A program made the position numbers and the translations under genes. A stretch of 64,000 nucleotides of DNA from Vampirovibrionales bacterium (lineage in GTDB: Bacteria; Cyanobacteriota; Vampirovibrionia; Vampirovibrionales; Vampirovibrionaceae). Positions 1 through 64,000 of the stretch are shown here, in pieces; the first letter of the stretch is position 1, and each line of letters opens with the position of its first letter. The stretch spans positions 20,152-84,151 of the forward strand of contig JAYKHP010000023.1 in the NCBI GenBank assembly GCA_035285165.1. The letters are read 5' to 3'. Under the pieces are notes generated by a model, which did not search any database, was not told the origin of the DNA, and saw nothing but the letters and a program-made list of their open reading frames with translations.

Positions 1-455
1 TCTTTTTCAATGATGTTAGCCTTATTGACTTTAAGTGCAACTAAGGCAATCTCATCAGACGAGAAAGGCTTATGGGTGTCTAGTTCGGCCACCGTCAACA
101 TTTTAGTCCTGACCCGGCGCTTAAATGAAGGCGTCTGCTCAATCGTCTTAAGGACAATCCCTGTGACGAGCGGCTCTTCTAAAAGCCGTTGAAACACCTG
201 TTGAAATATCGCGCTATCGTCTCTGATAGGGGTAAGCTGTCCGCTTCGTATAAGATCCAGGTAGCTTTCCAGCTCGCTTATGAAGCGGTAATCATGGCGA
301 GCATTATGGCGAGAATTGGAAACCGGTTGTTGAAAGCGGTCGCTGCCTGAGGATGCCTGATGATGTGCTGAAAACAGCAACGGACGCTTGAAGTTTGTTC
401 GAGATGGCTCGACGTAGGCGCGACTAAAGGCGCTATGGTTTGTAAAACCAATCAT
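1..455 (-). CDS. hypothetical protein, partial (N-terminal 151 codons; continues past window start)
   Basis: Hand translation of the minus strand from ATG at 455-453 (MIGFTNHSAFSRAYVEPSRTNFKRPLL...ALVALKVNKANIIEK) stays open to position 3. It is missing from the ORF track only because no stop lies in the window. No motif recognised. Confidence 0.4.
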   Translation of the reverse strand, partial: MIGFTNHSAFSRAYVEPSRTNFKRPLLFSAHHQASSGSDRFQQPVSNSRHNARHDYRFISELESYLDLIRSGQLTPIRDDSAIFQQVFQRLLEEPLVTGIVLKTIEQTPSFKRRVRTKMLTVAELDTHKPFSSDEIALVALKVNKANIIEK

Positions 456-603
456 GATTGGTTCTTTCTTCCTCAATAGACTGGTTGAACGCCAGTTTGG
501 ACATAACCCACTGAAGTATTGCTGACAATAATCATTAGAACTGGAAATAATAATTAGAAAATGTCGCTGAAGATGTGAAATTGCTTGTCAGATGAGGGGC
601 TGC

Positions 604-1074
604 TTAACGTTTTTGAGCAAAAAAACCTTTGAGCTCCTGTTGGCAAGCGTCTTCCATCAATCCCCCGGTAATAGTCACGCTGGAAGAAGGCATCAATAAG
701 CCGTGTTTTGACCCGCAAGCACCCGCAACCGGGTCATAAGCGCCAAACACCACGCGGGAGACGCGGCTCTGAACGATGGCAGACGCGCACATTGGGCAGG
801 GTTCAAGCGTGACATAGAGCGTGCAGCCATTCAGGCGCCAGTCTCCAAGCTTTTCTCCCGCCGCCTGCAAGACCAGTATTTCCGCATGGCCCACCGGGTT
901 GTAATCCCGTTCGCGCTGGTTATGGTTTTGGGCAATCACTTTGCCGTCCTTAACCAGAATCGCCCCCACGGGGACATCCACCGGTAGGGCCAGCCGCGCC
1001 TCGTCAAGGGCCATGTTCATAAAGTCATGATCACTGGGGGCGTGGTAATGAATGACATTCGACATAGGGAACAC
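604..1074 (-). CDS. tadA: tRNA-specific adenosine deaminase (CMP/dCMP-type zinc deaminase)
   Basis: 156-aa ORF with the deaminase zinc signature GHAEILVL ... TLEPCPMCASAI (H-A-E and P-C-x2-C). Size is typical of TadA. Confidence 0.9.
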   Translation of the reverse strand: MFPMSNVIHYHAPSDHDFMNMALDEARLALPVDVPVGAILVKDGKVIAQNHNQRERDYNPVGHAEILVLQAAGEKLGDWRLNGCTLYVTLEPCPMCASAIVQSRVSRVVFGAYDPVAGACGSKHGLLMPSSSVTITGGLMEDACQQELKGFFAQKR

Positions 1075-1354
1075 CGGGAAACATTAAGAGGCTGATAGTA
1101 TCGGGCAATGAATGCTTGTTCAAATAGCAATGAGTAGCTTGATTTTTATCGCGTTTAATCCGGTTTTATCCATTGCTGGTAGGATTTTTGCCCACTTTTC
1201 TTGCATTCTCTTTAAAAATCACTACGATGACAATAGAAGGCCCAATGACCCAGTGCAAAAACTGCCCATTGAAAAACTGCCCGTTAAAAAAACTGAATGA
1301 ACGACAACAGCAGCCTCTTCGATAGACACCCTTTTATGAAGAAAAGGACAGCGC

Positions 1355-2077
1355 ATGACATTGCGTCATCTGCCATCGCAAGCCCAGAGCCAGAATCCAT
1401 TTCAACAAGCAGCCCTCTTCAGAACCACGACTGTCGCTTCTCCGCGACAGAATGCTCCGCAAGTACTCTTGGGACAGAACCATAGCGTGGGTGACCACTT
1501 TGAACGCCAGCAGGGTTTGGATGGCTTGCCAGACTTAATACCAGGCTTAATAAATTCGGCGCAAGCACAAGGGACTCGGGATGATTCCACCGACGGCCTG
1601 TTGCAGGCGCTTTCAACCCCGGCCCGAAAACGGGACGCCATCCCGCTATTGGCTCAAGCAAGAGTTGACGATAATGGCCTTTTAGCAACCGATAAGCCCA
1701 GAGCAGACAAGATTACGGCAATGTATAGAGACAGAGATAGAGTTAGAGATACAAGACAGCTCAGGCCTGCCGAGCAACCCGTGTTTTCCGCTGGTCAGCG
1801 AGAACCGTTGCCGCCGTCTTATGGGAATAATATGTCCCCGACACAAACCCTTTCCTGGCTTTCAAGGGCCAAGGAGGTTATTCTCGATTTATTTTTTGAA
1901 CCGGTGCCGATGGCCACGCTGACCCAGGGGGCTGGCGCCGCTTTTAATGGATCTCACTCTGGGGAAGCGCAAAGCGTTATTGTTAGCGCTAAATCCGACA
2001 AGCAGAAGCCAATCGGCCTTGCCCAACTCACCCGCTATACGTTTGTGAGCGGTGTGAACAGCTCCAGATCTGAATGA
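1355..2077 (+). CDS. hypothetical protein (P/Q/R/D-rich, no motif recognised)
   Basis: 240-aa ORF. The start is uncertain because an alternative ORF (1297-1485) overlaps in another frame. No catalytic or structural signature seen. Confidence 0.35.
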   Translation: MTLRHLPSQAQSQNPFQQAALFRTTTVASPRQNAPQVLLGQNHSVGDHFERQQGLDGLPDLIPGLINSAQAQGTRDDSTDGLLQALSTPARKRDAIPLLAQARVDDNGLLATDKPRADKITAMYRDRDRVRDTRQLRPAEQPVFSAGQREPLPPSYGNNMSPTQTLSWLSRAKEVILDLFFEPVPMATLTQGAGAAFNGSHSGEAQSVIVSAKSDKQKPIGLAQLTRYTFVSGVNSSRSE

Positions 2078-2086
2078 AATTTTGCC

Positions 2087-2785
2087 CTAGGCCACTTTAT
2101 TAAGCCTAAGAGCATACGGCTTGAGTCTGATTTGTACAGGGGTAAAAGGGATATTTTTGACACCGATACTCACCGTGTCGCCGAGTTTGACAAAACCGGC
2201 TGATGGGTACTGATAGTGATGGTTCACCCAGAGGCAATCGGGTTCAGTCGTAATCGTTTGGTTTCCTCTCAATCCTGGAACGATACTGGTTTCCCCTTCG
2301 GCATTTTTAATGACTTCCAAAAAGAATTGCTCATTTTCTTTTTTGAGTCTGAAAAGAGGTTTCGATTGAAGAAGACTACTCCAGTCCGATCCATTGCCCC
2401 TGCTTTTTAACGCCAAAATTGATTCTGGAATTCTGATATCCACATCCCCAACTTTTCGTCGCGACCTCTGTGAACGTGTTCCAACGGTAATTATTTCACC
2501 ATCAGACATACCATTGATGCGATTTTGAAGTTCTCTCCGCCAAGTGGTAACGGCATTCTGTACATCTTGTTCTGGATTGTTACCGGTACGTCTGCCGGTA
2601 AATCTGATGGACTGAGCATTCTGAAAAAAGTCAGTTGAACGCGAGTAAGGGTGCTGAGAAGTTGCTTTTCCCGAATTTAAGCTGGAATTTAAAGAAGAAC
2701 CATAGGGTAAAAAAGCCTGCCCAAAGGCGGTATGTGAAAACATGTGGAGATCCTGCATAGTTTGCTTTAATTTTTTGAAACCCAA
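2087..2785 (-). CDS. hypothetical protein
   Basis: 232-aa ORF convergent with 1355-2077 (9-bp gap). No motif recognised. Confidence 0.45.
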   Translation of the reverse strand: MGFKKLKQTMQDLHMFSHTAFGQAFLPYGSSLNSSLNSGKATSQHPYSRSTDFFQNAQSIRFTGRRTGNNPEQDVQNAVTTWRRELQNRINGMSDGEIITVGTRSQRSRRKVGDVDIRIPESILALKSRGNGSDWSSLLQSKPLFRLKKENEQFFLEVIKNAEGETSIVPGLRGNQTITTEPDCLWVNHHYQYPSAGFVKLGDTVSIGVKNIPFTPVQIRLKPYALRLNKVA

Positions 2786-2923
2786 AAGCTCTGAATGGCA
2801 TAATATAAAACGAAAAATACCACCAATTGCCTGTTTGGGTCAAAGGGTGGCGCTAGTTTCTGAATAAGAAATTTTTAAAGCCTGTTTAAGCTGACTTAAG
2901 CGTAAAGCAGGAAGCAAGGACAG

Positions 2924-3463
2924 CTAGCTGGCTTGCGGCTCCTCATCACCGGCATAGCCGAACATGTATTTCTTCCACTGCTCAAAATCAATCTTGTTGC
3001 TGTGGTGGTGTTTGGACACTTCAAAATGGATAAAGTAACTGGGCCGACATGGCTTGTTGCGAAGTGGCATGTCCGCCTCTTTGGGTGTTCGGTTGCTTTT
3101 TGAAATGTTGCAGCGAAGACAGGCCGCCACCACGTTGTCCCACGTGTCTTTCCCGCCCCGAGAACGAGGCAGAACGTGATCAATGGTAAGTTCGGACTTC
3201 TTGCCGCAATACTGGCAACTGTACTTGTCGCGGTGCATGATGTTGCGGCGCGTCAGCGGGATGTCCTTGTGGGGAATCTTGACGTAATATAACAAGCGAA
3301 TCACCAAGGGCAACGGTGTTTCGGCCCCTTCCCCCGTGTGGAGCATCTTGCCGTTTCGCTCGACCGTTTCGGCCTTGCCTTTTAAGACTAAAACAACAGC
3401 TCTCTTCCAACTGCAAATGTTGAGTGGTTCATACGAAGAGTTCAACAGCAGAACCTGGCGCAA
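2924..3463 (-). CDS. HNH endonuclease family protein
   Basis: 179 aa with an HNH/McrA-type core: CQYCGKKSELTIDHVLPRSRGGKDTWDNVVAACLRCNISK (paired Cys plus H..N..H/N residues). Confidence 0.8.
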   Translation of the reverse strand: MRQVLLLNSSYEPLNICSWKRAVVLVLKGKAETVERNGKMLHTGEGAETPLPLVIRLLYYVKIPHKDIPLTRRNIMHRDKYSCQYCGKKSELTIDHVLPRSRGGKDTWDNVVAACLRCNISKSNRTPKEADMPLRNKPCRPSYFIHFEVSKHHHSNKIDFEQWKKYMFGYAGDEEPQAS

Positions 3464-3853
3464 AACGGATTCCTCTTTTATTGGCGTTCCGGTTTAATCG
3501 GGTGTCTGAGCGGTTTTTAAACGGATGAAACTCGGCTAAGGCTTGTTGTCACAATTAAAACAACGATTTTCTATCTTCATCTTACCCTGTGTTCCGCCTT
3601 CTGTCTATCGTTGCGCCGGTGGAAAAGATTTAATTGTAAATGATTGTAACTAAAATGGGGCCTTTCTGCTGTGTGGGCAGAACAAGCACTTTTGAAAATG
3701 ACCCACTACCAGCCTGTCTATGCGTTTGACTTTGCCGCTGCCTTTGGCATAGGATGATATTCCTAGGTTTAGCGTACAGGCCACTGTGTCCAGGCCTTTA
3801 TTCACCTTTCCCATCGTATTCCCTTATCCGAGTAAGAGATTGGTACCTCCATT

Positions 3854-4216
3854 ATGGCAAAAGAAGATTTGGTCAAATATGTCGAGCAGCAGTACCTGAA
3901 GCAAAAGGAACTGCCCGAGCTGAATCCTGGTGATACCGTCAAGGTTTCCGTCCGCATCAAGGAAGGCAACAAGGAACGTATCCAGGCGTATGAAGGCGTC
4001 ATCATCAAGAAGGCTGGTGCTGGCATCTCCAAAACCATTACGGTTCGTCGTGTTTTCCAGGGCGTCGGCGTCGAGCGGGTCTTCCTGCTGCATTCTCCCA
4101 AAGTTGATGACATCAAGGTCATCCGTCGCGGGATGGTGCGTCGCGCCAAGCTTTACTATCTGCGCACCCGTACCGGCAAAGCCGCCAGAATCCGCGAAAA
4201 AATCACCCACGTGTAA
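3854..4216 (+). CDS. rplS: 50S ribosomal protein L19
   Basis: 120 aa. [27 protein letters not shown] ... [23 protein letters not shown] ... [10 protein letters not shown] is the classic L19 sequence. Confidence 0.96.
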
Positions 4217-4240
4217 TTTCGCTTCAAACATTTCAATCTA

Positions 4241-4278
4241 AAAGAACGGAGCGATTTGTCGCTTCGTTCTTTTTATTT
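4241..4278 (+). terminator. rho-independent terminator after rplS
   Basis: Stem AGAACGGAGCGA (4243-4254) pairs with TCGCTTCGTTCT (4259-4270, one G-U pair). Loop is TTTG, followed by TTTTATTT. Confidence 0.6.
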
Positions 4279-4294
4279 AGAGAAACAGCTTGCT

Positions 4295-5200
4295 ATGGAA
4301 AAACTTGGCGAACATCAGATTCAGTGGTATCCCGGCCACATTGCAAAGCATGAGCGCGAGCTTGGCAACCAGCTCAAGCTGGTGGATGTCGTCGTGGAAG
4401 TGCTGGATGCCCGGCTGCCCTCGACCACAACGAACAAGCGTCTGGAAGCCAAAATCAGGACGCGACCGACTGTCGTCGTCTTGAACAAGGCGGATTTGGC
4501 CGACGAGCAGGTGACCAGCCGTTGGCGGCAGCATCTGAAAAAAAGCGCTTCAAAAGTGATCTTGTATGAAACCAAAACGCCCCGATATCAGAAGAATCTT
4601 TTAAACGCGATTCTTGAGGCTGGGGAGGAAAAGCTCAAGCAGCTTGAAGCCAAAGGCTTAAAGAGGCGCCCGCTTCGCGTGCTGGTGGTGGGTATGCCCA
4701 ACGTGGGCAAGTCCAGCCTGATTAATCATATTGTGGGCAAAAAGAAAACCAAGACCGGCCACAAGGCGGGCGTTACCCGAACGCACCAATGGGTGCGGAT
4801 CCATCCCGGAATCGAGTTACTGGATTCTCCCGGCATCATTCCGCCCAGTCTGGAATCGAACGATGCCGGTAATCTGCTGGCCATCGTCAGCTCCATCGGG
4901 GAGGCCGCCTTTGACGATGAAGAGGTGGCTAAATTCCTGCTAAACAGGCTTGAAGCGCTTTACCCTAAAAAGCTTGCCGAATGCTATAAGCTCTCAGCAG
5001 AGATTGAAACCAATTTGGCAAGCATTGCAAGCGCAAGAAATTTTCAGACCCTTGGCGCCGAACCGGATACCTTGCGCGCCGCGCAGACATTGCTAGCCGA
5101 ATTTCGCCACGGCAAGCTCGGCAAGCTTTCGCTCGAATGTCCTGAATTGACTATTGAAAAAGCGGCAGCGTCACCAAATGATGAGACTACCGCTGAATAG
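4295..5200 (+). CDS. rbgA: ribosome biogenesis GTPase A (YlqF/RbgA, circularly permuted GTPase)
   Basis: QWYPGHIAK is present, with NKAD (G4) preceding GMPNVGKSS (G1) and DSPG (G3). The ORF track starts at TTG 4256, which lies inside the rplS terminator hairpin, so ATG 4295 (MEKLGEH...) is preferred. Confidence 0.9.
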   Translation: MEKLGEHQIQWYPGHIAKHERELGNQLKLVDVVVEVLDARLPSTTTNKRLEAKIRTRPTVVVLNKADLADEQVTSRWRQHLKKSASKVILYETKTPRYQKNLLNAILEAGEEKLKQLEAKGLKRRPLRVLVVGMPNVGKSSLINHIVGKKKTKTGHKAGVTRTHQWVRIHPGIELLDSPGIIPPSLESNDAGNLLAIVSSIGEAAFDDEEVAKFLLNRLEALYPKKLAECYKLSAEIETNLASIASARNFQTLGAEPDTLRAAQTLLAEFRHGKLGKLSLECPELTIEKAAASPNDETTAE

Positions 5201-5215
5201 TTGATTCTGTTCAAT

Positions 5216-6643
5216 TTAGCGCTGGCTGGAAACAGGCTCGGGAGCAAGAAGCTCAGCGTTTAAAAGGGGGGCGTGTGTTTGGGGCTGTTTGCCTTTCCTG
5301 CGCTGGTAAGCCTTGAACCAATCGACAATGCCACGGGCCAGCTGCTTTGGGTTGTGGCGAATCACCTGCGTGGACAGGTTATCGGTGGGGGCATCCACCA
5401 AGGGTTTGGTTACCACCTCAATGCCCATTGCGTTGCAGCGCTCCGTATCAATGACAACCGGCTCATAGCCCGCCATATGATAACGATCCACCAATTCCTG
5501 CGGTAGGCTGCTGTTGACGATAACCGCGCTAATCACCGAGTCGAATCCCGCGTGATCAATAATGCTCTGGATGTGATCCCCAACGCTGAAGCCATCGGTT
5601 TCACCCGGTTGGGTCATCACGTTTGCCACATACACTTTTGGGGCTTTGCTCTTGGCGATTGAAGCGGAAATCTCGCGCAGGAGCAGGTTGGGAATGACAC
5701 TGGTATAAAGACTGCCAGGCCCGAGAATAATCAGTTCGGCCTGCTCAATGGCCTTGATGACTTCAGGCAGCGGGGTGGGGTGTTCCGGGTTGCTCATCAG
5801 GCGCTTGATTTTACCTTTGGCGTTTGGAATATTCGATTCCCCTTCGACAATTTCACCGCTGTCCATCTCGGCCACAAGTTTCATGTTATCCAGTGTTGAA
5901 GGCAGCACCCGGCCCCGGATATTTAATACCTTTGAGGACTCCTTGATGGCGCTCATCATATCGCCGGTAATACGACACATGGCCGTTAAGAATAAATTGC
6001 CAAAGCTGTGGCCCTCAAGCCCCGTCCCGGTTTTAAAACGATATTGGAAAAGCTCGGTAATCAGTTTTTCCTCATTGGCCAGGGCCGCAATGCAATTTCG
6101 GATATCGCCCGGCGGGATAATGCCTTGCTCTTCCCTTAAACGACCTGAACTGCCGCCGTCATCGCCCACGGTGACCACGGCAACAACATTGCTGGTGTAA
6201 TTCTTGATGCCCCTTAGCAGGGTCGATAGACCTGTTCCGCCGCCAATGGCAACAATTCTGGGGCCGTTCAACAGTTTGCTCCTGCGATAAATCGCTTCTA
6301 AAATTGATGCCTCGGAACCTTCAAGCTCCATGGCGTTAAAAACGGTGCCGGAAACTTTTTTTGCGCCAAAGTAAGCGAGGATCGCTCCAGCCACCACCAT
6401 AATGGGCCCACTGATATGATTCGGCACATGGACGGCCATTGCCTTCAAGATGTCAATGACAAAGGATACCGGCTGTAAGCCCAGGGCCAGCGTCAATCCA
6501 AACACCAGCAGGAAAACACCTACGATGGAAATAATGACCCAGCGCTTGATGGAAAGGCCGGGAATCAGCCAGGTGGCTTCACGACGAATATTGGGCAGTT
6601 TCAAAAGGAACGCTCCTTGGTAACAAGTGGATTGCGTTGGCAA
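5216..6643 (-). CDS. YvcK/CofD-like (UPF0052) family protein with N-terminal membrane anchor
   Basis: IVAIGGGTGLSTLLRGIK ... VTVGDDGGSSGRLR ... PPGDIRNCIAAL ... GPGSLYTSVIPNLL. The N-terminal ~110 aa contain 2-3 hydrophobic helices. Confidence 0.85.
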   Translation of the reverse strand: MPTQSTCYQGAFLLKLPNIRREATWLIPGLSIKRWVIISIVGVFLLVFGLTLALGLQPVSFVIDILKAMAVHVPNHISGPIMVVAGAILAYFGAKKVSGTVFNAMELEGSEASILEAIYRRSKLLNGPRIVAIGGGTGLSTLLRGIKNYTSNVVAVVTVGDDGGSSGRLREEQGIIPPGDIRNCIAALANEEKLITELFQYRFKTGTGLEGHSFGNLFLTAMCRITGDMMSAIKESSKVLNIRGRVLPSTLDNMKLVAEMDSGEIVEGESNIPNAKGKIKRLMSNPEHPTPLPEVIKAIEQAELIILGPGSLYTSVIPNLLLREISASIAKSKAPKVYVANVMTQPGETDGFSVGDHIQSIIDHAGFDSVISAVIVNSSLPQELVDRYHMAGYEPVVIDTERCNAMGIEVVTKPLVDAPTDNLSTQVIRHNPKQLARGIVDWFKAYQRRKGKQPQTHAPLLNAELLAPEPVSSQR

Positions 6644-7046
6644 TAACGCGCTGGAAACAACGACCTACTACTGGACAAGAGGACGGCAAGCATGGGAGGA
6701 CTATATGCTGGGATCTCGCCGGAAAAAATCGGTTAGTCGCTAGGATCAGCTTCTTTTGAGGGGTTAAAGGAGAAAAAGCTGATGAGCTCGGCTTGCAAAT
6801 GCTTTACATATCAATATTATACGGGGCGAAGCGACTTTTGAGATCCCTTGGACGGTCGTTTTTGGCAGACGTGTTTTGATAGGGTACACCCGGCCTTGCT
6901 TGGCCAACATTGCAGGGGAACAGGAGACCGCTTTGGGGTAAAGACTCCGGGTGGGGTCTTTTAGCCTGATTGGAAACTTGTCCAAGCAAATAAAGACCCT
7001 GAAAGCGTCGGGTTGACTTTTTGTAAAGCCCTGGTAATAAAAAAAA

Positions 7047-7922
7047 TTAGCTCAGCCAGCCCGACGCGCCGATATCCGTCAGGTTGCTGGCCACCGGTTG
7101 GCCCATCACGTTGCAAAGGCGCTCAGCCAGTTGCTGTGGTTGCTGAATCAGCGGGCTAATATGCATCGAGCGGTACTTCATCTCCACCGTTTTGCCTTGG
7201 GCCGTGGTCAGGCTGCCTTGCTGGATAAGCTGGCGCCCCTGCTCAAAAATACCCTGCGGGGGAAGGGAAACGCCGGTTTCTTTCATCGACTGCTCGTCCA
7301 TCTGGCCGTTGGCGTTATATCGCTTGCCAAGATAAATTTCAGGCGCGGTGCGAATCCCGGTCTTGGTGGCCACTTCCTCCAGAATCGAACCAGCCGGGGC
7401 CATCAGGATAAGCCAGGGGTCGATTTTATAAATGGTTTCGGCAATGCAGAGTGCGGTTTCCTTGTTGTTGAGAAAGGCCGCATATAGGGCGCCGTGTGGG
7501 CGCACATGCTCAACCGTGGTCATGTTGACCTTGGCAAGAGCGGTAAAAGTGCCCAGTTGCACGTGAATCCAGGCGGCAAGCTCTTCTTTGGAAATTTCCA
7601 TAACCTGATAGCCTGAGGTGTTGGGATCGGGGTAGCCGATGTGGGCCCCGATGGCGCAATGGTAGGTTCTGGCCTTGGCAATGGCTTCGATGACCTCTTT
7701 GGGGTCGCCATCATGCACGCAACAGGGAATATTTACCGAGCTGACATAATTGAGCAGTTGGTAATCGCTTTGTTCAAAGTAAGCCTTGTCGCGGCTTTGG
7801 CCGAAGTCCGTGTTGAGATCCACATAGCGCTTGAGCTGCGTGGGGTAAATGCTTTTTCTTGCGAGATCGGATGTCTTGGGCATAAAAGACCTTTGTTTTT
7901 TAATTAATAATATCTGGCTCAC
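7047..7922 (-). CDS. pxpA: LamB/YcsF family protein (5-oxoprolinase subunit A-like)
   Basis: VDLNTDFGQS (compare DLN-x-DLGE), IGAHIGYPD, and VRPHGALY. The start may instead be the internal Met at 7883. Confidence 0.8.
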   Translation of the reverse strand: MSQILLIKKQRSFMPKTSDLARKSIYPTQLKRYVDLNTDFGQSRDKAYFEQSDYQLLNYVSSVNIPCCVHDGDPKEVIEAIAKARTYHCAIGAHIGYPDPNTSGYQVMEISKEELAAWIHVQLGTFTALAKVNMTTVEHVRPHGALYAAFLNNKETALCIAETIYKIDPWLILMAPAGSILEEVATKTGIRTAPEIYLGKRYNANGQMDEQSMKETGVSLPPQGIFEQGRQLIQQGSLTTAQGKTVEMKYRSMHISPLIQQPQQLAERLCNVMGQPVASNLTDIGASGWLS

Positions 7923-7931
7923 ATTATCCTA

Positions 7932-9026
7932 TTAATATAGCGCGGGATAAATGCTAAGGCGAATATAACGAACAAACCACAGGAAAATACTGGTGGCAAG
8001 GACATCATAGGGCAGAGGCTCCAGCGACAGGTGTACTACCCAGTTTAGCCAGTTGCCGATTGGATCGGCGGTTCCCATAAACGGTGAGGTGACCAGCAGC
8101 ATTGACGTCAGGCCAATCAGACCAAGGCCGTGGGTAAAAGCCACACTCAGGATGCCTGCCGAGTACATAAACAACGTTTGTTTCCAGGGTTTTCGATGAT
8201 GGAACGCCCGACGCAAAAGCTGTCCGGCGTATACGGCACCTGCAATCATCGCTATCAGAAAAGGAAAGCCCGGCTGGTAAATGTAATTGAGGCCGCCACC
8301 GTTGGCAAAGACTGGCGCCAGGAAAAGGCCGACCAGAATATACGACAGGACGGAAACGCCGCCGAGGAAACTCCCTAAAAGCCCACCCATCAGCAGTGCC
8401 AGTGGCAGTTGAAAGTTATATTGAATGGGCAGACTCTCAAACCATTGCCCCTGTGGCACGTTGAACCAGCTTAATATCGTATTGAGCATATCCACCGACA
8501 GGTTGGGCAGCGGCATGTTCAAGTAGCCTTGCAGGGCCATAACCAGAGTGCCGCAAGTCATGACCAATAAGCTGTTGGGATGAACTTTAGGGGGCTTGGA
8601 GATGTTTTGAACCATCTCCTGTTCGCGCATTTTTTTAAGCCATGTTTGATGTGGGGGTTGATGGAGGGGGAAGTATAAGGCTGTAAGCCAGGCAAAAGGT
8701 TCAAACGGCTTCCTGTCAAGCCGTTGCAGGGGGATTGGAATGCTCGCTGCCTGTGCAGGCGCTTTGGCGACCACACTGTTTTTTGCCGGGACTTTCCCGG
8801 CGGACGAAGCCCCCGACTTTGCATACGGGGCCGTGGTGGGAACAGTTTTTTTCTCCAGCACATGCAAGGACGATTTTGGCGCATCGATCGCTATTTTGTC
8901 TGCACCCTTTTCAGCAGGTTTTTCAACAGGCGGCAAATTCACGTCGCATTTGCCAGGCGTGGCATCCTGTTTAATTTCAGGACTGCTCGCGGCAGGAGTG
9001 GAAGAATCAGGGGGTTGTGGAGACAT
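7932..9026 (-). CDS. bioY: BioY-like biotin transporter S-component with long low-complexity N-terminal extension
   Basis: The C-terminal ~210 aa are hydrophobic and BioY-like (LLMGGLLGSFLGGVSVLSYILVGLFLAPVFANGGGLNYIYQPGFPFLIAMI). The N-terminal ~150 aa are P/A/S/K-rich, so the true start is uncertain. Confidence 0.55.
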   Translation of the reverse strand: MSPQPPDSSTPAASSPEIKQDATPGKCDVNLPPVEKPAEKGADKIAIDAPKSSLHVLEKKTVPTTAPYAKSGASSAGKVPAKNSVVAKAPAQAASIPIPLQRLDRKPFEPFAWLTALYFPLHQPPHQTWLKKMREQEMVQNISKPPKVHPNSLLVMTCGTLVMALQGYLNMPLPNLSVDMLNTILSWFNVPQGQWFESLPIQYNFQLPLALLMGGLLGSFLGGVSVLSYILVGLFLAPVFANGGGLNYIYQPGFPFLIAMIAGAVYAGQLLRRAFHHRKPWKQTLFMYSAGILSVAFTHGLGLIGLTSMLLVTSPFMGTADPIGNWLNWVVHLSLEPLPYDVLATSIFLWFVRYIRLSIYPALY

Positions 9027-9101
9027 ATAAAAAAAATTGGTTTCTATTACTATTTGAAAGAACGTGAATAGGGGCGCGAACAGTGGCAGTCAGGACAGTG
9101 C

Positions 9102-9764
9102 TTATTCCCCAAATTGTCGGGGGAAAGCCCCCAGGCGATTGAGCAAGGCGGCCTTATTCTGATTATAAAGCGCTTGCTGCTCCCTGTCAGTCAAGTCGCC
9201 GCTGGTCATAATCAAGGCGTCTTCCTGGTTGTCCTGGTAATACTTGGGGCGCACCCCCACGCATTGCAGGCCGTACTTGTAATATAAATTCTGGGCCGCG
9301 TGATTACCGCTTCGCACTTCAAGCGTTGCCCAGTGAATCGAAAGCTTATAGCAATGCTCAATCATCTGCAGAAACATCACCTCGCCAAGCGCGTTGCCCC
9401 GATATTCGGGCGCGACGGCAACCGTCGTAATATGCGCTTCGTCAATCACATGCCAGAAACCACCGTAGCCAATCAGTTTTTCCGGTTTTGACGCATCGCT
9501 TGTCTCGTCGTTTATGGGGCTTAAAGGCATCAGCAGAGAGAAATATCGCCCAATGGCATTGTTCATCTCGGCCAGGAAGGAATCGGCCACCCAGTGATGG
9601 CGGCCAAAAGAAACCGACTCGATTTCCATGACATCGTCCACATCCTCGGGCCGCATGCGACGAATACGCAAGGCGCTGACATCCACTGTCTTTTTGGGAG
9701 GCAGCCGTTCGGGAGCGTTTTGGGTTGCAGTGGTTTCCGCTTGTTCCAAGGGTCTTATATCCAA
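9102..9764 (-). CDS. rimI: GNAT acetyltransferase, RimI-like (ribosomal-protein-alanine N-acetyltransferase)
   Basis: IRRMRPEDVDDVMEIESVSF at the N-terminal part and HITTVAVAPEYRGNALGEVM (acetyl-CoA binding R-G-x-x-x-G type motif). Confidence 0.75.
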   Translation of the reverse strand: MDIRPLEQAETTATQNAPERLPPKKTVDVSALRIRRMRPEDVDDVMEIESVSFGRHHWVADSFLAEMNNAIGRYFSLLMPLSPINDETSDASKPEKLIGYGGFWHVIDEAHITTVAVAPEYRGNALGEVMFLQMIEHCYKLSIHWATLEVRSGNHAAQNLYYKYGLQCVGVRPKYYQDNQEDALIMTSGDLTDREQQALYNQNKAALLNRLGAFPRQFGE

Positions 9765-9904
9765 TGTCCAAGGTGCGACTCAGGAATAAGGACACGCTTG
9801 CGTGAATCCCCATTCGTAAATCTTCATTCGCAAATCCCTATTTTAGCCTTAAAATAAGCTTAGCGCATAAAGATGTCTGAAATCATGGGTCTCCCTGATA
9901 CTAG

Positions 9905-11665
9905 ATGACCAATTCTATCAAAGCAGCCTTAACTCTTGAGACGTTAAGCGGGCAGCTATCGCCCCAGTCTTATAAAGGACTTTTTGGCGCCCTGGGAGAT
10001 GCCCCGGTTTTAAGCTTTTATTTGCCAGAGCCCGGCCAGATGGCAAGCCTGGTTCTCTCGCTGCTTAAGTTCGGTTTTCCGCCGCACAAGTTACAGCAAA
10101 TGCTGGCGCGCTTTGTCACGCAACTGTTGGCCACGCCTCGCACCAGTAAGCGGCATCTGCAAAAACTGCCTTGGCCTGCCCTGGAGTGGCTTGCCCAGCA
10201 GTTATGCCTTCATGCGCTGACGCTAGACGTCACACCCCCCCTTTCATTAAGCGCGGATGACCTGACCGTTCAGCTTTGGCTTTTGTTTGAGGAGCTTAGC
10301 GAGTTTGATGCCAATGCCCTGGTGAAAGGGGACATTCAGGCTTTGGGGCAAGGGGAATTCTCAAGGCTGCATAGTTACTATTACCAAAACGCCCCGGATT
10401 TTGACATCCTGCTTCAAATTCTAAAAACGCATGGTTTTGAAAAAACGAACACGGGAGCGGGGGGTAATTGGCTTGAAACGTTTGCCCTAAAGCCATACAC
10501 ACAAGCCGAGCTGATGCGGGCGTATTGGTGTACCCGGCGACTGGCCTATCCTTTACCATGGGCATCGATATTTTCTTTTTTAAAAACCGATGATCTCCTC
10601 TGGCGAAGGCTTTGCGAGGGAAACCCGTTCATTCTTCATCTGGTGAGACGCTTGGCGCTTTCCTCTGCGAACAAGCTTGCTTGCAGTCGCTTTGAAAAGC
10701 CCGCCCTTGATTTTGAACAGGGTCTGAATGAAGTATTACAGCATTTAACCCATCTGCAGAATCAGTGGTATCAGCCTCTGCAAGATTCGCGAGCAGCTCA
10801 AGTGACGACTGCCCAGATTAAAAAGTCGCGTGAGACGCTCTGGGGCAAACGCCCATACCAGCGAATTATTCTGGTTGAAGGAAATACGGAAGCCATCCTT
10901 CTTCCGCTTATGGCAAGGCTTTGCCATTTAAAACGTTTTCAGGATAGCCCGGACGCCATATCATGGCAGGTGCTTCAGAAAATCCGCCATACGCTGGTGA
11001 TGCCGGTTGGCGGAAAAAACCAAATGGCCTCGCTGTATAAATCGCTGTCCGAAGAGCTTCGTATACCCATTGCGGTGTTGCTTGACGCCGACGCCAGGCT
11101 TGCCAGCGATCAGGTTCTGGCCATTCTCAGGCAAACCCCTGCAGATGTGGTGCTGATGATCGATCCTGCCGCTGCCTCAAAAGCAAATAAGGCTCAGGGG
11201 AGCAACGGGTCTGAAATCGAAAACCTGATTGAGCCTGTAAAACAAGGGGAGATTGAAGACCTTTATCCCATCGAACTTTTAATTGCCATTATCAACGAAC
11301 GCTATAATCCTTACCCTGCCCTGGATGCGACGCGTTACGCCGAAATTATTCGTCTGGAGGATGCTGGGCTTTCCAATCGCGCAGGCATTCAGCCTCCTGT
11401 TGGACGTGTGGCCGAGTTGAAGCTGCTTTGGCAGGTGTTGGGACTAGGACGCTTTGATAAAGTTACCTTGGCGCAGGAAGTCGCCAGCCATCTTGCCAAA
11501 TCACTCGTTTTACCAGCCGACAGCCAGAGGGATTGGGAAAGCCTTTTGCCCGGCGCTCTGGAATCCTTGATGAATCGCTTATACGGTTTGAGCGAGGAAG
11601 CGATTGAAACAGAAGCCAGCTCCTCGACGGCCAAAGCAAGGACATTTCTTGATGAGCGAGGCTGA
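9905..11665 (+). CDS. OLD-family-type Toprim domain protein lacking an ATPase domain; N-terminal ~320 aa unknown
   Basis: 586 aa. RIILVEGNTE (10862-10891) resembles the OLD/DUF4435 Toprim glutamate motif. It is followed by VMPVGGKNQ, LLDADA (D-x-D, 11078-11095) and GEIEDLYPIELL. No Walker A (GxxxxGK[ST]) anywhere in the protein. Confidence 0.6.
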   Translation: MTNSIKAALTLETLSGQLSPQSYKGLFGALGDAPVLSFYLPEPGQMASLVLSLLKFGFPPHKLQQMLARFVTQLLATPRTSKRHLQKLPWPALEWLAQQLCLHALTLDVTPPLSLSADDLTVQLWLLFEELSEFDANALVKGDIQALGQGEFSRLHSYYYQNAPDFDILLQILKTHGFEKTNTGAGGNWLETFALKPYTQAELMRAYWCTRRLAYPLPWASIFSFLKTDDLLWRRLCEGNPFILHLVRRLALSSANKLACSRFEKPALDFEQGLNEVLQHLTHLQNQWYQPLQDSRAAQVTTAQIKKSRETLWGKRPYQRIILVEGNTEAILLPLMARLCHLKRFQDSPDAISWQVLQKIRHTLVMPVGGKNQMASLYKSLSEELRIPIAVLLDADARLASDQVLAILRQTPADVVLMIDPAAASKANKAQGSNGSEIENLIEPVKQGEIEDLYPIELLIAIINERYNPYPALDATRYAEIIRLEDAGLSNRAGIQPPVGRVAELKLLWQVLGLGRFDKVTLAQEVASHLAKSLVLPADSQRDWESLLPGALESLMNRLYGLSEEAIETEASSSTAKARTFLDERG

Positions 11666-12653
11666 ACAGAAATTTTTTTGGGTGCCTGAAGCGGAAAATT
11701 GGCAAGGGTTTCAGGCGTGTGACACCAAAACAGGCGCTAACGATCTTTTTTACGGGCTGATGTATGGCTATGGCTGTTACACCTCGTTTCGTTATCCCTT
11801 ATCCCGCACCCTGTGGCAGGCACATTGGCGGCGTTTGCAAGCTGACGCCAACATCCTCGGCCTTTCGCTTGATGGTAGTTTCCGTGAAGCAACCGCCTTT
11901 GATGCTTTGAAAGAAGCGTTAGAAATCTTTTTGAAAACAAGTGTTGCGCGCGTTCGTATTTCAATAGTGCCAAGGATATCCAGTCTTTTGGATGTGACAG
12001 GTTCAACATCGCTTTCAAGCGCTATAATCATGACGGTTTCACCGCTTGCAAAGTTCAATATGCAAGCGCCAGAAATTGTTAAACCCGGAATTTTAAAACC
12101 AGCTATTCTGAAAGTAGTCGATACAACCCGTCCGATGGCCAGCGTAAAACATGCGCAGATTGCCCAAACCCTCTATGAAAGACGTCTGGCAAAATCGCTG
12201 GACGCGGATGAGATTTGTTTTAGCCAGACGGTTGCCGATAAGGTTTATCTGAGCGAGGCAGGTTTTGCCAACATCATCGCTGTTAATCGTCCGCAAAAAA
12301 AACTACTCAGCCCCGATCCCAAATGCTGGCCATGTCTCTTGGGCACCACCGTTTCCGCCTTGTTTTCTTTTCTTGAAAGTTCCGAGGCTAGAGAATTAGG
12401 CTGGCAAGGTGCTTGGGGGGATTTAAGCCTGGACTCCCTCAACGCTTATGATGCCATACTGCTTTCAAACGCCGTCACTGGTTTACGGCCGGTTGCAAAA
12501 ATCATGAACAGCGCTGGGCAGCTTTTATGGCAGGAAAAAGCTTATGTTGCAGAAGATCGTCAAATCCATAATCGGGATTTTTCTGAGTCGGATCTCTCTG
12601 AATTATTGGAATCATTCTGGCGGATGTTGGCTTTTGACGGCGATTGCGCATAA
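11652..12653 (+). CDS. class-IV PLP-fold protein (aminodeoxychorismate lyase / branched-chain aminotransferase-like), weak
   Basis: The ORF track gives 11604-12653. The preferred ATG at 11652 overlaps the upstream stop by 14 nt. Weak family resemblance: GLMYGYGCYTSFRY, and VYLSEAGFANIIAV....LLSPDP....LLGTTVSAL. The catalytic Lys could not be identified by eye. Confidence 0.4.
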   Translation: MSEAEQKFFWVPEAENWQGFQACDTKTGANDLFYGLMYGYGCYTSFRYPLSRTLWQAHWRRLQADANILGLSLDGSFREATAFDALKEALEIFLKTSVARVRISIVPRISSLLDVTGSTSLSSAIIMTVSPLAKFNMQAPEIVKPGILKPAILKVVDTTRPMASVKHAQIAQTLYERRLAKSLDADEICFSQTVADKVYLSEAGFANIIAVNRPQKKLLSPDPKCWPCLLGTTVSALFSFLESSEARELGWQGAWGDLSLDSLNAYDAILLSNAVTGLRPVAKIMNSAGQLLWQEKAYVAEDRQIHNRDFSESDLSELLESFWRMLAFDGDCA

Positions 12654-12684
12654 ACTTTCTTTTATTCAAACGTAATTTTTTAAT

Positions 12685-14058
12685 GTGTTTAAGCAGGATT
12701 TTTCAGTGCCCACTTTTTCTTCACCGTTTGCAGAAAATAATCTCAAGCCGACCGCCTACCAGGGTGCTATCTTGCATAGCATTGGCAAGGGGGCTGATGA
12801 CATCGCTTATTATCCCGATGGCCTGTTGCTGGTCAATGCGCGCGGTCAAATTGACGCTTGCGGCGATCGACTCCAACTTTCCCCGCAAATCGATCTTTCA
12901 GTCTATACGCTTGAAGTGCTTTCTGAAGACCAGGTGCTGATGCCGGGGATGATTGACCTGCATACGCACTTGCCGCAATATCATGTGCGCGGAAAGCAGG
13001 AGAAGGATCTTTTAAGCTGGCTGGGGCGTCATATTTTTCCTGAGGAGGCGAAATTTTCAGATCCTGCTTACGCCAAAAGCGTTAGCGATGATTTTTTCAA
13101 GGCCCTTCTGCAAAACGGCACAACGACGGCTTGCGTCTTTCTTACCAGTCATCGCGATGCCACCGATATTGCCTTTGAAAGCGCTCAGGCAATCGGTAAC
13201 CGCGTGGTAATGGGGCTTAACCTGATGGATACCCCCTCGGTCCCCGATGCCTACGTAAGTAACGCTTCAGAACTTTCCTTGCTTCGCCAAAGCCAAGAGC
13301 TGCTTTTGGACACCGAGGCGTTGTGCCGGAAATGGCATGGACGGCAGGACGGCCGGCTGCGCTATGCCTGGATGCCCCGCTTCGCTTTGAGCTGCACTGA
13401 AACGCTATTGTCCGCAACGGGTGATTTGCGCGCAAAATACCCCGATGTCTATTTCCACACTCACCTGAGTGAGCAGCCGGGAGAAGTTGAAGCGGTGCTG
13501 AGGCGTTTTCCATGGGCAAGTGATTATACCGAGGTGTATGACAAGTTCGACCTTCTGGGATCGCACAGTATTTTGGCCCATGGGGTGCATTTGTCGGATA
13601 GCGAGCTTGAATTGCTAAAAAAGACGCAATCCGGCCTGGCCCATTGTCCGGGCTCTAACTTTTTCCTTAAGAGCGGTCGTTTCCCTCTGGCACGGGTAAT
13701 GGAAAAAAATCTGCGCTTTGGACTGGGTTCCGATGTGGGCGCCGGGCCTGAACTGTCGATTTTCAAAGCGATGCGAGACGCCCAGTATCGGCAAGACGGC
13801 GGCTCTTGTCCGCTTCCACTCAACAGCTTGTTTTACGCCGCCACCTTGGGCGCTGCCCGTGTGCTGCACCTGGAGGCGACGCTCGGTAATTTTCTGCCCG
13901 GCAAATGGGCGGATTTTATCGTTTTGCATGTTCCCCTGGCTGTATCAGGCCCTATAGTTTCGTCCAATGATATTCTTTCTGCGGCAGTTTACCTTTTGGA
14001 TGAGCGCCATATCATTAAAAGCGCAGTTTCCGGAAAGGTACTGTATCAAAGGGGTTAA
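12685..14058 (+). CDS. guaD: guanine deaminase-type amidohydrolase
   Basis: GMIDLHTHLPQY (HxH), FHTHLSEQPGE, ILAHGVHL, LAHCPGSNFFLKSGRFPL, and GLGSDVGAG match the guanine deaminase pattern. Confidence 0.8.
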   Translation: MFKQDFSVPTFSSPFAENNLKPTAYQGAILHSIGKGADDIAYYPDGLLLVNARGQIDACGDRLQLSPQIDLSVYTLEVLSEDQVLMPGMIDLHTHLPQYHVRGKQEKDLLSWLGRHIFPEEAKFSDPAYAKSVSDDFFKALLQNGTTTACVFLTSHRDATDIAFESAQAIGNRVVMGLNLMDTPSVPDAYVSNASELSLLRQSQELLLDTEALCRKWHGRQDGRLRYAWMPRFALSCTETLLSATGDLRAKYPDVYFHTHLSEQPGEVEAVLRRFPWASDYTEVYDKFDLLGSHSILAHGVHLSDSELELLKKTQSGLAHCPGSNFFLKSGRFPLARVMEKNLRFGLGSDVGAGPELSIFKAMRDAQYRQDGGSCPLPLNSLFYAATLGAARVLHLEATLGNFLPGKWADFIVLHVPLAVSGPIVSSNDILSAAVYLLDERHIIKSAVSGKVLYQRG

Positions 14059-14355
14059 TGGGTCTTTTGACTCATTTTTTCTCATTTCCCTCCATTTCTT
14101 TGGAGGTTTTCCTGTCCTTGTGAGTCAATCGTTTGCACGAGAGGCCAGGGGCAGAATCCTGTTAACAGGGGATGCTTGCCTGCTAGGCACTCCAATAGAA
14201 TAAAAAAGAGTGTGAGAGCCCTCACCTTGTCGATGCAATATCAGGATTGAAATTTGTGGGTAATGAGGTTGTAAGTTCTGGGATTTATCCCCAAGAGTGA
14301 ACGTCATCTTAGCGTCCTTATCGACAAGAGTTGCAGCAATGCCAGAATAGAGAGT

Positions 14356-16851
14356 GTGTGTTCCGTGGAGAAAACCTCCCACGTTTCTCATAAAACGTCA
14401 GTTGACTCCCAGACAAATTCTGGAAGTCCGCAAAATCCGGCTGGCATTTCTGAGACTATGAACTCAAAAATCCTGCGGGAGCAATCGCGCGCGCATCTGC
14501 GCGGCAAATCTTACGCTGCCTCGTCTTTTCAGTTTCAGCAGCAACATCATGTTCATCAACATCCTGGCATGCCGCCCTACGCTTATACATACCCCCAAGC
14601 AGCCCCCATGCCTTACGCTGCCTCGCCAGGTGGCGCCTATATCGGCTCCTACCAGCAGGCGCCGTCCTATGTGGGCGCCTCACAGCCATTTACAGGCCCC
14701 ATGCATCACCAGGCTCAATACAGCTATCAAAACGCCTTGTCTTATCAAACGTTTCCCCAGCCGTCTTATACTGGGCAGCCTTATGCCGCTTACCCCGGTT
14801 TTTACGGCCCCCATCCGATGGTGGTTCCGGCGGTTTACTACGCAAGACCCGGCAGTGTATTCCAGACGAACAGTCCGCTTCAGGATCTGGCCAAGGTCAT
14901 TAAGCGTAAACTCTTTGGCGATAATGTTCCTTCTACCAGAAGTGGCCTGAATGCCAATACATTGAGCGCTAAAACCTGGCTGAACGTGCGAAAAGCCCAG
15001 AAAACCCTGCAGCAGAATTGGCAACAGGAAAAAAACCTGAACACCAAGGCGTCTCAACAAGAGCGCGAAAAACTTCAGCAGCAGACCGAGGCGGATGGCA
15101 TTGACGCCCTGTTTCCGGCAAACGCCGAAGCGTTTAATTTCGAGTCGCTTCTGCCCGCTTCAAAAATAACACCCTCCAAAGCATCGCAAAGCTATAAAGC
15201 CGATGAGCAATCCTCGCTATCTTATCAGGCCGACAGCCAGTTGTCGGGTGCGGATCAAAACATTCGCGCCGCCTTTGATCTTTATGCTGCCGAAGGCATT
15301 GCGATCAACGCCCAGCCTTCTGAAGGTTCTAACCGACTAGTGGCTGACTTTGTTTACGATTATGCCCACCTTCCCGTTCCCGTTGTTTTCCAGCACATTG
15401 CAAGCCAGCCGGTTTCTGTCAATGGCGCTGATAATGAGCCTGTAACGACGGATAATAAACCCCAGAGTCTCGAATCGGCCGTGACAGAATTGTCTTCAGA
15501 AAACCGTTCTGAACAGATTCATGAGAAGACGTTGCAGAGCGCCTCGGATACAGACAGGGCCAGCGAGTTCACGCTCTCTGAAAACCAGGATGCAATTCCC
15601 CTTGAAAAAAGCGCTTACTTTGACAAGCGTTCTTACGGTAAGCCATCATTTGAGAACCATGCTCTTGAGAACTTGGTTCAACATGCGCCTCAGACGTTGC
15701 CGAGCGCTCAAACGCAGGCGTTAGATGCTTTGTTTGTTGAGAATCAAACCTCAATAGAAGCCTCAATCAATAAAACACCGAGCAAGAAAACACCGGCTGG
15801 CCATACAACCGATAATGTAAAACCTTCAACCGGCTTATTCGGGAAAATTGCAGGCATGCTTAAAACCTGCCTGATGACGCCGATTGAAGTCAATATCGAC
15901 GGAACTCCAATTTCCTCTAACAGCATAAAATCCAGCCAGGATATTCTCTCGCTGGGCACCCTGCGTGAACAGGCCAAGGTTGTCCTTAAGGATGCCCTGC
16001 AAAACGCGACGCTCAGCAACGAGGCGATGGATAAGATTGATACCGATGAATTGTGGCAGCAGTATGAGCGGATGGAAAACCGCGCCAGGGCTCAAAAGCA
16101 AATGGTGAACGGTCTGCTTGATGTTAATCGCGCCTTCGATCAAGAGAAGCTGGCCTATGCTTTTTTATCGGAACTTCCCGAATACGACGCGAAAACCGGT
16201 ACGAAAATTTCGGGCGATATGGATGTGAACGTTTCGCTTGAACGCGACACTTCATGCTCACATGCCCAGATGGCAACCCTCATTGCCGATAAGCCGGATC
16301 AAGAAAGGCGAGTCATTCCCCTTACCGCTCTAAGTCTGGTGACCTCTGACGCAGTTGAATTGTCCGCGCCGATGCAGGACAGCCAGGGCGATTATATTTT
16401 TGAACTTCCATCGCGAAGTGTTATTGCCTCAGAGCCAATCAATAGTCAAGGCATGCTCATCACGCCGGCCGTTGAGAACGCGGATGAAATTTCCGAAATT
16501 GAAATACCAGAAGATGAAGCGGTTGAGATTTTCGAGGAAATCGAGCTGGTGGATACGGCCTCGCTGTTGATACCAGAAGCTGCGCTCACCCTAGAAACCC
16601 CTTCTATGGTGGAAACCAATCCTACGGAAGATGTTACTGAAACAATGCCTGTTACGGGTATTCAAGCCGTCAGCGCAATGGTATCCTCCGAATCGACATC
16701 TGCAATGAGCGAAGAACAAAAGCCCGAAGAGTTTACTTTTCAGTCCATGTTGCGCAACAACCATATCCTTTCGCGCAGCATCAGCACATTGGCTTCGCGT
16801 TATTTTGAAAGCGCCGAGCATGAAACGCTGTTACACGAGCTTTTGGAATAA
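14356..16851 (+). CDS. large low-complexity protein with Q/Y/P-rich N-terminal region, function unknown
   Basis: 831-aa ORF (GTG 14356; first ATG at 14458). Residues ~60-170 are Q/Y/P/A-rich (QQQHHVHQHPGMPPYAYTYPQAAPMPYAASPGGAYIGSYQQAPSYVG...). The rest is S/T/E/Q/A-rich and acidic, with no recognised domain. Confidence 0.6.
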   Translation: MCSVEKTSHVSHKTSVDSQTNSGSPQNPAGISETMNSKILREQSRAHLRGKSYAASSFQFQQQHHVHQHPGMPPYAYTYPQAAPMPYAASPGGAYIGSYQQAPSYVGASQPFTGPMHHQAQYSYQNALSYQTFPQPSYTGQPYAAYPGFYGPHPMVVPAVYYARPGSVFQTNSPLQDLAKVIKRKLFGDNVPSTRSGLNANTLSAKTWLNVRKAQKTLQQNWQQEKNLNTKASQQEREKLQQQTEADGIDALFPANAEAFNFESLLPASKITPSKASQSYKADEQSSLSYQADSQLSGADQNIRAAFDLYAAEGIAINAQPSEGSNRLVADFVYDYAHLPVPVVFQHIASQPVSVNGADNEPVTTDNKPQSLESAVTELSSENRSEQIHEKTLQSASDTDRASEFTLSENQDAIPLEKSAYFDKRSYGKPSFENHALENLVQHAPQTLPSAQTQALDALFVENQTSIEASINKTPSKKTPAGHTTDNVKPSTGLFGKIAGMLKTCLMTPIEVNIDGTPISSNSIKSSQDILSLGTLREQAKVVLKDALQNATLSNEAMDKIDTDELWQQYERMENRARAQKQMVNGLLDVNRAFDQEKLAYAFLSELPEYDAKTGTKISGDMDVNVSLERDTSCSHAQMATLIADKPDQERRVIPLTALSLVTSDAVELSAPMQDSQGDYIFELPSRSVIASEPINSQGMLITPAVENADEISEIEIPEDEAVEIFEEIELVDTASLLIPEAALTLETPSMVETNPTEDVTETMPVTGIQAVSAMVSSESTSAMSEEQKPEEFTFQSMLRNNHILSRSISTLASRYFESAEHETLLHELLE

Positions 16852-16962
16852 GGCAGTCAAGCATGCTTATTCAGCACAGCCTCAAGCGATACTTCGGCTG
16901 CCGTACAAGTTATTCCTGCAAGCGCTGCTGAGAGTCAATTCGTTATAGAATGGAAACAGCGT

Positions 16963-17013
16963 GAATTCTTCTTTGAGAATTCATCGATTACGAATTCATT
17001 TTTACGAATTCAT
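16963..17013. repeat. four direct GAATTC(T/A)T repeats at 14-15 bp spacing upstream of mgtC (possible regulator-binding array)
   Basis: GAATTCTT at 16963-16970 and GAATTCAT at 16977-16984, 16992-16999 and 17006-17013. The last two sit within an exact TTACGAATTCAT repeat. The array lies 52-102 bp upstream of the mgtC ATG. Confidence 0.8.
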
Positions 17014-17064
17014 CCCTCGCCACGTTAGCATCGGGTTTATGACTGACCGAGTTCACGATAGTTT

Positions 17065-17799
17065 ATGGAACTGATTTTAAACGAAGCGATTCTCCGGCTC
17101 GTGTTGGCGGCTGTTCTGGCCTCCGTTATCGGGCTTGAGCGCGAATTGAACCACCAGTCTGCTGGCTTGCGAACGCATATCCTGGTTTGTCTTGGGGCGA
17201 CTGTTTTTACGCTGGTTTCCCTCGGGGATATGACGCGGGGTCTTTATATTGCCTCAGGCGCGGTGAACAGCCAAGTGAATATCAACCATGACCCCGGCCG
17301 TATAGCGGCACAGGTGGTGACGGGCATCGGCTTTATCGGCGGCGGCGCCGTTCTTCGCCATGGGAATTCAATCCGGGGCATTACCACGGCGGCCAGTCTC
17401 TGGATGATTGCCAGTGTCGGCATGTTGTGCGGCGTCGGACAGTATTACCTGGCTGGAATTTCCACGTTTATCGCTTTTATGGTCTTGTTTACCATCGGTT
17501 CTCTGGAGCGCAACTTCCTGAAAAAAGAACTTCGCAAATATACCCGGATGCGCTTGCATTTAACGGTGCGCCATGATGCCCAGCGTCACGTGCAGTTATG
17601 GATTGAGCGTAAGTTCGGCACGGATGTTTTGGAAACGAAATCCAGCCGGGATGATGAGAAACAGTCGGTGATTTTAACCTACACGGTCAATCTCAATGGC
17701 AACACGGTGGATGTCAACAAGCTTTCCCAACAACTTAACGGCCAACATGGGATGATGGGCTGCAATATTCGCGTGTATCAGGAAGAAGGCGACGATTAA
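17065..17799 (+). CDS. mgtC: MgtC/SapB family membrane protein
   Basis: VIGLERELNHQSAGLRTHILVCLGATVFTL, a multi-helix hydrophobic N-terminal half, and a soluble C-terminal domain. Confidence 0.85.
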   Translation: MELILNEAILRLVLAAVLASVIGLERELNHQSAGLRTHILVCLGATVFTLVSLGDMTRGLYIASGAVNSQVNINHDPGRIAAQVVTGIGFIGGGAVLRHGNSIRGITTAASLWMIASVGMLCGVGQYYLAGISTFIAFMVLFTIGSLERNFLKKELRKYTRMRLHLTVRHDAQRHVQLWIERKFGTDVLETKSSRDDEKQSVILTYTVNLNGNTVDVNKLSQQLNGQHGMMGCNIRVYQEEGDD

Positions 17800-17857
17800 A
17801 AAGACAGCCAGCCTTATTATTTTTAATGGGGATTTCAGGCTGACTGTCTTTTTTTAT
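17799..17857. terminator. hairpin between convergent mgtC and small secreted-protein gene (bidirectional terminator candidate)
   Basis: AAGACAGCCAGCC (17801-17813) pairs with GGCTGACTGTCTT (17838-17850, one mismatch). The stem is flanked by an A-run and a T-run. The loop is long (24 nt). Confidence 0.45.
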
Positions 17858-17870
17858 TGAACGCTTATTA

Positions 17871-18164
17871 TTACCACCAGCCTCTGCGGCCTCTGTCGCG
17901 ATCCCAGTCGCGATCATGTCGGTCAAAGCGATCCCGATCCCACCAGGAGATGCGTCTTTGGTTATTCCAGTTGCGGGCCTGAGGGGGACGTTTTTTCCAT
18001 TGCTGGCGATTGTTCTGCCAGCCACGCCACTTTTTTTGCTGGCCCCAGTTTTTATGGCGATCCCAACCACGGTCGTCGCGATCATGTGCCTGTGCCGAAC
18101 CGATGAATGCGCCAACACTGATAATCGCAGCCAGCGCAACAAGGCTGATTTTTTTCAGTTTCAT
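17871..18164 (-). CDS. small secreted R/D/W/Q-rich protein
   Basis: 97 aa. Signal peptide MKLKKISLVALAAIISVGAFIGSAQA, then HDRDDRGWDRHKNWGQQKKWRGWQNNRQQWKK...WWDRDRFDRHDRDWDRDRGRRGWW. Confidence 0.6.
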   Translation of the reverse strand: MKLKKISLVALAAIISVGAFIGSAQAHDRDDRGWDRHKNWGQQKKWRGWQNNRQQWKKRPPQARNWNNQRRISWWDRDRFDRHDRDWDRDRGRRGWW

Positions 18165-18233
18165 CAGATATCTCCTCTTTTTTCCGATACGCTTCAGGTT
18201 TCCAATACGCTTAGGCGAGATACGGGCAGCGGC

Positions 18234-18557
18234 TTACCAGTTGCCGATGCCTGAAATATATCCTTTTTGTTTGAGGTATTCATAGCCAAGGCCGACACCG
18301 GCGCCTAGCAGAGCGCCCTTGACAGCGCCATTTCCACGCGAGCCGTCATTGGCCAGCACCCCGCCAAGCACCGCGCCACCCAAACCTCCGATGGCGGCTT
18401 TTTTCAGGTAAGGGTGCTGTTCGTAGCGGCTGTTGCCGTAATAACGGTTGTTGTTATAGTTATCATCATGCGCCTGCGCCAAAGGCATAGCCGACGTCAT
18501 CATCAGGGCTGAAGCGCTCAAGGTTAGGAGCGCCTTTTTTGCAAAAGGTGTTTTCAT
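18234..18557 (-). CDS. secreted glycine-zipper protein
   Basis: Preferred start is ATG 18557, preceded by GGGAGA. Signal peptide MKTPFAKKALLTLSASALMMTSAMPLAQA. Glycine-zipper core AAIGGLGGAVLGGVLA ... GALLGAGVGLGY. Confidence 0.7.
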   Translation of the reverse strand: MKTPFAKKALLTLSASALMMTSAMPLAQAHDDNYNNNRYYGNSRYEQHPYLKKAAIGGLGGAVLGGVLANDGSRGNGAVKGALLGAGVGLGYEYLKQKGYISGIGNW

Positions 18558-18770
18558 AGGGTCGTCTCCCAAGTTGGTGATAAGGCGAAAGAGGGATGGT
18601 GTGGGGATTGTTTTATGACAGTAAACTCCTTGGAAACACGTCTGGTGTGTATCAAAGAAAGCGTCGTTTCAATAGGCACCAAACGCGTCCATAACCCCAA
18701 TACGTTTCAAGAGAGGGAAAAGTTTCAGTTTATTGTAAAGTTTCTTAAAATACGGGTTTCAGCTCGCCCC

Positions 18771-19811
18771 TTACTCGCCCCAAAATGGCCTGATATCAAG
18801 CAAATCCGGGTTCTTATTATTTTGGATAAAACGAACGCCATGGCGCTGAGTATCTCCAAAAACACAGACCCGTGTGAAATTTTTCAACACCTGGCTATTG
18901 TCCAGCTTGCTCATTAATGGTTTATCCAGCCAAAACCGGTGCGAATCCCCATGAATTAAAAGCACAGGCTTGCCGAGTCTGGGCACTTGCAATTGAAGCG
19001 TGTCGATAAAATCGTTAAAGCCTTCTCGCGCTTTCGATTTTTCGGAAAATTCAAAATTCGGATTCGCCTGCATAAAAATCACCAGGCCTTTTACGCTGGG
19101 TAACAGGGCGTGTTCAAATGCCTCAAGCAGCCAGGCGTGATTGGCGTTTCGCCGGGCTTCGAATTCGTTTTCCCCATCCGCTCCCGGCGCCCGGTTATTG
19201 CTGCCCACGATATGCAGCGTCGTAAAGATAAAACCCTTTTGCTGCCAGCGCACATTCTCCACATAATCGCCGTAAGCCGCTTGGGCGCTTTGCCGTAATA
19301 CGGGAAGATCCCGTTCAAAGCCTGCCTGCGGTGGATAAAAAATACTGCGAACCCTTGCCAGTTGCTTGATGGGGTTTTGAGGCGGCAGCCGATAAATCCG
19401 GTGACAATCCGTCCATTCATTATCCCCCGGCGTATAAATCAAAGGCTGGTCAAACGTGTTGAAGAGATCGCGGACTTTAAAATAATATCCGTCGGTGCAA
19501 GGGGTTGCCCCGCTCATAATGTCTCCCACGTGAACTGTAAATGCCGGTTTTTCCTGGTTAATAGCCGTAATTAACGTTGTCAAACGCTGGTAATCTTCCG
19601 GGAGATGATACGGCATATCCCCGATCACGATAAATTCAAACGGGGCGCTGATAGAAGAAGGGTCGCTCGGGTGCTTTTTTCCAAAAGCCGGTGATAGCGG
19701 GGTAAAAGCTATTATTGTAAAGGCCATTATTACCAGGCAGAAAAACAAACGTCCGCCACGAGCAGTGTGTTTTGCAATGTGTGTCAATGAAAAGAAGTTC
19801 AGCCTCGGCAC
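18771..19811 (-). CDS. calcineurin-like metallophosphoesterase, signal-anchored
   Basis: FIVIGDMPY, HVGD, PGDNEW, LHIVGSN and LIHGDSH are in the expected order for the metallophosphoesterase fold. The N-terminus is hydrophobic. GTG start, preceded by AGGAG. Confidence 0.75.
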   Translation of the reverse strand: MPRLNFFSLTHIAKHTARGGRLFFCLVIMAFTIIAFTPLSPAFGKKHPSDPSSISAPFEFIVIGDMPYHLPEDYQRLTTLITAINQEKPAFTVHVGDIMSGATPCTDGYYFKVRDLFNTFDQPLIYTPGDNEWTDCHRIYRLPPQNPIKQLARVRSIFYPPQAGFERDLPVLRQSAQAAYGDYVENVRWQQKGFIFTTLHIVGSNNRAPGADGENEFEARRNANHAWLLEAFEHALLPSVKGLVIFMQANPNFEFSEKSKAREGFNDFIDTLQLQVPRLGKPVLLIHGDSHRFWLDKPLMSKLDNSQVLKNFTRVCVFGDTQRHGVRFIQNNKNPDLLDIRPFWGE

Positions 19812-19853
19812 GTTCTCCCACTCCTGTTTTTTGACCGGTTTTACCGACGGGTT

Positions 19854-21245
19854 TTATTGTGCTGAAAAGGCCGGCCGTTGTCGAGGGTCTGCCGCTAAGG
19901 GTTTTGAGAAGTGAAACGGGTTTTGTCCAGGCGCTATGGGCGCGCTTGCTTGTGCGCTGGTAATTGCAGGCAGTAGCTCAACCCCTTTTGCTGCCGCAGC
20001 ACTTTTGGGGCCGACCGAATGAGAGGATTGCTGGTCGCTGCCGCTGTTATGGTGGGGCGCATGGGACAGCTTGCTTTGTTCAGCCAGTCTTGCGTACTTG
20101 CCTTTGGGCGGCTTGGAAAGCTTATGTTTTATCAGGGTCAATACCGATACGGTGTAGACCACAAAGGCCGTTCCAAACGTGGCCATAAAACGTGTGGCAT
20201 ACCCTGGAATCTTTTTAGTGGCGAAATAAAGGCCCGTTGCGGTCAGCCCCGCCGGTATAAGCGACCATACCTGCGGTGCGACGACTTCTCGTGTGGTGCC
20301 TCTTTTTTCAGCCAGAATTTTCTGCCAGGGCTGAAGGACATTAAAGTCAAACCAGGTGCCCCATAAACCAAAATACAGGAAGTTCAGCGCAAGCCCGCCT
20401 ATCATGCTGGCCCAACTGCCGGATTTTCGGCTGTAATGCACCGCATTCTGTACGGCCCTGCTGGTGGCCATATCATGTAACAGCTCTCGGCCGGTTTTGT
20501 TGGCCACCCGCTGCGTATGCGCAAATATTTTATCCTGCCATAAAGATGAGGTTGAAGCTGAAGAGGTCGCTTTGCCTCCAAAGGCCTTTTCAAGGGCCTC
20601 CCGGCTTTTTTCAATCGCGCTTGCCAGTATTTTTTCGGTTTCAGCCGTCTTTTTTGGGGTTAGCCCTGCGCGATCGACCTTGAATTTTTCCATGTCGGAT
20701 TTTTCGATTTTGCCGATGGCCTCCTGAAATGCCTGGGCCTGCTCGTGATTAAAGCCATAATAGTGCTTCAGGTATCCCGTCTGATCCAAACGGCGTTGCA
20801 TCTGTTCGGCCAATACCAGCAGTTCGTTGTACTCCTTGGAGCCCGGGGCAAGCTTTTTCAGATCGCGGTTGCGCAGGATATCGGCAATGGCGTAAAAGCT
20901 TTTTTCATTTACCAGATAGCCGAGCATCCGGTGCTCTAAAGCGCGCGGCAGGGTTTTGTAGTTCTTCGCACCCGCCACATCCTTGTACTCGTCACCCAGG
21001 CTGTGCAGGCCAAGGGCTTCGACCATGCGCGGCACCATATACAGCGATTCCATCAAGCGGAATGTCCAAACGCCCATAATGGTGTTCAAAAGGCCCAGGT
21101 AAATGTCACGGAAAGTATAATCCGCCTGCCTGTCCTCGGGGATTGTGTCCATCCGGGCAACCGCCCGGATAATCAGGTTGAGCGCAGCGCCGTTCTGAAA
21201 AACGTTCATCGCCAGGTTGTTGTATAAAATCGATCCACCAATCAT
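19854..21245 (-). CDS. uncharacterised membrane protein, type B, copy 1 (paralog of 22540-23856)
   Basis: 463 aa. Shares RMDTIPEDRQADYTFRDIYLG, LEHRMLGYLVNE.SFYAI and GTWFDFN.LQPWQK.LAE.RGTTREVV.PQVW with copy 2. Hydrophobic helices sit at both ends around a charged helical middle. The start overlaps the upstream stop (ATGA). Confidence 0.75.
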   Translation of the reverse strand: MIGGSILYNNLAMNVFQNGAALNLIIRAVARMDTIPEDRQADYTFRDIYLGLLNTIMGVWTFRLMESLYMVPRMVEALGLHSLGDEYKDVAGAKNYKTLPRALEHRMLGYLVNEKSFYAIADILRNRDLKKLAPGSKEYNELLVLAEQMQRRLDQTGYLKHYYGFNHEQAQAFQEAIGKIEKSDMEKFKVDRAGLTPKKTAETEKILASAIEKSREALEKAFGGKATSSASTSSLWQDKIFAHTQRVANKTGRELLHDMATSRAVQNAVHYSRKSGSWASMIGGLALNFLYFGLWGTWFDFNVLQPWQKILAEKRGTTREVVAPQVWSLIPAGLTATGLYFATKKIPGYATRFMATFGTAFVVYTVSVLTLIKHKLSKPPKGKYARLAEQSKLSHAPHHNSGSDQQSSHSVGPKSAAAAKGVELLPAITSAQASAPIAPGQNPFHFSKPLAADPRQRPAFSAQ

Positions 21246-22543
21246 GCCAGCAGTCCCCCGTTTTGCAGGCGGATCGGTTTTTCAGAACTCTGTTCGGCTT
21301 CTTGAATTACTTTTTCATTAATTACTTTTTCGTGGCTTTTCTTGTTATGTTCCCGAATTTGCTGTTTTAGCTTGGCGGGCATCCGGTCCGGGTCAAAGTC
21401 ATGATCCAGCGGCGCTATCAGCCTGAAAACGCTCCACATCAGGAGATAACCCCCCAGCGTGACGGATAGTGCGGTTGCTCCGGCAAAGCTGATAAACTTG
21501 AAATTGCTCAGGCGGCGCATAAACTGTTGCAGCGATTTCAATTCTACAGTTTCGGCTTTTGAGAGTCCCTGTAAGCTGTGTTTTTGCTGCTCTTTCAGAT
21601 GGGTGATGCGCTTAAAAATCAACTCCATATCCAGAGCGTCCAGTGTGGCCCAGAAGGCCCGGTAATGGTTTTCAGGCTTAATTTTTATGCCGACGCCCGG
21701 CTTGTTGAGAAGATCGTAATAATTCACCGGTAAACGCAAGCGGTTAACCGCCTTGTGGAAGGTGCCCCCTTGAAACTGTCCTGCTTTTTCAGCGGTGCCG
21801 AATTTTTCAATCATCCCGCTTCGTTTTTTGTTTAATTGCGGGATGAGCGTTTCGAGACGCTTTGCCAGTTTAAGATTGCGACGATAATTCTTGTTTGCCT
21901 GACGTTGTTCAATCGTAAAACGGATAGGGTTTTTTCCTATGCCTAAACGATTTTCCACCCGCTTCCAAAATGGCCATTCGGCCCCTTCGGTTGGTTTCTC
22001 TTTCAGAGCGGTTTTTTTCAAATGCTCCAGGTGTCGCTGGGCCCTCACCAGCTTGTCGTTGAGTAATTCATAAGGTGTTCCCTGAGGCCTCATGAAATTA
22101 TCCAGTAGCGTATTGATGCTAAAGCGGTCGTATTTCATCAGCATGAAGATGCCGATGCTCATAAACCAGGTGATCACATTCCGGCCACTGGTTTCCCATT
22201 TGTGCTGATCTTTTTTGATCGACGTATACGCCTGGGGGACATACAGGCAGAAAATCAGCATCAATCGGTTCATCCAGTCGGGAAGCGACATGTTGAGAAA
22301 ATCGACTTCGCGCGTGATCCGACTTTTTGTCCATTGGGCGTCAAAAATCTTCGCCAGTTTATCGGCAACTGTCCTGAATTTGATAGGGTTAACCTGAGGG
22401 AGATTGGAAAAACCCCCTCCCCCAAAATGAATGGAAGAAGGGGGAAATGATTGATTGGAAAGAGGCTTTATACCGAAATTCGAAACAGTCTGCTTTCGAT
22501 AAAGAGGGCTCAAGTTCTCTTGAAGGGAGGGGAGGGTGTTCAT
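21242..22543 (-). CDS. uncharacterised membrane protein, type A, copy 1 (paralog of 23853-25163)
   Basis: 433 aa. Shares CLYVPQAYTSIKKDQHKWET.GRN and IAP.DHDFDPDRMPAKLK with copy 2. Two N-terminal and one C-terminal hydrophobic helices flank a basic ~230-aa region. ATGA overlaps at both ends. Confidence 0.75.
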   Translation of the reverse strand: MNTLPSLQENLSPLYRKQTVSNFGIKPLSNQSFPPSSIHFGGGGFSNLPQVNPIKFRTVADKLAKIFDAQWTKSRITREVDFLNMSLPDWMNRLMLIFCLYVPQAYTSIKKDQHKWETSGRNVITWFMSIGIFMLMKYDRFSINTLLDNFMRPQGTPYELLNDKLVRAQRHLEHLKKTALKEKPTEGAEWPFWKRVENRLGIGKNPIRFTIEQRQANKNYRRNLKLAKRLETLIPQLNKKRSGMIEKFGTAEKAGQFQGGTFHKAVNRLRLPVNYYDLLNKPGVGIKIKPENHYRAFWATLDALDMELIFKRITHLKEQQKHSLQGLSKAETVELKSLQQFMRRLSNFKFISFAGATALSVTLGGYLLMWSVFRLIAPLDHDFDPDRMPAKLKQQIREHNKKSHEKVINEKVIQEAEQSSEKPIRLQNGGLLA

Positions 22544-23856
22544 TCGCCAATGGCCTCCCGCTTTTTGAGGTTTTGGGCCGCAAAAGGATTCAGCCCTTTA
22601 ATGCCGATTGTATGCGGGTTGGGGTTAATGTCATGATTGGTTGTGCGGGAGAAGGTTTGTTTGGCTGGGCCATTAGCGTGCTGCGCGATTTCATGATGCT
22701 GGGCGTGAGCTTTTTTGCTCTGCTCGGCAAGCAGGGCGTATTTCCCTTGTGGCGGCTTGGAGAGACGCTGCTTGATGAAAAACAGTAATGACCCGGTGTA
22801 GACTAAAAAGCCTGTGCCAAATGTTGTGATAAAGCGCGTGGCATAACCCGGGATGGGCTTGGTAAGGTAATGCATGGCAACGGCTGCAGCACTACCTGGC
22901 GCAAACGCCCAGACCTGCGGCAGAACCACTTCGCGCGTAGTGCCGCGTTGTTCGGCGAGTTTTTTCTGCCAGGGCTGAAGGATATTAAAATCAAACCATG
23001 TGCCCATCAAGCCCATGGTGACAAAAACCATTCCCACCCCTGCCAGCAAGTTTGCCCATGCCCCGGTTTTTCGAGTATAACGCACCAAGTCCTGGACCGA
23101 GCGGCTCGTGGCGGCATCATGCAAAAGTTCTTGAGCGGTTTTATTGCTGAGCCGCTGGGTATGGCTGAACAGTCTTTCCTGCCAGTTGTTGCCGAACGCT
23201 TCGGCAAGTTGGCTCTCATGAGGGGCGATGGCTTTTTCCAAAACTTCCCTCGTGGTGGCATCGGGTGCCTTGGTTAAGCCGTTTGCTGTCAGCTTGAAAT
23301 GGGCGGCGCCTTTATTGCCCAGGGTTGTCATCACCTTGTCGAAAGCGTTAACTTGCTTGTCGTTAAAGCCATAGTAAGCCTTAAGGTAACCGTTCTGATT
23401 TAAGCGACGCTCAAGCTGTTCAGCCAGCAACAGCACTTCCTGCTGTTCTTTGGAGCCAGGCTTGAATTTTTTGCTGTCGGTATTTTTCAACAAATTACCA
23501 ATGGCGTAGAAACTTTGCTCGTTAACCAGATAACCCAGCATCCGGTGTTCCAAAATCCGGGGAAGGGACTTGTAATCACGTGCGCCGACAACGCCTTGAT
23601 ATTCTCCGCCCAGGTTATGAAGTCCCAAAAGCTGCACCATTTTGGGTACCATGTAGGCGCTTTCCATCAGGCGAAACATCCATGTGCTGGTCAGGGTATT
23701 GAGCATGCCCAGGTAGATATCGCGAAAGGTGTAATCGGCCTGGCGATCTTCTGGAATCGTATCCATTCGAGCCAGCGCCCGTGGCACCAGGGAAACGCTC
23801 CCCATGTTGGCCAAGAGATGGCTGGTCAGCTTGTTGTAAAAAAGCGCCCCGATCAT
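22540..23856 (-). CDS. uncharacterised membrane protein, type B, copy 2
   Basis: 438 aa, alignable over nearly its full length with 19854-21245. ATGA overlaps at both ends. Confidence 0.75.
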   Translation of the reverse strand: MIGALFYNKLTSHLLANMGSVSLVPRALARMDTIPEDRQADYTFRDIYLGMLNTLTSTWMFRLMESAYMVPKMVQLLGLHNLGGEYQGVVGARDYKSLPRILEHRMLGYLVNEQSFYAIGNLLKNTDSKKFKPGSKEQQEVLLLAEQLERRLNQNGYLKAYYGFNDKQVNAFDKVMTTLGNKGAAHFKLTANGLTKAPDATTREVLEKAIAPHESQLAEAFGNNWQERLFSHTQRLSNKTAQELLHDAATSRSVQDLVRYTRKTGAWANLLAGVGMVFVTMGLMGTWFDFNILQPWQKKLAEQRGTTREVVLPQVWAFAPGSAAAVAMHYLTKPIPGYATRFITTFGTGFLVYTGSLLFFIKQRLSKPPQGKYALLAEQSKKAHAQHHEIAQHANGPAKQTFSRTTNHDINPNPHTIGIKGLNPFAAQNLKKREAIGE

Positions 23857-25163
23857 GCGATGACGCCTCCAAACGAGGGTCGTGACAAGGGGCGCTGATT
23901 TTGTGAGGAAAGAGAGAAACTGGGGGCGCTGGCAAACGCATTCGTGTTTATGGCTGTATTGGATGGGATTGGAGGCGCCACCTCTTCTTTTCGCTTGCTC
24001 TCTCGAATTTTCTTCTTGAGCTTGGCGGGCATGCGATCCGGATCAAAATCATGATCAAATGGGGCAATGAATTTGAAGACGATCCACATCAGTAGAAAAC
24101 CGCTCAGGATAATTCCCAGCGTGGTGTCCATCGCGTTTCTAAGCGGTCGGCTGTGGCTTATCCTTGTGGTGAACTGCTTAAGGACTTTAAGTTCTTTCAG
24201 TTCTTCAGGATTTAATTTACCGGATTGCTTCAGATCGCTTAACGCCTTAATCCGCTGATGAACCAGGCTCATTTGCAGATCGGTCAAGGATGCCCAGAAG
24301 GCTCGGTATCGATCGGCCCGCTTGATTTGAACCCCGACCTCCGGACGGCTGATAAGGTCATAATAATCTCCCTCAAGGCGGACTGTGTTCAGGAGTTTGT
24401 GAAAAGCCCCACCCGGATATTGTCTGGCTTTTTCAACCCCTCCAAGCCTGTTTGTCAGCGTGACCTGACGCTGTTCCAGCTTGGGAATTTTACGCTTCAG
24501 ATAACGCTCTATGACCTGGGCTTTTCGATACTTGTTTAATGTTTGCTTTTCTTCCTGGCTAAACTGGGTGGGATTAGAGCCAAGGCCCAGGCTGTTTGTG
24601 ATTCTCTTCCACAAGGACCAATCGGCTCCCACTGGAGGTTTTTTGGCCAGGTCGTTTTCTTGAAGGAATGCCAGATGTTCACGGGAGCGTTGGAGGTTTT
24701 TATTCAGTAATTCATAGGGTGTTCCCTTGGGCCGCATCAAACCGTCAAGCAGCGCATTGATACTGTAACGGTCATGTTTGAGAAAAAAACCAATCCCAAG
24801 GCCAAACAACCAGGTCACCATGTTTCGACCGTTGGTTTCCCACTTGTGCTGGTCTTTTTTAATCGAAGTATAAGCTTGCGGCACATAAAGACAAACCACC
24901 AGCATCATGCGAACCATCCAGTCCTGCATGGACATATTCCAGAGGTTGGGCTCGCTGGTGATGAGCCGTTTCATAAAAGGGCGCGTGAAAACGTTGCCTA
25001 TTTTATCAGCCAACGAAAGGTACTTTATCGGTTTGAGCGCTTCCGTTGCCGCATTGCCAAATTTTGGCTGGATGTTCCCTTTTTTGACCACCCTCGGCAG
25101 CCCGGATGACAAAGCGCCGGATGATGCGGTTGCGTAAGGCTGGTCAGTGAGGAACACGGACAT
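23853..25163 (-). CDS. uncharacterised membrane protein, type A, copy 2 (first gene of the array)
   Basis: 436 aa, alignable with 21242-22543. Preceded by a 290-bp intergenic region. Confidence 0.75.
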   Translation of the reverse strand: MSVFLTDQPYATASSGALSSGLPRVVKKGNIQPKFGNAATEALKPIKYLSLADKIGNVFTRPFMKRLITSEPNLWNMSMQDWMVRMMLVVCLYVPQAYTSIKKDQHKWETNGRNMVTWLFGLGIGFFLKHDRYSINALLDGLMRPKGTPYELLNKNLQRSREHLAFLQENDLAKKPPVGADWSLWKRITNSLGLGSNPTQFSQEEKQTLNKYRKAQVIERYLKRKIPKLEQRQVTLTNRLGGVEKARQYPGGAFHKLLNTVRLEGDYYDLISRPEVGVQIKRADRYRAFWASLTDLQMSLVHQRIKALSDLKQSGKLNPEELKELKVLKQFTTRISHSRPLRNAMDTTLGIILSGFLLMWIVFKFIAPFDHDFDPDRMPAKLKKKIRESKRKEEVAPPIPSNTAINTNAFASAPSFSLSSQNQRPLSRPSFGGVIA

Positions 25164-25453
25164 AAGGTAAATCAGGAACCTGTGGCGAGATAAATCAGGT
25201 GAGCCCTAAGGTCAGATGATTCGCTAAACTCGAAATGAGGTTTTTGATTGATTGTTTTTAAGGCGATAAAGATGAGGAGGTGTGTCAATTTGTCAGTTCA
25301 TGCTGGCATGAAAGCACAAAGACGGGCTGTCGTTCCAGAAGAACCTTGCTTCTCTCTCAATAAACGTTACGCAAGGGTAAAATTGCCCCTATGAAATGAA
25401 AACAAGCGCCACAGATTGTTTTTTTATTAAAATACAAGAAAATCGACAATTTG

Positions 25454-26626
25454 CTAGTTAGCCACTTCTAAAACCCGATTACCCAGATTTTCCTCTTGTT
25501 CAGGAAAACCGCTGCTGATAAGCGGGGTGCAAGCAAACAAATGATCGTCAAAAATGGCCAAATCCGATAGCATCCGGCTTTTCTGGCGTGCGTCAAGTAA
25601 TGGACCGTTTAATAGCGTTCTCAGTTTGTCGCGAAATTCCGGATAATTCTCCCGCGCCTTATCACTCACGTAGGTTACCCGTTGCGTACCGTCATGAATA
25701 CCCAGCGCCAGTTCCTGCACATCGGGCACTTCATAGTGCCAATCACTCTCATCCCCTTTCCTTTCATCAAAGGCGTTAATCAGCATCCGCACGAGCAGCA
25801 GCAGGAAGCGGTTATCCTCAAACGGGCCGTTTGCCCGCTGAAACCAGCGATAGGTGGCAATGACGTAATTGAAATGCACAAAATCATGTTCGCCGCTTAT
25901 GCGACCGCTTTTGTGTCGGGCGATTTTTTCAGTCGCCGTATGGCATTGGGCCCAGAAGAGAATGTCAAACTCGTGATTTTCACCCTCAAGGCTCCGCCAT
26001 TGTCCGCGATGCTCCCAGGGAGCCCATTGTCGCATCCAATCCACGTTAATCATCAATTCCCAGGTTGCGGTTAAGTGTCCAAACCCTTTTTGGGCATACC
26101 AGCCGTCCCAGGCGGGGCTAACCCCCAGGCAGGCCAAGTCCCGCTCGGCGCATAGTTGGTAATGTCGCTTGAGAAAATCGGGCTCGTTGATGAATAAATC
26201 GGCGTCGTGCCACAACGCATGGGTACTTTGGGTTGCCGACACGCCTCGCGTAATCTGCAGCCAGCAATTCATATGCGGATTATTAAAGCGCTTGGTCAAA
26301 AAGCTTTCAAGCGGATTAAGCTCCGCCAGGCGAAGCGGTGGCCCCTGCCATTGTTCCTGATAAGCGTCGAATCGTTTTCTAAAACCTTCTGAGCGTTGAT
26401 CCGGGATAACAATGGCTTCTAGGCAATTGGAAAAATTTTGTCGTTTGCAGACTTCCAGGGCGATTTTTAAAAAGACCGGTAAATCCCCTGGAATCAGTAA
26501 AAGCAGGGAGTATCCCGGTGCAGGTGTTTTATGGCGACGAGGCCAGCGACTGTAAAACAGTTGCCAAAGCTTTTCTTTCATGCGGATTGCATCCTGTAAC
26601 GGCTGTTGAGCCTTGATTTTGTTCAC
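25454..26626 (-). CDS. hypothetical protein, possibly GT-A-like glycosyltransferase fold (weak)
   Basis: 390-aa ORF. LLLLIPGD...IVIPDQ near the N-terminus and WHDADLF (DxD-like) are the only hints. Confidence 0.5.
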   Translation of the reverse strand: MNKIKAQQPLQDAIRMKEKLWQLFYSRWPRRHKTPAPGYSLLLLIPGDLPVFLKIALEVCKRQNFSNCLEAIVIPDQRSEGFRKRFDAYQEQWQGPPLRLAELNPLESFLTKRFNNPHMNCWLQITRGVSATQSTHALWHDADLFINEPDFLKRHYQLCAERDLACLGVSPAWDGWYAQKGFGHLTATWELMINVDWMRQWAPWEHRGQWRSLEGENHEFDILFWAQCHTATEKIARHKSGRISGEHDFVHFNYVIATYRWFQRANGPFEDNRFLLLLVRMLINAFDERKGDESDWHYEVPDVQELALGIHDGTQRVTYVSDKARENYPEFRDKLRTLLNGPLLDARQKSRMLSDLAIFDDHLFACTPLISSGFPEQEENLGNRVLEVAN

Positions 26627-26738
26627 GGCAAGGTAAAATAATACTGATATTCAAGCCTGAAGTTTTGTAGGATGGAACCGCTCTATCGGCTGATCTATTT
26701 TTTAGCTGTTTACTTCTCTGATTGCGAGGCGTGATGAT

Positions 26739-26981
26739 TCAGTTTGGCGTTGTTTTGTTTTTGAAATGACGTTTGAAAAATTTGAATTTTCCAGAATGTT
26801 TTAAAAACCATATGCCCTGCCAAACAAACGCCCCACTCAGGACAAACAGGGGCAGCGCTTGCGCCAGGCCCGCATGCAGAACACACAAAGGAATGCTCGA
26901 AGAAAAAATCATGGTGAAGAAAAGATCATCAATAACACCTGAAAATTTAATGGCAGCATGACTTAGCGTTTTCAGACTCAT
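26739..26981 (-). CDS. small hydrophobic protein (two predicted TM helices)
   Basis: 80-aa ORF. It overlaps the 3' end of the upstream CsoR-like gene by 35 nt. No motif. Confidence 0.35.
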   Translation of the reverse strand: MSLKTLSHAAIKFSGVIDDLFFTMIFSSSIPLCVLHAGLAQALPLFVLSGAFVWQGIWFLKHSGKFKFFKRHFKNKTTPN

Positions 26982-27330
26982 CGAGAGCCTGTTCAGGGAC
27001 AGGTTTGCTCTTGGGTTTTAGGCGTACCAAGGTTTCAGGTTTCCAGTCCCCCAGCTCCAGTTCCGGCGCGCGGCGAAATACTTCCACCAGCTCGTCGATG
27101 ACGCGTTGTCCATCCTGGTTTTGCATTGCATCGGTCACACAGGTTTCCAGGTGCTGGCGTAAAATTTCTTCAGACACCTTATCGAGCGCCGATTGAACGG
27201 CTTTCATCTGGTGAAGCACATCAATGCAGTAACGCTTTTCATCCACCATCTTGTAAACGTGATTCAGGTGTCCCATCGCTTTTGAGAGGCGTTTTTTCAG
27301 GTTCTCTTTTGAGCTGTCGGTAATGGGCAT
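26947..27330 (-). CDS. CsoR/RcnR/FrmR-family metal-sensing transcriptional repressor with C-terminal extension
   Basis: KKRLSKAMGHLNHVYKMVDEKRYCIDVLHQMKAVQSALDKVSEEILRQHLETCV (C...H...C ligand pattern of DUF156). Preferred start is MPITDSS at 27330; the ORF track runs to 27456. About 50 extra C-terminal residues. Confidence 0.75.
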   Translation of the reverse strand: MPITDSSKENLKKRLSKAMGHLNHVYKMVDEKRYCIDVLHQMKAVQSALDKVSEEILRQHLETCVTDAMQNQDGQRVIDELVEVFRRAPELELGDWKPETLVRLKPKSKPVPEQALDESENAKSCCH

Positions 27331-27519
27331 AAGCAATTTCCCAAAAAAATAGCGGCAAGCAATAATAGAGGGATTCGTCAGTAAAGACGCATCAACTCTT
27401 TCTACGAATACCATAAACCAAGGCCGGACTGAACCGAATGCTTTAAAGCAAAGCAAGCGTTTCAGCCCGGCCTGAAGAATAGGTTTTAGGACATTTAGAT
27501 TAAGAGCGGCTTTTATAAA

Positions 27520-28194
27520 TTAAATACTCTGCTGGTAAGCGCCCAAAGCCAATTCTTTATTGGAAATCGTGTAAGGTTTACTGTCCTGAAAAGCCATCAG
27601 CTTGATGTCGCTGACACTGATGCCTGCCTGATTATCCCAACGGGATTGGGCGTCATATTGATCCAGAAGCTTTTGGCCAAGGGCTTGTATCTGGGAATAC
27701 TCGTTCAATTTCGCCGCTTCATAAGTGTCCCCGCCCCCGGCGCGTCCTTTTTGGGCCTTAATTTTTTCATCCAGATCCCAAATACCCTGCTGGAGTTCAG
27801 AGCGACTGAGGACACCGTCCTGGTTTTTGTCCCAGTCACGCACCAGATCCATTGCCTTTGAAACGGAGGTTTCATCAGCCGTTGTAGACGACTGAATGCC
27901 AAGTGCCGGCAGATTTCCTGCCCCCAGAGCGTTGCGTGCCCCTGAAGAAGAAAGTTTGTCGCTTAGTTTATCCAGAAATTCGGGGCCTTTGTCGAAAGCT
28001 TGGTTGAGAATGTCCGAAGCGATTTTGCCGTAGCGGCTGCCGCCCAGTGAAAGGTTTCCGGATTGCCCCAGAAGCTTTCCGCCTGCTTTCATAGCGGAAT
28101 TTAACACATCCACGGTATTGGACAGGTTCATATGCGCTATTATCTCTTCTCTTCTTTTGGCCCTATTGCCGCCTAAAACACCTGAAACATACAA
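27520..28194 (-). CDS. EF-hand calcium-binding motif protein
   Basis: Canonical 12-residue EF loop DKNQDGVLSRSE within DWDKNQDGVLSRSELQQG. An alternative start is ATG 28131 (MNLSNTV...). Confidence 0.6.
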   Translation of the reverse strand: MYVSGVLGGNRAKRREEIIAHMNLSNTVDVLNSAMKAGGKLLGQSGNLSLGGSRYGKIASDILNQAFDKGPEFLDKLSDKLSSSGARNALGAGNLPALGIQSSTTADETSVSKAMDLVRDWDKNQDGVLSRSELQQGIWDLDEKIKAQKGRAGGGDTYEAAKLNEYSQIQALGQKLLDQYDAQSRWDNQAGISVSDIKLMAFQDSKPYTISNKELALGAYQQSI

Positions 28195-28501
28195 TGAGGA
28201 TTATTCAGGGAAAATACTGTATACCCGACCCGAGCGGCACCCTTCGATTGGATAGGCCTGCTAAGTATGTGGAGTCTCTCTCTGTTGGCCGCCGGAACAC
28301 CAATCCTGGAGGCCGTGCCAGGCATGGCCCGCACTGATTTCACTATAGCCGGACTGGTGTATTACTTGCCTCCTGTGTCTGGACGAGTTTTTAAGCCAGG
28401 GGGAGAAAATTTTCGATGCTAAGTATTACTGAGTGGGGCTTTCGGAGGCTTGTGTCATTTCTGCACTTGTCCGGAAACAAGCGGGGAACAATTTTTCGGC
28501 A

Positions 28502-30400
28502 TTAAAATATAGGGAAAGCTTCAAAGAGCCTTGCCAGGAAGGCGCCAGTGCCAAAGGCCAAAACCCAGGAACCCACAATCGTCACCGTCGATTCAAGCGG
28601 GCCGCGCTCCTTCCAGATGACCGTGGCTGAGGCAAGACATGGCACGAAAAGCGTAATCACCACCAAAGCGGTCAGCACCTGGATATGCGAGAGCGTATCG
28701 CCCATCATCAAAAGCCCCGCAGCCCCAAAATCCCGCCTGACCATTCCCATAATAAACACCTGTGCCGCTTCGCCCGGCAAATGCAACAGTGCTGTCGTGA
28801 CGGGCGAGAGCCAGTTCTGAATGGCAAGCAGCAGTCCTGTGGTTTGAAGCACCGCAACAATTAAAGAGCCAAGCATAAACAACGGGGCGGCTTCAATCAG
28901 GAAGACCTTGGTACGAATCCAGGATTTTTTGGCGATATTGCCCAGCGAGGGCATCCGCATGGGTGGTAAATCCATTACCAGGCTGGTGGAACGTCCCGGT
29001 AAAACCCGGTTCAAAACCGATCCAAGGCCGCTCATCATGATGACCAGAATTAAAAGATAGACACCCCAGCCCACAAGCCCGCCCGCTTTGGCCATCAGCG
29101 CGCTGATAACCGCCAGTTGAGCCGAGCATGGAATGGTAATGGCAAGCAGGGCCGATGCGATGGTGCGCTCGCGCTGCGAGGTGAGCACCCTTGTACTCAC
29201 CGTTGCCATCGTCACACAGCCAAAGCCCAGGATGATAGGAATAACCGCACGGCCATTCAATCCCAGCTTTCCCAGAAGGCCATCGGTTAGAACCGCCACT
29301 CTGGGCAAATAACCGCAATCCTCAAGCAGCGAGATGTAAATGTAAAAGCCCAGTACCAGGGGGAAGAGCACCCCAAAAATATACTGGATACTCATGGTTA
29401 AAACGCCAAATTCGCCCGCAAGCAGATTATAAAAAGCCGTTCCTACCGGAAATAAAGGCGAAACCATGGACTGAATCACGGGAATCACGTGTGCTAGAAG
29501 AATATCCCCTTCAATCAGGTTGACCAAATCCCCGGCAACCCACACGCCCACGACTTGATATAACACCAAAAGGACACAGGCCATCGCCAGAAGCCCGACT
29601 AGGGGATTCAGCAGCCACGCGCCGAGGCTTTGTCCGAAACGCTTGGCAAAATTTTCAGGATGGCTTTCATCCGTTACCACCTGGCTGGTGATGGCGTTGA
29701 CGTGGTAACGCCTGTGCCCATATATTTTCATCCGTTCGCCGGGATTTTTTTCAAGCTCCCGCAGGGCTTCAGGTTCGGGAGAGTCTGGCGTTCGATGCCC
29801 CAGGGAGGCCTTGGGTAACGCCTGGATAACCTCCTTAAGACCTTCGCGGGTTAAGGCGACGGTGGGAACCACCTTGACGCCAAGAAGCGTTTCAAGGGTT
29901 TCAATGCGGATACTCAGGTGTCTGGCCTTGGCTTCATCCATCTGGTTTAAGGCAATCACCAGAGGCCTGCCATAATCGATTAACTGCTGGGTCAGAAAGA
30001 GATCTCGCGAAAGGCTGAGCGCGCTGACCACGTTGATAATGACATCGGCCCCGAAAATGCTCTCCTCGGCAACGGTTTCCTCTTCGCTCATGCCGGAAAG
30101 CCCGTAAATACCAGGGGTGTCTTTCAACAGGCTGCCGTCTGCCATCTGGCCTTTCGGGATATCGACGGTGGTGCCCGGAAAGTTGGAGACGTTAACGTAT
30201 TTGCCGGTATACGCGTTGAAGAAAATCGACTTGCCAACATTGGGATTTCCCGCCAGAACCACGACTTTCTGATGCTGTTTCGTAACAGGCTCCTCGCCAG
30301 CCAGTCTGAGTGTCGAATCAGGCGATGTGACAATATTCGCCTCAGCGTGCGTGCTTTGGGTCAGAGGGCCTGGGGCCGGATTGCTTGGGGAATGCTGCAT
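28502..30400 (-). CDS. feoB: ferrous iron transporter FeoB
   Basis: N-terminal G-domain VVLAGNPNVGKSIFFNAYTG...NFPGTTVD, followed by a large polytopic membrane domain. Confidence 0.95.
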   Translation of the reverse strand: MQHSPSNPAPGPLTQSTHAEANIVTSPDSTLRLAGEEPVTKQHQKVVVLAGNPNVGKSIFFNAYTGKYVNVSNFPGTTVDIPKGQMADGSLLKDTPGIYGLSGMSEEETVAEESIFGADVIINVVSALSLSRDLFLTQQLIDYGRPLVIALNQMDEAKARHLSIRIETLETLLGVKVVPTVALTREGLKEVIQALPKASLGHRTPDSPEPEALRELEKNPGERMKIYGHRRYHVNAITSQVVTDESHPENFAKRFGQSLGAWLLNPLVGLLAMACVLLVLYQVVGVWVAGDLVNLIEGDILLAHVIPVIQSMVSPLFPVGTAFYNLLAGEFGVLTMSIQYIFGVLFPLVLGFYIYISLLEDCGYLPRVAVLTDGLLGKLGLNGRAVIPIILGFGCVTMATVSTRVLTSQRERTIASALLAITIPCSAQLAVISALMAKAGGLVGWGVYLLILVIMMSGLGSVLNRVLPGRSTSLVMDLPPMRMPSLGNIAKKSWIRTKVFLIEAAPLFMLGSLIVAVLQTTGLLLAIQNWLSPVTTALLHLPGEAAQVFIMGMVRRDFGAAGLLMMGDTLSHIQVLTALVVITLFVPCLASATVIWKERGPLESTVTIVGSWVLAFGTGAFLARLFEAFPIF

Positions 30401-30481
30401 AAAAAACCGTTTTTTCTGAGAAGTGGAAAGGGGGTGGAAATCAAGCGGGGATTCAGGATAACGGGCTCGCGAAAGGTAAGT

Positions 30482-30709
30482 TCACGAAACTAAGCTCACA
30501 TGAATGCTCTGGCAAAGTTCCCGTCCCAGGGCCACATCCACGCGGCCACGACGAATAACCATCGGGCCAGCGGGCACTTTACTGGAGACAATCACCATTT
30601 CACCTTCTGCAATGCCTAGCCGGATGGCCATCATGGCCATCGTTTCATCCTCGATGCGTTCAATGCGAACCATTTTACCGACGGGAGCCTGTATTAGCGT
30701 CATACTCAA
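30482..30709 (-). CDS. feoA: FeoA family protein
   Basis: 75 aa of SH3-like FeoA pattern (GKMVRIERIEDE...LGIAEGEMVIV), immediately upstream of feoB. Confidence 0.85.
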   Translation of the reverse strand: MSMTLIQAPVGKMVRIERIEDETMAMMAIRLGIAEGEMVIVSSKVPAGPMVIRRGRVDVALGRELCQSIHVSLVS

Positions 30710-30805
30710 GCGGGAATATCCTCAAGAACAGCCTAAAAGCCGTGAAGCTGAAGCGAGTACTTCTGAAGCATGAAAAACAATTCCTAACGGTCATTTGTGC
30801 TTACC

Positions 30806-30823
30806 TGAGAATTATTATCATCA
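30806..30823. promoter_or_regulatory. candidate Fur box upstream of feoAB
   Basis: TGAGAATTATTATCATCA (reverse complement TGATGATAATAATTCTCA) resembles the GATAATGATAATCATTATC consensus. It lies ~100 bp upstream of the feoA start. Confidence 0.4.
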
Positions 30824-30871
30824 CGGCTATCTTCTGTTAAACGTGGGTCAAATGCAATTCAGGCATAACAT

Positions 30872-30911
30872 AAAAAGAAAAACCAAAGAGCGCCGGTAAA
30901 AGGCGCTCTTT
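30872..30911 (-). terminator. rho-independent terminator after the subtilase-like gene
   Basis: Stem AAGAGCGCC (30886-30894) pairs with GGCGCTCTT (30902-30910). On the minus strand it is followed by a T-rich tail (plus-strand A-run 30872-30882). Confidence 0.65.
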
Positions 30912-30938
30912 ATAATACGAACCGTTATTAATGTTAGA

Positions 30939-32501
30939 CTAGGCGACCAGTTGCTGGGCTTGAGCTAGGGCGCCATCTGCGTTCAGCACAGGCATACCGC
31001 CCAGGGCATACTGAGAAGTGCTAATCAGGATGGACTTCACCTGCTCAAAGGTCAGATTGGGGTTGGCGGCTAACATCTGCTGAACGGTGACCGATACCTG
31101 GGGTGTGGAGAACGAGGTTCCATTTTGTCCCTGAATGTCCACAGCGTCGGCGCTTAGAATAGGCCTGAAGGCGTCTGAGCCCAGCGAGCCGAAGTCGGTC
31201 AGGGTGTCGTCGTTGATGTTGTTGGGGGTGTTACGGTCGTCAATGGCGCCCACGGAAATGACGTTCTCGCTGAGGGCCAGGTTGCTGAGCGCCCAGGTGG
31301 GGTCAATATTCAAGCCTTGAGCGGTTAAACCATCCAGTAACAATTGGTCATTGCCGCCCGCCACCATAATCATGATGCCGCGGTTGGCTGCTTCGGCAGT
31401 CACTTGCTGGTATCGCTGGAGTTCGGCGTTAATTGTCGGGCTGGTGCCAAGCTGTGTGGTGACAAAATTCACCAGGGCCTGATTCGCTTCGGGACTATTG
31501 AGATCGGCGTCTGCCGAAATACCAATGGCGTCTCTTAAGGCAGGGTTTGCGTTAACCGCATCCCGCGCCAGACCCATCGTGGTCATGGCGGTTCTGCCAA
31601 AGGACATGTTTACGACGCGGATACTGGGATCGTTTGAAGCCAGAAGGCCTTCAAGCTTATCGGAGGCCATTGCCAGGGTCTGGCCGTAATCCGAGTCAAT
31701 CAGTTGCTGAAACTCCGCCAGGTTCTGTGGTACGTTGACTTCGCTCGGTAATACCTGCGTGTTTACCGTTACATCGCCGCCAAGGCCTGCATCTTCAAAG
31801 ACGCCAAGGACTTGTCCGTTATGATCCGGCTTGAGGGGCTCGATCATCATGATGTTGATATCGGCAGGCGTAGGGGTTGGGGTGGGTGTGGGAACCGGCG
31901 TAGGGGCTGGAACTGGTATTGGCGCTGGTACCGGTGTTGGTGAGGGAATGGGGGTTGGTACCGGTACGGGGGCGGGAACCGGTGTAGGTATAGGTGCGGG
32001 GGTCGGGCTTGCGCCCCCATAAATACCGCCAGAGGGAGGATTCGTCACATCACCCGCGCTAGAGTCGGTGTTGCCTGGGGAAACCGGATAAACCGGGGCC
32101 GGAGGGGTTGGCGGGGTATAAGTCGGTATTGAACCGTCGAGGGCACCGCCAGAAGCGGGCAGGTTATTCACGGGAGGTTGAAAACCACCACTGCCGCTCA
32201 TTAAGACCTGCATCATCATCATGAACATCTGCATCATTTGCATCATCATGCCCATCAGCGCTTGTCTTGGGTCGGTGGCGCCAACGCCAGAGGTCATCGC
32301 TTGTTGCGAAAACGGAAGGGTGTTGATGCTTGATGCGGTATTGACTGGACTAGATAGCAGGCTGCTGCTGCCAAAGGGGGAAAGCGGTGTCCCGATAGCC
32401 TGTGTGCTTATAGGAGTGGCAGTAGCCTGTCCAAAGGAAGATGCGCCAAAAACGCCGGTGGGCTGGATCAAGCTTTGCGATTGTTGAAACGGCAAAACCA
32501 T
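30939..32501 (-). CDS. subtilase-fold (S8-like) protein with poly-Met tract and Pro/Thr/Val linker
   Basis: C-terminal domain has [17 protein letters not shown] and GTSFSTPQV (the Ser motif GTSxxxP). N-terminal region has [19 protein letters not shown] (32199-32255). The linker is [47 protein letters not shown]. Confidence 0.7.
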
Positions 32502-32707
32502 AACACTCTATCTCTCAATTTTCAGGGGTTCAGTTAACGCCCGTTATGCCTAAAGAAAGCCAAGTTCTTCAACACGTGCCGGGAAAATCAAAAAAGGAAA
32601 AGGATATGAGGAAGGTATATACGAATTATAATTAAATAAAAACAAGCAAATCGATCAAATTGCCCCTTTCTGCGTTCCAGTTTCTGTAACAGCGCAACGC
32701 GCCTTTT

Positions 32708-35464
32708 TTAAGAAAGGCTGGAGAGCTGTTCGTTTAAGGCCTTCAATTGCTGGTTGACCTCTTGCAGGCGGGCCTTGTTCTTATCAATGACCTCTGGTGG
32801 CGCTTTTTCCAGGAAGTCAAAATTGCTGAGCATTTTATAGATTTGATCCTGTTCCTTCTGAAGCGAAGCCTGCTTCTTGCTCAGGCGGTCTTTCTCCTGG
32901 CCCACATCGATAATGCCTTCGAGGGGTATCATGACCCGGCTATGGCGAACCACGTTGACCGCAGCGGCCTCCTGATGCCCCTGCCCGCTCAGCGTTGCTT
33001 TCACTTCCAGCTTATCCACCCGCACAAAGTGCTGGATAATGGGCAGCGCTTTTTGAAGCGCCTCGTATTCCAGGGGTTCCGGGGCTTCAATCGTCACGTT
33101 GACTCCCTGGGGATGGGGAACATTATATTGCTGGCGGATGTTGCGAATGGCACGAACGGTTTCAAGCACAAAATCCACCTGGGAATTCAACCGCTCGTCA
33201 ATCGATCCGAGTTCCGCCGTTGGAAAGCGGTCAACCATAATCGACACGGCCGCCTTATGAGGCAGCTTTTGATAGATGGCTTCCGTAATATACGGCATCA
33301 TCGGATGGAGCATCCTGAGAATTCCATTCAGTACTGAAAGCAGCACGCGTTTAGTGTTAAGGGCGATATCCCCGCCTTCTTTCAACTGTTTCTTGGCGTA
33401 TTCCACATACCAGTCGCAAAAGCCGCTCCAGACAAACTCATAAAGCGTATCGGCATACTCGCCAAAGCGGTATTCCTGAAGCTGCGTGTTGACCTTGTCC
33501 ACCGTCTGGTGATAACGGCTGAGAATCCAGCGATCCATATCCGAAAGCATCGCCAAGTCGATGGGCTGGGCGTCAACGGCAGGAGAATCAACCGCCTCGT
33601 TGTTCTCTAAGTTCATCAACACAAAGCGGGACGCGTTCCAAAGCTTGTTGCTGAACACCCGGCCAAGCTCAAGCTTGTCCTTGGCCAGCTTGATATCCTG
33701 TCCGCCGTATGTAATCAGGCTGGTCAGGGCGTAGCGAAAACCATCGCAGCCAATCTCGTCAATCAGCTTGACGGGATCAACCACATTGCCCTTCGACTTG
33801 CTCATCTTCTGGCCTTTTTCATCGCGAATCAGGCCGTGGATATAGACGGTGTGAAAGGGCGATTTGCCGGTCAACTGCTGACCGAACATCGTCATGCGGG
33901 CTACCCAGAAAAAGATAATGTCAAAGCCCGTCACCAGGACATCGGTCGGGTAAAAATCCCTGAAATCGGGCGCTTTTTTATCCGGCCAGCCCATCGTGCT
34001 GAAGGGCCAGAGGCCAGAAGAGAACCAAGTGTCGAGAACATCCGGGTCTTGCGTAAGATTGCCGGATTGACACAAGGGACAACTGCTCGGGTCGGCATCT
34101 TCCGCCTTTTCCGGCACGACCACCCCCTGGCAGTCCGCGCAATGCCAGGCGGGAATCTGGTGCCCCCACCAAAGCTGTCTGGAAATACACCAGTCCTGAA
34201 TATCGCTCAGCCAGCGCACGTAATCTTTTTCCCAGCGTTCGGGGATGAAGCGGATTTTCTCTTCATCAAGCGCCTTCAGGCACTGGGCGGCTAACGGTTT
34301 GGTTTTGACGAACCACTGCTTGGATAATAGCGGTTCAATGACGGTCTGGCAGCGCTGGCAATGGCCAACCCGATGGGAATGCTCGATTTTCCGAACCAGA
34401 AAACCGCCTTCCTCCAGCATTTTTTCCGTCAGCTTGCGCGCCTCGAAACGCTCAAGCCCTTGCAAGGCTTCAGGAATAATCGATTCCGTCTTGAGTTTGC
34501 CAGATTCATCCAGAACCCAAAGCGGCGTTAACCCGTGTTTCTGGCCAATTTTAAAGTCGTTTGGATCGTGTGCGGGCGTGATTTTCAGGGCGCCGGTGCC
34601 GAAGGCCGTATCGACATACTCGTCGGCAATCACCGGTATCAGCCGGTTGGCAAGGGGCAACGTAACGGTTTTACCGATCAGCTTTTTATAGCGCGGGTCA
34701 TTGGGGTTAACGGCCACCGCCACATCACCGAACATCGTTTCAGGCCTTGTGGTGGCAACCACCAGGGCGGCGCTGTCATCCGGCAGCGGGTAGGAGATTT
34801 CCCAAAGGTAGCTGTCTTCATCGACGTACTCGGTTTCGATATCCGAAATGGCCGAGGTGCATCGCGGGCACCAATTTACTACATACGTGCCCTGGTAAAT
34901 CAGGTTCTGGTGATACAGGGTGATAAACGCCTGGCGAACCGCCTTGCTCAGCCCTTCATCCAGCGTGAAACGCTGCCTGTCCCAGTCGGGGGAAACCCCT
35001 AAACGCTTAAACTGGTTGAGGATATCGCTTTTTCGATCATCCACCCATTCCCACATGATTTTGAGGAAAGCTTCCCTGCCCAGTTCCTCTTTGCTCTTGC
35101 CTTCTTTTTTAAGATTTTTTTCCACCACGTTCTGTGTTGCGATGCCCGCATGATCAGTGCCAGCCATCCACAGGGTCTTGTCCCCCAACATGCGGTGCCA
35201 GCGAATGAGAATATCCTGAATCGTGTTATCCAGCGCATGGCCCATGTGCAAAACACCCGTCACGTTTGGCGGGGGGATAACCATGCTGAAGTTTTTACCC
35301 GAATCGTTGCGGCCGGATTCAGGCTTGAAGTGCCGATGGGCTTCCCAAAAACGGTACACGTCGCTTTCAATGGTTTGGGGCTCATAGCTTTTGGATAGGG
35401 TGTCGGCAGCCTGTTTTGTTTGCGGCTGTTGGGAATCTGTTAAGTGAAGACTGGCATCTGCCAT
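32708..35464 (-). CDS. valS: valine--tRNA ligase
   Basis: 918 aa. PPPNVTGVLHMGHAL (HIGH), KMSKSKGN (KMSKS), and a C-terminal coiled coil. Confidence 0.97.
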   Translation of the reverse strand: MADASLHLTDSQQPQTKQAADTLSKSYEPQTIESDVYRFWEAHRHFKPESGRNDSGKNFSMVIPPPNVTGVLHMGHALDNTIQDILIRWHRMLGDKTLWMAGTDHAGIATQNVVEKNLKKEGKSKEELGREAFLKIMWEWVDDRKSDILNQFKRLGVSPDWDRQRFTLDEGLSKAVRQAFITLYHQNLIYQGTYVVNWCPRCTSAISDIETEYVDEDSYLWEISYPLPDDSAALVVATTRPETMFGDVAVAVNPNDPRYKKLIGKTVTLPLANRLIPVIADEYVDTAFGTGALKITPAHDPNDFKIGQKHGLTPLWVLDESGKLKTESIIPEALQGLERFEARKLTEKMLEEGGFLVRKIEHSHRVGHCQRCQTVIEPLLSKQWFVKTKPLAAQCLKALDEEKIRFIPERWEKDYVRWLSDIQDWCISRQLWWGHQIPAWHCADCQGVVVPEKAEDADPSSCPLCQSGNLTQDPDVLDTWFSSGLWPFSTMGWPDKKAPDFRDFYPTDVLVTGFDIIFFWVARMTMFGQQLTGKSPFHTVYIHGLIRDEKGQKMSKSKGNVVDPVKLIDEIGCDGFRYALTSLITYGGQDIKLAKDKLELGRVFSNKLWNASRFVLMNLENNEAVDSPAVDAQPIDLAMLSDMDRWILSRYHQTVDKVNTQLQEYRFGEYADTLYEFVWSGFCDWYVEYAKKQLKEGGDIALNTKRVLLSVLNGILRMLHPMMPYITEAIYQKLPHKAAVSIMVDRFPTAELGSIDERLNSQVDFVLETVRAIRNIRQQYNVPHPQGVNVTIEAPEPLEYEALQKALPIIQHFVRVDKLEVKATLSGQGHQEAAAVNVVRHSRVMIPLEGIIDVGQEKDRLSKKQASLQKEQDQIYKMLSNFDFLEKAPPEVIDKNKARLQEVNQQLKALNEQLSSLS

Positions 35465-35997
35465 AGGATAAAAACCTTTTTCTCTGTTAACGCTTGGTGA
35501 TGAGTAGTTGCGAATTCAGCATAAGGAAGATATTGGACATTCAAGCTGAATGTCATAAAAAATTAATGTTGCCAGGATTTTAAAAGCTGAGACAAGAAAA
35601 CCATTGATGCCGATTCGGGCCCGTGAAAATCACGCGGATATCATGCAGGGCTTTGCTGCTCTGGCTGAAACAGCCAGACTGTGCCTGAAGCGGAGCCATT
35701 ATATCGTAAATGTCTTTGAAAGAAGACCCCTTGCCGTGTATAATCTGGATATGCATGGCTAGGTGTTTGCCGAGGGCGACTTTACCGAGAACTTTCTTGA
35801 ATAAGCGCTTTTACGGCTGCCTGTCGTCACCCTGGCTTCCATTTTTGGGTTTCGGCGTTCGCTAAATGCGCCAGGCTGGGCTATCGCCACTTATAGAAAC
35901 CAGGCGAAGTCAGTCCTGTTACCTGCCCCCTTAACCCGGCGTGCATTGCGCCTTAAATCCGCAAAAAGTTTTATAATAGATAGAGTAAACCAGTGAG

Positions 35998-36579
35998 ATG
36001 ATTAAGATGCCCCCAAGGGATTTTGATGATGAGTTTTCCCAAGCCAGCGAGCGCTCGCCCGGCGTGTATACCCGTTCGGAAGGCCGCTCTCCCAGTGAGC
36101 TGGACATGTTATGGTCAGGCTCAAAAGTCCACAAGGAAGACCGTTCGCCATTCGTCTTCTTTATCGCGGGCTTTGTGATTGCGGCTATTCTGACTTCGGC
36201 TGTTTTTCTGGTGTTAAACAACAAGCCTGCCGAAGGCGACAGTCCGGTGGCCGAGCAATCCGAGTTTCTGCAATCGCCTGTCGATGATCCTCTTGCGGTT
36301 ACGCCTTCGAATGGCCAGCAGGCCTCTTCAAAAGCCAATACCCCAGATGAACATACAACGGGGGCAACCGGTTCAACGTCTGCAAAAGCAAAAAGCACCC
36401 GTTCTATCCCGTTTAAGACCTATGTCGTGAAGAATGGGGATAGCCTCAGCGGTATTGCCATTAAGGTCTATGGTTCAAGCTCACCTGCTTATGTGGATAA
36501 AATCCAGCGGGCCAATAATCTTTCAAGTCCTGACAAGCTTCAGTTGGATCAAAAGCTGGTCATTCCGCCTGTTAATTAA
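35998..36579 (+). CDS. LysM domain protein with N-terminal membrane anchor
   Basis: C-terminal LysM: YVVKNGDSLSGIAIKVYGSSSPAYVDKIQRANNLSSPDKLQLDQKLVIP. One TM helix (FVFFIAGFVIAAILTSAVFLVL). Confidence 0.8.
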   Translation: MIKMPPRDFDDEFSQASERSPGVYTRSEGRSPSELDMLWSGSKVHKEDRSPFVFFIAGFVIAAILTSAVFLVLNNKPAEGDSPVAEQSEFLQSPVDDPLAVTPSNGQQASSKANTPDEHTTGATGSTSAKAKSTRSIPFKTYVVKNGDSLSGIAIKVYGSSSPAYVDKIQRANNLSSPDKLQLDQKLVIPPVN

Positions 36580-37340
36580 GCGATATGCAACGCGTCTGAA
36601 CGGCTGATTTGATTCAGGCGTCTGTCGTCATCCTGTAATGGCTTACCGTCCTTAAGGCCCAGGATACGCCTGATGGCGTTGTAAAGACGAGAGAAAAGCT
36701 TCTTGATGCGGTGGAAAAATCGCTGGTCGATTGCGTCAAAAGTGCTTTTGATAATCGGCTGATTTTCCCAGTTGGGATAATCAAAATGCCACCATTCGCA
36801 GGGATGGACGCTAAAGCCTTCTTTTCCCATCACGGCTATCAGCTTGTCTCGGTTTTTTCGCTGCTCAGCGGTTCCACCGCTATAATCGGGTGACGCCTTG
36901 TCGGTAAAATCATCATAAGCGCTTGGCATCAGCAAGGGCTTGCCGGTGGTTAAATCATACAGCGTCAAATCAACCGAATAGCCCCGGCAGTGTCGACCGC
37001 CGATGGCGGGATTGGTGAGAAATTTCTTCAGATGATCGGGCGTTTCATCCCAGAAGGTCTGAACGACGGCGGGAGGACGGTAGCCATCAAAGAGGATAAT
37101 GCCCAACCCTTCTTTTTTAAGCGTGCGTGCGATACGCCGAAGGGCTTTTGCAGGGGACTTGGCAAGAAAAACGCGTGGTTTTTCATAAACGGCGCGACCC
37201 AGAAAATTATCATCCGTGGCATAGCGCACGTCGAGTCGAATAGTGGGGGCAAAGAGGGTCGCATCCACCAATTGTTTGGGGTTATTGGTTTTGGTCATTA
37301 CAGGAGTGGACGCCTGTAAGCGCTGTGCAAACGTGATCAT
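36576..37340 (-). CDS. D-alanyl-D-alanine dipeptidase (VanX/DdpX, peptidase M15D)
   Basis: DVRYATDDNFLG, FDGYRP, GGRHCRGYSVDLTL and HPCEWWHFDY are in the canonical order. Confidence 0.85.
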   Translation of the reverse strand: MITFAQRLQASTPVMTKTNNPKQLVDATLFAPTIRLDVRYATDDNFLGRAVYEKPRVFLAKSPAKALRRIARTLKKEGLGIILFDGYRPPAVVQTFWDETPDHLKKFLTNPAIGGRHCRGYSVDLTLYDLTTGKPLLMPSAYDDFTDKASPDYSGGTAEQRKNRDKLIAVMGKEGFSVHPCEWWHFDYPNWENQPIIKSTFDAIDQRFFHRIKKLFSRLYNAIRRILGLKDGKPLQDDDRRLNQISRSDALHIA

Positions 37341-37439
37341 GCCAAGACCATTTGACTCAATATGTAGTGAGGGAAAATAAACTGAAAACCCACGATAACT
37401 AAAGGGGAAATATCTTAAAACGGAAGCGTCGCTCGATTT

Positions 37440-38375
37440 TTAAAACGGAAGCATCGCTTCCTCGAACCCTTCGGGTTCAAGCTGTACGGTAATATGGCAA
37501 AAACCGAAACGTTCGCGTAATTGCTGTTCAATATGCGTGGCCGTATCAAAGACGAAATGCTCGCCTGCAACGGTGGTATGCACCAATAAAGCGTCTTTTC
37601 CGGTGGTAATCGTCCAGACGTGCAGATCGTGAACGTCTTTGACGTTGGGTAACGACAGCAAAAAGCGCTCGACGGCATTAAGATCTATGGAACGCGGAGC
37701 GGCTTCAAGCAGGATGTGCAATGCTTCAGCCAGAATGCGAATAGCGTTGCTGAAAACCAGAAGCGCAATCAGGATGGACAAGGCCAAATCGAGCCACAGC
37801 CAATGGGTGAACCAGATAAGAATCGCTGAAATCAGGGTGCCCGCCGAGCCTGCCATATCCGTCATCACATGGAGATAGGCGCCCCGGATATTGAGGTTTC
37901 GGTTTTTCGACGGTTTAAGAATGCCCAGGGAAAAAAGGTTTAAAATCAGCCCGATGCTGGCAACGGCAATCATCAGACCGCTGTCAATCTCGTGGTGATG
38001 GCCCGAAAGCCGCTCAACGGCCTCCTTAATAATTTCAGCACAAACCAGCAGCAACACCAGGGCATTTCCAAGTGCTACAAGAATCTCAGCCCTCCCAAAG
38101 CCGAAGGTGCGATGCTCGGTAGACGCTCGTGTGGCAAGCCAGGCGGCTATCAACGCCAGGGCGATGGCCAGCATGTCGCTGAACTTGTGCCCCGCTTCGG
38201 CCATCAGGGCCAGACTGCCTGAAAAGTAGCCCCCGGCAAGCTGAAGCAGCAAATAGCCTATCGAAATAAACAGAACACCTCTCAGCCGCTTGATATTGTC
38301 ACTGGAAAGCCCTTCGGCCAGACCCTCGTGATGATGGTGGTGGTGAAGGTGATGGTGGCCGTGACGACATTCCAT
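37440..38375 (-). CDS. cation diffusion facilitator (CzcD/ZitB-type) transporter
   Basis: His-rich N-terminus MECRHGHHHLHHHHHHEG, six TM helices, HVMTDMAGS in TM5, and a C-terminal cytoplasmic domain HDLHVWTITTG. Confidence 0.9.
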   Translation of the reverse strand: MECRHGHHHLHHHHHHEGLAEGLSSDNIKRLRGVLFISIGYLLLQLAGGYFSGSLALMAEAGHKFSDMLAIALALIAAWLATRASTEHRTFGFGRAEILVALGNALVLLLVCAEIIKEAVERLSGHHHEIDSGLMIAVASIGLILNLFSLGILKPSKNRNLNIRGAYLHVMTDMAGSAGTLISAILIWFTHWLWLDLALSILIALLVFSNAIRILAEALHILLEAAPRSIDLNAVERFLLSLPNVKDVHDLHVWTITTGKDALLVHTTVAGEHFVFDTATHIEQQLRERFGFCHITVQLEPEGFEEAMLPF

Positions 38376-38463
38376 GAAGAGGGATCCTGATAAGACAAAT
38401 CAAATGAACGCCTTTCATCATCCCGTGAAAGAAAGGGGATGGCGGGACGAATGAGCGTTCCCT

Positions 38464-38476
38464 TTACATAATGTAA
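38464..38476. promoter_or_regulatory. 13-bp palindrome upstream of the CDF transporter (candidate operator)
   Basis: TTACATAATGTAA is perfectly palindromic around its central base. It lies 89-101 nt upstream of the CDF start codon. Confidence 0.25.
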
Positions 38477-39300
38477 CAATTTGGGTTGGTTTAGCTTAAA
38501 CCTTTACCTGGAAGGGGGTCAAGGCGCTTTTCTGTTTTTAAAAATATATAAAATTATTTAGATAATCAAAAAATAGGTTTATATCAAATCAGTTTTGTAC
38601 TTTTAAAGCTTGTAAGAACGCGCGCGTTACGCAATGGTCTGAACGGTGTAAGCAGTTCATTTTTATTTCCAGCTCAGCAATGAATTTGTAAAAGCCTTTA
38701 GACAAAACGCTTTGCGGCCCACGAGCCTGTCCTGCAAACGCCCAAAATTGCGCTATATTCCCGGTTATGAAGATGAAATTTTTTTCATTTATTCACAAAA
38801 ACGTTGTCAATTTCCCGTAGTGCATAGTAAAGTGAAGTGCATCTGAATACTGAAGGGCATCTGAATGCTTTTGTAACGTATTTAGGATTATGTTTATTGC
38901 TTGAACACCTTATGGTTTGCGTACAACGCTCATCACCACTGGCGATAAGCTTTTCAAATATTTTTTTAGCCATTAAACGCAGTTGTTAGCAGGCATCCAG
39001 CATCAGATCCATCCCTTCTTAGCGCTTTTTGGCGCAATATCAGTTCAAAAGATGCCAAATATCCCGGCATCCATCCGTTACTAAACCTGGCGCTGAGGAT
39101 TGGCGTCACTGTTCCCTCAGGTTAATACAAGTTTATTTAAGGGCATCCGGCACACATCCCGTGAAACCAAACGTACCGGAACACTGCCCCCCTGTCTGAG
39201 TAAACCACCAGCCCGCCACACGCTCCTGTGCACTTGTGGCACCTAAACTGAGTCTAAAAACTGGCTGGCCTCACGACTGGGTGAAATAGGAGAGTACATT

Positions 39301-40473
39301 TTGAAATCAGTAAAACGCAACGCTTTCATCGCAGCCGGTGTCTTCCTGTATGTTGTAAACGCCTTCTTCCCCATTAGCGGTATCGCCGAGAGCATTGCCT
39401 CAAACACCCTGGATCCTCGCCCTTCAGTTTCGGGTGGGGTTCAAGCCACTACGGACATCGGCGTCAACAGCGAGACACTCCAATATTTCATGCTTGATAA
39501 CGCCGAGGCTGATATTGAGTCTTCGGGTACTCAGCCAGAACCCCTGAATCGCATGATGGATCAGGCGATGTTTGAGCCCCTGATGCTTCCCGGTATCAAC
39601 CGCGAAGCCGACTCCGTAGACACCTATCTGCTTGAAAGCGCCAAAGGCGATCCGTATGCCATTAAAATCCAGCGCCAGGCAGAATCAGGCTTTGCCAGCA
39701 TTTTTATTAACGACCAGGAAGTCATGAAATTCCGTTCCGGCTATGATGTGCTGGATCCTTATGACCGCGCCCACCTGGTGGCCCAAAGGCTGTATAGCCA
39801 AATCAACCATTTTAGCGGGAGTGACCCCAAGGCGGCTGGCATTCTTCCGGCGCAAGACGACGGGCAATATGTCATTAAAGTTGGGGACGAAATCCTGGTC
39901 ACCGTTGATCACGATGCGGCCAGCGCCAATGGTAACTCAGAAAAAGGGCAGGCCATCGCGTGGACAAACCTGATTCGTAGCGCTCTTGGCTTTAAACCGT
40001 ATAAAGAACCCCTGCTTGACACGCTTGCCAATATTATCAGCTCGCCTGGCACCAGCAAGAAATACAAACTGCCGCTTTCCACCGCCTATTTCAAGGGCAC
40101 CGGTAAAGTTCAAAAAGGACAGGCCTCCTGGTACGGGCCAGGGTTTCACGGCAGACGCTCTTCCGATGGCAGCCGCTTTGATATGAACAAGATGACCGCG
40201 GCGCATCGCTACCTGCCCTTTGGCACTGTCTTACTCGTGAAGAACAACCGTAACGGCAAGCAATGCCTGGTTCAGATTACGGATCGCGGCCCTTTTGCCC
40301 ACGGCAGGATTCTTGATCTTTCAAAGGCAGCCGCCTCTTCCATTGGTATGCTCAGCTCGGGAACGGCGAACATAACCCTCGAGGTGCTTGCGCCCAATCC
40401 GAACAAACCCACTGACATTGCTACGCCTGGTCTGATTGGTGCTGCGGCCAATATCGACAGCGGCAAGAACTAA
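39301..40473 (+). CDS. rlpA: RlpA-like (septal ring lytic transglycosylase, DPBB domain) protein
   Basis: GQASWYGPGFHGRRSSDGSRFDMNKMTAAHRYLPFGTVLLVKNNRNGKQCLVQITDRGPFAHGRILDLSKAA. N-terminal signal sequence. TTG start as given in the track. Confidence 0.8.
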   Translation: MKSVKRNAFIAAGVFLYVVNAFFPISGIAESIASNTLDPRPSVSGGVQATTDIGVNSETLQYFMLDNAEADIESSGTQPEPLNRMMDQAMFEPLMLPGINREADSVDTYLLESAKGDPYAIKIQRQAESGFASIFINDQEVMKFRSGYDVLDPYDRAHLVAQRLYSQINHFSGSDPKAAGILPAQDDGQYVIKVGDEILVTVDHDAASANGNSEKGQAIAWTNLIRSALGFKPYKEPLLDTLANIISSPGTSKKYKLPLSTAYFKGTGKVQKGQASWYGPGFHGRRSSDGSRFDMNKMTAAHRYLPFGTVLLVKNNRNGKQCLVQITDRGPFAHGRILDLSKAAASSIGMLSSGTANITLEVLAPNPNKPTDIATPGLIGAAANIDSGKN

Positions 40474-40616
40474 AGCTTTTTACTTTTACTGTCTTTTAAA
40501 TTCCCAACCGACTTCAAAGCCGGTCATCCCTTGAGGGTGGCCGGTTTTTGGCGTATGGTAGAGCCTATGTCACTTCCCATCATCAGCAAAGCTTTATAAA
40601 GGATTTCGTGAGCCAG

Positions 40617-42155
40617 ATGTCGATCGTAGAAAACGCTGCCCCAAAGAAAGTGCCCGTCCGTGTCAGGATAGCCCCCAGCCCTACTGGAAATCTTCATGTG
40701 GGAACCGCAAGAACGGCCCTTTTTAATTATCTTTTTGCCAAGGCTCAGCAGGGCCAGTTTATCCTCAGAATTGAAGACACGGACAGTGAACGCTCAACGG
40801 CGGATTTTGAGCGCAATATCTACGACAGCCTTTTGTCTCTTGGCCTCTCCTGGGATGAAGGCCCATCGCCTGAGGGTGGAGAAGACAAAGGAAGCTACGG
40901 CCCCTACAAGCAAAGCCAGCGCGGCGAGTTTTATACCCGTTGGGCTAACGCGCTTAAATCGGCGGGCTTTGCTTATGATTGCTATTTGACTTCCGAAGAG
41001 CTCGATGCCGAGCGGGCGAAAGCCAAGCTTGAAAACCGGCCCTATGTTTACAGTGGCCGCTGCCGGGATCCCAAAGTGCGCGAAGAACTTGCGCAGGATC
41101 CTGCGCGCAAGGCGTCGCTTCGCTTTCGCATCCCTGATAATCGTGGCGTTCTGATTTTCAAGGATCATGTGCGCGACGAAGTGAGCTTCGACACCGATTT
41201 GATTGGTGATTTTGTCATCATGAAATCAGACGGCACCCCCACTTATAACTTTGCGGTGGTGATTGACGACTGGCTGATGCGCATCAGTCATATCATCCGG
41301 GGAGAAGATCATATTTCCAATACCCCCAAGCAGGTTTTAATCTATGAAGCCCTGCAGGCGCTTAAGCTTCCCGAAGGCACGCCGCCGGTTGTCATTCCGG
41401 AATTTGCCCATGTGGGTATGATTCTGGCGCCCGATCGCAGTAAGTTATCCAAGCGCCATGGGGCAACCGCTGTTTCGGAGTTTATCCAGCAGGGATATTT
41501 GCCCGAAGCCTTTTGCAATTTCTTGTCCCTTCTGGGCTGGGCTCCACCGGATGGGGAGGAGGTGGGAACGCTTGAGCATTTCGCCAGCCAGTTCAGCCTG
41601 GATCGCATTGCGCAAAGCCCTGCGATTTTCGATAAGGATAAGTTGCATTTTCTAAACAGCAAGCTGATTCGCTTGATGCCGTTGGAAGAATTGCTGGAGC
41701 GCGCCAAGCCTTATTTAAGCGATTTTGATTTGGGCCAATACCCCAAGGAAAAACTGCTGATGATTCTTGATGCGGTGCGCGAGCCGATTACCGTGCTGAG
41801 CGAATTGCCCGAATCGATGATATATTTCTTCGGCCAGAAAGTGATTTTGGATGCCCGTCTGGTGGGGGAGGTTCTAAGCGGGCCTGAGCCTGAACAGGTG
41901 CTCAAGGCGTTTCAAAATGACTTTCTTTCCAGTGCGGACTTCACTTCGCCTGAAGCGTTAGCCGAGCAGTTAAAGGCGTTTACAAAATCGCTTTCGCCGA
42001 TTAAGACCAAGACGATTATGTGGACTGTTCGCGCGGCGTTGACTGGTCGAACATCGGGAGCGGATCTTTCCAAAACGCTTTATATTTTGGGCAGGGATAT
42101 TATCCAAAGTCGCGTGGAGACCGCGCTGATTTTAGGCTCGTCCGTTACAAACTAA
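40617..42155 (+). CDS. gltX: glutamate--tRNA ligase
   Basis: RIAPSPTGNLHVGTARTALFNY (HIGH) and KLSKRHG (KMSKS). Preferred start is ATG 40617 (MSIVENAAPKK...); the ORF track starts at 40548. Confidence 0.95.
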   Translation: MSIVENAAPKKVPVRVRIAPSPTGNLHVGTARTALFNYLFAKAQQGQFILRIEDTDSERSTADFERNIYDSLLSLGLSWDEGPSPEGGEDKGSYGPYKQSQRGEFYTRWANALKSAGFAYDCYLTSEELDAERAKAKLENRPYVYSGRCRDPKVREELAQDPARKASLRFRIPDNRGVLIFKDHVRDEVSFDTDLIGDFVIMKSDGTPTYNFAVVIDDWLMRISHIIRGEDHISNTPKQVLIYEALQALKLPEGTPPVVIPEFAHVGMILAPDRSKLSKRHGATAVSEFIQQGYLPEAFCNFLSLLGWAPPDGEEVGTLEHFASQFSLDRIAQSPAIFDKDKLHFLNSKLIRLMPLEELLERAKPYLSDFDLGQYPKEKLLMILDAVREPITVLSELPESMIYFFGQKVILDARLVGEVLSGPEPEQVLKAFQNDFLSSADFTSPEALAEQLKAFTKSLSPIKTKTIMWTVRAALTGRTSGADLSKTLYILGRDIIQSRVETALILGSSVTN

Positions 42156-42172
42156 TAACAGGTTTTACGTTT

Positions 42173-42280
42173 CTATATTTTACGTTCTTCTTCGGGCTGG
42201 GTCAGGGGGATGGGCTCGCCGCATTTTTCGCAGTAATAATCCCCATCGGGCACGAATGCCCCGCAGTTTGGACACGTCAT
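42173..42280 (-). CDS. 35-aa zinc-ribbon mini-protein (below the ORF-track length cut-off)
   Basis: Hand translation gives MTCPNCGAFVPDGDYYCEKCGEPIPLTQPEEERKI, with two CxxC knuckles. It is convergent with gltX. Confidence 0.4.
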   Translation of the reverse strand: MTCPNCGAFVPDGDYYCEKCGEPIPLTQPEEERKI

Positions 42281-42363
42281 TGGCTGCCAACCTCTTCTCT
42301 GTTTTGATTAACCGGAACATCGCCCATCATAGCTGAACGCCGCTGCACGGTATACAATATTTA

Positions 42364-42498
42364 AATTTAGGTCGTGGGTCATTTTAAAAAAACGCTTGTT
42401 TTGCCCGCACCCCAGAAACCCACCATGCACCGTGATGATAATCATTTACATTTGGGGGCATTGCAAGCGTTTTTTTAAAATGACCCACGACCTAAATT
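42364..42498. repeat. perfect 35-bp inverted repeat with 65-bp spacer
   Basis: AATTTAGGTCGTGGGTCATTTTAAAAAAACGCTTG (42364-42398) is the exact reverse complement of 42464-42498. It sits in the divergent region between the zinc-ribbon ORF and pirin. Confidence 0.95.
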
Positions 42499-42598
42499 GC
42501 ACGTGTATTCTTAAGGTATTCTTAAGTCTTTCAAGCTTTGGCTCGTCCAATGCAATTATGAGAAAATATGACGCATCAACTAGAAAGAAACCCATGCC

Positions 42599-43342
42599 AT
42601 GATTACCCTGTTAAGACCCTCGGCTGAACGAGGCCGTACGAAAATCGACTGGCTTGATAGTTACCATACGTTTTCCTTTGGCGACTACCAGGACGCCAAG
42701 CATATGAACTTTGGCCACTTGCGTGTCATCAACGAAGACTGGGTCAAACCCGGGGAAGGCTTTGGCATGCATGGCCACCGCGATATGGAAATCATTACCT
42801 ACGTGCTGGAAGGCAAATTGGAGCACCGAGACAGCCTGGGCACCGGCTCCGTGATTCAGGCGGGGGATGTTCAGGTAATGAGCGCTGGAACCGGGGTTCG
42901 CCACAGCGAATTCAACGCTTCAAAAAGCGATCCGGTTCACCTGCTTCAAATCTGGATTATTCCTGACGAGCAAGGTCTTGCGCCGCGTTACGAGCAAAAG
43001 TCGATTGTTGATCCGAACAAGAAAAACCAATGGCAGCTTCTGGCTTCCCGCGACGGTAAAGACGGCTCAATCACCGTGTTTCAAGACTTAACGCTTTCTC
43101 AGGCGTTTATTGAAAAAGACCAGCAAATTAGTTACCAGCTTTCGCCCACTCGCCAGGCATGGTTGCAAGTGGTGTGCGGCAAAGTCGAGCTGGATGGCAA
43201 CATCTTAAGCGACGGGGACGGCGCTGGTATTTTAGGCAAGGCAGAGCAGGAAACCGTAACGTTTAAAGCACAGGAAGCGTCTGAAATTCTGCTTTTCGAC
43301 CTGGTTAAAACCGATGAAACCATCGCCTTTGAAGGTGATTAA
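42599..43342 (+). CDS. pirin family protein
   Basis: GFGMHGHRDMEIITYVLEGKLEHRDSLG ... GDVQVMSAGTGVRHSEFN (cupin metal-site pattern of pirins). Confidence 0.9.
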   Translation: MITLLRPSAERGRTKIDWLDSYHTFSFGDYQDAKHMNFGHLRVINEDWVKPGEGFGMHGHRDMEIITYVLEGKLEHRDSLGTGSVIQAGDVQVMSAGTGVRHSEFNASKSDPVHLLQIWIIPDEQGLAPRYEQKSIVDPNKKNQWQLLASRDGKDGSITVFQDLTLSQAFIEKDQQISYQLSPTRQAWLQVVCGKVELDGNILSDGDGAGILGKAEQETVTFKAQEASEILLFDLVKTDETIAFEGD

Positions 43343-43433
43343 ACCTAGACTTGAATTAAACTTAAGTTAAAAATGATTAATACGATGGCCGGCCTGAGTC
43401 ATATCGGGTCGGCTATATTATAATGCTGAGGTT

Positions 43434-45125
43434 ATGGCGCATTCCGATTTTTTACAACCGGTTTTGATTTTGCTGGCATCAGCCATCGTTTGCGTGGCGT
43501 TGGTGCAGAAACTCAAGCTGAGCCCTATCCTGGGCTATTTTTTGGCGGGCCTTGTCATTGGCCCTTTTGGCCTTGGGCTCATTGCCGACATTTCCCCTGT
43601 TGCAGCCCTTGCCGAAATTGGCGTGGCGTTTCTGCTGTTTGATATTGGCCTGCATTTGTCCTTTAAAACCATTTGGGAGTCGCGCAAGGATTTTTTCGCG
43701 CTTGGCCCGGCACAGGTTTTGGGGGCCTCAATTTTGATTGGGCTTGTGGCCTATGCCATTTTAAGGGATTTTACCGCAGCCTTTATCATTGGCAGCGGCT
43801 TGAGTCTCTCCTCAACGGCGGTTGCGATGCAGACGCTTCAGGAGTCCCACGAGCAGAACACGCCGCTTGGCCGTTCGGCGCTCGCCATTCTGATTGCCCA
43901 GGATATTTTCGTCGTCTTCCTGTTAATTCTAATGCCGAATTTAAACGCCCGCGCCGACGACCTGCTGCCTTTATTGGGCAGCGCGCTGCTGAAAGCGGTT
44001 GCCGCATTCGCTTTTGTCGCTTTTCTGGGCCGCTTTTTGCTGCGGCCGGTTTTTGAATGGATTACGGCCACTAAAAACAGCGAAATTTTTACCGCATCAG
44101 CCCTTCTGTTTGTTCTTGCGATGGCCTGGGGGGTTAGTCAATTGGGCCTCTCATTACCGCTGGGTGCTTTTTTAGCAGGGCTTGCCTTATCCGAAAGTGA
44201 TTTCTGCTACCTGGTCAAAACCGAAATTTATCCGTTTCGCGGTTTATTGCTCGGATTATTCTTTATCACGGTCGGAATGTCGTTAAACTGGCCCCTGGCG
44301 CTTCAATCGCTTGAAACGGTCGCCCTTCTGGTGCTGGGACTCTTCGTTCTAAAAGCAGTCGCTTTATGGGCCGCTTCTCGGCTGATGCGAAACTGCCAGG
44401 GATTTTCCATCCGGCTGGGGTTACTGCTGGCCCAGGGAAGCGAATTTGCGTTTTTACTGTTAACGCTTGCCGTTTCACAACGGATTCTATCGTCCGACAT
44501 TAGCCAACTGCTGCAAGTGGCCGTTGGTGTCAGCCTGGCGTTAACGCCCGCGCTGGCTGCCCTGGGCCGTCTAATTGCCCAGCGTATCGAGCGCGGAAAA
44601 ACTGATGTGCCGCTGCTTCTTGAAAGTGCGGTAGGATCAGAGACGAGAATTATCATCAGCGGCTTTGATGAGATTGGCCAGGAAATTGCAAAAGTGCTTG
44701 AAGCCGAGGGGATTGCCTATGTCGCATATGACAGTGATCGCGAGCGCATCGCACGAAGCAGAAGCAAGGGGTTTCAGGTGGAGTATTCGGATATGAACCG
44801 TCCTAAAACCGCCAGTACGGCAGCCACGGGTGGTGCCCACGCAGTGGTGGTGCTGTGGGATGATCCGGAAGTGTCGCTGTTCGTCGTGGATGCGATTAAG
44901 GCGATGGATACCGCCATTCCGGTCTATGCCGCCACGAACAATTTTCAGCTTTTTGAGCAATTGTCCATAAGGAACCTGGATGACGTGTTGATCAAGAATC
45001 ACGAGACGGCAAGCGTCATTGCGGCCAATTTGATGCGCTATCTGTCGTTTTCGGAAGAGAAAATTCAGGATCGCGTGGAGAAAATGCTCCGCGAACAACG
45101 CGCCTTGCAAGCCGTTGTGGCTTAA
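43434..45125 (+). CDS. CPA2-family cation:proton antiporter (Kef-type) with C-terminal RCK/TrkA-N-like domain
   Basis: Polytopic N-terminal ~390 aa (SPILGYFLAGLVIGPFGLG, typical of Kef/CPA2), followed by a soluble domain RIIISGFDEIGQEIAKVLEAEGIAYVAYDSD. Confidence 0.85.
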   Translation: MAHSDFLQPVLILLASAIVCVALVQKLKLSPILGYFLAGLVIGPFGLGLIADISPVAALAEIGVAFLLFDIGLHLSFKTIWESRKDFFALGPAQVLGASILIGLVAYAILRDFTAAFIIGSGLSLSSTAVAMQTLQESHEQNTPLGRSALAILIAQDIFVVFLLILMPNLNARADDLLPLLGSALLKAVAAFAFVAFLGRFLLRPVFEWITATKNSEIFTASALLFVLAMAWGVSQLGLSLPLGAFLAGLALSESDFCYLVKTEIYPFRGLLLGLFFITVGMSLNWPLALQSLETVALLVLGLFVLKAVALWAASRLMRNCQGFSIRLGLLLAQGSEFAFLLLTLAVSQRILSSDISQLLQVAVGVSLALTPALAALGRLIAQRIERGKTDVPLLLESAVGSETRIIISGFDEIGQEIAKVLEAEGIAYVAYDSDRERIARSRSKGFQVEYSDMNRPKTASTAATGGAHAVVVLWDDPEVSLFVVDAIKAMDTAIPVYAATNNFQLFEQLSIRNLDDVLIKNHETASVIAANLMRYLSFSEEKIQDRVEKMLREQRALQAVVA

Positions 45126-45165
45126 TACATGGCAGAGAGCGTCGAATTTTTTTCCTTGGTAACAC

Positions 45166-45387
45166 TTAGGTAATGGGGTGAAAGTGATGATACAGGCCCC
45201 ACATTAGGACGTAGAGGATCACGAGAGCGGGAACACCGATAATAAGGATCAACAAGCCCCAGAGCGGCCAGAGGAAAATAAGGATGGAAGCCAGACCAAA
45301 CCACTTGGCCAGACTTTTGCTTTGCGGGGTACTCAGCGGATCGATCCTGTCCGCCGGGCCCTCCAGCTCCTCTCGCTCACTGCTCAT
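45166..45387 (-). CDS. small membrane protein (two TM helices)
   Basis: 73-aa ORF with a charged N-terminus and two hydrophobic helices. No motif. Confidence 0.4.
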   Translation of the reverse strand: MSSEREELEGPADRIDPLSTPQSKSLAKWFGLASILIFLWPLWGLLILIIGVPALVILYVLMWGLYHHFHPIT

Positions 45388-45493
45388 TTATTGGATTCCT
45401 GATTAATGCCAGTTTTGAGTGCTTTTTCAGTTGTAATGTATTTATTTTACAATGACTATTTTGAAAAAACTATTTCCCCAGAGGGTGTGATGT

Positions 45494-45717
45494 TTAGCCG
45501 GGACGTTGTAAATACACTGCCTTAATTGTGTCATCATTAATTTCTGCATCCAATACTATTTCATGTGGCCCATAATAATCTTCTTTTAAAACATTTAATT
45601 CAATCTGTACTATCCTGGGAGACAAAGGCTCTACAACACCCCCTCGTATCCGTCCACAACAGCTATTGAATCCGGATCAAATTTTTGAAGCTGTTGGATA
45701 AGCTCCTGAACTTTCAT
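45494..45717 (-). pseudogene. small gene interrupted by a -1 frame change at a G5 run (pseudogene, sequencing error or frameshift site)
   Basis: Frame 0 reads MKVQELIQQLQKFDPDSIAVVDGYEGVL and then hits a stop at 45631-45633. The -1 frame continues from GAGGGGGTG as GVVEPLSPRIVQIELNVLKEDYYGPHEIVLDAEINDDTIKAVYLQRPG to a stop at 45494-45496. Confidence 0.4.
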
Positions 45718-45891
45718 TTGGATTTTCCTTAGAAATACGATTAAGCAGTTTAATCTATTGATTATCGTTCAGTACTTTCTGATATTAGAACGACTTACAC
45801 CAAACAAAAAAGCACGCTGACAAGATTCTCTTAAAAAAGAAGTAGCAAACTTTTAAAGATGCTAATATTCCCCGCAGGGATGAGGTTTAGG

Positions 45892-46137
45892 TTAAGGTAA
45901 AACTACAATTTGGAATGAGCCGAAACGCTTGTTCAAAAGCACCTTGAATAACCAGATACTAACCATAACCCCCCAGATAAGTCCAGACACAATATTAACA
46001 GTATGGCTTATATTAACGACTAAAGCTCTATCCAGCCCAATCACTAGACCTATAACAGCAATTGGAATTGTAAGCGCAATGCCAATAACGATGCCCCACC
46101 GACACCGAGCAGCAAGTGTCGCCAAGCAAATGACCAA
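45892..46137 (-). CDS. small hydrophobic protein
   Basis: 81-aa ORF in the AT-rich islet with 2-3 hydrophobic helices. No motif. Confidence 0.35.
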   Translation of the reverse strand: MVICLATLAARCRWGIVIGIALTIPIAVIGLVIGLDRALVVNISHTVNIVSGLIWGVMVSIWLFKVLLNKRFGSFQIVVLP

Positions 46138-46210
46138 TAGACTCTAGCCGCCATTCGCCACGAAATGATTAAAGGTTCCACACCAAATCTTTCAATATCA
46201 GGGCTTGTAA

Positions 46211-46414
46211 CTATTGTCTTAATTGGGCTTTCCAGTCATCTGTCAGCATACCGGCGTAACCCCAATCTTCCTCTTCAATTTCCTGAATCACAATATGAAT
46301 ATGTTCAGGTTTCTTTCCAAGATTTTGGACTAGGCTGTCCGTAATATCTTTCACCAGTGCGGATTTTTGAGTTCGGTCAGCGCCTTTTGTAATTTGAACA
46401 TTAACGTATGGCAT
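46211..46414 (-). CDS. 4-oxalocrotonate tautomerase family protein
   Basis: MPYVNVQITKGADRTQKSALVKDITDSLVQNLGKKPEHIHIVIQEI, with the catalytic Pro right after the initiator Met. The second of two tandem ATGs is preferred. Confidence 0.8.
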   Translation of the reverse strand: MPYVNVQITKGADRTQKSALVKDITDSLVQNLGKKPEHIHIVIQEIEEEDWGYAGMLTDDWKAQLRQ

Positions 46415-46463
46415 CAACCGTTCCTCTGCAACTATCGCTCTACTATAAGTTCGGGCACTTGCT

Positions 46464-46493
46464 AAAAAAACACCCGACCAAGGTGTTTTTTTT
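46464..46493. terminator. short hairpin flanked by A-run/T-run downstream of tRNA-Arg
   Basis: AAAAAAACACC-CGACCAA-GGTGTTTTTTTT. The stem is short, so this is only a candidate. Confidence 0.4.
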
Positions 46494-46506
46494 AAGTTTT
46501 AAAAAG

Positions 46507-46583
46507 TGGCGCGCTCGGAGAGATTCGAACTCCCGACCTCATGGTTCGTAGCCATGCACTCTATCCAACTGAGCTACGAGCGC
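46507..46583 (-). tRNA. tRNA-Arg (anticodon ACG), CCA encoded
   Basis: The reverse complement GCGCTCGTAGCTCAGTTGGATAGAGTGCATGGCTACGAACCATGAGGTCGGGAGTTCGAATCTCTCCGAGCGCGCCA folds as a cloverleaf. Anticodon stem is CATGG/CCATG with loop CTACGAA. The T-arm contains GGTTCGAATCC-like GAGTTCGAATCTC. Confidence 0.95.
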
Positions 46584-46818
46584 ATCCACCGAAATTGTCC
46601 CTACAGACTATCCAAAGCACAGGCCGAATGCAAGCCTCGGCCCCGGACGCTTGCCCCCCTTCTTCTCGTTGCTTCTCCTCCGCCGGGCCTATCTCCCCTG
46701 GCCCAAAGCGTCAAGCGCCCTGCAATCGCCCCAAAAACCGCTACAATAGGATGTATGGGAAAAGCAGCCACACCAATAGTCATATAAGTCATCAACCGGC
46801 AGCCCGCGAAAGGCTCAC

Positions 46819-48216
46819 ATGACGCCTGAAAATACCGACCTCACCAGCGAAACAAGCAGCGGCATCAGCCAAAGCCTCATTCCCGAGCCCAAGCTGATCG
46901 CCACAAAATCCCGCGTGCGCGAGCTGCTGTATGCTGCCGATCTTCATAAATACAAGGGCCGCGTCTCCAAACTCCAGGGCCTGACGGTTGAAGCCCAGCT
47001 TCCCAAGCTGAAGATCGGCGACCTGTGCTTTATTGAAAGCATGAACGGCGAGCCCAAGGCCGCCGAAGTCGTCGCCTTCAAGGGCGATATGGCCCAAATG
47101 CTGCTGCTTTATGACGGTACTGGCATTTACCAGGGCAGTTGGGTCACCACCACCGGCAACCCCATCACCGTTCCCGTGGGCGATTTCCTCCTTGGCCGTC
47201 TGGTCTCCCCACTGGGAGAACCGCTTGATGGCCGTCCCCTCGATTTAAGCCGCGCCAATTATGTCAACGTCGATTCCTCCCCCCCCGATCCCCTGGCAAG
47301 GCCGATTATCAAAAACCGCTTTTCAACCGGAATTCGCGCGGTGGACGGCCTGCTGACGATGGGTGCAGGCCAACGGATGGGGCTCTTTGCGGGGTCTGGG
47401 GTCGGTAAATCAACGATGCTTGGCATGATTGCCCGAAATTCGGAGGCCGATGTCAACGTTGTGGCGCTTATCGGCGAGCGGGGAAGGGAAGTTAAGGAGT
47501 TTATGGAAAACAGCCTTGGCGAAGAGGGTCTGAAGCGCTCGGTGCTGATCTGCGCCACGGGCGATCAGCCGCCGCTTCTGCGGATGAAATGCCTGCAAAC
47601 CGCAACAGCAGTCGCCGAATACTTTCGGGATCAGGGCAAGAAAGTCTTCCTGATGACCGATACCGTCACCCGGGCCGCGATGTCCGGCCGGGAAGTGGGC
47701 CTTGCCATTGGCGAGCCACCCACGATGAAAGGCTATCCACCGTCGATTTTCTCCTGGCTTCAAAAAGTCCTGGAGCGTTCAGGCATTACCGAAGACGGCT
47801 CCATTACCGCCCTTTATACCGTCCTGGTTGAAGGGGACGACATCAACGACCCGGTGGTGGACACGGTGCGCGGGATTATCGACGGTCACATTTTCCTATC
47901 CCGTAAAGTCGCGGCGCAAAACCACTTTCCCGCTATCGACGTGCTGGGCAGTGTCAGCCGTTTGTTTACCGAGATTTGCGAACCGGAGCATATGCAGGCT
48001 GCGGGTAAAATGCGCGAATTATTGGCGATTTACCAGGATGCCCGTGACTTGATTGACGTAGGCGCTTATGAACATGGGTCAAACCCCAAAATCGACGCCG
48101 CCATTCGCATGATGCCCGAAATTAACGGTTTTTTGCGGCAGTCCGTCAAGGATTTGGTCAACATGGACAGCACCATTGCCCGCCTCATCGACATGATGGC
48201 CCCCGTCCAGTTGTAA
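46819..48216 (+). CDS. fliI: FliI/SctN-family type III secretion (flagellar-type) ATPase
   Basis: GQRMGLFAGSGVGKSTMLGMI (Walker A), KVFLMTDTVTRAAMSGREVGLAIGEPP, GSITALYTVLVEGDDINDPVVDTVRGIIDGHIFLSRKVAAQNHFPAIDVLGSVSR. Confidence 0.9.
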   Translation: MTPENTDLTSETSSGISQSLIPEPKLIATKSRVRELLYAADLHKYKGRVSKLQGLTVEAQLPKLKIGDLCFIESMNGEPKAAEVVAFKGDMAQMLLLYDGTGIYQGSWVTTTGNPITVPVGDFLLGRLVSPLGEPLDGRPLDLSRANYVNVDSSPPDPLARPIIKNRFSTGIRAVDGLLTMGAGQRMGLFAGSGVGKSTMLGMIARNSEADVNVVALIGERGREVKEFMENSLGEEGLKRSVLICATGDQPPLLRMKCLQTATAVAEYFRDQGKKVFLMTDTVTRAAMSGREVGLAIGEPPTMKGYPPSIFSWLQKVLERSGITEDGSITALYTVLVEGDDINDPVVDTVRGIIDGHIFLSRKVAAQNHFPAIDVLGSVSRLFTEICEPEHMQAAGKMRELLAIYQDARDLIDVGAYEHGSNPKIDAAIRMMPEINGFLRQSVKDLVNMDSTIARLIDMMAPVQL

Positions 48217-48247
48217 AAATATTGCGAGGCAGATTGAATTTAGCTTT

Positions 48248-48283
48248 AAAATGCTGTACATGTATTTATATGTACAGCATTTT
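48248..48283 (+). terminator. perfect 14-bp stem hairpin after the ATPase gene
   Basis: AAAATGCTGTACAT (48248-48261), loop GTATTTAT, ATGTACAGCATTTT (48270-48283). Confidence 0.55.
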
Positions 48284-48360
48284 CGCTGCTTGAATTTATT
48301 AAAACTTGAATCTATTAAAAATCGGGTTAAACAAAGAGCAAACGTCATAGGAAAATTAAT

Positions 48361-48639
48361 ATGCCCTTAGATTCTAATGCGCCGAAAAAAGCGGAAAAAG
48401 AAATGGTGACTTTTCGTATTCGCAAGAACCTCAAAGATAAATTGACCGAGTTGGCTAAGGTTACGGGGCGTTCGCAGACTTACCTGACAGAAGCGGCGCT
48501 TGAGGCATACTGCGATTTGCAGATGTGGCAGGTGGCTGCTGTTGCCGAAGGTATTAAGGCTGCAGAAAGCGGCGAGGTTTCATCTCATGAAACGGTGAAA
48601 CGATACTGGGAGAGTAAACTTGAAAATTCTCTGGACTAA
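48361..48639 (+). CDS. parD: ribbon-helix-helix (CopG/ParD-type) antitoxin
   Basis: MVTFRIRKNLKDKLTELAKVTGRSQTYLTEAALEAYCD is a typical RHH beta-strand plus two helices. It overlaps the toxin gene by 20 nt. Confidence 0.75.
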   Translation: MPLDSNAPKKAEKEMVTFRIRKNLKDKLTELAKVTGRSQTYLTEAALEAYCDLQMWQVAAVAEGIKAAESGEVSSHETVKRYWESKLENSLD

Positions 48640-48898
48640 GCCCGCGCAACAGGATTTGCACCACATAGAGGCTTACCTTGAGACGGAAAACCCCAGGGCC
48701 GCTGTTCAGATGGTCTTAAAAGTCATGGATAGCGTTGAAATGATTCTTCCCAGTTATCCCAATGCGGGTAGAGCCGGTCAATTGCCGGGTACCAGGGAGC
48801 TTGTGATTGTCGAAACGCCATACATGGTGGTTTACCGCTGTCGCGTCGGTGCGCTGGAAGTGCTGAGAGTGCTTCATCACGCACAGGAGTGGTTGTAG
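48620..48898 (+). CDS. parE: ParE/RelE-superfamily toxin
   Basis: ILWTKPAQQDLHHIEAYLETENPRAAVQMV...PNAGRAGQLPGTRELVIVETPYMVVYRCRVGALEVLRVLHHAQEW. TTG start. Confidence 0.8.
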   Translation: MKILWTKPAQQDLHHIEAYLETENPRAAVQMVLKVMDSVEMILPSYPNAGRAGQLPGTRELVIVETPYMVVYRCRVGALEVLRVLHHAQEWL

Positions 48899-48914
48899 CG
48901 GGCCAAAATATCAA

Positions 48915-50006
48915 TCAAACGGTTAAATTTTGAGGATGTCCGGCAGGAGAGTGATTTGGAGGGGCTTCAGGTGGTGTCAGAAGGTCAGCAGGGATAGGGC
49001 CTGTTGGACTGATTTCTTTCAGATTCTTGCTTGGACTATTAAAAGAAGTGCTATCCATAGGCTGAATGTCAACGGTATAAGGGGCGTCTGGGAAGGGTAA
49101 TTGGGTTTCCTCTGGCACTGGCACCCTGATATGAATTGGCTGAAGGGGTATAGGCGTTGCAGTGATAACGGGTACTTTTCGTTTAGGCTGATGAGCTTCG
49201 GCGTATAGGGCGTAAAGGCCTTTGATCGTCATTGTCGGCTCTACTTGTGCGAAAAGACCGTTTGCAGGAAAGGCGTTCAGGAAGCTTTCGGCGCTTCCAC
49301 CGGTGGCCAGGCACATCACATCGTAAAGGCCTTGCTGAACGGTCAGTTCCAGACGCATCCGCTCTAAAATTTCTTTGACCATGCCCAAATAGCCAAAGCT
49401 TACGCCGGATTGCATGCATTCCACCGTGCTCTGCCCGATGGCTTTTTCACAAGGGCCGAAAGGAACATAGGGCAATTGCGAAGCCCGCTGCGGCAGCGTG
49501 GATGAAAACGCCTCAATACCCGGGGCGATCACGCCGCCTAAAAACCGTCCGTCGGCTGTAATGACGTCAAACGTCGTGGCCGTGCCGAAATCTGCCAGAA
49601 TAATGTGCTGGTTGGGGTACATCAGGTAAGCGCCGCAAGCGCTGACCAGGCGATCGGTGCCCAGTTGACCGGCGCTATAACCTTCCACTTTCAACGGCAG
49701 TCGGGTAAAGCCCGGCTTAATGGCCAGGGGCGGGCGCTTCAGGGTAAAACAGTATTTCAACGTCTGCTTCAGTATTTCTTCAAGCTCGGGCATAACACTG
49801 CTGTATACCAGCCCGTCAAAAGAACTGCCGATGGTTGAGAGCCCCGAACGAAGCGCTTGGCTGAAAGAAGCCGGTTTCTTGTACTGCGGGCCTGATCGTT
49901 GCACTGGGATAAAATCCGAGGCGCGCCAGAATTTGACCAGTTCCCCATGGCGAAACAGGCCGAATTTGATATCGGAATTCCCAATGTCCAGCGCGACAAC
50001 GTTCAT
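48915..50006 (-). CDS. coaX: type III pantothenate kinase with P-rich C-terminal extension
   Basis: MNVVALDIGNSDIKFGLF, ILADFGTATTFDVI, and ATGGSAE. The last ~100 aa are proline-rich low complexity. Confidence 0.85.
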   Translation of the reverse strand: MNVVALDIGNSDIKFGLFRHGELVKFWRASDFIPVQRSGPQYKKPASFSQALRSGLSTIGSSFDGLVYSSVMPELEEILKQTLKYCFTLKRPPLAIKPGFTRLPLKVEGYSAGQLGTDRLVSACGAYLMYPNQHIILADFGTATTFDVITADGRFLGGVIAPGIEAFSSTLPQRASQLPYVPFGPCEKAIGQSTVECMQSGVSFGYLGMVKEILERMRLELTVQQGLYDVMCLATGGSAESFLNAFPANGLFAQVEPTMTIKGLYALYAEAHQPKRKVPVITATPIPLQPIHIRVPVPEETQLPFPDAPYTVDIQPMDSTSFNSPSKNLKEISPTGPIPADLLTPPEAPPNHSPAGHPQNLTV

Positions 50007-50057
50007 AGCATGAAATCTTACACTAAAAGCCGCTATTTCAGGAATCGAAATATTGTC

Positions 50058-50651
50058 CTAGCGTTGACCAATCAGGCTTTTCTTGGCAATCGTCTCCACA
50101 TGGGCGGCCAGGGCGTATATTGACCGCTCCGTATGTGATCTTAAGACATTGTTGGTTCCAGGCAGGTTACTGCCCGGGTCAATCGAAAGGGTATAAGTGA
50201 CCAGGGTTTTCTGGCCGCCATTTTTTGGAGCCAGTTGATACCTGGCCTTTAAATATTTTAAGTCACCCTTAATTCGCTCGAAGGTCAGCAGGTTCTGGTG
50301 TTCGGTCGCACGTACCTGGTAACGGTATGAGGGCAACAATGGCGCGGGTTTCATCGCCAAGTCCAGAACCTTGGTGTTGCCTGTCGTAGAAAGAATAACG
50401 CTTCTGGAATAGCCGGGCAGAATATCGTCAATATCGTTATAATCCGTCATCGCTTGCCAGACGATGGCTGTCGGTGCATCAACCAGCAATTGGGCCTGGA
50501 TGGTACGAACACCCTGGGTATTGGCACTAGGCATTTTCAGTATGCGGATTTTCTGGGCTGCTAGAGCGGCAGGCGCCGTCAGCAATATTATAAAGGCCAT
50601 CATGGCCAGTTTTTTGGATATGCTTAAGGCGTTGAAACGAGTGGAAGACAT
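50058..50651 (-). CDS. secreted SRPBCC (START/polyketide-cyclase-like) family protein
   Basis: Signal peptide (LAMMAFIILLTAPAALAAQ). AIVWQAMTDYNDIDDILPGYSRSVIL is typical of the first strand/helix of the SRPBCC fold. Confidence 0.5.
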   Translation of the reverse strand: MSSTRFNALSISKKLAMMAFIILLTAPAALAAQKIRILKMPSANTQGVRTIQAQLLVDAPTAIVWQAMTDYNDIDDILPGYSRSVILSTTGNTKVLDLAMKPAPLLPSYRYQVRATEHQNLLTFERIKGDLKYLKARYQLAPKNGGQKTLVTYTLSIDPGSNLPGTNNVLRSHTERSIYALAAHVETIAKKSLIGQR

Positions 50652-50841
50652 GCGTTGCTCTCTAACTCAAGGGCAGTATGATCATAAAAACAGTGGGTAT
50701 TAAAACAGCGCGGTGACTGAACCCCGAATTTTAATGGGACACGAATCTTCTAGTATTTTACCAAATACCTTGTTGATATGCCTATTGCTCATTGGACGGA
50801 TGGGGCTTGCGCCTGTAGATTAATCCTAATGAGCGTAAGGT

Positions 50842-51348
50842 TTATCGGGCCAAAAGCCACTCGTAATGATGAAACGCGTTATCTTTGCCGAATCCGCAGG
50901 TTTCATAGAGTCGTTGCGCGTTTTGATTATCAATGGCGGTCGAAAGAATTAATCCCTTATCCTGGCGTTCAGCCACCAGTTGCTGGCAACGGTCAATGAG
51001 GGCTTTTCCAATACCTCGCTTTCGATAATCGGGCAAGACATAGAGGTCATTCAGTGTCCATTGCGGTAAAAGGGAAACGGATGAAAACCCTGGATAAAGT
51101 TGAGCAAAGCCCACGATCGCCTCGTTGATCTTGGCTAAGAAAATCACGGATTCGTGATTAATCAGGCGCTCGAACAAAAAATGGCTGCAGGCGGGTGAAT
51201 TGCTTTTTTGACCGTAAAACACACGGTACTGGTCGAACAGCATGCTTAGCGCGTTTAAATCGGAAACTTCCGCTTGCTGAATCGTAATCGTGCTGGTCGG
51301 TGTTTGAGGCTGGCTCATGGCAGCATGTCCTTGTGAGATTTCTTTCAA
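50842..51348 (-). CDS. GNAT family N-acetyltransferase
   Basis: LNDLYVLPDYRKRGIGKALIDRCQQL ... NQNAQRLYETCGF. Confidence 0.8.
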   Translation of the reverse strand: MKEISQGHAAMSQPQTPTSTITIQQAEVSDLNALSMLFDQYRVFYGQKSNSPACSHFLFERLINHESVIFLAKINEAIVGFAQLYPGFSSVSLLPQWTLNDLYVLPDYRKRGIGKALIDRCQQLVAERQDKGLILSTAIDNQNAQRLYETCGFGKDNAFHHYEWLLAR

Positions 51349-51357
51349 GGTGGCGAG

Positions 51358-51840
51358 TTATAGTTCCCCGAAAAACTCGGTGAGCATTTTAACGCGGTAA
51401 TCAAAAATATCGCGCAACTGATGCTCCACCATCAGCCCATGGGCAATGGCGCCAAAGATGCCAAAGGGAAGGCGATAATGGACGGTATCGGTCATCTCAA
51501 CGCCGATTTCGTTGCCTGAGTCGGGATCGATGATGGGCTCGAAATGATGCTGGTGATGCCAGAACTGGTATGGCCCGAACCGCTGCTCATCGACAAAATA
51601 ATGGGGGGCAATCACATGCGTGATTTCCGTTACCCAGGACAAGGGGATGAGGTTGTAAAACTTCAGGTCATAGGTTGCAATCATGCCGGGATACATCAGC
51701 TTGGGCATCGCCGAGGTGATTTCAAAACGAAGCCATGGGGGGGTAATTTCTTCCAGGTTATGCGGGTTGGAGAAAAAAGCCCACGCGACATCCTGCGTAA
51801 TGGGGAGTCGCTGCGTGCGATGGAGCCGGTAGGTGGTCAT
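51358..51840 (-). CDS. SRPBCC family protein (COG4276-like)
   Basis: MTTYRLHRTQRLPITQDVAWAFFSNPHNLEEITPPWLRFEI. Preferred start is ATG 51840; the ORF track runs to 51981. Confidence 0.55.
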   Translation of the reverse strand: MTTYRLHRTQRLPITQDVAWAFFSNPHNLEEITPPWLRFEITSAMPKLMYPGMIATYDLKFYNLIPLSWVTEITHVIAPHYFVDEQRFGPYQFWHHQHHFEPIIDPDSGNEIGVEMTDTVHYRLPFGIFGAIAHGLMVEHQLRDIFDYRVKMLTEFFGEL

Positions 51841-51992
51841 GATGTCTCGATCATCTAAAAACGATATGGAAGATGTGGCGAAATTTCCTTTAAAATAAAA
51901 GCTGACGCCCATTAGACATGAGTATATCAAAGACTTGGCGAATGTTTTTTTGAGAATAACGGGATTCGTTAAAAAGAGCACGATATTTTTTT

Positions 51993-52829
51993 ATGCCAGA
52001 ACTGAGCAGAACTTATCTTGATGCCAGCCTCAGGGATGGGCTGACGGTTCGCTGGCCCGATTCCGCCATGCCGATCAAAGTTTACATTGCCCCTTTTCGC
52101 TGGTATGAAAAATCCAAGCAACAGGAATCTTTTGTCTACAACCAGATGGTGATCGAATGCCTTAAAGTATGGCAGGACGTGACCCACAACGCGGTGCGGT
52201 TTTTAATTGTCCCCGATATGCAAAGCTCCCAAATCAATTTCGCCTGGCGGCGCGTGGACAGGAAATCCCTCGGTCATTGCGAATACTCTATTAATAAGCG
52301 ATCAATGGTCTATTCGGCTGAAATACAAATCGGCATTTCCGACGGTATTTTACACGCCGCTTATAATGACGCTGACGAGGTTCGTCATACGATTCTCCAT
52401 GAAATTGGCCATTCATTGGGATTGGTGGGGCATAGCGACGGCCCTTCGGATATCATGTACGTCCCCCATCAATACGGGGTGGTGGGCTTATCCCCCAGGG
52501 ATGCCGAAACCATTGGCTGGTTGTATAAATTACCGGTAGGCTTCAACTACCATGCGATTGCCGAAAAGCACCAGTTGGCAGCCCCTTACACGTTGCATGA
52601 CGTGATTGAACTTCTGGCAGACCCGACGGCAAAACCCAAAAAAGACGCCTTTCTTGAAAAAGCCAAGCCTGTCCACGTTGAACGCCCTGAAAAGCTTTTG
52701 CAGGATCATGACATCCTGACGCATATGGGGAAATTCCACTTGGCCACGCAGAATATCCAAATCCGGCCTGACACGTTGAAGAAACTGGCAAATCCTAAAT
52801 TTCCGCCTCCCACAGATCCCCATGAATAA
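51993..52829 (+). CDS. matrixin-like (M10) zinc metalloprotease
   Basis: HTILHEIGHSLGLVGHSDGPSDIMY contains HExxHxxGxxH plus a Met-turn. Confidence 0.75.
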   Translation: MPELSRTYLDASLRDGLTVRWPDSAMPIKVYIAPFRWYEKSKQQESFVYNQMVIECLKVWQDVTHNAVRFLIVPDMQSSQINFAWRRVDRKSLGHCEYSINKRSMVYSAEIQIGISDGILHAAYNDADEVRHTILHEIGHSLGLVGHSDGPSDIMYVPHQYGVVGLSPRDAETIGWLYKLPVGFNYHAIAEKHQLAAPYTLHDVIELLADPTAKPKKDAFLEKAKPVHVERPEKLLQDHDILTHMGKFHLATQNIQIRPDTLKKLANPKFPPPTDPHE

Positions 52830-52839
52830 GACCGGGCTT

Positions 52840-55800
52840 CTAGAAAGAAAATGTGCTGGGAGTTGGTTCCGGCGTCACTTCCACGGCGGGTTTAGCCTCG
52901 GCCTCAGGTATGGTGGCAGCGCCAGTCGGCCTGGCAGGCGTTTCTTTGCTCTGAGGCCTTTCAGCGTCTTTTTGTGTGGCTTCTTGTGGTTGGCTTAGTG
53001 CCCGCTTGATTTTCTCGTTCGCTGGAATCTCTTCTTCTTTTTTAGGGTTCTCGGGTTTTTGCTCTTTTTTGCTTTTCTTCTTTAATTGATCATGAAGTTT
53101 TTGGGACTCGGCTATTGGATCGAAGTCCTCGGGAACTTCCTCTGGCTTTACTGGCTGAACAGTCTGAACTTCGCCAAACACGCCACCTTGTTTTACCTTT
53201 TCAGCATCCCAGTCGTTATCGTTTTCGCTGAAGGTGGTAATATCCGCATCGGCTTCAACGGGTTTGCTTGCCCCTGCTGGCGTATTGCCAGGCGACGGGG
53301 TTGGTGTGTCAGGTTTTTCCTCTAAACGTTTAACCTGGATTGTTTCCGATTGCGTGGTTAGCGTCTGTTGTTGAGGCGCTGAGCTTGTGTCAGAAGGTAC
53401 AGGTTGCGCGGGTGCTGGCGTGGAAATAACCGTTTTGATTTCCTGCTTGCTTTCGCTTTGGGTCGTCGTGGCTTTAACGGGTTCAGGTTGTTTGCTTTCA
53501 GCAGGCGTTGAGGGATTTGCGGGTGCTTTTAAAGCCTCTTGATCTTGCTGGCGTTTAAGATTTTCGCGAATGCGCTGAGCCTCTTTTTGCTTAAGGTAGG
53601 TTTCACGTTCGCGTTGGCGGATATAAGCCGCAGCCGCTTCGCGTTCCTGACGGCGAGCTTCCCTTTTGCTTACAGCGTCTTGCTGGCTTTTGGCTTGGGG
53701 CGTGCTTTTTTGAACGGGCTTGGCCGCGCTTTGCGTTTTTTCAGTTTTCTTGACAATAGGAACGTCTGCGGGAGGGGCATCTATTGGCGCATTTGCTGGA
53801 ACATTTGTTGGCTTCTCTGAAGGCCTGGAAACTTCCACCTTTACGGGTGCCACAACAGGAGGCTGCTTAGCCTTTTCCGTTTTTGCCGGTTTTTCAGCCT
53901 CAGAGGAAGTCGTTGCCGGTTTCTTTTCGGCGGGCTTTTTTTCAGGCGTTTTTCGTTCAATCGTTTTGTTTGTGGTTTTTTTGCTGGTTAGCGAGCCTGA
54001 CTTATTTGTAGCAGGGTTACCTTCCAACAGCTTTAACGTTTCCCTGGCGGATGAAAGTTGTTTTTCCTCAAGGCTTCCCACTGCGTATTGCTTATAGGCC
54101 GACAAGTCCACAAAACGCTTAAGATTACGTTGAGCGTCAACGTTTTCCCTGAAGTCGGCAAATCGCATGCCTAATTCATAGAACATCGGCAATTGGCTGT
54201 CGGACTGCACGTAGCTGGCTGAGTTGTGGGCTTTTGCAAGCGACATGTCGGCCACTTTTAAAACAGCAAGCGCTTCCTCTTTTTGCTGGTTTTGTTCAAG
54301 CAGGGTGGCGTAATCCAGCAGCCAGGAGGGGGGCAGCACCTTGGCGTAATTCTCAAGCGCCGCTTCCTGGTTTTGCTCCAGTGCGTCCAAAAAGCCCAGT
54401 TTCTTTCTTGCCTCACTCTGGTTGGGCGTGACGGTCAACGCGTCGAGGTAAGCAATCCGCGCCGCCTGGCGGTTACCTTGTTTTAACTCAATATCGCCCA
54501 GTAAGGTGAAATACTCGGGTGAAACGCCATTGCGCATGGCTTGGGCAATCAATTGCTTGGCCTCATCCAGCCGTCCACCGGCTAGCGCCACCTGCGCCTG
54601 GGAGGCGCGCAGCTCGGGATGATCCGGCCACTTTTTCAACGCCTGATCAATCAGCTTGGCAAGCTCGTTGTCTTTGCCGATGCGCTCCGGTGATTGCTGT
54701 AGTTTCAGTCGGATGACATCCAGCACCAGGGGAAGGGATTCCTGGTTTTGAAGCAGTAGCGCTTTTAATTCCCGCTCAGCCCCGCTGCTTTCGCCTGAGG
54801 CGGTATAGGCCGCGGCCAGAAGATAGCGGGCACCGGCATCATCTGAGACACGATCCACATAGGGCCTAAGTGAGAGAATGACATTGCTGTAGCGTCCTGC
54901 CAGGTAATCCGACCATGCTTTTTGAACCAGGCCGTCGATGACTTTGGGCTCTTCCGCTTGCTTGGCGGTTTCTGTCACGGTTGTTGTGTTCTCGCCTGCT
55001 GTTACAGGCGTTTGCGCCGGTGGCGTTGGCAAGCCGTTAAAATATTGATACAGACTTGGCGCGCTGTCCTGCTTTTTGCCTTGCGTTGTATTTTGAGTCA
55101 GCGGGGCGATTGGAAGCGGTTGGTTTTTGACTGACACCTGAGCAGCGCTTGAGCTGGGTTTATGAAAAGACAAGCTGAGAAGTGAGCCGGTGTTGGAGAC
55201 GATGTGGGGCGGCAACGAACCTGTTTCTATATCTTTGAATTGGATAAGAATCTGAACCTGTGCCTGCTGGCCCAACTGAACCGGGCTGACGTTGATATCG
55301 ACAAGCTGGGGAAAGACTTCCCTGGCATTTTCAAGCCAGTCCGCGTCTGGGGCTTCAAAAGCCTCGTCGAGCGTGGCGTTTGAAAGCACCAGCTTGATAT
55401 TATTCGGCCAGCCTGTTGTATCCAGCGATGGGGAGACAAAACGTCCGGATGTTTGCAGAATCAGATTCCCACTGCTTCGTTCGCTCTGAATCGACAGCAG
55501 TTGGGTGCCGTTTTGATAGGTGCGCGGCATCAAAAAGTCGTTGTCTGGTTCTTCTTTTAAAGTATTTGGCGCTGAAGTCTCAACCTGGTTTAGCTGATAA
55601 GCTTTACCAGGAGGCGTGGCGTACCAGAATTGCCCACGCTGTTCAGGTTGCATATTTTTTCTTGCGCCAATACCTTGCCGGGGCTCAGGGATGCTGCTCC
55701 GTTGGTAGCCATATTGCCGTGCGCTTGCGTTCAGCTTCGATTGCGCAAAAACCGGGGAGCCCAAGCCTAGCATCTGGGCAGTCATGATGAGAAGCAGAGC

Positions 55801-55908
55801 GGAGAGCGCGGAGCGCTTTGTAAAAAGCCGTCCTGGCATATATGCCAAGGGAACCGTCCGTGAAACGGCAACGGAAAACGAACGCAACTCAGGCAACGCC
55901 ATTGGCAC
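52840..55908 (-). CDS. secreted AMIN-like domain / TPR repeat protein with K/E/P/A-rich C-terminal tail
   Basis: 1022 aa. Signal peptide (ALSALLLIMTAQMLGLGSPVFAQ). N-terminal beta-rich region (LLSIQSERSSGNLILQTSGRF...NIKLVLSNATLD...VQILIQFKD). Central TPR-like repeats. The last ~400 aa are low complexity. Confidence 0.7.
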   Translation of the reverse strand: MPMALPELRSFSVAVSRTVPLAYMPGRLFTKRSALSALLLIMTAQMLGLGSPVFAQSKLNASARQYGYQRSSIPEPRQGIGARKNMQPEQRGQFWYATPPGKAYQLNQVETSAPNTLKEEPDNDFLMPRTYQNGTQLLSIQSERSSGNLILQTSGRFVSPSLDTTGWPNNIKLVLSNATLDEAFEAPDADWLENAREVFPQLVDINVSPVQLGQQAQVQILIQFKDIETGSLPPHIVSNTGSLLSLSFHKPSSSAAQVSVKNQPLPIAPLTQNTTQGKKQDSAPSLYQYFNGLPTPPAQTPVTAGENTTTVTETAKQAEEPKVIDGLVQKAWSDYLAGRYSNVILSLRPYVDRVSDDAGARYLLAAAYTASGESSGAERELKALLLQNQESLPLVLDVIRLKLQQSPERIGKDNELAKLIDQALKKWPDHPELRASQAQVALAGGRLDEAKQLIAQAMRNGVSPEYFTLLGDIELKQGNRQAARIAYLDALTVTPNQSEARKKLGFLDALEQNQEAALENYAKVLPPSWLLDYATLLEQNQQKEEALAVLKVADMSLAKAHNSASYVQSDSQLPMFYELGMRFADFRENVDAQRNLKRFVDLSAYKQYAVGSLEEKQLSSARETLKLLEGNPATNKSGSLTSKKTTNKTIERKTPEKKPAEKKPATTSSEAEKPAKTEKAKQPPVVAPVKVEVSRPSEKPTNVPANAPIDAPPADVPIVKKTEKTQSAAKPVQKSTPQAKSQQDAVSKREARRQEREAAAAYIRQRERETYLKQKEAQRIRENLKRQQDQEALKAPANPSTPAESKQPEPVKATTTQSESKQEIKTVISTPAPAQPVPSDTSSAPQQQTLTTQSETIQVKRLEEKPDTPTPSPGNTPAGASKPVEADADITTFSENDNDWDAEKVKQGGVFGEVQTVQPVKPEEVPEDFDPIAESQKLHDQLKKKSKKEQKPENPKKEEEIPANEKIKRALSQPQEATQKDAERPQSKETPARPTGAATIPEAEAKPAVEVTPEPTPSTFSF

Positions 55909-56009
55909 CAGACTCCTATGTCTCTCTATTGACTTGTTTACCTAGACTAGTGGTCTTATCTCTTTTTGTTTTATTGTACCGCTTTTTAATTTCCCAGCTT
56001 TTTAGTTTT

Positions 56010-58928
56010 TTAACTTTTTAGTTTTTTTACATAGCTGCGGATGACTTCCGCATTGTTGGCGGTAGGCACCAGTTGAAGGAATTTTTCCAGGTGCTGGACG
56101 GCCTTGGGCTTATCGCCCAACTTGGAGTATACCAGCCCCAGATTGTAATGTGCCTCCGCAAAATCCGGGTTGATGTTTAATGCCTGATTATAAATATCCA
56201 TAGCGTCTTTCAGGTTGTTTTCGGCGTTGTAGATATTACCAAGGTTAAACAGGACTTCGCTGTCCGAAGGGTTGATTTCAAGCACCGCCTTAAAGACCTG
56301 CTCGGCTTCCTGTAATTTGCCCTGCTTCTTCAGCGTGGTGGCGTAATTGCTGAGGGAGCTGGTGGAGATGGCCTGCTTGAACGCGCCGTTGGCCTCCACA
56401 ACCTGCCCGTTCATCAAATAGATTTTGCCCAGCGTATTGTTCATCTCGACCTGCTGGGGATTGTCTCGGATGTAATCTTTCAAAATGCCCACCGCCTCGG
56501 CGTAATGCTTTTGGGCCGCCAGGCTTCTCGTCAGCGCGGTAACGTAGTTGGGGTCTTTCGGTTGCAGGTTCTGCGCGTTGCGATACGCTTCGGTGGCTTC
56601 GGCGATCTTGTTCTGGGCTTCCAGGACTTGAGCCTGCTTGAATTGTTTTTCAGCTTCTAAGGCAGAGGAGGGCTGCACGGCATTTTCTGCCGCTTCAACG
56701 GCAGGAGTTGTGCTAACCATTTTTTTCTGAAGTTCAAGCGCCTTTCCTTCAGCCAGTTTCAGCTTGCCGCTCAAATCATCCAACTGGGTTTTCAAATGCT
56801 TGTTCTCGACCAGCAACTCTTCACTACTCTGCTTGCCAAGTCCTTTGCCGGACTTGTCCTGCTGGTGCTTCAGCTTGTCGTACTCACCCAGAATGCGCTT
56901 GTAACGGCTGTCCATATCCTGCAGTTTTTCCTGGCTTTCACTCAATTGCTGTTTCATCATCGCCAGGTTCATCGCCGCTGTTTCATCCGTCTGGGCTTTG
57001 AGTAACGGATCACTGCCCGCCTTGGCGCTTTCCGTTTTCTGGGCGCCCAGTTTCTCGTTTAATGATTGATTCTGTGTTTGCAGGGTTTCCACCTGCATGC
57101 TCAGCGTTGTTTTATCTTCTTCTAGTTGCTTCAGTTGTCCTTGCAGGGCACTGATGCGGTCTTTTGAGGTGCTATCTTTTGGCGGGTTGTCATTTTTTTT
57201 ACTGCTGGTGGGGGCTTTGGCCGCCGCCGCTTTTAAAGTGGCCACTTCTGCAAACAGGGATTCGTTGACGGACTTCAGTTGCGCCTTTTCTTTTTTGAGC
57301 GTTTCAACTTCTTTTAGGGTTTCATTTGTGGCTGTTACCGAAGACGCTTTTGCCTTCTTGTCGCTGTTGTCGGCCTGTTGTTTTTGCAGCGCCATCAGCT
57401 TTTCCATTAAGGCCTGCTCGTTATAGCGCAATTCCTCACGTTCTTTTGAAAGCTCGGCGACTTGTTGTTTTTGCGTCGCAAGTTCCGCTTCGCGCGCCTT
57501 TCGCTCGTCTTCGCTTTTGGCTATCGCTGCTTTTAGTTCTTTGACTTGCCCTTCCTGTGTTCCCAGTGCTTTTTTGTCGCCGTTTTTATTTGAAAGTGCC
57601 AGCTTTGCCTGGGTTTCCTTGGTTAGCGCTTCCTGGGTCGAGGCAAGCTGCGCGCGCAGCGATGCGACTTCGGCTTCCCGATTCGCCCCTGTCTGGGCGC
57701 GTTGCTCGCTATTGGCTAATTTGGCATTTGTCTGGGTTAGCAATAAGTCTTTTTCCTGAAGCTGCTTGCGCAAATCAGTAATGAGCGGATCGTCCTGGCT
57801 GTTGGCGGCCTGAATTTTTTCATTTAAAACCCCTACCTGCTCCTTGAGCGAGGTGATTTCCTTGTCCTTGGTTTCAATTTTGCTGTTCAACAGGGTCAAC
57901 TGCTCTCTGGCATTCGTGTCGGCCACGCCCTGCATCTGTTCCACCTGGCGCTTAAGAAAAGCGATTTCCTTGTTCTGCTCGTTAATGGTGCTAATTGACT
58001 TGTTCAGGGCATTTTTGGCCTGATCCAACTGGGCCCTGATTTCGGCGATTTGTGCTTCGCTTAATGCCGGCTTGGCTGTGGTTTGCTTCGGCGCCGCCGC
58101 TTGGGCGCGGGCTGTTTTCAGTTGTTCGCTCAGTTGGTTGTTCTGGCTTTGAAGCGTGCCCAGCTTGGTCTGTAAAACGGTAATTTCATTGCGAAGCCCG
58201 GTGGTGTTCGGAGCGGGCGCCGCGGGTTTCTGGCCGGACTGTTTTTGCAGGCTGGTTTTCAGCGACTGGTTTTCTTGCGCCACTTGGTTGTAACGTTGAT
58301 TCATCAGGCTTAAAGAGCGCTTGAGCTCGTTGATTTCATCTGTGTTCAGGTTTGGGTTTGCGGTACGCGTGCTGATCAATGGCCTGGCTCCTGGAGGCGT
58401 GCCAAAAGGGATCGGGCTTGCGCTTGAAATGGAAACCGGGGCAATTTTAAGCTCGACTTTGGAAGCATTGTTTTGGGTAATGGCCGTGTTGTAATTAATG
58501 CCGTCCACATCCAGCAGAATTCTGACCACCGGGTGGGTGCCACCAAATTGATTGACGGAAATATTTTTAATGGCGGGCCATTTCTGGGCCAGTGTTTTTA
58601 GAAGAATCGTATTATTGGGAAGCGTTCCGATTTCCGCGTCTTCAATATCGAGAATGATGCGCTTATTGGTGCCGATATTGACGGCGTTAACAGTAGCGCT
58701 GACAGCCCCGGTGCTGAGGAGAGAAAACGATTGCGTGGCGCTTGAGTAATCAAGTCCGTTTACTTTGGCGATGTTTTCGGCAAGGGCTGACGGAGATGTG
58801 AAAACCAGAAAGCCACTGAGGACGACGCTGATGGCCAAAGTCGCAGCCACTCGCTTTGTGCGCGCATTTTCCCCTTTCATCGCATTGCTTGTTTTGCAAA
58901 CACCGAATGCTATCCCTGAAAATTTCAT
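56010..58928 (-). CDS. secreted AMIN domain / ~550-residue coiled coil / C-terminal TPR protein
   Basis: 972 aa. Signal peptide (VAATLAISVVLSGFLVFTSPSALA). AMIN-like segment NGLDYSS...RIILDIEDAEIG...ISVNQFGGTHPVVRILLDVDG. Heptad-rich Q/E/K/L/A region. TPR repeats at the C-terminus (EAHYNLGLVYSKLGDKPKAVQHLEKFL). Confidence 0.8.
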   Translation of the reverse strand: MKFSGIAFGVCKTSNAMKGENARTKRVAATLAISVVLSGFLVFTSPSALAENIAKVNGLDYSSATQSFSLLSTGAVSATVNAVNIGTNKRIILDIEDAEIGTLPNNTILLKTLAQKWPAIKNISVNQFGGTHPVVRILLDVDGINYNTAITQNNASKVELKIAPVSISSASPIPFGTPPGARPLISTRTANPNLNTDEINELKRSLSLMNQRYNQVAQENQSLKTSLQKQSGQKPAAPAPNTTGLRNEITVLQTKLGTLQSQNNQLSEQLKTARAQAAAPKQTTAKPALSEAQIAEIRAQLDQAKNALNKSISTINEQNKEIAFLKRQVEQMQGVADTNAREQLTLLNSKIETKDKEITSLKEQVGVLNEKIQAANSQDDPLITDLRKQLQEKDLLLTQTNAKLANSEQRAQTGANREAEVASLRAQLASTQEALTKETQAKLALSNKNGDKKALGTQEGQVKELKAAIAKSEDERKAREAELATQKQQVAELSKEREELRYNEQALMEKLMALQKQQADNSDKKAKASSVTATNETLKEVETLKKEKAQLKSVNESLFAEVATLKAAAAKAPTSSKKNDNPPKDSTSKDRISALQGQLKQLEEDKTTLSMQVETLQTQNQSLNEKLGAQKTESAKAGSDPLLKAQTDETAAMNLAMMKQQLSESQEKLQDMDSRYKRILGEYDKLKHQQDKSGKGLGKQSSEELLVENKHLKTQLDDLSGKLKLAEGKALELQKKMVSTTPAVEAAENAVQPSSALEAEKQFKQAQVLEAQNKIAEATEAYRNAQNLQPKDPNYVTALTRSLAAQKHYAEAVGILKDYIRDNPQQVEMNNTLGKIYLMNGQVVEANGAFKQAISTSSLSNYATTLKKQGKLQEAEQVFKAVLEINPSDSEVLFNLGNIYNAENNLKDAMDIYNQALNINPDFAEAHYNLGLVYSKLGDKPKAVQHLEKFLQLVPTANNAEVIRSYVKKLKS

Positions 58929-58967
58929 TGACTCGTCATGTCCTTTACTGCTGTATTTTTCAAATCG

Positions 58968-60587
58968 TTATTGCTTGATTAAGCTCAGCCTGGCTTGTAA
59001 ATCATTAACAAAGCCCGGCATGCTTGCGGCGTCGGCGTAAATCTTAAAGAGGCGATCCAAAGTATCCTGCGCCTGCAGGGGTTTGTGCTGGCGCAGGTAA
59101 AGATCGGTCAGTTGCGCCAGCGCGTCCTGGTTTTTCGGGTCTACCAGCAGCATGTTATTCAGAACGCGCTCGGTGGATGACCAGTCGCCTTTTTGTTGGT
59201 AATGCCTCGCCAGGGTTAGATAGGCCTGCCAGTGATCGGGGTAGAGCTTGATTTCTTCTTCAAGAGTGGCTTCCTGCCCTGCATTCATTGTATTCTGTTG
59301 GGGATTTTGTTGAATCATCAAAAGCTGGTAATTAATATCGTTTTTTGGTGCTTGCGTTTTATCGGACTTGTCTGTCTTTAAAGGCTCCGGCGCTTTTGAA
59401 AGATTCAACCCTATTTTTTCTTGAGATTGGCGCAATTTTTCATTTTCAAGCTTTAACTGCGCCACTTGCTCTTGAAGGGCTTGTCTGGCGGCTTCCGCTT
59501 CTTGGATATTTTTCTGCAATTCCAAAAACATGTCGGTTGAGGCTTGCGGTGACGTCGAACCGCTCAGGCTGACGCTTTGCGCAAGCCTGGCTTTTAGCCG
59601 GGTATTTTCTTCCTGAAGGGCTTCGTTGCTTTGACGCAGTTTTTCCAGTTCGTGTAATGGCGCGTCATTTTTTGTTTCTTCTGAAGTCGCTCCCACGGCG
59701 TTTGGCTGAATGGGGCCTTCACCTGTCGTATCCAACGCCAGGGCCGCAATTGCTGGTGTCGGCACTATGGGAAGCGGGGAAATATCCTGGGCGGATTTTA
59801 TAGGATCTTCCTGTAAAATGTGAGCGTTTAAAGCGGGTTTTAAGTTGATGCCAACCGCCTGGCCTGGAATGAACAAAATCCGTGGCTTAAGATTTTCCGC
59901 TTCTGTTTCTTTCTCGATTTCCATAACCACACGCAACGTTTGTTTGTCGCTGCCATTATCGCTACTGTTTTTTTCACTATCTCTTGTCAGTCCTGAGGCG
60001 GGCTTCATTTGGAGAAACAGAATGCTGTGAACGGGAATCGCCTTCTCAGAGGGAGTATTTAAGCTTTTTGTCAAAAAACTTGCTGTCGCCTGTTCAAATA
60101 AAGCTTTTAAAGCCAATGCGTCCGCCTGCGAAATGCCAGGCAGGTCAAGGCGCAGCATTTGCTTGCTGGATTGTGTCGGCCAGCTTTCCCAAACGGGCTT
60201 TTGCGTGAACTTTTCTGAGCTTAGCCAAAGAATTCCGTTTTGATAGCGAAGCGGTTGAGGAGAGGCCAGGGGGTTCTCGCTGGATAAGCCCGGTAAGTCA
60301 GAGGGTGGGTCAGAAACGGGTAAATTAGGAGCAGGTTCTGTTATTTCCATCGGCGCTAGCTTGGAGGGAGATACTATCGGGTTTTTTTTGAAGGATGTCC
60401 AATCAAGCGCATAGGCGCAAGATATCCCCGCCGTAAAGTAAAGCCCTGCCAAGCAAAGCCCGGAAAAAATACGAAGCCAGGCCGATGAGGCCAAAGGTTT
60501 TATTGAACGCGTTTGGGGGCTAAGTTCAATGCCCCTGCAATGCTTGGTGAACCCTAACAGCATGGCTTGGGAGTCTCGTGTTTGCAA
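58968..60587 (-). CDS. secreted AMIN-like / coiled coil / TPR protein
   Basis: 539 aa. N-terminal hydrophobic anchor. Beta-rich region (MLRLDLPGISQADA...LRVVMEIEKE). Coiled coil (LEKLRQSNEALQEENTRLKARL...QVAQLKLENEKLRQ). C-terminal TPR (WQAYLTLARHYQQKGDW). Confidence 0.7.
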   Translation of the reverse strand: MQTRDSQAMLLGFTKHCRGIELSPQTRSIKPLASSAWLRIFSGLCLAGLYFTAGISCAYALDWTSFKKNPIVSPSKLAPMEITEPAPNLPVSDPPSDLPGLSSENPLASPQPLRYQNGILWLSSEKFTQKPVWESWPTQSSKQMLRLDLPGISQADALALKALFEQATASFLTKSLNTPSEKAIPVHSILFLQMKPASGLTRDSEKNSSDNGSDKQTLRVVMEIEKETEAENLKPRILFIPGQAVGINLKPALNAHILQEDPIKSAQDISPLPIVPTPAIAALALDTTGEGPIQPNAVGATSEETKNDAPLHELEKLRQSNEALQEENTRLKARLAQSVSLSGSTSPQASTDMFLELQKNIQEAEAARQALQEQVAQLKLENEKLRQSQEKIGLNLSKAPEPLKTDKSDKTQAPKNDINYQLLMIQQNPQQNTMNAGQEATLEEEIKLYPDHWQAYLTLARHYQQKGDWSSTERVLNNMLLVDPKNQDALAQLTDLYLRQHKPLQAQDTLDRLFKIYADAASMPGFVNDLQARLSLIKQ

Positions 60588-60883
60588 ATCTCATACGGGG
60601 AATCTCACAAAAAGAGGCAAATAGATGTTGCTCGATAAATTGAAACGGAATGAGTCAAAACTAAAACGGCATAAACCGAAAATCCATTAGCGCCAGACGC
60701 CTGCTAATGATTTTTTGTCGCTTGTGCTTCGTGCTTTTGCCTCTTTCAGAATATGCCTCACTATAGCACAAATGCCCCGCAAGGTCTTGCGGCAGAACGT
60801 GCCGGGCGGATCTTGCCCATTGAACAGGCCAAGCGTCGGCGCAAGACAACGCCTTTATTTTGAGCCGTATAATACAGGGCCGC

Positions 60884-62827
60884 TTAATCCCTTAGCGAAT
60901 CGTGCTTTCTAGCCTCACCCTCGGCGATATGCAGCTTATGTTTTAGGCTATTGGCAACCGGGGCCTGATCAATAGGCCGGACAACCAGCGCGGTGCTGAC
61001 GGGAACACCATTGGGCGATGTGGGGCGGTTCATGAAACGATCGCCAATCACCATCTGGCTTGAGCTTCCGCCATCCAGGTTCATCGCTTGCTTTGCGCCA
61101 AGCGCTTCCATCAGGTAAGACATCTCCCATAGCGTCATGCCAACCGAAGCGCTCTGGCGGCCATCAACGGTCACCAATAGTAATGTGCCGTCAGCTTTAA
61201 CGCCAATGGCCGTTCTTGGCTCATAAGCGCCAAGCCCGTGATAAAACTGCTGTTTTTTCAAATCGACATAACGCTCGCCGTCCCTGACCAAATAGGGCCC
61301 CCCGCTGATGGCGTGTTTAATGCCTGACCAGTCGGGTGTTGTGTAAAAGCGGGAATGAATGGCCGTACCGTTTGGAAGCGTTACTAATCTGGACATCTGC
61401 GCGTTCATGGGCCCGGAAATGACCAGGCCGCCTTTGGGAATAGCAAGTGCCTGGGTGGTGGACACAGCGGCGAGGCGAAACTCTTTTTGCCCGGAAGTCG
61501 GGTTTGAAAACGGTGTTAGCAAAGCTTGTGCGCCACCTTTTGGAACTGCGGGCGCAACACTTCCCCAGCGCTCGCTGTACATGACGGTTTGGGTGCTGTG
61601 AACCCTGGGCTGGTTGATATTGTGAATGGCAAGTTTATGCTGGCGCGTTGCGCTAGTAGGTTTTTGCCCCGCTGCCTGTAATGTGGCAGGAAGCGGAATG
61701 CCAGCAATCGTAAATGCGCCACGGCCTGTTTCAGCGCTGGGGGCGCTTAAACCGAGTTCCTCGAAACTGAGTTCTCCATGAAAACTCAACCTGGCCATCT
61801 GCGCCTGGTTATTGCCGTCAATGCCAAAGCAGACGCGATCAAAAATCGGCCCGGCCACCAGTTCATCGTCAAGAATGACGGTTCCCAGTGCGATGCCTTT
61901 ATCCTGCTTGAAAAACGAGGCGTTGATGCCAACGCTTGCCCCGGTGGCTGACACCATTTGCCGAACGGTCGCCTTGGCGCCCATACGGCCCTTGGCCAAA
62001 ACGGGAAAAATCTCATAGCGCGCAGGGTCGATTTCCACCACGTGGAAGCGAACCGGCCCCTTGGGCATTTGCTGGAAAACCTCTCGATAATCCAGGCCAT
62101 CGGCCACATGCATGTTACTCACCTGCCAGCCGCCGTAGTTCTGGATTTGAATCACCAGTTGGTTGTTTTTCTCATCCCAGTTGAATTTGGCGCTTTTAGG
62201 CCGCATGCGTTTAGCAAAAAGCTGAACCTTGCCGAGGTGGCTTTCAAGATAAACCTGTTTTAAATTAGGCGTGCTGAAGTTTCTGATTAACGGCTTGTCA
62301 AGTCCGTCCACGCTGCCGCTGAAACTCATCGTCAGCTTGTCAGGGTCTGTGTCGGAAAAATTAAAGTCGCTGGGCAGGCTGTCTTCAAAACCGATGGAAG
62401 CTCCTGCCGGTAGACGGTTTGCCAGTGTCAGGATAATCTTTTCGCCTGCAAAAGCCTTTTCAAACTGCACTTTTTTGACTCTTAACGTCAACAGCCTGGC
62501 TTCTTGCGTTGCCGTTTCAGGCATACTGGTTTCAGACATACCCAGGGGGGGCGTGATGTTGACTGCGGTTTCGGTTAATTGCGAAGCGGTTGCCGTCATG
62601 TTGGCAAGCAGCTTGAAGCCAATGAAAGAAAAAATAGCCAGCATAACCAGCGCCAGGTTCAACAGGCACAGGTCGCCGCTTAGTTTCAACGCGCCTGTCA
62701 ATGAGCGATGGAAGGCCGAGCTTTTAAATGAGGCCATTGTGAGGGGGCGTTTTTTCCCATGGGGAGGATTAAATGCCCTAGGACATTTGATTTTAACCAA
62801 GATAGGCGAAAATAACTTAAACAACAA
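60884..62827 (-). CDS. membrane-anchored phosphodiester glycosidase (DUF2233/NAGPA-like) family protein
   Basis: GASVGINASFF, AISGGPYLVRDGE, and PRTAIGVKADGTLLLVTVDGRQSASVGMTLWEMSYLMEALGAKQAMNLDGGSSSQMV. One N-terminal TM helix and a beta-rich spacer domain. Confidence 0.75.
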   Translation of the reverse strand: MLFKLFSPILVKIKCPRAFNPPHGKKRPLTMASFKSSAFHRSLTGALKLSGDLCLLNLALVMLAIFSFIGFKLLANMTATASQLTETAVNITPPLGMSETSMPETATQEARLLTLRVKKVQFEKAFAGEKIILTLANRLPAGASIGFEDSLPSDFNFSDTDPDKLTMSFSGSVDGLDKPLIRNFSTPNLKQVYLESHLGKVQLFAKRMRPKSAKFNWDEKNNQLVIQIQNYGGWQVSNMHVADGLDYREVFQQMPKGPVRFHVVEIDPARYEIFPVLAKGRMGAKATVRQMVSATGASVGINASFFKQDKGIALGTVILDDELVAGPIFDRVCFGIDGNNQAQMARLSFHGELSFEELGLSAPSAETGRGAFTIAGIPLPATLQAAGQKPTSATRQHKLAIHNINQPRVHSTQTVMYSERWGSVAPAVPKGGAQALLTPFSNPTSGQKEFRLAAVSTTQALAIPKGGLVISGPMNAQMSRLVTLPNGTAIHSRFYTTPDWSGIKHAISGGPYLVRDGERYVDLKKQQFYHGLGAYEPRTAIGVKADGTLLLVTVDGRQSASVGMTLWEMSYLMEALGAKQAMNLDGGSSSQMVIGDRFMNRPTSPNGVPVSTALVVRPIDQAPVANSLKHKLHIAEGEARKHDSLRD

Positions 62828-63064
62828 ACACCACCTGTTGATTTAATGGAGTTTTTAACACACACTCGTTGATCAAGCATAACGTTTGGCCGTGTGACGG
62901 GCCTCCCCCGAATCGAGGAAGCGTATGCTTGAGCCTGATAGGGCAAGGCGATGCGCCCAATGCTCGCGTTAATGTCGTCACAAGCTAAACGGACGAGGGC
63001 TGTCGGGAAAAGTTCCCATACAGATTATTTCGGTCGCTTTCCCCAATAACTTGAGCGCGCTGCC

Positions 63065-63649
63065 TCAGGCATAGACTTGAAAAATCGCTGAAGAGGCCGT
63101 GTGATGAGGCGCTGTCTGGGCCACGACACCCTGTTCCCTCTGGGCCAGGGCTATCCTCTCTTGCAGTTTTGCCGATACTTCGGGGCTGACTGCTGAAGCG
63201 TCAATCCCCTTGTTTATTCCGGCGCTCTTAAGGCCATAAAGAAGCTCCACCTTGACGTTAACGTCATCAAAGGGCCTTGCAAGCACGGTTTGAGCGACGC
63301 CTGAAAGCGTTCCACGGGCGGCTTCAAAATTCGGGTTGTTGGCCAATTCGACCAGCGCTCTTGCTGCTTTTAAACGGAGAAAGTTCGCGTCAAGCTGCTG
63401 TAAAGGTGCTAAGGACAAGGGGTTTTCCAGCAGCTTTGCCCTCAGAAGGGCCAAGGTTTCTTCGTTGCCGCTATCCCGTCCTTGAATGGCCTCTAAGGCT
63501 CTCAAGTTGAGAAGGGGCAATCGCGTTGTTTTTAGCACCTGTTCTGCCAAACCCGACTGCTGAGAATGGCCTTGGGCAAATGGCGCGACTGGCATATAAG
63601 GCGTTAAGCCATTCTGGGAAATGGCTGAAAGACTGGTGGGTGTCATCAT
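63065..63649 (-). CDS. hypothetical protein (helical, no motif recognised)
   Basis: 194-aa ORF, 17 bp downstream of the next minus-strand gene. Confidence 0.5.
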   Translation of the reverse strand: MMTPTSLSAISQNGLTPYMPVAPFAQGHSQQSGLAEQVLKTTRLPLLNLRALEAIQGRDSGNEETLALLRAKLLENPLSLAPLQQLDANFLRLKAARALVELANNPNFEAARGTLSGVAQTVLARPFDDVNVKVELLYGLKSAGINKGIDASAVSPEVSAKLQERIALAQREQGVVAQTAPHHTASSAIFQVYA

Positions 63650-63666
63650 TGTTTAATATAAGATGC

Positions 63667-64000
63667 TTATTGTTTGGGGCCTTGGGCAGGAATTTGAACC
63701 GGTGGCGCCTGGCCTGGCAGAAACGAAGGTGGTGGGCTGGCCGGAGTGCGAAAAGGGTTTTGTTCATCAAGCTTCGGGGCGGGTTCAGGGTTTCCTGGGC
63801 CTTGAGGCGCACCTTGCGCCTGCGACTGACCTGCTTTTCCAGCAGCCTCCTCAACCTGCTTGTTGGCCCACATATAATCGATTTGAGCTTTTTGGGCCGC
63901 CGCTTGGGCGTCAATGGCCCGCTTCAGCTTGTCGATGGCGTTTGCCTGAGGGTCAATGTCGTTGCCTTTATGCTGTTTGGGGCTGCCTTTGCCGCCACCT
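63667..64000 (-). CDS. hypothetical P/G/Q/A-rich protein, partial (N-terminus beyond window end)
   Basis: The ORF track lists 63667-63873. Hand translation shows the same frame stays open upstream to the window edge (..GGGKGSPKQHKGNDIDPQANAIDKLKRAIDAQAAAQKAQIDYMWANKQ..). Confidence 0.45.
   Translation of the reverse strand, partial: GGGKGSPKQHKGNDIDPQANAIDKLKRAIDAQAAAQKAQIDYMWANKQVEEAAGKAGQSQAQGAPQGPGNPEPAPKLDEQNPFRTPASPPPSFLPGQAPPVQIPAQGPKQ

Follow-up and report, generated by a model that had tools for sequence, protein, structure and literature searches.

On the minus strand of the window (the whole 64,000-nucleotide stretch of Vampirovibrionales DNA that was analysed) lies a tandem duplication of a two-gene cassette, in which a gene for an A-type protein is followed by a gene for a B-type protein. 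Our preferred reading, held at a little short of even confidence, is that A and B would form a 1:1 hetero-oligomeric inner-membrane complex that occurs in two isoforms and acts as a scaffold or adaptor. The upstream unit is opened by A2 (23853..25163, 436 aa) and closed by B2 (22540..23856, 438 aa), and the downstream unit consists of A1 (21242..22543, 433 aa) and B1 (19854..21245, 463 aa). The ORF list matches exactly, in coordinates and lengths, the four minus-strand reading frames in A-B-A-B order of the initial annotation, and all three of the ATGA stop/start overlaps that it placed at the internal junctions are present. Those of A2/B2 (23853..23856) and A1/B1 (21242..21245) fall within a unit, the former being read as translational coupling, and the B2/A1 overlap (22540..22543), a product of the duplication, links both units into one reading series.

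The 290-nt non-coding stretch 5' of A2 (25164..25453, minus strand) is likely the promoter region of the four-gene unit; a strong sigma-70 consensus match and a LexA box were sought there, and neither was found. Past B1, a gene of 346 aa with metallophosphoesterase-like motifs (18771..19811, minus strand) begins after 42 nt, behind an AGGAG Shine-Dalgarno sequence. As it lies on the same strand at this short spacing, and no terminator-like site was found in the interval, it may be co-transcribed with B1; it is linked to A-B in none of the other loci. The four ORFs are clearly real genes, far beyond chance, since their homologues reach down to ~20% identity and their GC3, like their GC, is native to the genome. 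Deep conservation and purifying selection rule out spurious reading frames.

A2 and A1 share 49% identity over 352 aa (E 2e-128), and B2 and B1 share 56% over 410 aa (E 2e-176), which bears out an earlier estimate by eye of about half or more. The peptide blocks quoted as shared between copies were each recovered by regular expression in both, at equivalent positions. A and B show no similarity to each other by BLASTP, and profile-profile alignment with hhalign gives a probability of 0.8%; they are unrelated proteins. Between the copies, core nucleotide identity is 57-60% and third codon positions are ~37% identical; dS is saturated and not computable, with dN at 0.42 (A) and 0.35 (B). The duplication is old, given the saturated synonymous sites, and symmetric. 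Family-conserved positions are present in both copies at 32 of 36 sites in A and 28 of 35 in B, and copy-to-copy identity rises to 61-80% in the hairpin, transmembrane (TM) and motif segments and falls to 25-30% in the tails. The saturation of dS and the retained family-conserved residues agree with the earlier proposal of an old duplication, substantially diverged, of which both copies have been kept. The window copies are closest to one another (45-56% identity), followed by those of locus L015 (35% for A, 40% for B). As this closest relative carries a single A-B pair, as does every other locus retrieved, the tandem duplication is specific to the window's lineage. A check for disrupted copies in close relatives turned up intact ones: near-identical strains from other samples carry A1 with one substitution and B2 with three, and one contig from another sample is 99.4% identical to the window in DNA.

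The A family comprises 104 clusters among 1.84 billion representatives, and a word index of 5.8 billion sequences yields 7 matches for A and 5 for B. All named sources are Vampirovibrionales, Candidatus Melainabacteria or 'Cyanobacteria bacterium', so the cassette is restricted to the Vampirovibrionia/Melainabacteria, the non-photosynthetic relatives of cyanobacteria. Adjacency of A and B in other genomes held throughout: B is the next gene at each of the 12 additional independent loci whose sequence extends beyond A (L001, L002, L003, L005, L008, L009, L010, L012, L015, L017, L018 and L019; L007 was left out, as its contig ends inside A), down to ~16-21% identity. An overlap of 1-8 nt between the two genes is seen in nearly all genomes. 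Of 11 junctions, five are ATGA, three are TGATG or TAATG, one is an 8-nt overlap and one a 19-nt gap; the last, in L017, is a gap as called, yet an in-frame TGATG start is present. In the distant, metagenomic L009, B is found as two ORFs, either through a frameshift error or because it is a pseudogene. Six loci (the window, L002, L012, L015, L017 and L019) have wholly lost the flanking synteny and retain A beside B.

Both proteins are all-helical and strongly basic; each has hydrophobic helices and a C-terminal tail that is disordered. Hydropathy indicates that the hydrophobic segments are kept family-wide, and in A and B alike conservation is highest in polar motifs adjoining them. The initial annotation had described hydrophobic helices flanking a helical region of ~200 aa, with disordered tails, and hydropathy and AlphaFold2 models agree with it. 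In A2, these two sources give a disordered N-terminus, a weakly hydrophobic helical hairpin (~83-129), a helical central domain (~130-340), a strong TM helix (~341-367), an acidic motif and a basic, Pro/Ser-rich disordered tail. The model is all-helical, with pLDDT of 85-94 in the core and below 50 in the tails. The first two hydrophobic helices of A (~16-19 and 14-16 residues) are of weak hydrophobicity and may fail to cross the membrane. The most conserved block of the A family lies at the hairpin turn, at A2 residues 91-114, CLYVPQAYTSIKKDQHKWETNGRN (24822..24893, minus strand; A1 counterpart 22178-22249), in which Y93, P95, H106, E109, T110, R113 and N114 are conserved (family consensus Y.PQ...H.WETnGRN). 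The acidic motif, IAPFDHDFDP (A2 residues 366-375; 24039..24068, minus strand; A1 counterpart 21389-21418), follows directly on the strong TM helix and reads IAPLDxDFxP in a 75-member alignment. Family members range from ~300 aa to 680 aa, and in A and B alike the central helical domains vary greatly in size.

In B2, a PEDRQADYxFRD motif leads into a weakly hydrophobic helix, H1, that may not span the membrane, followed by a helical central region, three hydrophobic helices (~267-288, 313-330 and 342-361) and the disordered tail. The motif occupies B2 residues 35-46, PEDRQADYTFRD (23719..23754, minus strand; B1 counterpart 21105-21140), with the family consensus PEDR.ADY.FRD. A second conserved motif, FDFNILQPWQK (residues 288-298; 22963..22995, minus strand; B1 counterpart 20319-20351), stands right after the first strong TM helix and is marked by D289 and QPWQ (family consensus D....QPWQK). 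The AlphaFold2 model of B2 is helical and of low confidence (pLDDT 47), so B may still have a known fold.

In searches by sequence and by model, neither protein detectably resembles a known family or a solved structure, which fits the earlier failure to assign them. Pfam left the four window proteins and 75 members of the A family without a match; searches with NCBIfam, PHROGs, PADLOC and PDB sequence profiles gave none of significance, and neither did Foldseek against the PDB and BFVD, where the only match to a TolQ chain has E = 5.2 and is noise. A motif search of the window proteins found no Walker A/B, HExxH, CxxC or GxSxG, in line with the absence of a P-loop or catalytic signature claimed at the outset. 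The accompanying statement that there is no metal site was too firm, as the D-x-D-F-x-P stretch of A is a possible candidate for a cation site.

The tails are variable apart from short motifs. The A2 tail (residues 396-436; 23856..23978, minus strand; pLDDT below 50) ends in ...SFGGVIA, and of 43 A tails, 25 have a GG pair among their last 8 residues, whereas 1.6 would be expected and none of 2000 shuffles gave more than 6; its position in the family is 2-5 residues from the C-terminus. F..F occurs in 15 of the 43 A tails (4.2 +/- 1.8 expected) and, as [HR]P..F..F, in 6 of 11 B tails, so that F-x-x-F is common to the tails of both proteins. NPF is found in B tails of the clade of the window and L015.

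Translational coupling, together with universal adjacency, suggests that the cell makes A and B at a constant ratio and that they probably form a hetero-oligomeric inner-membrane complex, with isoforms A2B2 and A1B1 that are both under purifying selection; mixed forms would also be possible. The two subunits would be joined through membrane helices and interface motifs. The pairwise distances of A and B are correlated (r = 0.85), a sign of parallel evolution that common phylogeny confounds. That the complex is a scaffold or adaptor, not an enzyme or an ATP-driven machine, is a more tentative proposal. The membrane-proximal conserved core would hold A to B, the helical domains of variable length would serve as spacer or platform at one membrane face, and the flexible tails of both proteins would offer one and the same short peptide as a docking site for a shared partner encoded away from the pair. 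No partner gene is consistently linked across loci, leaving this proposal without a candidate client. As all flanks are basic, the positive-inside rule is ambiguous for both proteins and fits either of two topologies, which place the tails in different compartments. The topology that is easiest to insert would have cytoplasmic central domains and periplasmic tails and, if true, would make the complex an envelope tether with Pro-rich spacers; in the mirror topology, the four conserved motifs and both tails would be cytoplasmic. The conserved polar, Pro and Gly residues in or near the TM helices suit a channel, a transporter or a membrane enzyme as well as an interface.

An unlikely reading, though the best placed of the alternatives, has A and B conduct ions or solutes together, as a channel, transporter or stator-like unit whose path or gate is lined by polar residues at the TM ends (A R85, Q96, H106, E109, R113, N114, D370 and D372; B D289, Q294, W296 and Q297) and whose conduction is regulated by the helical domains. 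The conservation peak at the hydrophobic helices, including Pro, Gly and charged residues, would suit this, as would a central domain whose length is dispensable and the order in A of two helices, a large helical domain and a third helix, which loosely resembles MotA/ExbB-type proteins. The window module also lies amid metal-homeostasis genes (MgtC, a CsoR-like repressor, FeoB and a CDF transporter); however, this neighbourhood recurs in no relative. Against conduction stand the lack of any MotA_ExbB or transporter Pfam match in the four window proteins and 75 family members, the noise-level TolQ match, the lack of a conserved mid-membrane carboxylate in any TM helix, and the small number of hydrophobic helices (3 to 4 in each subunit, two of A's being short and weak).

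Less probable still is that the pair works as an enzyme within the membrane, with a lipid or cell-wall precursor as substrate; the D-H-D-F-D-P-D stretch of A and the conserved His and Glu of the hairpin loop would then bind a divalent cation at the membrane surface. D370, at the membrane boundary, is kept by 80% or more of the 75 members aligned, H106, E109 and R113 are conserved in the adjoining loop, and some relatives have envelope-related neighbours (undecaprenyl-diphosphatase BacA in L003 and L015, sugar-nucleotide genes in L010). However, these genes are not consistently linked to the pair, H371 is not conserved across the alignment, no enzyme family or fold was matched, and it is the topology that decides if loop and acidic motif lie on one and the same side of the membrane.

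Similarly improbable is that A and B form no complex and are co-regulated with independent roles, their adjacency reflecting narrow clade sampling. No A-B fusion was found among the 104 A-family representatives, the correlation of A and B distances is confounded by common phylogeny, and the upstream PFOR-LexA-RlmN synteny, common to 6-7 loci, indicates that gene order in the clade is generally stable. Yet A-B adjacency outlasts flanking synteny and deep divergence, the stop/start overlap is kept at almost all loci, the duplication took the whole unit, both halves of which were kept, and F-x-x-F is present in the non-homologous tails. Mobile or accessory cargo (phage, plasmid, defence or toxin) or spurious ORFs are very improbable, and the cargo reading is largely refuted: the family is rare and orphan-like, and OLD-like TOPRIM and HNH endonuclease genes lie elsewhere in the window, but there are no PADLOC or PHROGs matches and no relatives in the phage (A2), plasmid (B2) or IMG/VR (A profile) collections, the base composition is native, and the setting in relatives is housekeeping (PFOR, LexA, RlmN).

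Among known systems, the stator subunits of the MotA/ExbB/TolQ type and their partners MotB/ExbD/TolR resemble A-B in that two genes lie side by side, often with an overlap, and encode an inner-membrane heteromer of fixed stoichiometry, as is proposed for A-B. One subunit's hydrophobic helices are split by a large helical soluble domain, and the Pro-rich spacer of the A-B tails recalls TonB and TolA. The likeness is architectural only: PF01618 is absent from all 75 A members tested and there is no significant fold match, A-B have no conserved mid-membrane Asp, and B is large, with 3-4 hydrophobic helices and no peptidoglycan-binding domain, whereas MotB/ExbD/TolR are single-TM proteins. The T2SS/T4P platform proteins (GspF/PilC and the tandem pair TadB-TadC) are likewise all-helical and polytopic, measure ~300-400 aa and carry soluble helical domains set between their TM helices. 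The genes of TadB and TadC are adjacent and their products thought to be heteromeric, and in the distant L017 the pair comes right after secretin, PilB-like ATPase and PilC-like genes. However, a T2SSF (PF00482) match is absent, this T4P/T2SS neighbourhood occurs at 1 of 13 loci only, and TadB and TadC are mutually homologous whereas A and B are not. Polysaccharide co-polymerases (Wzz/PCP family) share a helical domain of ~200-250 aa between hydrophobic helices, a Pro-rich segment near the last TM helix and the lack of catalytic motifs, and they are oligomeric membrane scaffolds, as A-B may be. A-B lack a Wzz/GNVR Pfam match and fold match, and each PCP is the product of a single gene, forms homo-oligomers, has a periplasmic domain and is linked to polysaccharide loci, whereas A-B would be a two-gene heteromer without consistent linkage of this kind. 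In filamentous cyanobacteria, ZicK and ZacK are helical, coiled-coil-rich proteins encoded by adjacent genes that work only as a heteromer; they are soluble filament formers and are not known to have TM helices. A-B may be compared with them, by analogy only, as neighbouring genes for helical proteins in the cyanobacterial lineage, set apart by their TM helices.

Four consecutive genes on the minus strand make up the module, A2 (23853-25163, 436 aa), B2 (22540-23856, 438 aa), A1 (21242-22543, 433 aa) and B1 (19854-21245, 463 aa), and the open reading frame listing matches the coordinates claimed in the initial annotation exactly. Read on the coding strand, all three internal junctions are the proposed ATGA stop/start overlaps (3/3; ...GCATGATCGGG, ...GAATGAACACC and ...GCATGATTGG), confirming the A-B adjacency with overlap in the window. 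The near-identical sequence blocks quoted for each type are all present in both copies, and the estimate that the copies are about half or more identical agrees with BLASTP, which gives 49% identity over 352 residues for A2/A1 (E 2e-128) and 56% over 410 residues for B2/B1 (E 2e-176). A and B themselves have no similarity by BLASTP and an hhalign profile-profile probability of 0.8%, and a deep paralogy between the two types is rejected on these grounds. The family is defined by a Y.PQ...H.WETnGRN hairpin block and a TM segment followed by IAPLD.DF.P in A, by PEDR.ADY.FRD and a TM segment followed by D....QPWQ in B, and by a B gene immediately 3' of A. Both window units carry all four motifs and thus belong to the family, with HMM scores of 1e-156 to 1e-161 for A and 1e-184 to 1e-196 for B.

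The statement that neither type has recognisable domains was borne out by Pfam, NCBIfam, PADLOC, PHROGs, and PDB profile and fold searches, which gave no significant match. Pfam returned no hit at E<=1 for the four window proteins and, with 75 members of the A family scanned singly, 0 families at E<=0.001; NCBIfam gave nothing significant for the four window proteins. The name "YppG family", which NCBI attaches to the A-family homologue P0006, is unsupported by these searches, P0006 being among the 75 members scanned; the name presumably derives from the low-complexity tail of this protein, which is rich in Pro and Gln. Bacterial dynamin-like and mitofusin-like remodellers are rejected as well, since the four proteins contain no [AG]xxxxGK[ST] motif and no Pfam GTPase hit. 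The window proteins gave only noise in PADLOC (DndD, E=0.009, over a coiled stretch) and PHROGs (E>0.02), and neither tblastn nor pattern searches found relatives in a phage collection (A2 query), a plasmid collection (B2 query) or IMG/VR contigs (A profile), so that known anti-phage defence and phage proteins are rejected. Literature searches found no description of A or B proteins. PDB sequence-profile searches with both families returned nothing at E<=1. For A2, an AlphaFold2 model based on 7 sequences (mean pLDDT 67) has a helical core at residues ~140-340 (pLDDT 85-94), a 51-residue helix that continues into the last TM, and disordered ends (residues 1-53 and 396-436). Its best Foldseek matches (E 2.1 in PDB, 0.5 in BFVD) have TM-scores of ~0.1 and were rejected as noise. 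The B2 model is all-helical and unreliable (pLDDT 47), and its fold search against PDB (best E 0.55, TM-score ~0.1) therefore carries no information.

By family-averaged hydropathy, A has two short, weak hydrophobic segments at ~85-102 and ~114-129 and a strong one at ~341-367; those of B lie at ~47-61 (weak), ~267-288, ~313-330 and ~342-361. The most conserved residues of both proteins are found at the ends of these hydrophobic helices. In A they surround the hairpin turn (R85, Y93, P95, H106, E109, T110, R113, N114, W118, K129) and lie in and after the last TM (G355, V362, A367, D370; consensus IAPLD.DF.P), and in B they precede the first helix, H1 (P35, D37, R38, Y42, R45, D46), and follow the first strong TM (D289 and Q294-P295-W296-Q297), with P313, P320, G337 and Y353 conserved further on. 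This conservation peak at the membrane is compatible with a complex that conducts ions or solutes, a rather unlikely reading. It is also compatible with a membrane enzyme that would use a putative acidic D.DF.P site, which is less likely still; a motif search of the four window proteins found no Walker A/B, HExxH, CxxC or GxSxG, in agreement with the initial annotation, in which neither a P-loop nor a catalytic signature had been seen.

Both proteins are strongly basic (net charge +30 for A, +17 to +19 for B), and because all flanks are basic, the positive-inside rule is ambiguous and cannot fix the topology of A or B. Two models are self-consistent. Membrane insertion would be simplest under Model I, in which both central domains are cytoplasmic and both tails periplasmic: A and B lack a signal peptide, and the alternative would require B to send its 266 N-terminal residues across the membrane. 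Model II, with periplasmic central domains and with the four conserved motifs and both tails in the cytoplasm, would put the oppositely charged A and B motifs on the same face. Though variable and rich in Pro, Gln and Ser, the tails contain short motifs. A GG occurs within the last 8 residues of 25/43 full-length A tails, usually 2-5 residues before the C-terminus, where shuffled tails are expected to have 1.6 (maximum 6 in 2000 trials), and F..F is found in 15/43 A tails against 4.2 +/- 1.8 expected. The motif [HR]P..F..F is present in 6/11 B tails, and NPF in those of the clade formed by the window and its closest relative. Near-identical pentapeptides such as FQAF are common to the A and B tails of these unrelated proteins.

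A word-indexed search of 5.8 billion proteins recovered 7 A and 5 B sequences, the window's own included, and an exhaustive profile search against 1.84 billion representatives (50% identity) recovered 104 A-family clusters, 97 of them at E<1e-10 and 65 at E<1e-30. Most of these clusters match in the N-terminal and C-terminal blocks, with a middle of variable length, and members range from ~300 to 680 aa. By source name, all homologues come from MAGs labelled Vampirovibrionales, Candidatus Melainabacteria or Cyanobacteria/Cyanobacteriota bacterium; of 185,579 species genomes, a scan limited to patterns showed at least 3 with the family, two named Vampirovibrionales and one labelled no further than Cyanobacteriota. 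On this evidence the window, too, derives from a member of this clade. When all ORFs of the fetched loci were scanned by HMM, B was found immediately 3' of A in every A locus scanned. Besides the window, B directly follows A in 12 independent loci of other genomes or contigs (L001, L002, L003, L005, L008, L009, L010, L012, L015, L017, L018 and L019), and in L007 the contig stops within A. A lack of adjacency in other genomes had been named as a refutation of the module, and the adjacency is conserved as far as L017, the most divergent locus, whose A and B are 16-22% identical to the window proteins. Coupling is general too: 5/11 A-B junctions are ATGA, 3/11 are TGATG or TAATG, one has an 8-nt overlap (1/11) and one a 19-nt gap (1/11), and the L017 junction is a gap as called, with an in-frame ATG that overlaps the A stop codon. 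A search for A-B fusions ("Rosetta stone") found none among the 104 A representatives. That A and B are independent and merely co-regulated deserves little credence. On the short metagenomic contig L009 (462-1621), the B homologue is broken into two overlapping ORFs, one of 260 aa matching the N-terminal half of the B profile and one of 126 aa matching its C-terminal half; the cause is a frameshift from assembly or sequencing, or else this distant relative has a true pseudogene.

The two A-B units of the window are collinear in DNA, with blocks that are 67-78% identical. In the aligned cores, nucleotide identity between the copies is 57-60% and third-position identity ~37%, so that dS is saturated and not computable, and the copies were therefore compared only by dN (A 0.42, B 0.35) and by the retention of conserved residues. 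Among positions conserved in >=75% of 73 non-window A-family members, 32/36 are kept in both A1 and A2; among those conserved in >=8 of 9 non-window B proteins, 28/35 are kept in both B1 and B2. Most of the lost positions are common to both copies, indicating that the losses predate the duplication. Divergence is uneven across regions: in A, identity between copies is 68% in the hairpin, 65% in the last TM and its motif, 44% in the central domain and 25% in the tail, and in B it is 80% in the N-terminal motif and H1, 61% in the TM block, 55% in the central domain and 30% in the tail. The nearest outgroup is equidistant from both copies (A, 35% and 35%; B, 40% and 40%). The window copies are mutual nearest neighbours in both the A and B identity matrices, and L015, the closest relative (62-kb contig), has one A-B pair, as do all other loci, indicating that the whole unit was tandemly duplicated after the split from the L015 lineage. 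The B2-A1 junction, which is new from the duplication, has likewise been shaped into an ATGA overlap. Disrupted copies in relatives would have spoken against the maintenance of the module; instead, almost unchanged copies were recovered from other, independent samples: an A1 differing by one substitution in a JGI metagenome, and a B2 differing by three on a 2-kb contig with 99.4% identity to the window. The duplication of the pair as a unit is therefore specific to the window's lineage and symmetric, and both copies have been maintained, the pair being retained under purifying selection. The saturated dS and the retained residues agree with the proposal of an old duplication with both intact copies kept; the observation in the initial annotation is confirmed in full, and its description and interpretation stand.

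The surroundings of the pair are less constant. In relatives, a recurrent order is PFOR alpha/beta, LexA, RlmN, A, B, and an all-vs-all comparison of flanks found RlmN in 7/13 loci, LexA and PFOR in 6/13 and a STAS gene in 4/13. These are synteny blocks only and none is present in the window, which rejects a third conserved partner gene. SOS regulation, suggested by the LexA gene two genes upstream in many relatives, is rejected as well, since no LexA box of cyanobacterial, Gram-positive or E. coli type was found in 12 regions upstream of A, where the only shared 10-mers are A/T-rich runs; the PFOR-LexA-RlmN order is accordingly read as inherited synteny and not as regulation. The small STAS-domain (anti-sigma-factor-antagonist-like) gene lies directly downstream of B and convergent to it in L003, L008, L010 and L015, is followed by a CarboxypepD_reg-domain gene in L003 and L010, has an AP_endonuc_2-like gene nearby in L008, L010 and L015, and is absent from the window; it may represent plain synteny or a weak regulatory link. 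In L017 (267-9325), A-B directly follows secretin, PilB/GspE-like ATPase and PilC/GspF-like genes, with a flagellar rod gene just downstream on the other strand; A there has 516 aa, and with the ATG across the stop codon of A as its start, B would probably have ~790 aa. A general link to type IV pili or type II secretion, prompted by this locus, is rejected, being absent in L018, L019 and every other locus.

The flanking genes of the window have none in common with other A-B loci. Upstream of A2 are 290 nt of non-coding DNA that lack a strong consensus promoter. On the other side, B1 is followed after 42 nt by the start of a metallophosphoesterase-like gene, preceded by an AGGAG Shine-Dalgarno sequence. 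No terminator-like site was found between the two, and this gene may be co-transcribed with the module; the comparison with other loci indicates that it is not a conserved A-B partner. Just upstream of the module (26947-30400, minus), a CsoR/RcnR-type metal-sensing repressor of 169 aa with an extra N-terminal extension of ~45 residues, a protein of 224 aa with a weak calcium-binding match (EF-hand/XopAW-like), and FeoB stand in a row. With MgtC (17065-17799) and a CDF efflux gene (37440-38375) also nearby, the MgtC, CsoR-like, FeoB and CDF genes look like a local metal-homeostasis cluster, whose link to A-B is treated as coincidence because this neighbourhood is absent from the A-B loci of relatives. 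Two ORFs without Pfam or NCBIfam hits, one of 390 aa immediately upstream of the module (25454-26626, minus) and one of 831 aa with a Tyr/Pro/Gln-rich low-complexity N-terminal region (14356-16851, plus), are not conserved beside A-B in other loci. The GC and GC3 of the four module genes (GC3 0.55-0.61) are within the range of housekeeping genes of the window (ValRS, GluRS, FeoB and CofD), and a reading of the module as mobile, defence-related or spurious genes is largely excluded.

Elsewhere in the window, a small, secreted-looking protein of 97 aa (17871-18164, minus) has a signal peptide followed by repeats exceptionally rich in Arg, Asp and Trp (...DRDWDRDRGRRGWW; R 18%, D 11%, W 11%) and adjoins a YMGG Gly-zipper protein (18234-18572). 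Three consecutive large genes (52840-60587, minus) encode Ala/Leu/Lys/Gln/Glu-rich proteins of 1022, 972 and 539 aa, secreted or membrane-anchored and with C-terminal TPR repeats, in a region where the AT skew of the plus strand is very strongly negative (as low as -0.385). An OLD-like TOPRIM protein of 586 aa (9905-11665, plus) and an HNH endonuclease of 179 aa (2924-3463, minus) could be defence- or mobile-element-related, and a protein with the cytidine/adenosine deaminase fold (604-1074, minus; MafB19-like/dCMP_cyt_deam_1) is probably TadA. A FliI/EscN-type T3SS ATPase gene (46819-48216, plus), apparently alone and adjoining tRNA-Arg(ACG) (46507-46583), points to a flagellar or injectisome system in this organism and fits a motile, Vampirovibrio-like one.

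A and B are thus a clade-restricted, strictly adjacent and translationally coupled pair of two unrelated helical membrane proteins, which probably form a 1:1 hetero-oligomeric inner-membrane complex, here in two isoforms, a reading that has good support. More tentatively, the complex may act as a scaffold or adaptor, because it has no nucleotide-binding or catalytic signature, because its central domains tolerate large length changes, and because both flexible tails display a common, putative short docking motif. A bolder and unlikely proposal is a novel, Vampirovibrionia-specific envelope machine. Its core would be an inner-membrane heteromer of two non-homologous subunits, whose long, flexible tails rich in Pro and Gln would each have gained one and the same F-x-x-F docking peptide; in A, the tail would in addition be processed so as to end in a Pup/ubiquitin-like GG. 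Through binding, or conceivably a covalent bond, the complex would be linked to a partner in the cell wall, outer membrane or cytoskeleton, replacing a function that unrelated proteins perform in other Gram-negative bacteria, and the duplicated isoforms might serve two partners or two life-cycle states, e.g., free-living and prey-attached.

The Vampirovibrionia, to which the algal predator Vampirovibrio belongs, are more closely related to cyanobacteria than any other non-photosynthetic group is; to our knowledge, their cell biology is essentially unstudied. Conservation across the clade as sampled, purifying selection, a housekeeping neighbourhood and the lack of a family or fold match make A-B a promising candidate for a core component of the envelope that is specific to this lineage. 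To the initial annotation, the analysis adds a family definition, its taxonomic restriction, universal adjacency and coupling, the timing of the duplication and symmetric retention of the copies, negative searches and the tail motifs. With the family defined, experiments can make use of mutated motifs, of pull-downs with tail peptides and of swaps between the isoforms. Should the pair turn out to do routine scaffolding, annotation gains modestly, by two new protein families; a new kind of envelope coupling through the tails would be of wider interest.

In architecture, A-B is alike to the stator-type heteromers MotAB, ExbBD and TolQR, to the TadB/TadC platform pairs and to the polysaccharide co-polymerases. 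MotA_ExbB (Pfam PF01618) is absent from the window proteins (E<=1) and from 75 A-family members (E<=0.001), and among solved stators in PDB, Foldseek matched A2 only to a TolQ chain (9kpz_A, E=5.2, TM-score 0.09-0.14), a comparison that covers A, the B model being too poor to judge. The protonatable mid-TM Asp of stators is unmatched, as D370 of A and D37, D46 and D289 of B are located at helix ends or outside hydrophobic segments. T2SSF (Pfam PF00482) has no match in the window proteins or the 75 A-family members, the bona fide T2SSF gene of L017 is a separate gene upstream of A, and linkage to secretion ATPase, secretin or pilin genes is found in L017 only and is absent in the other 12 loci. 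For the co-polymerase domains Wzz (PF02706) and GNVR (PF13807), no Pfam, PDB profile or fold match was obtained. The defining features considered were domain model, fold, mid-membrane carboxylate, partner homology and gene linkage; every one that could be tested differs, and assignment to stators, platform pairs or co-polymerases is rejected. Pup and ubiquitin-like modifiers, disordered or beta-grasp polypeptides that end in or close to GG and are processed and conjugated, were considered for the A tail alone. This tail is disordered and strongly enriched in a near-terminal GG, but it is the tail of a membrane protein, and no ligase or depupylase gene linked to A-B was found among the compared loci. 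The newness of the pair consists in having no assignable known kind, and no new mechanism is thereby demonstrated; set beside these systems, A and B are a well-supported new pair of protein families, which the tools used assign to none of the known kinds.
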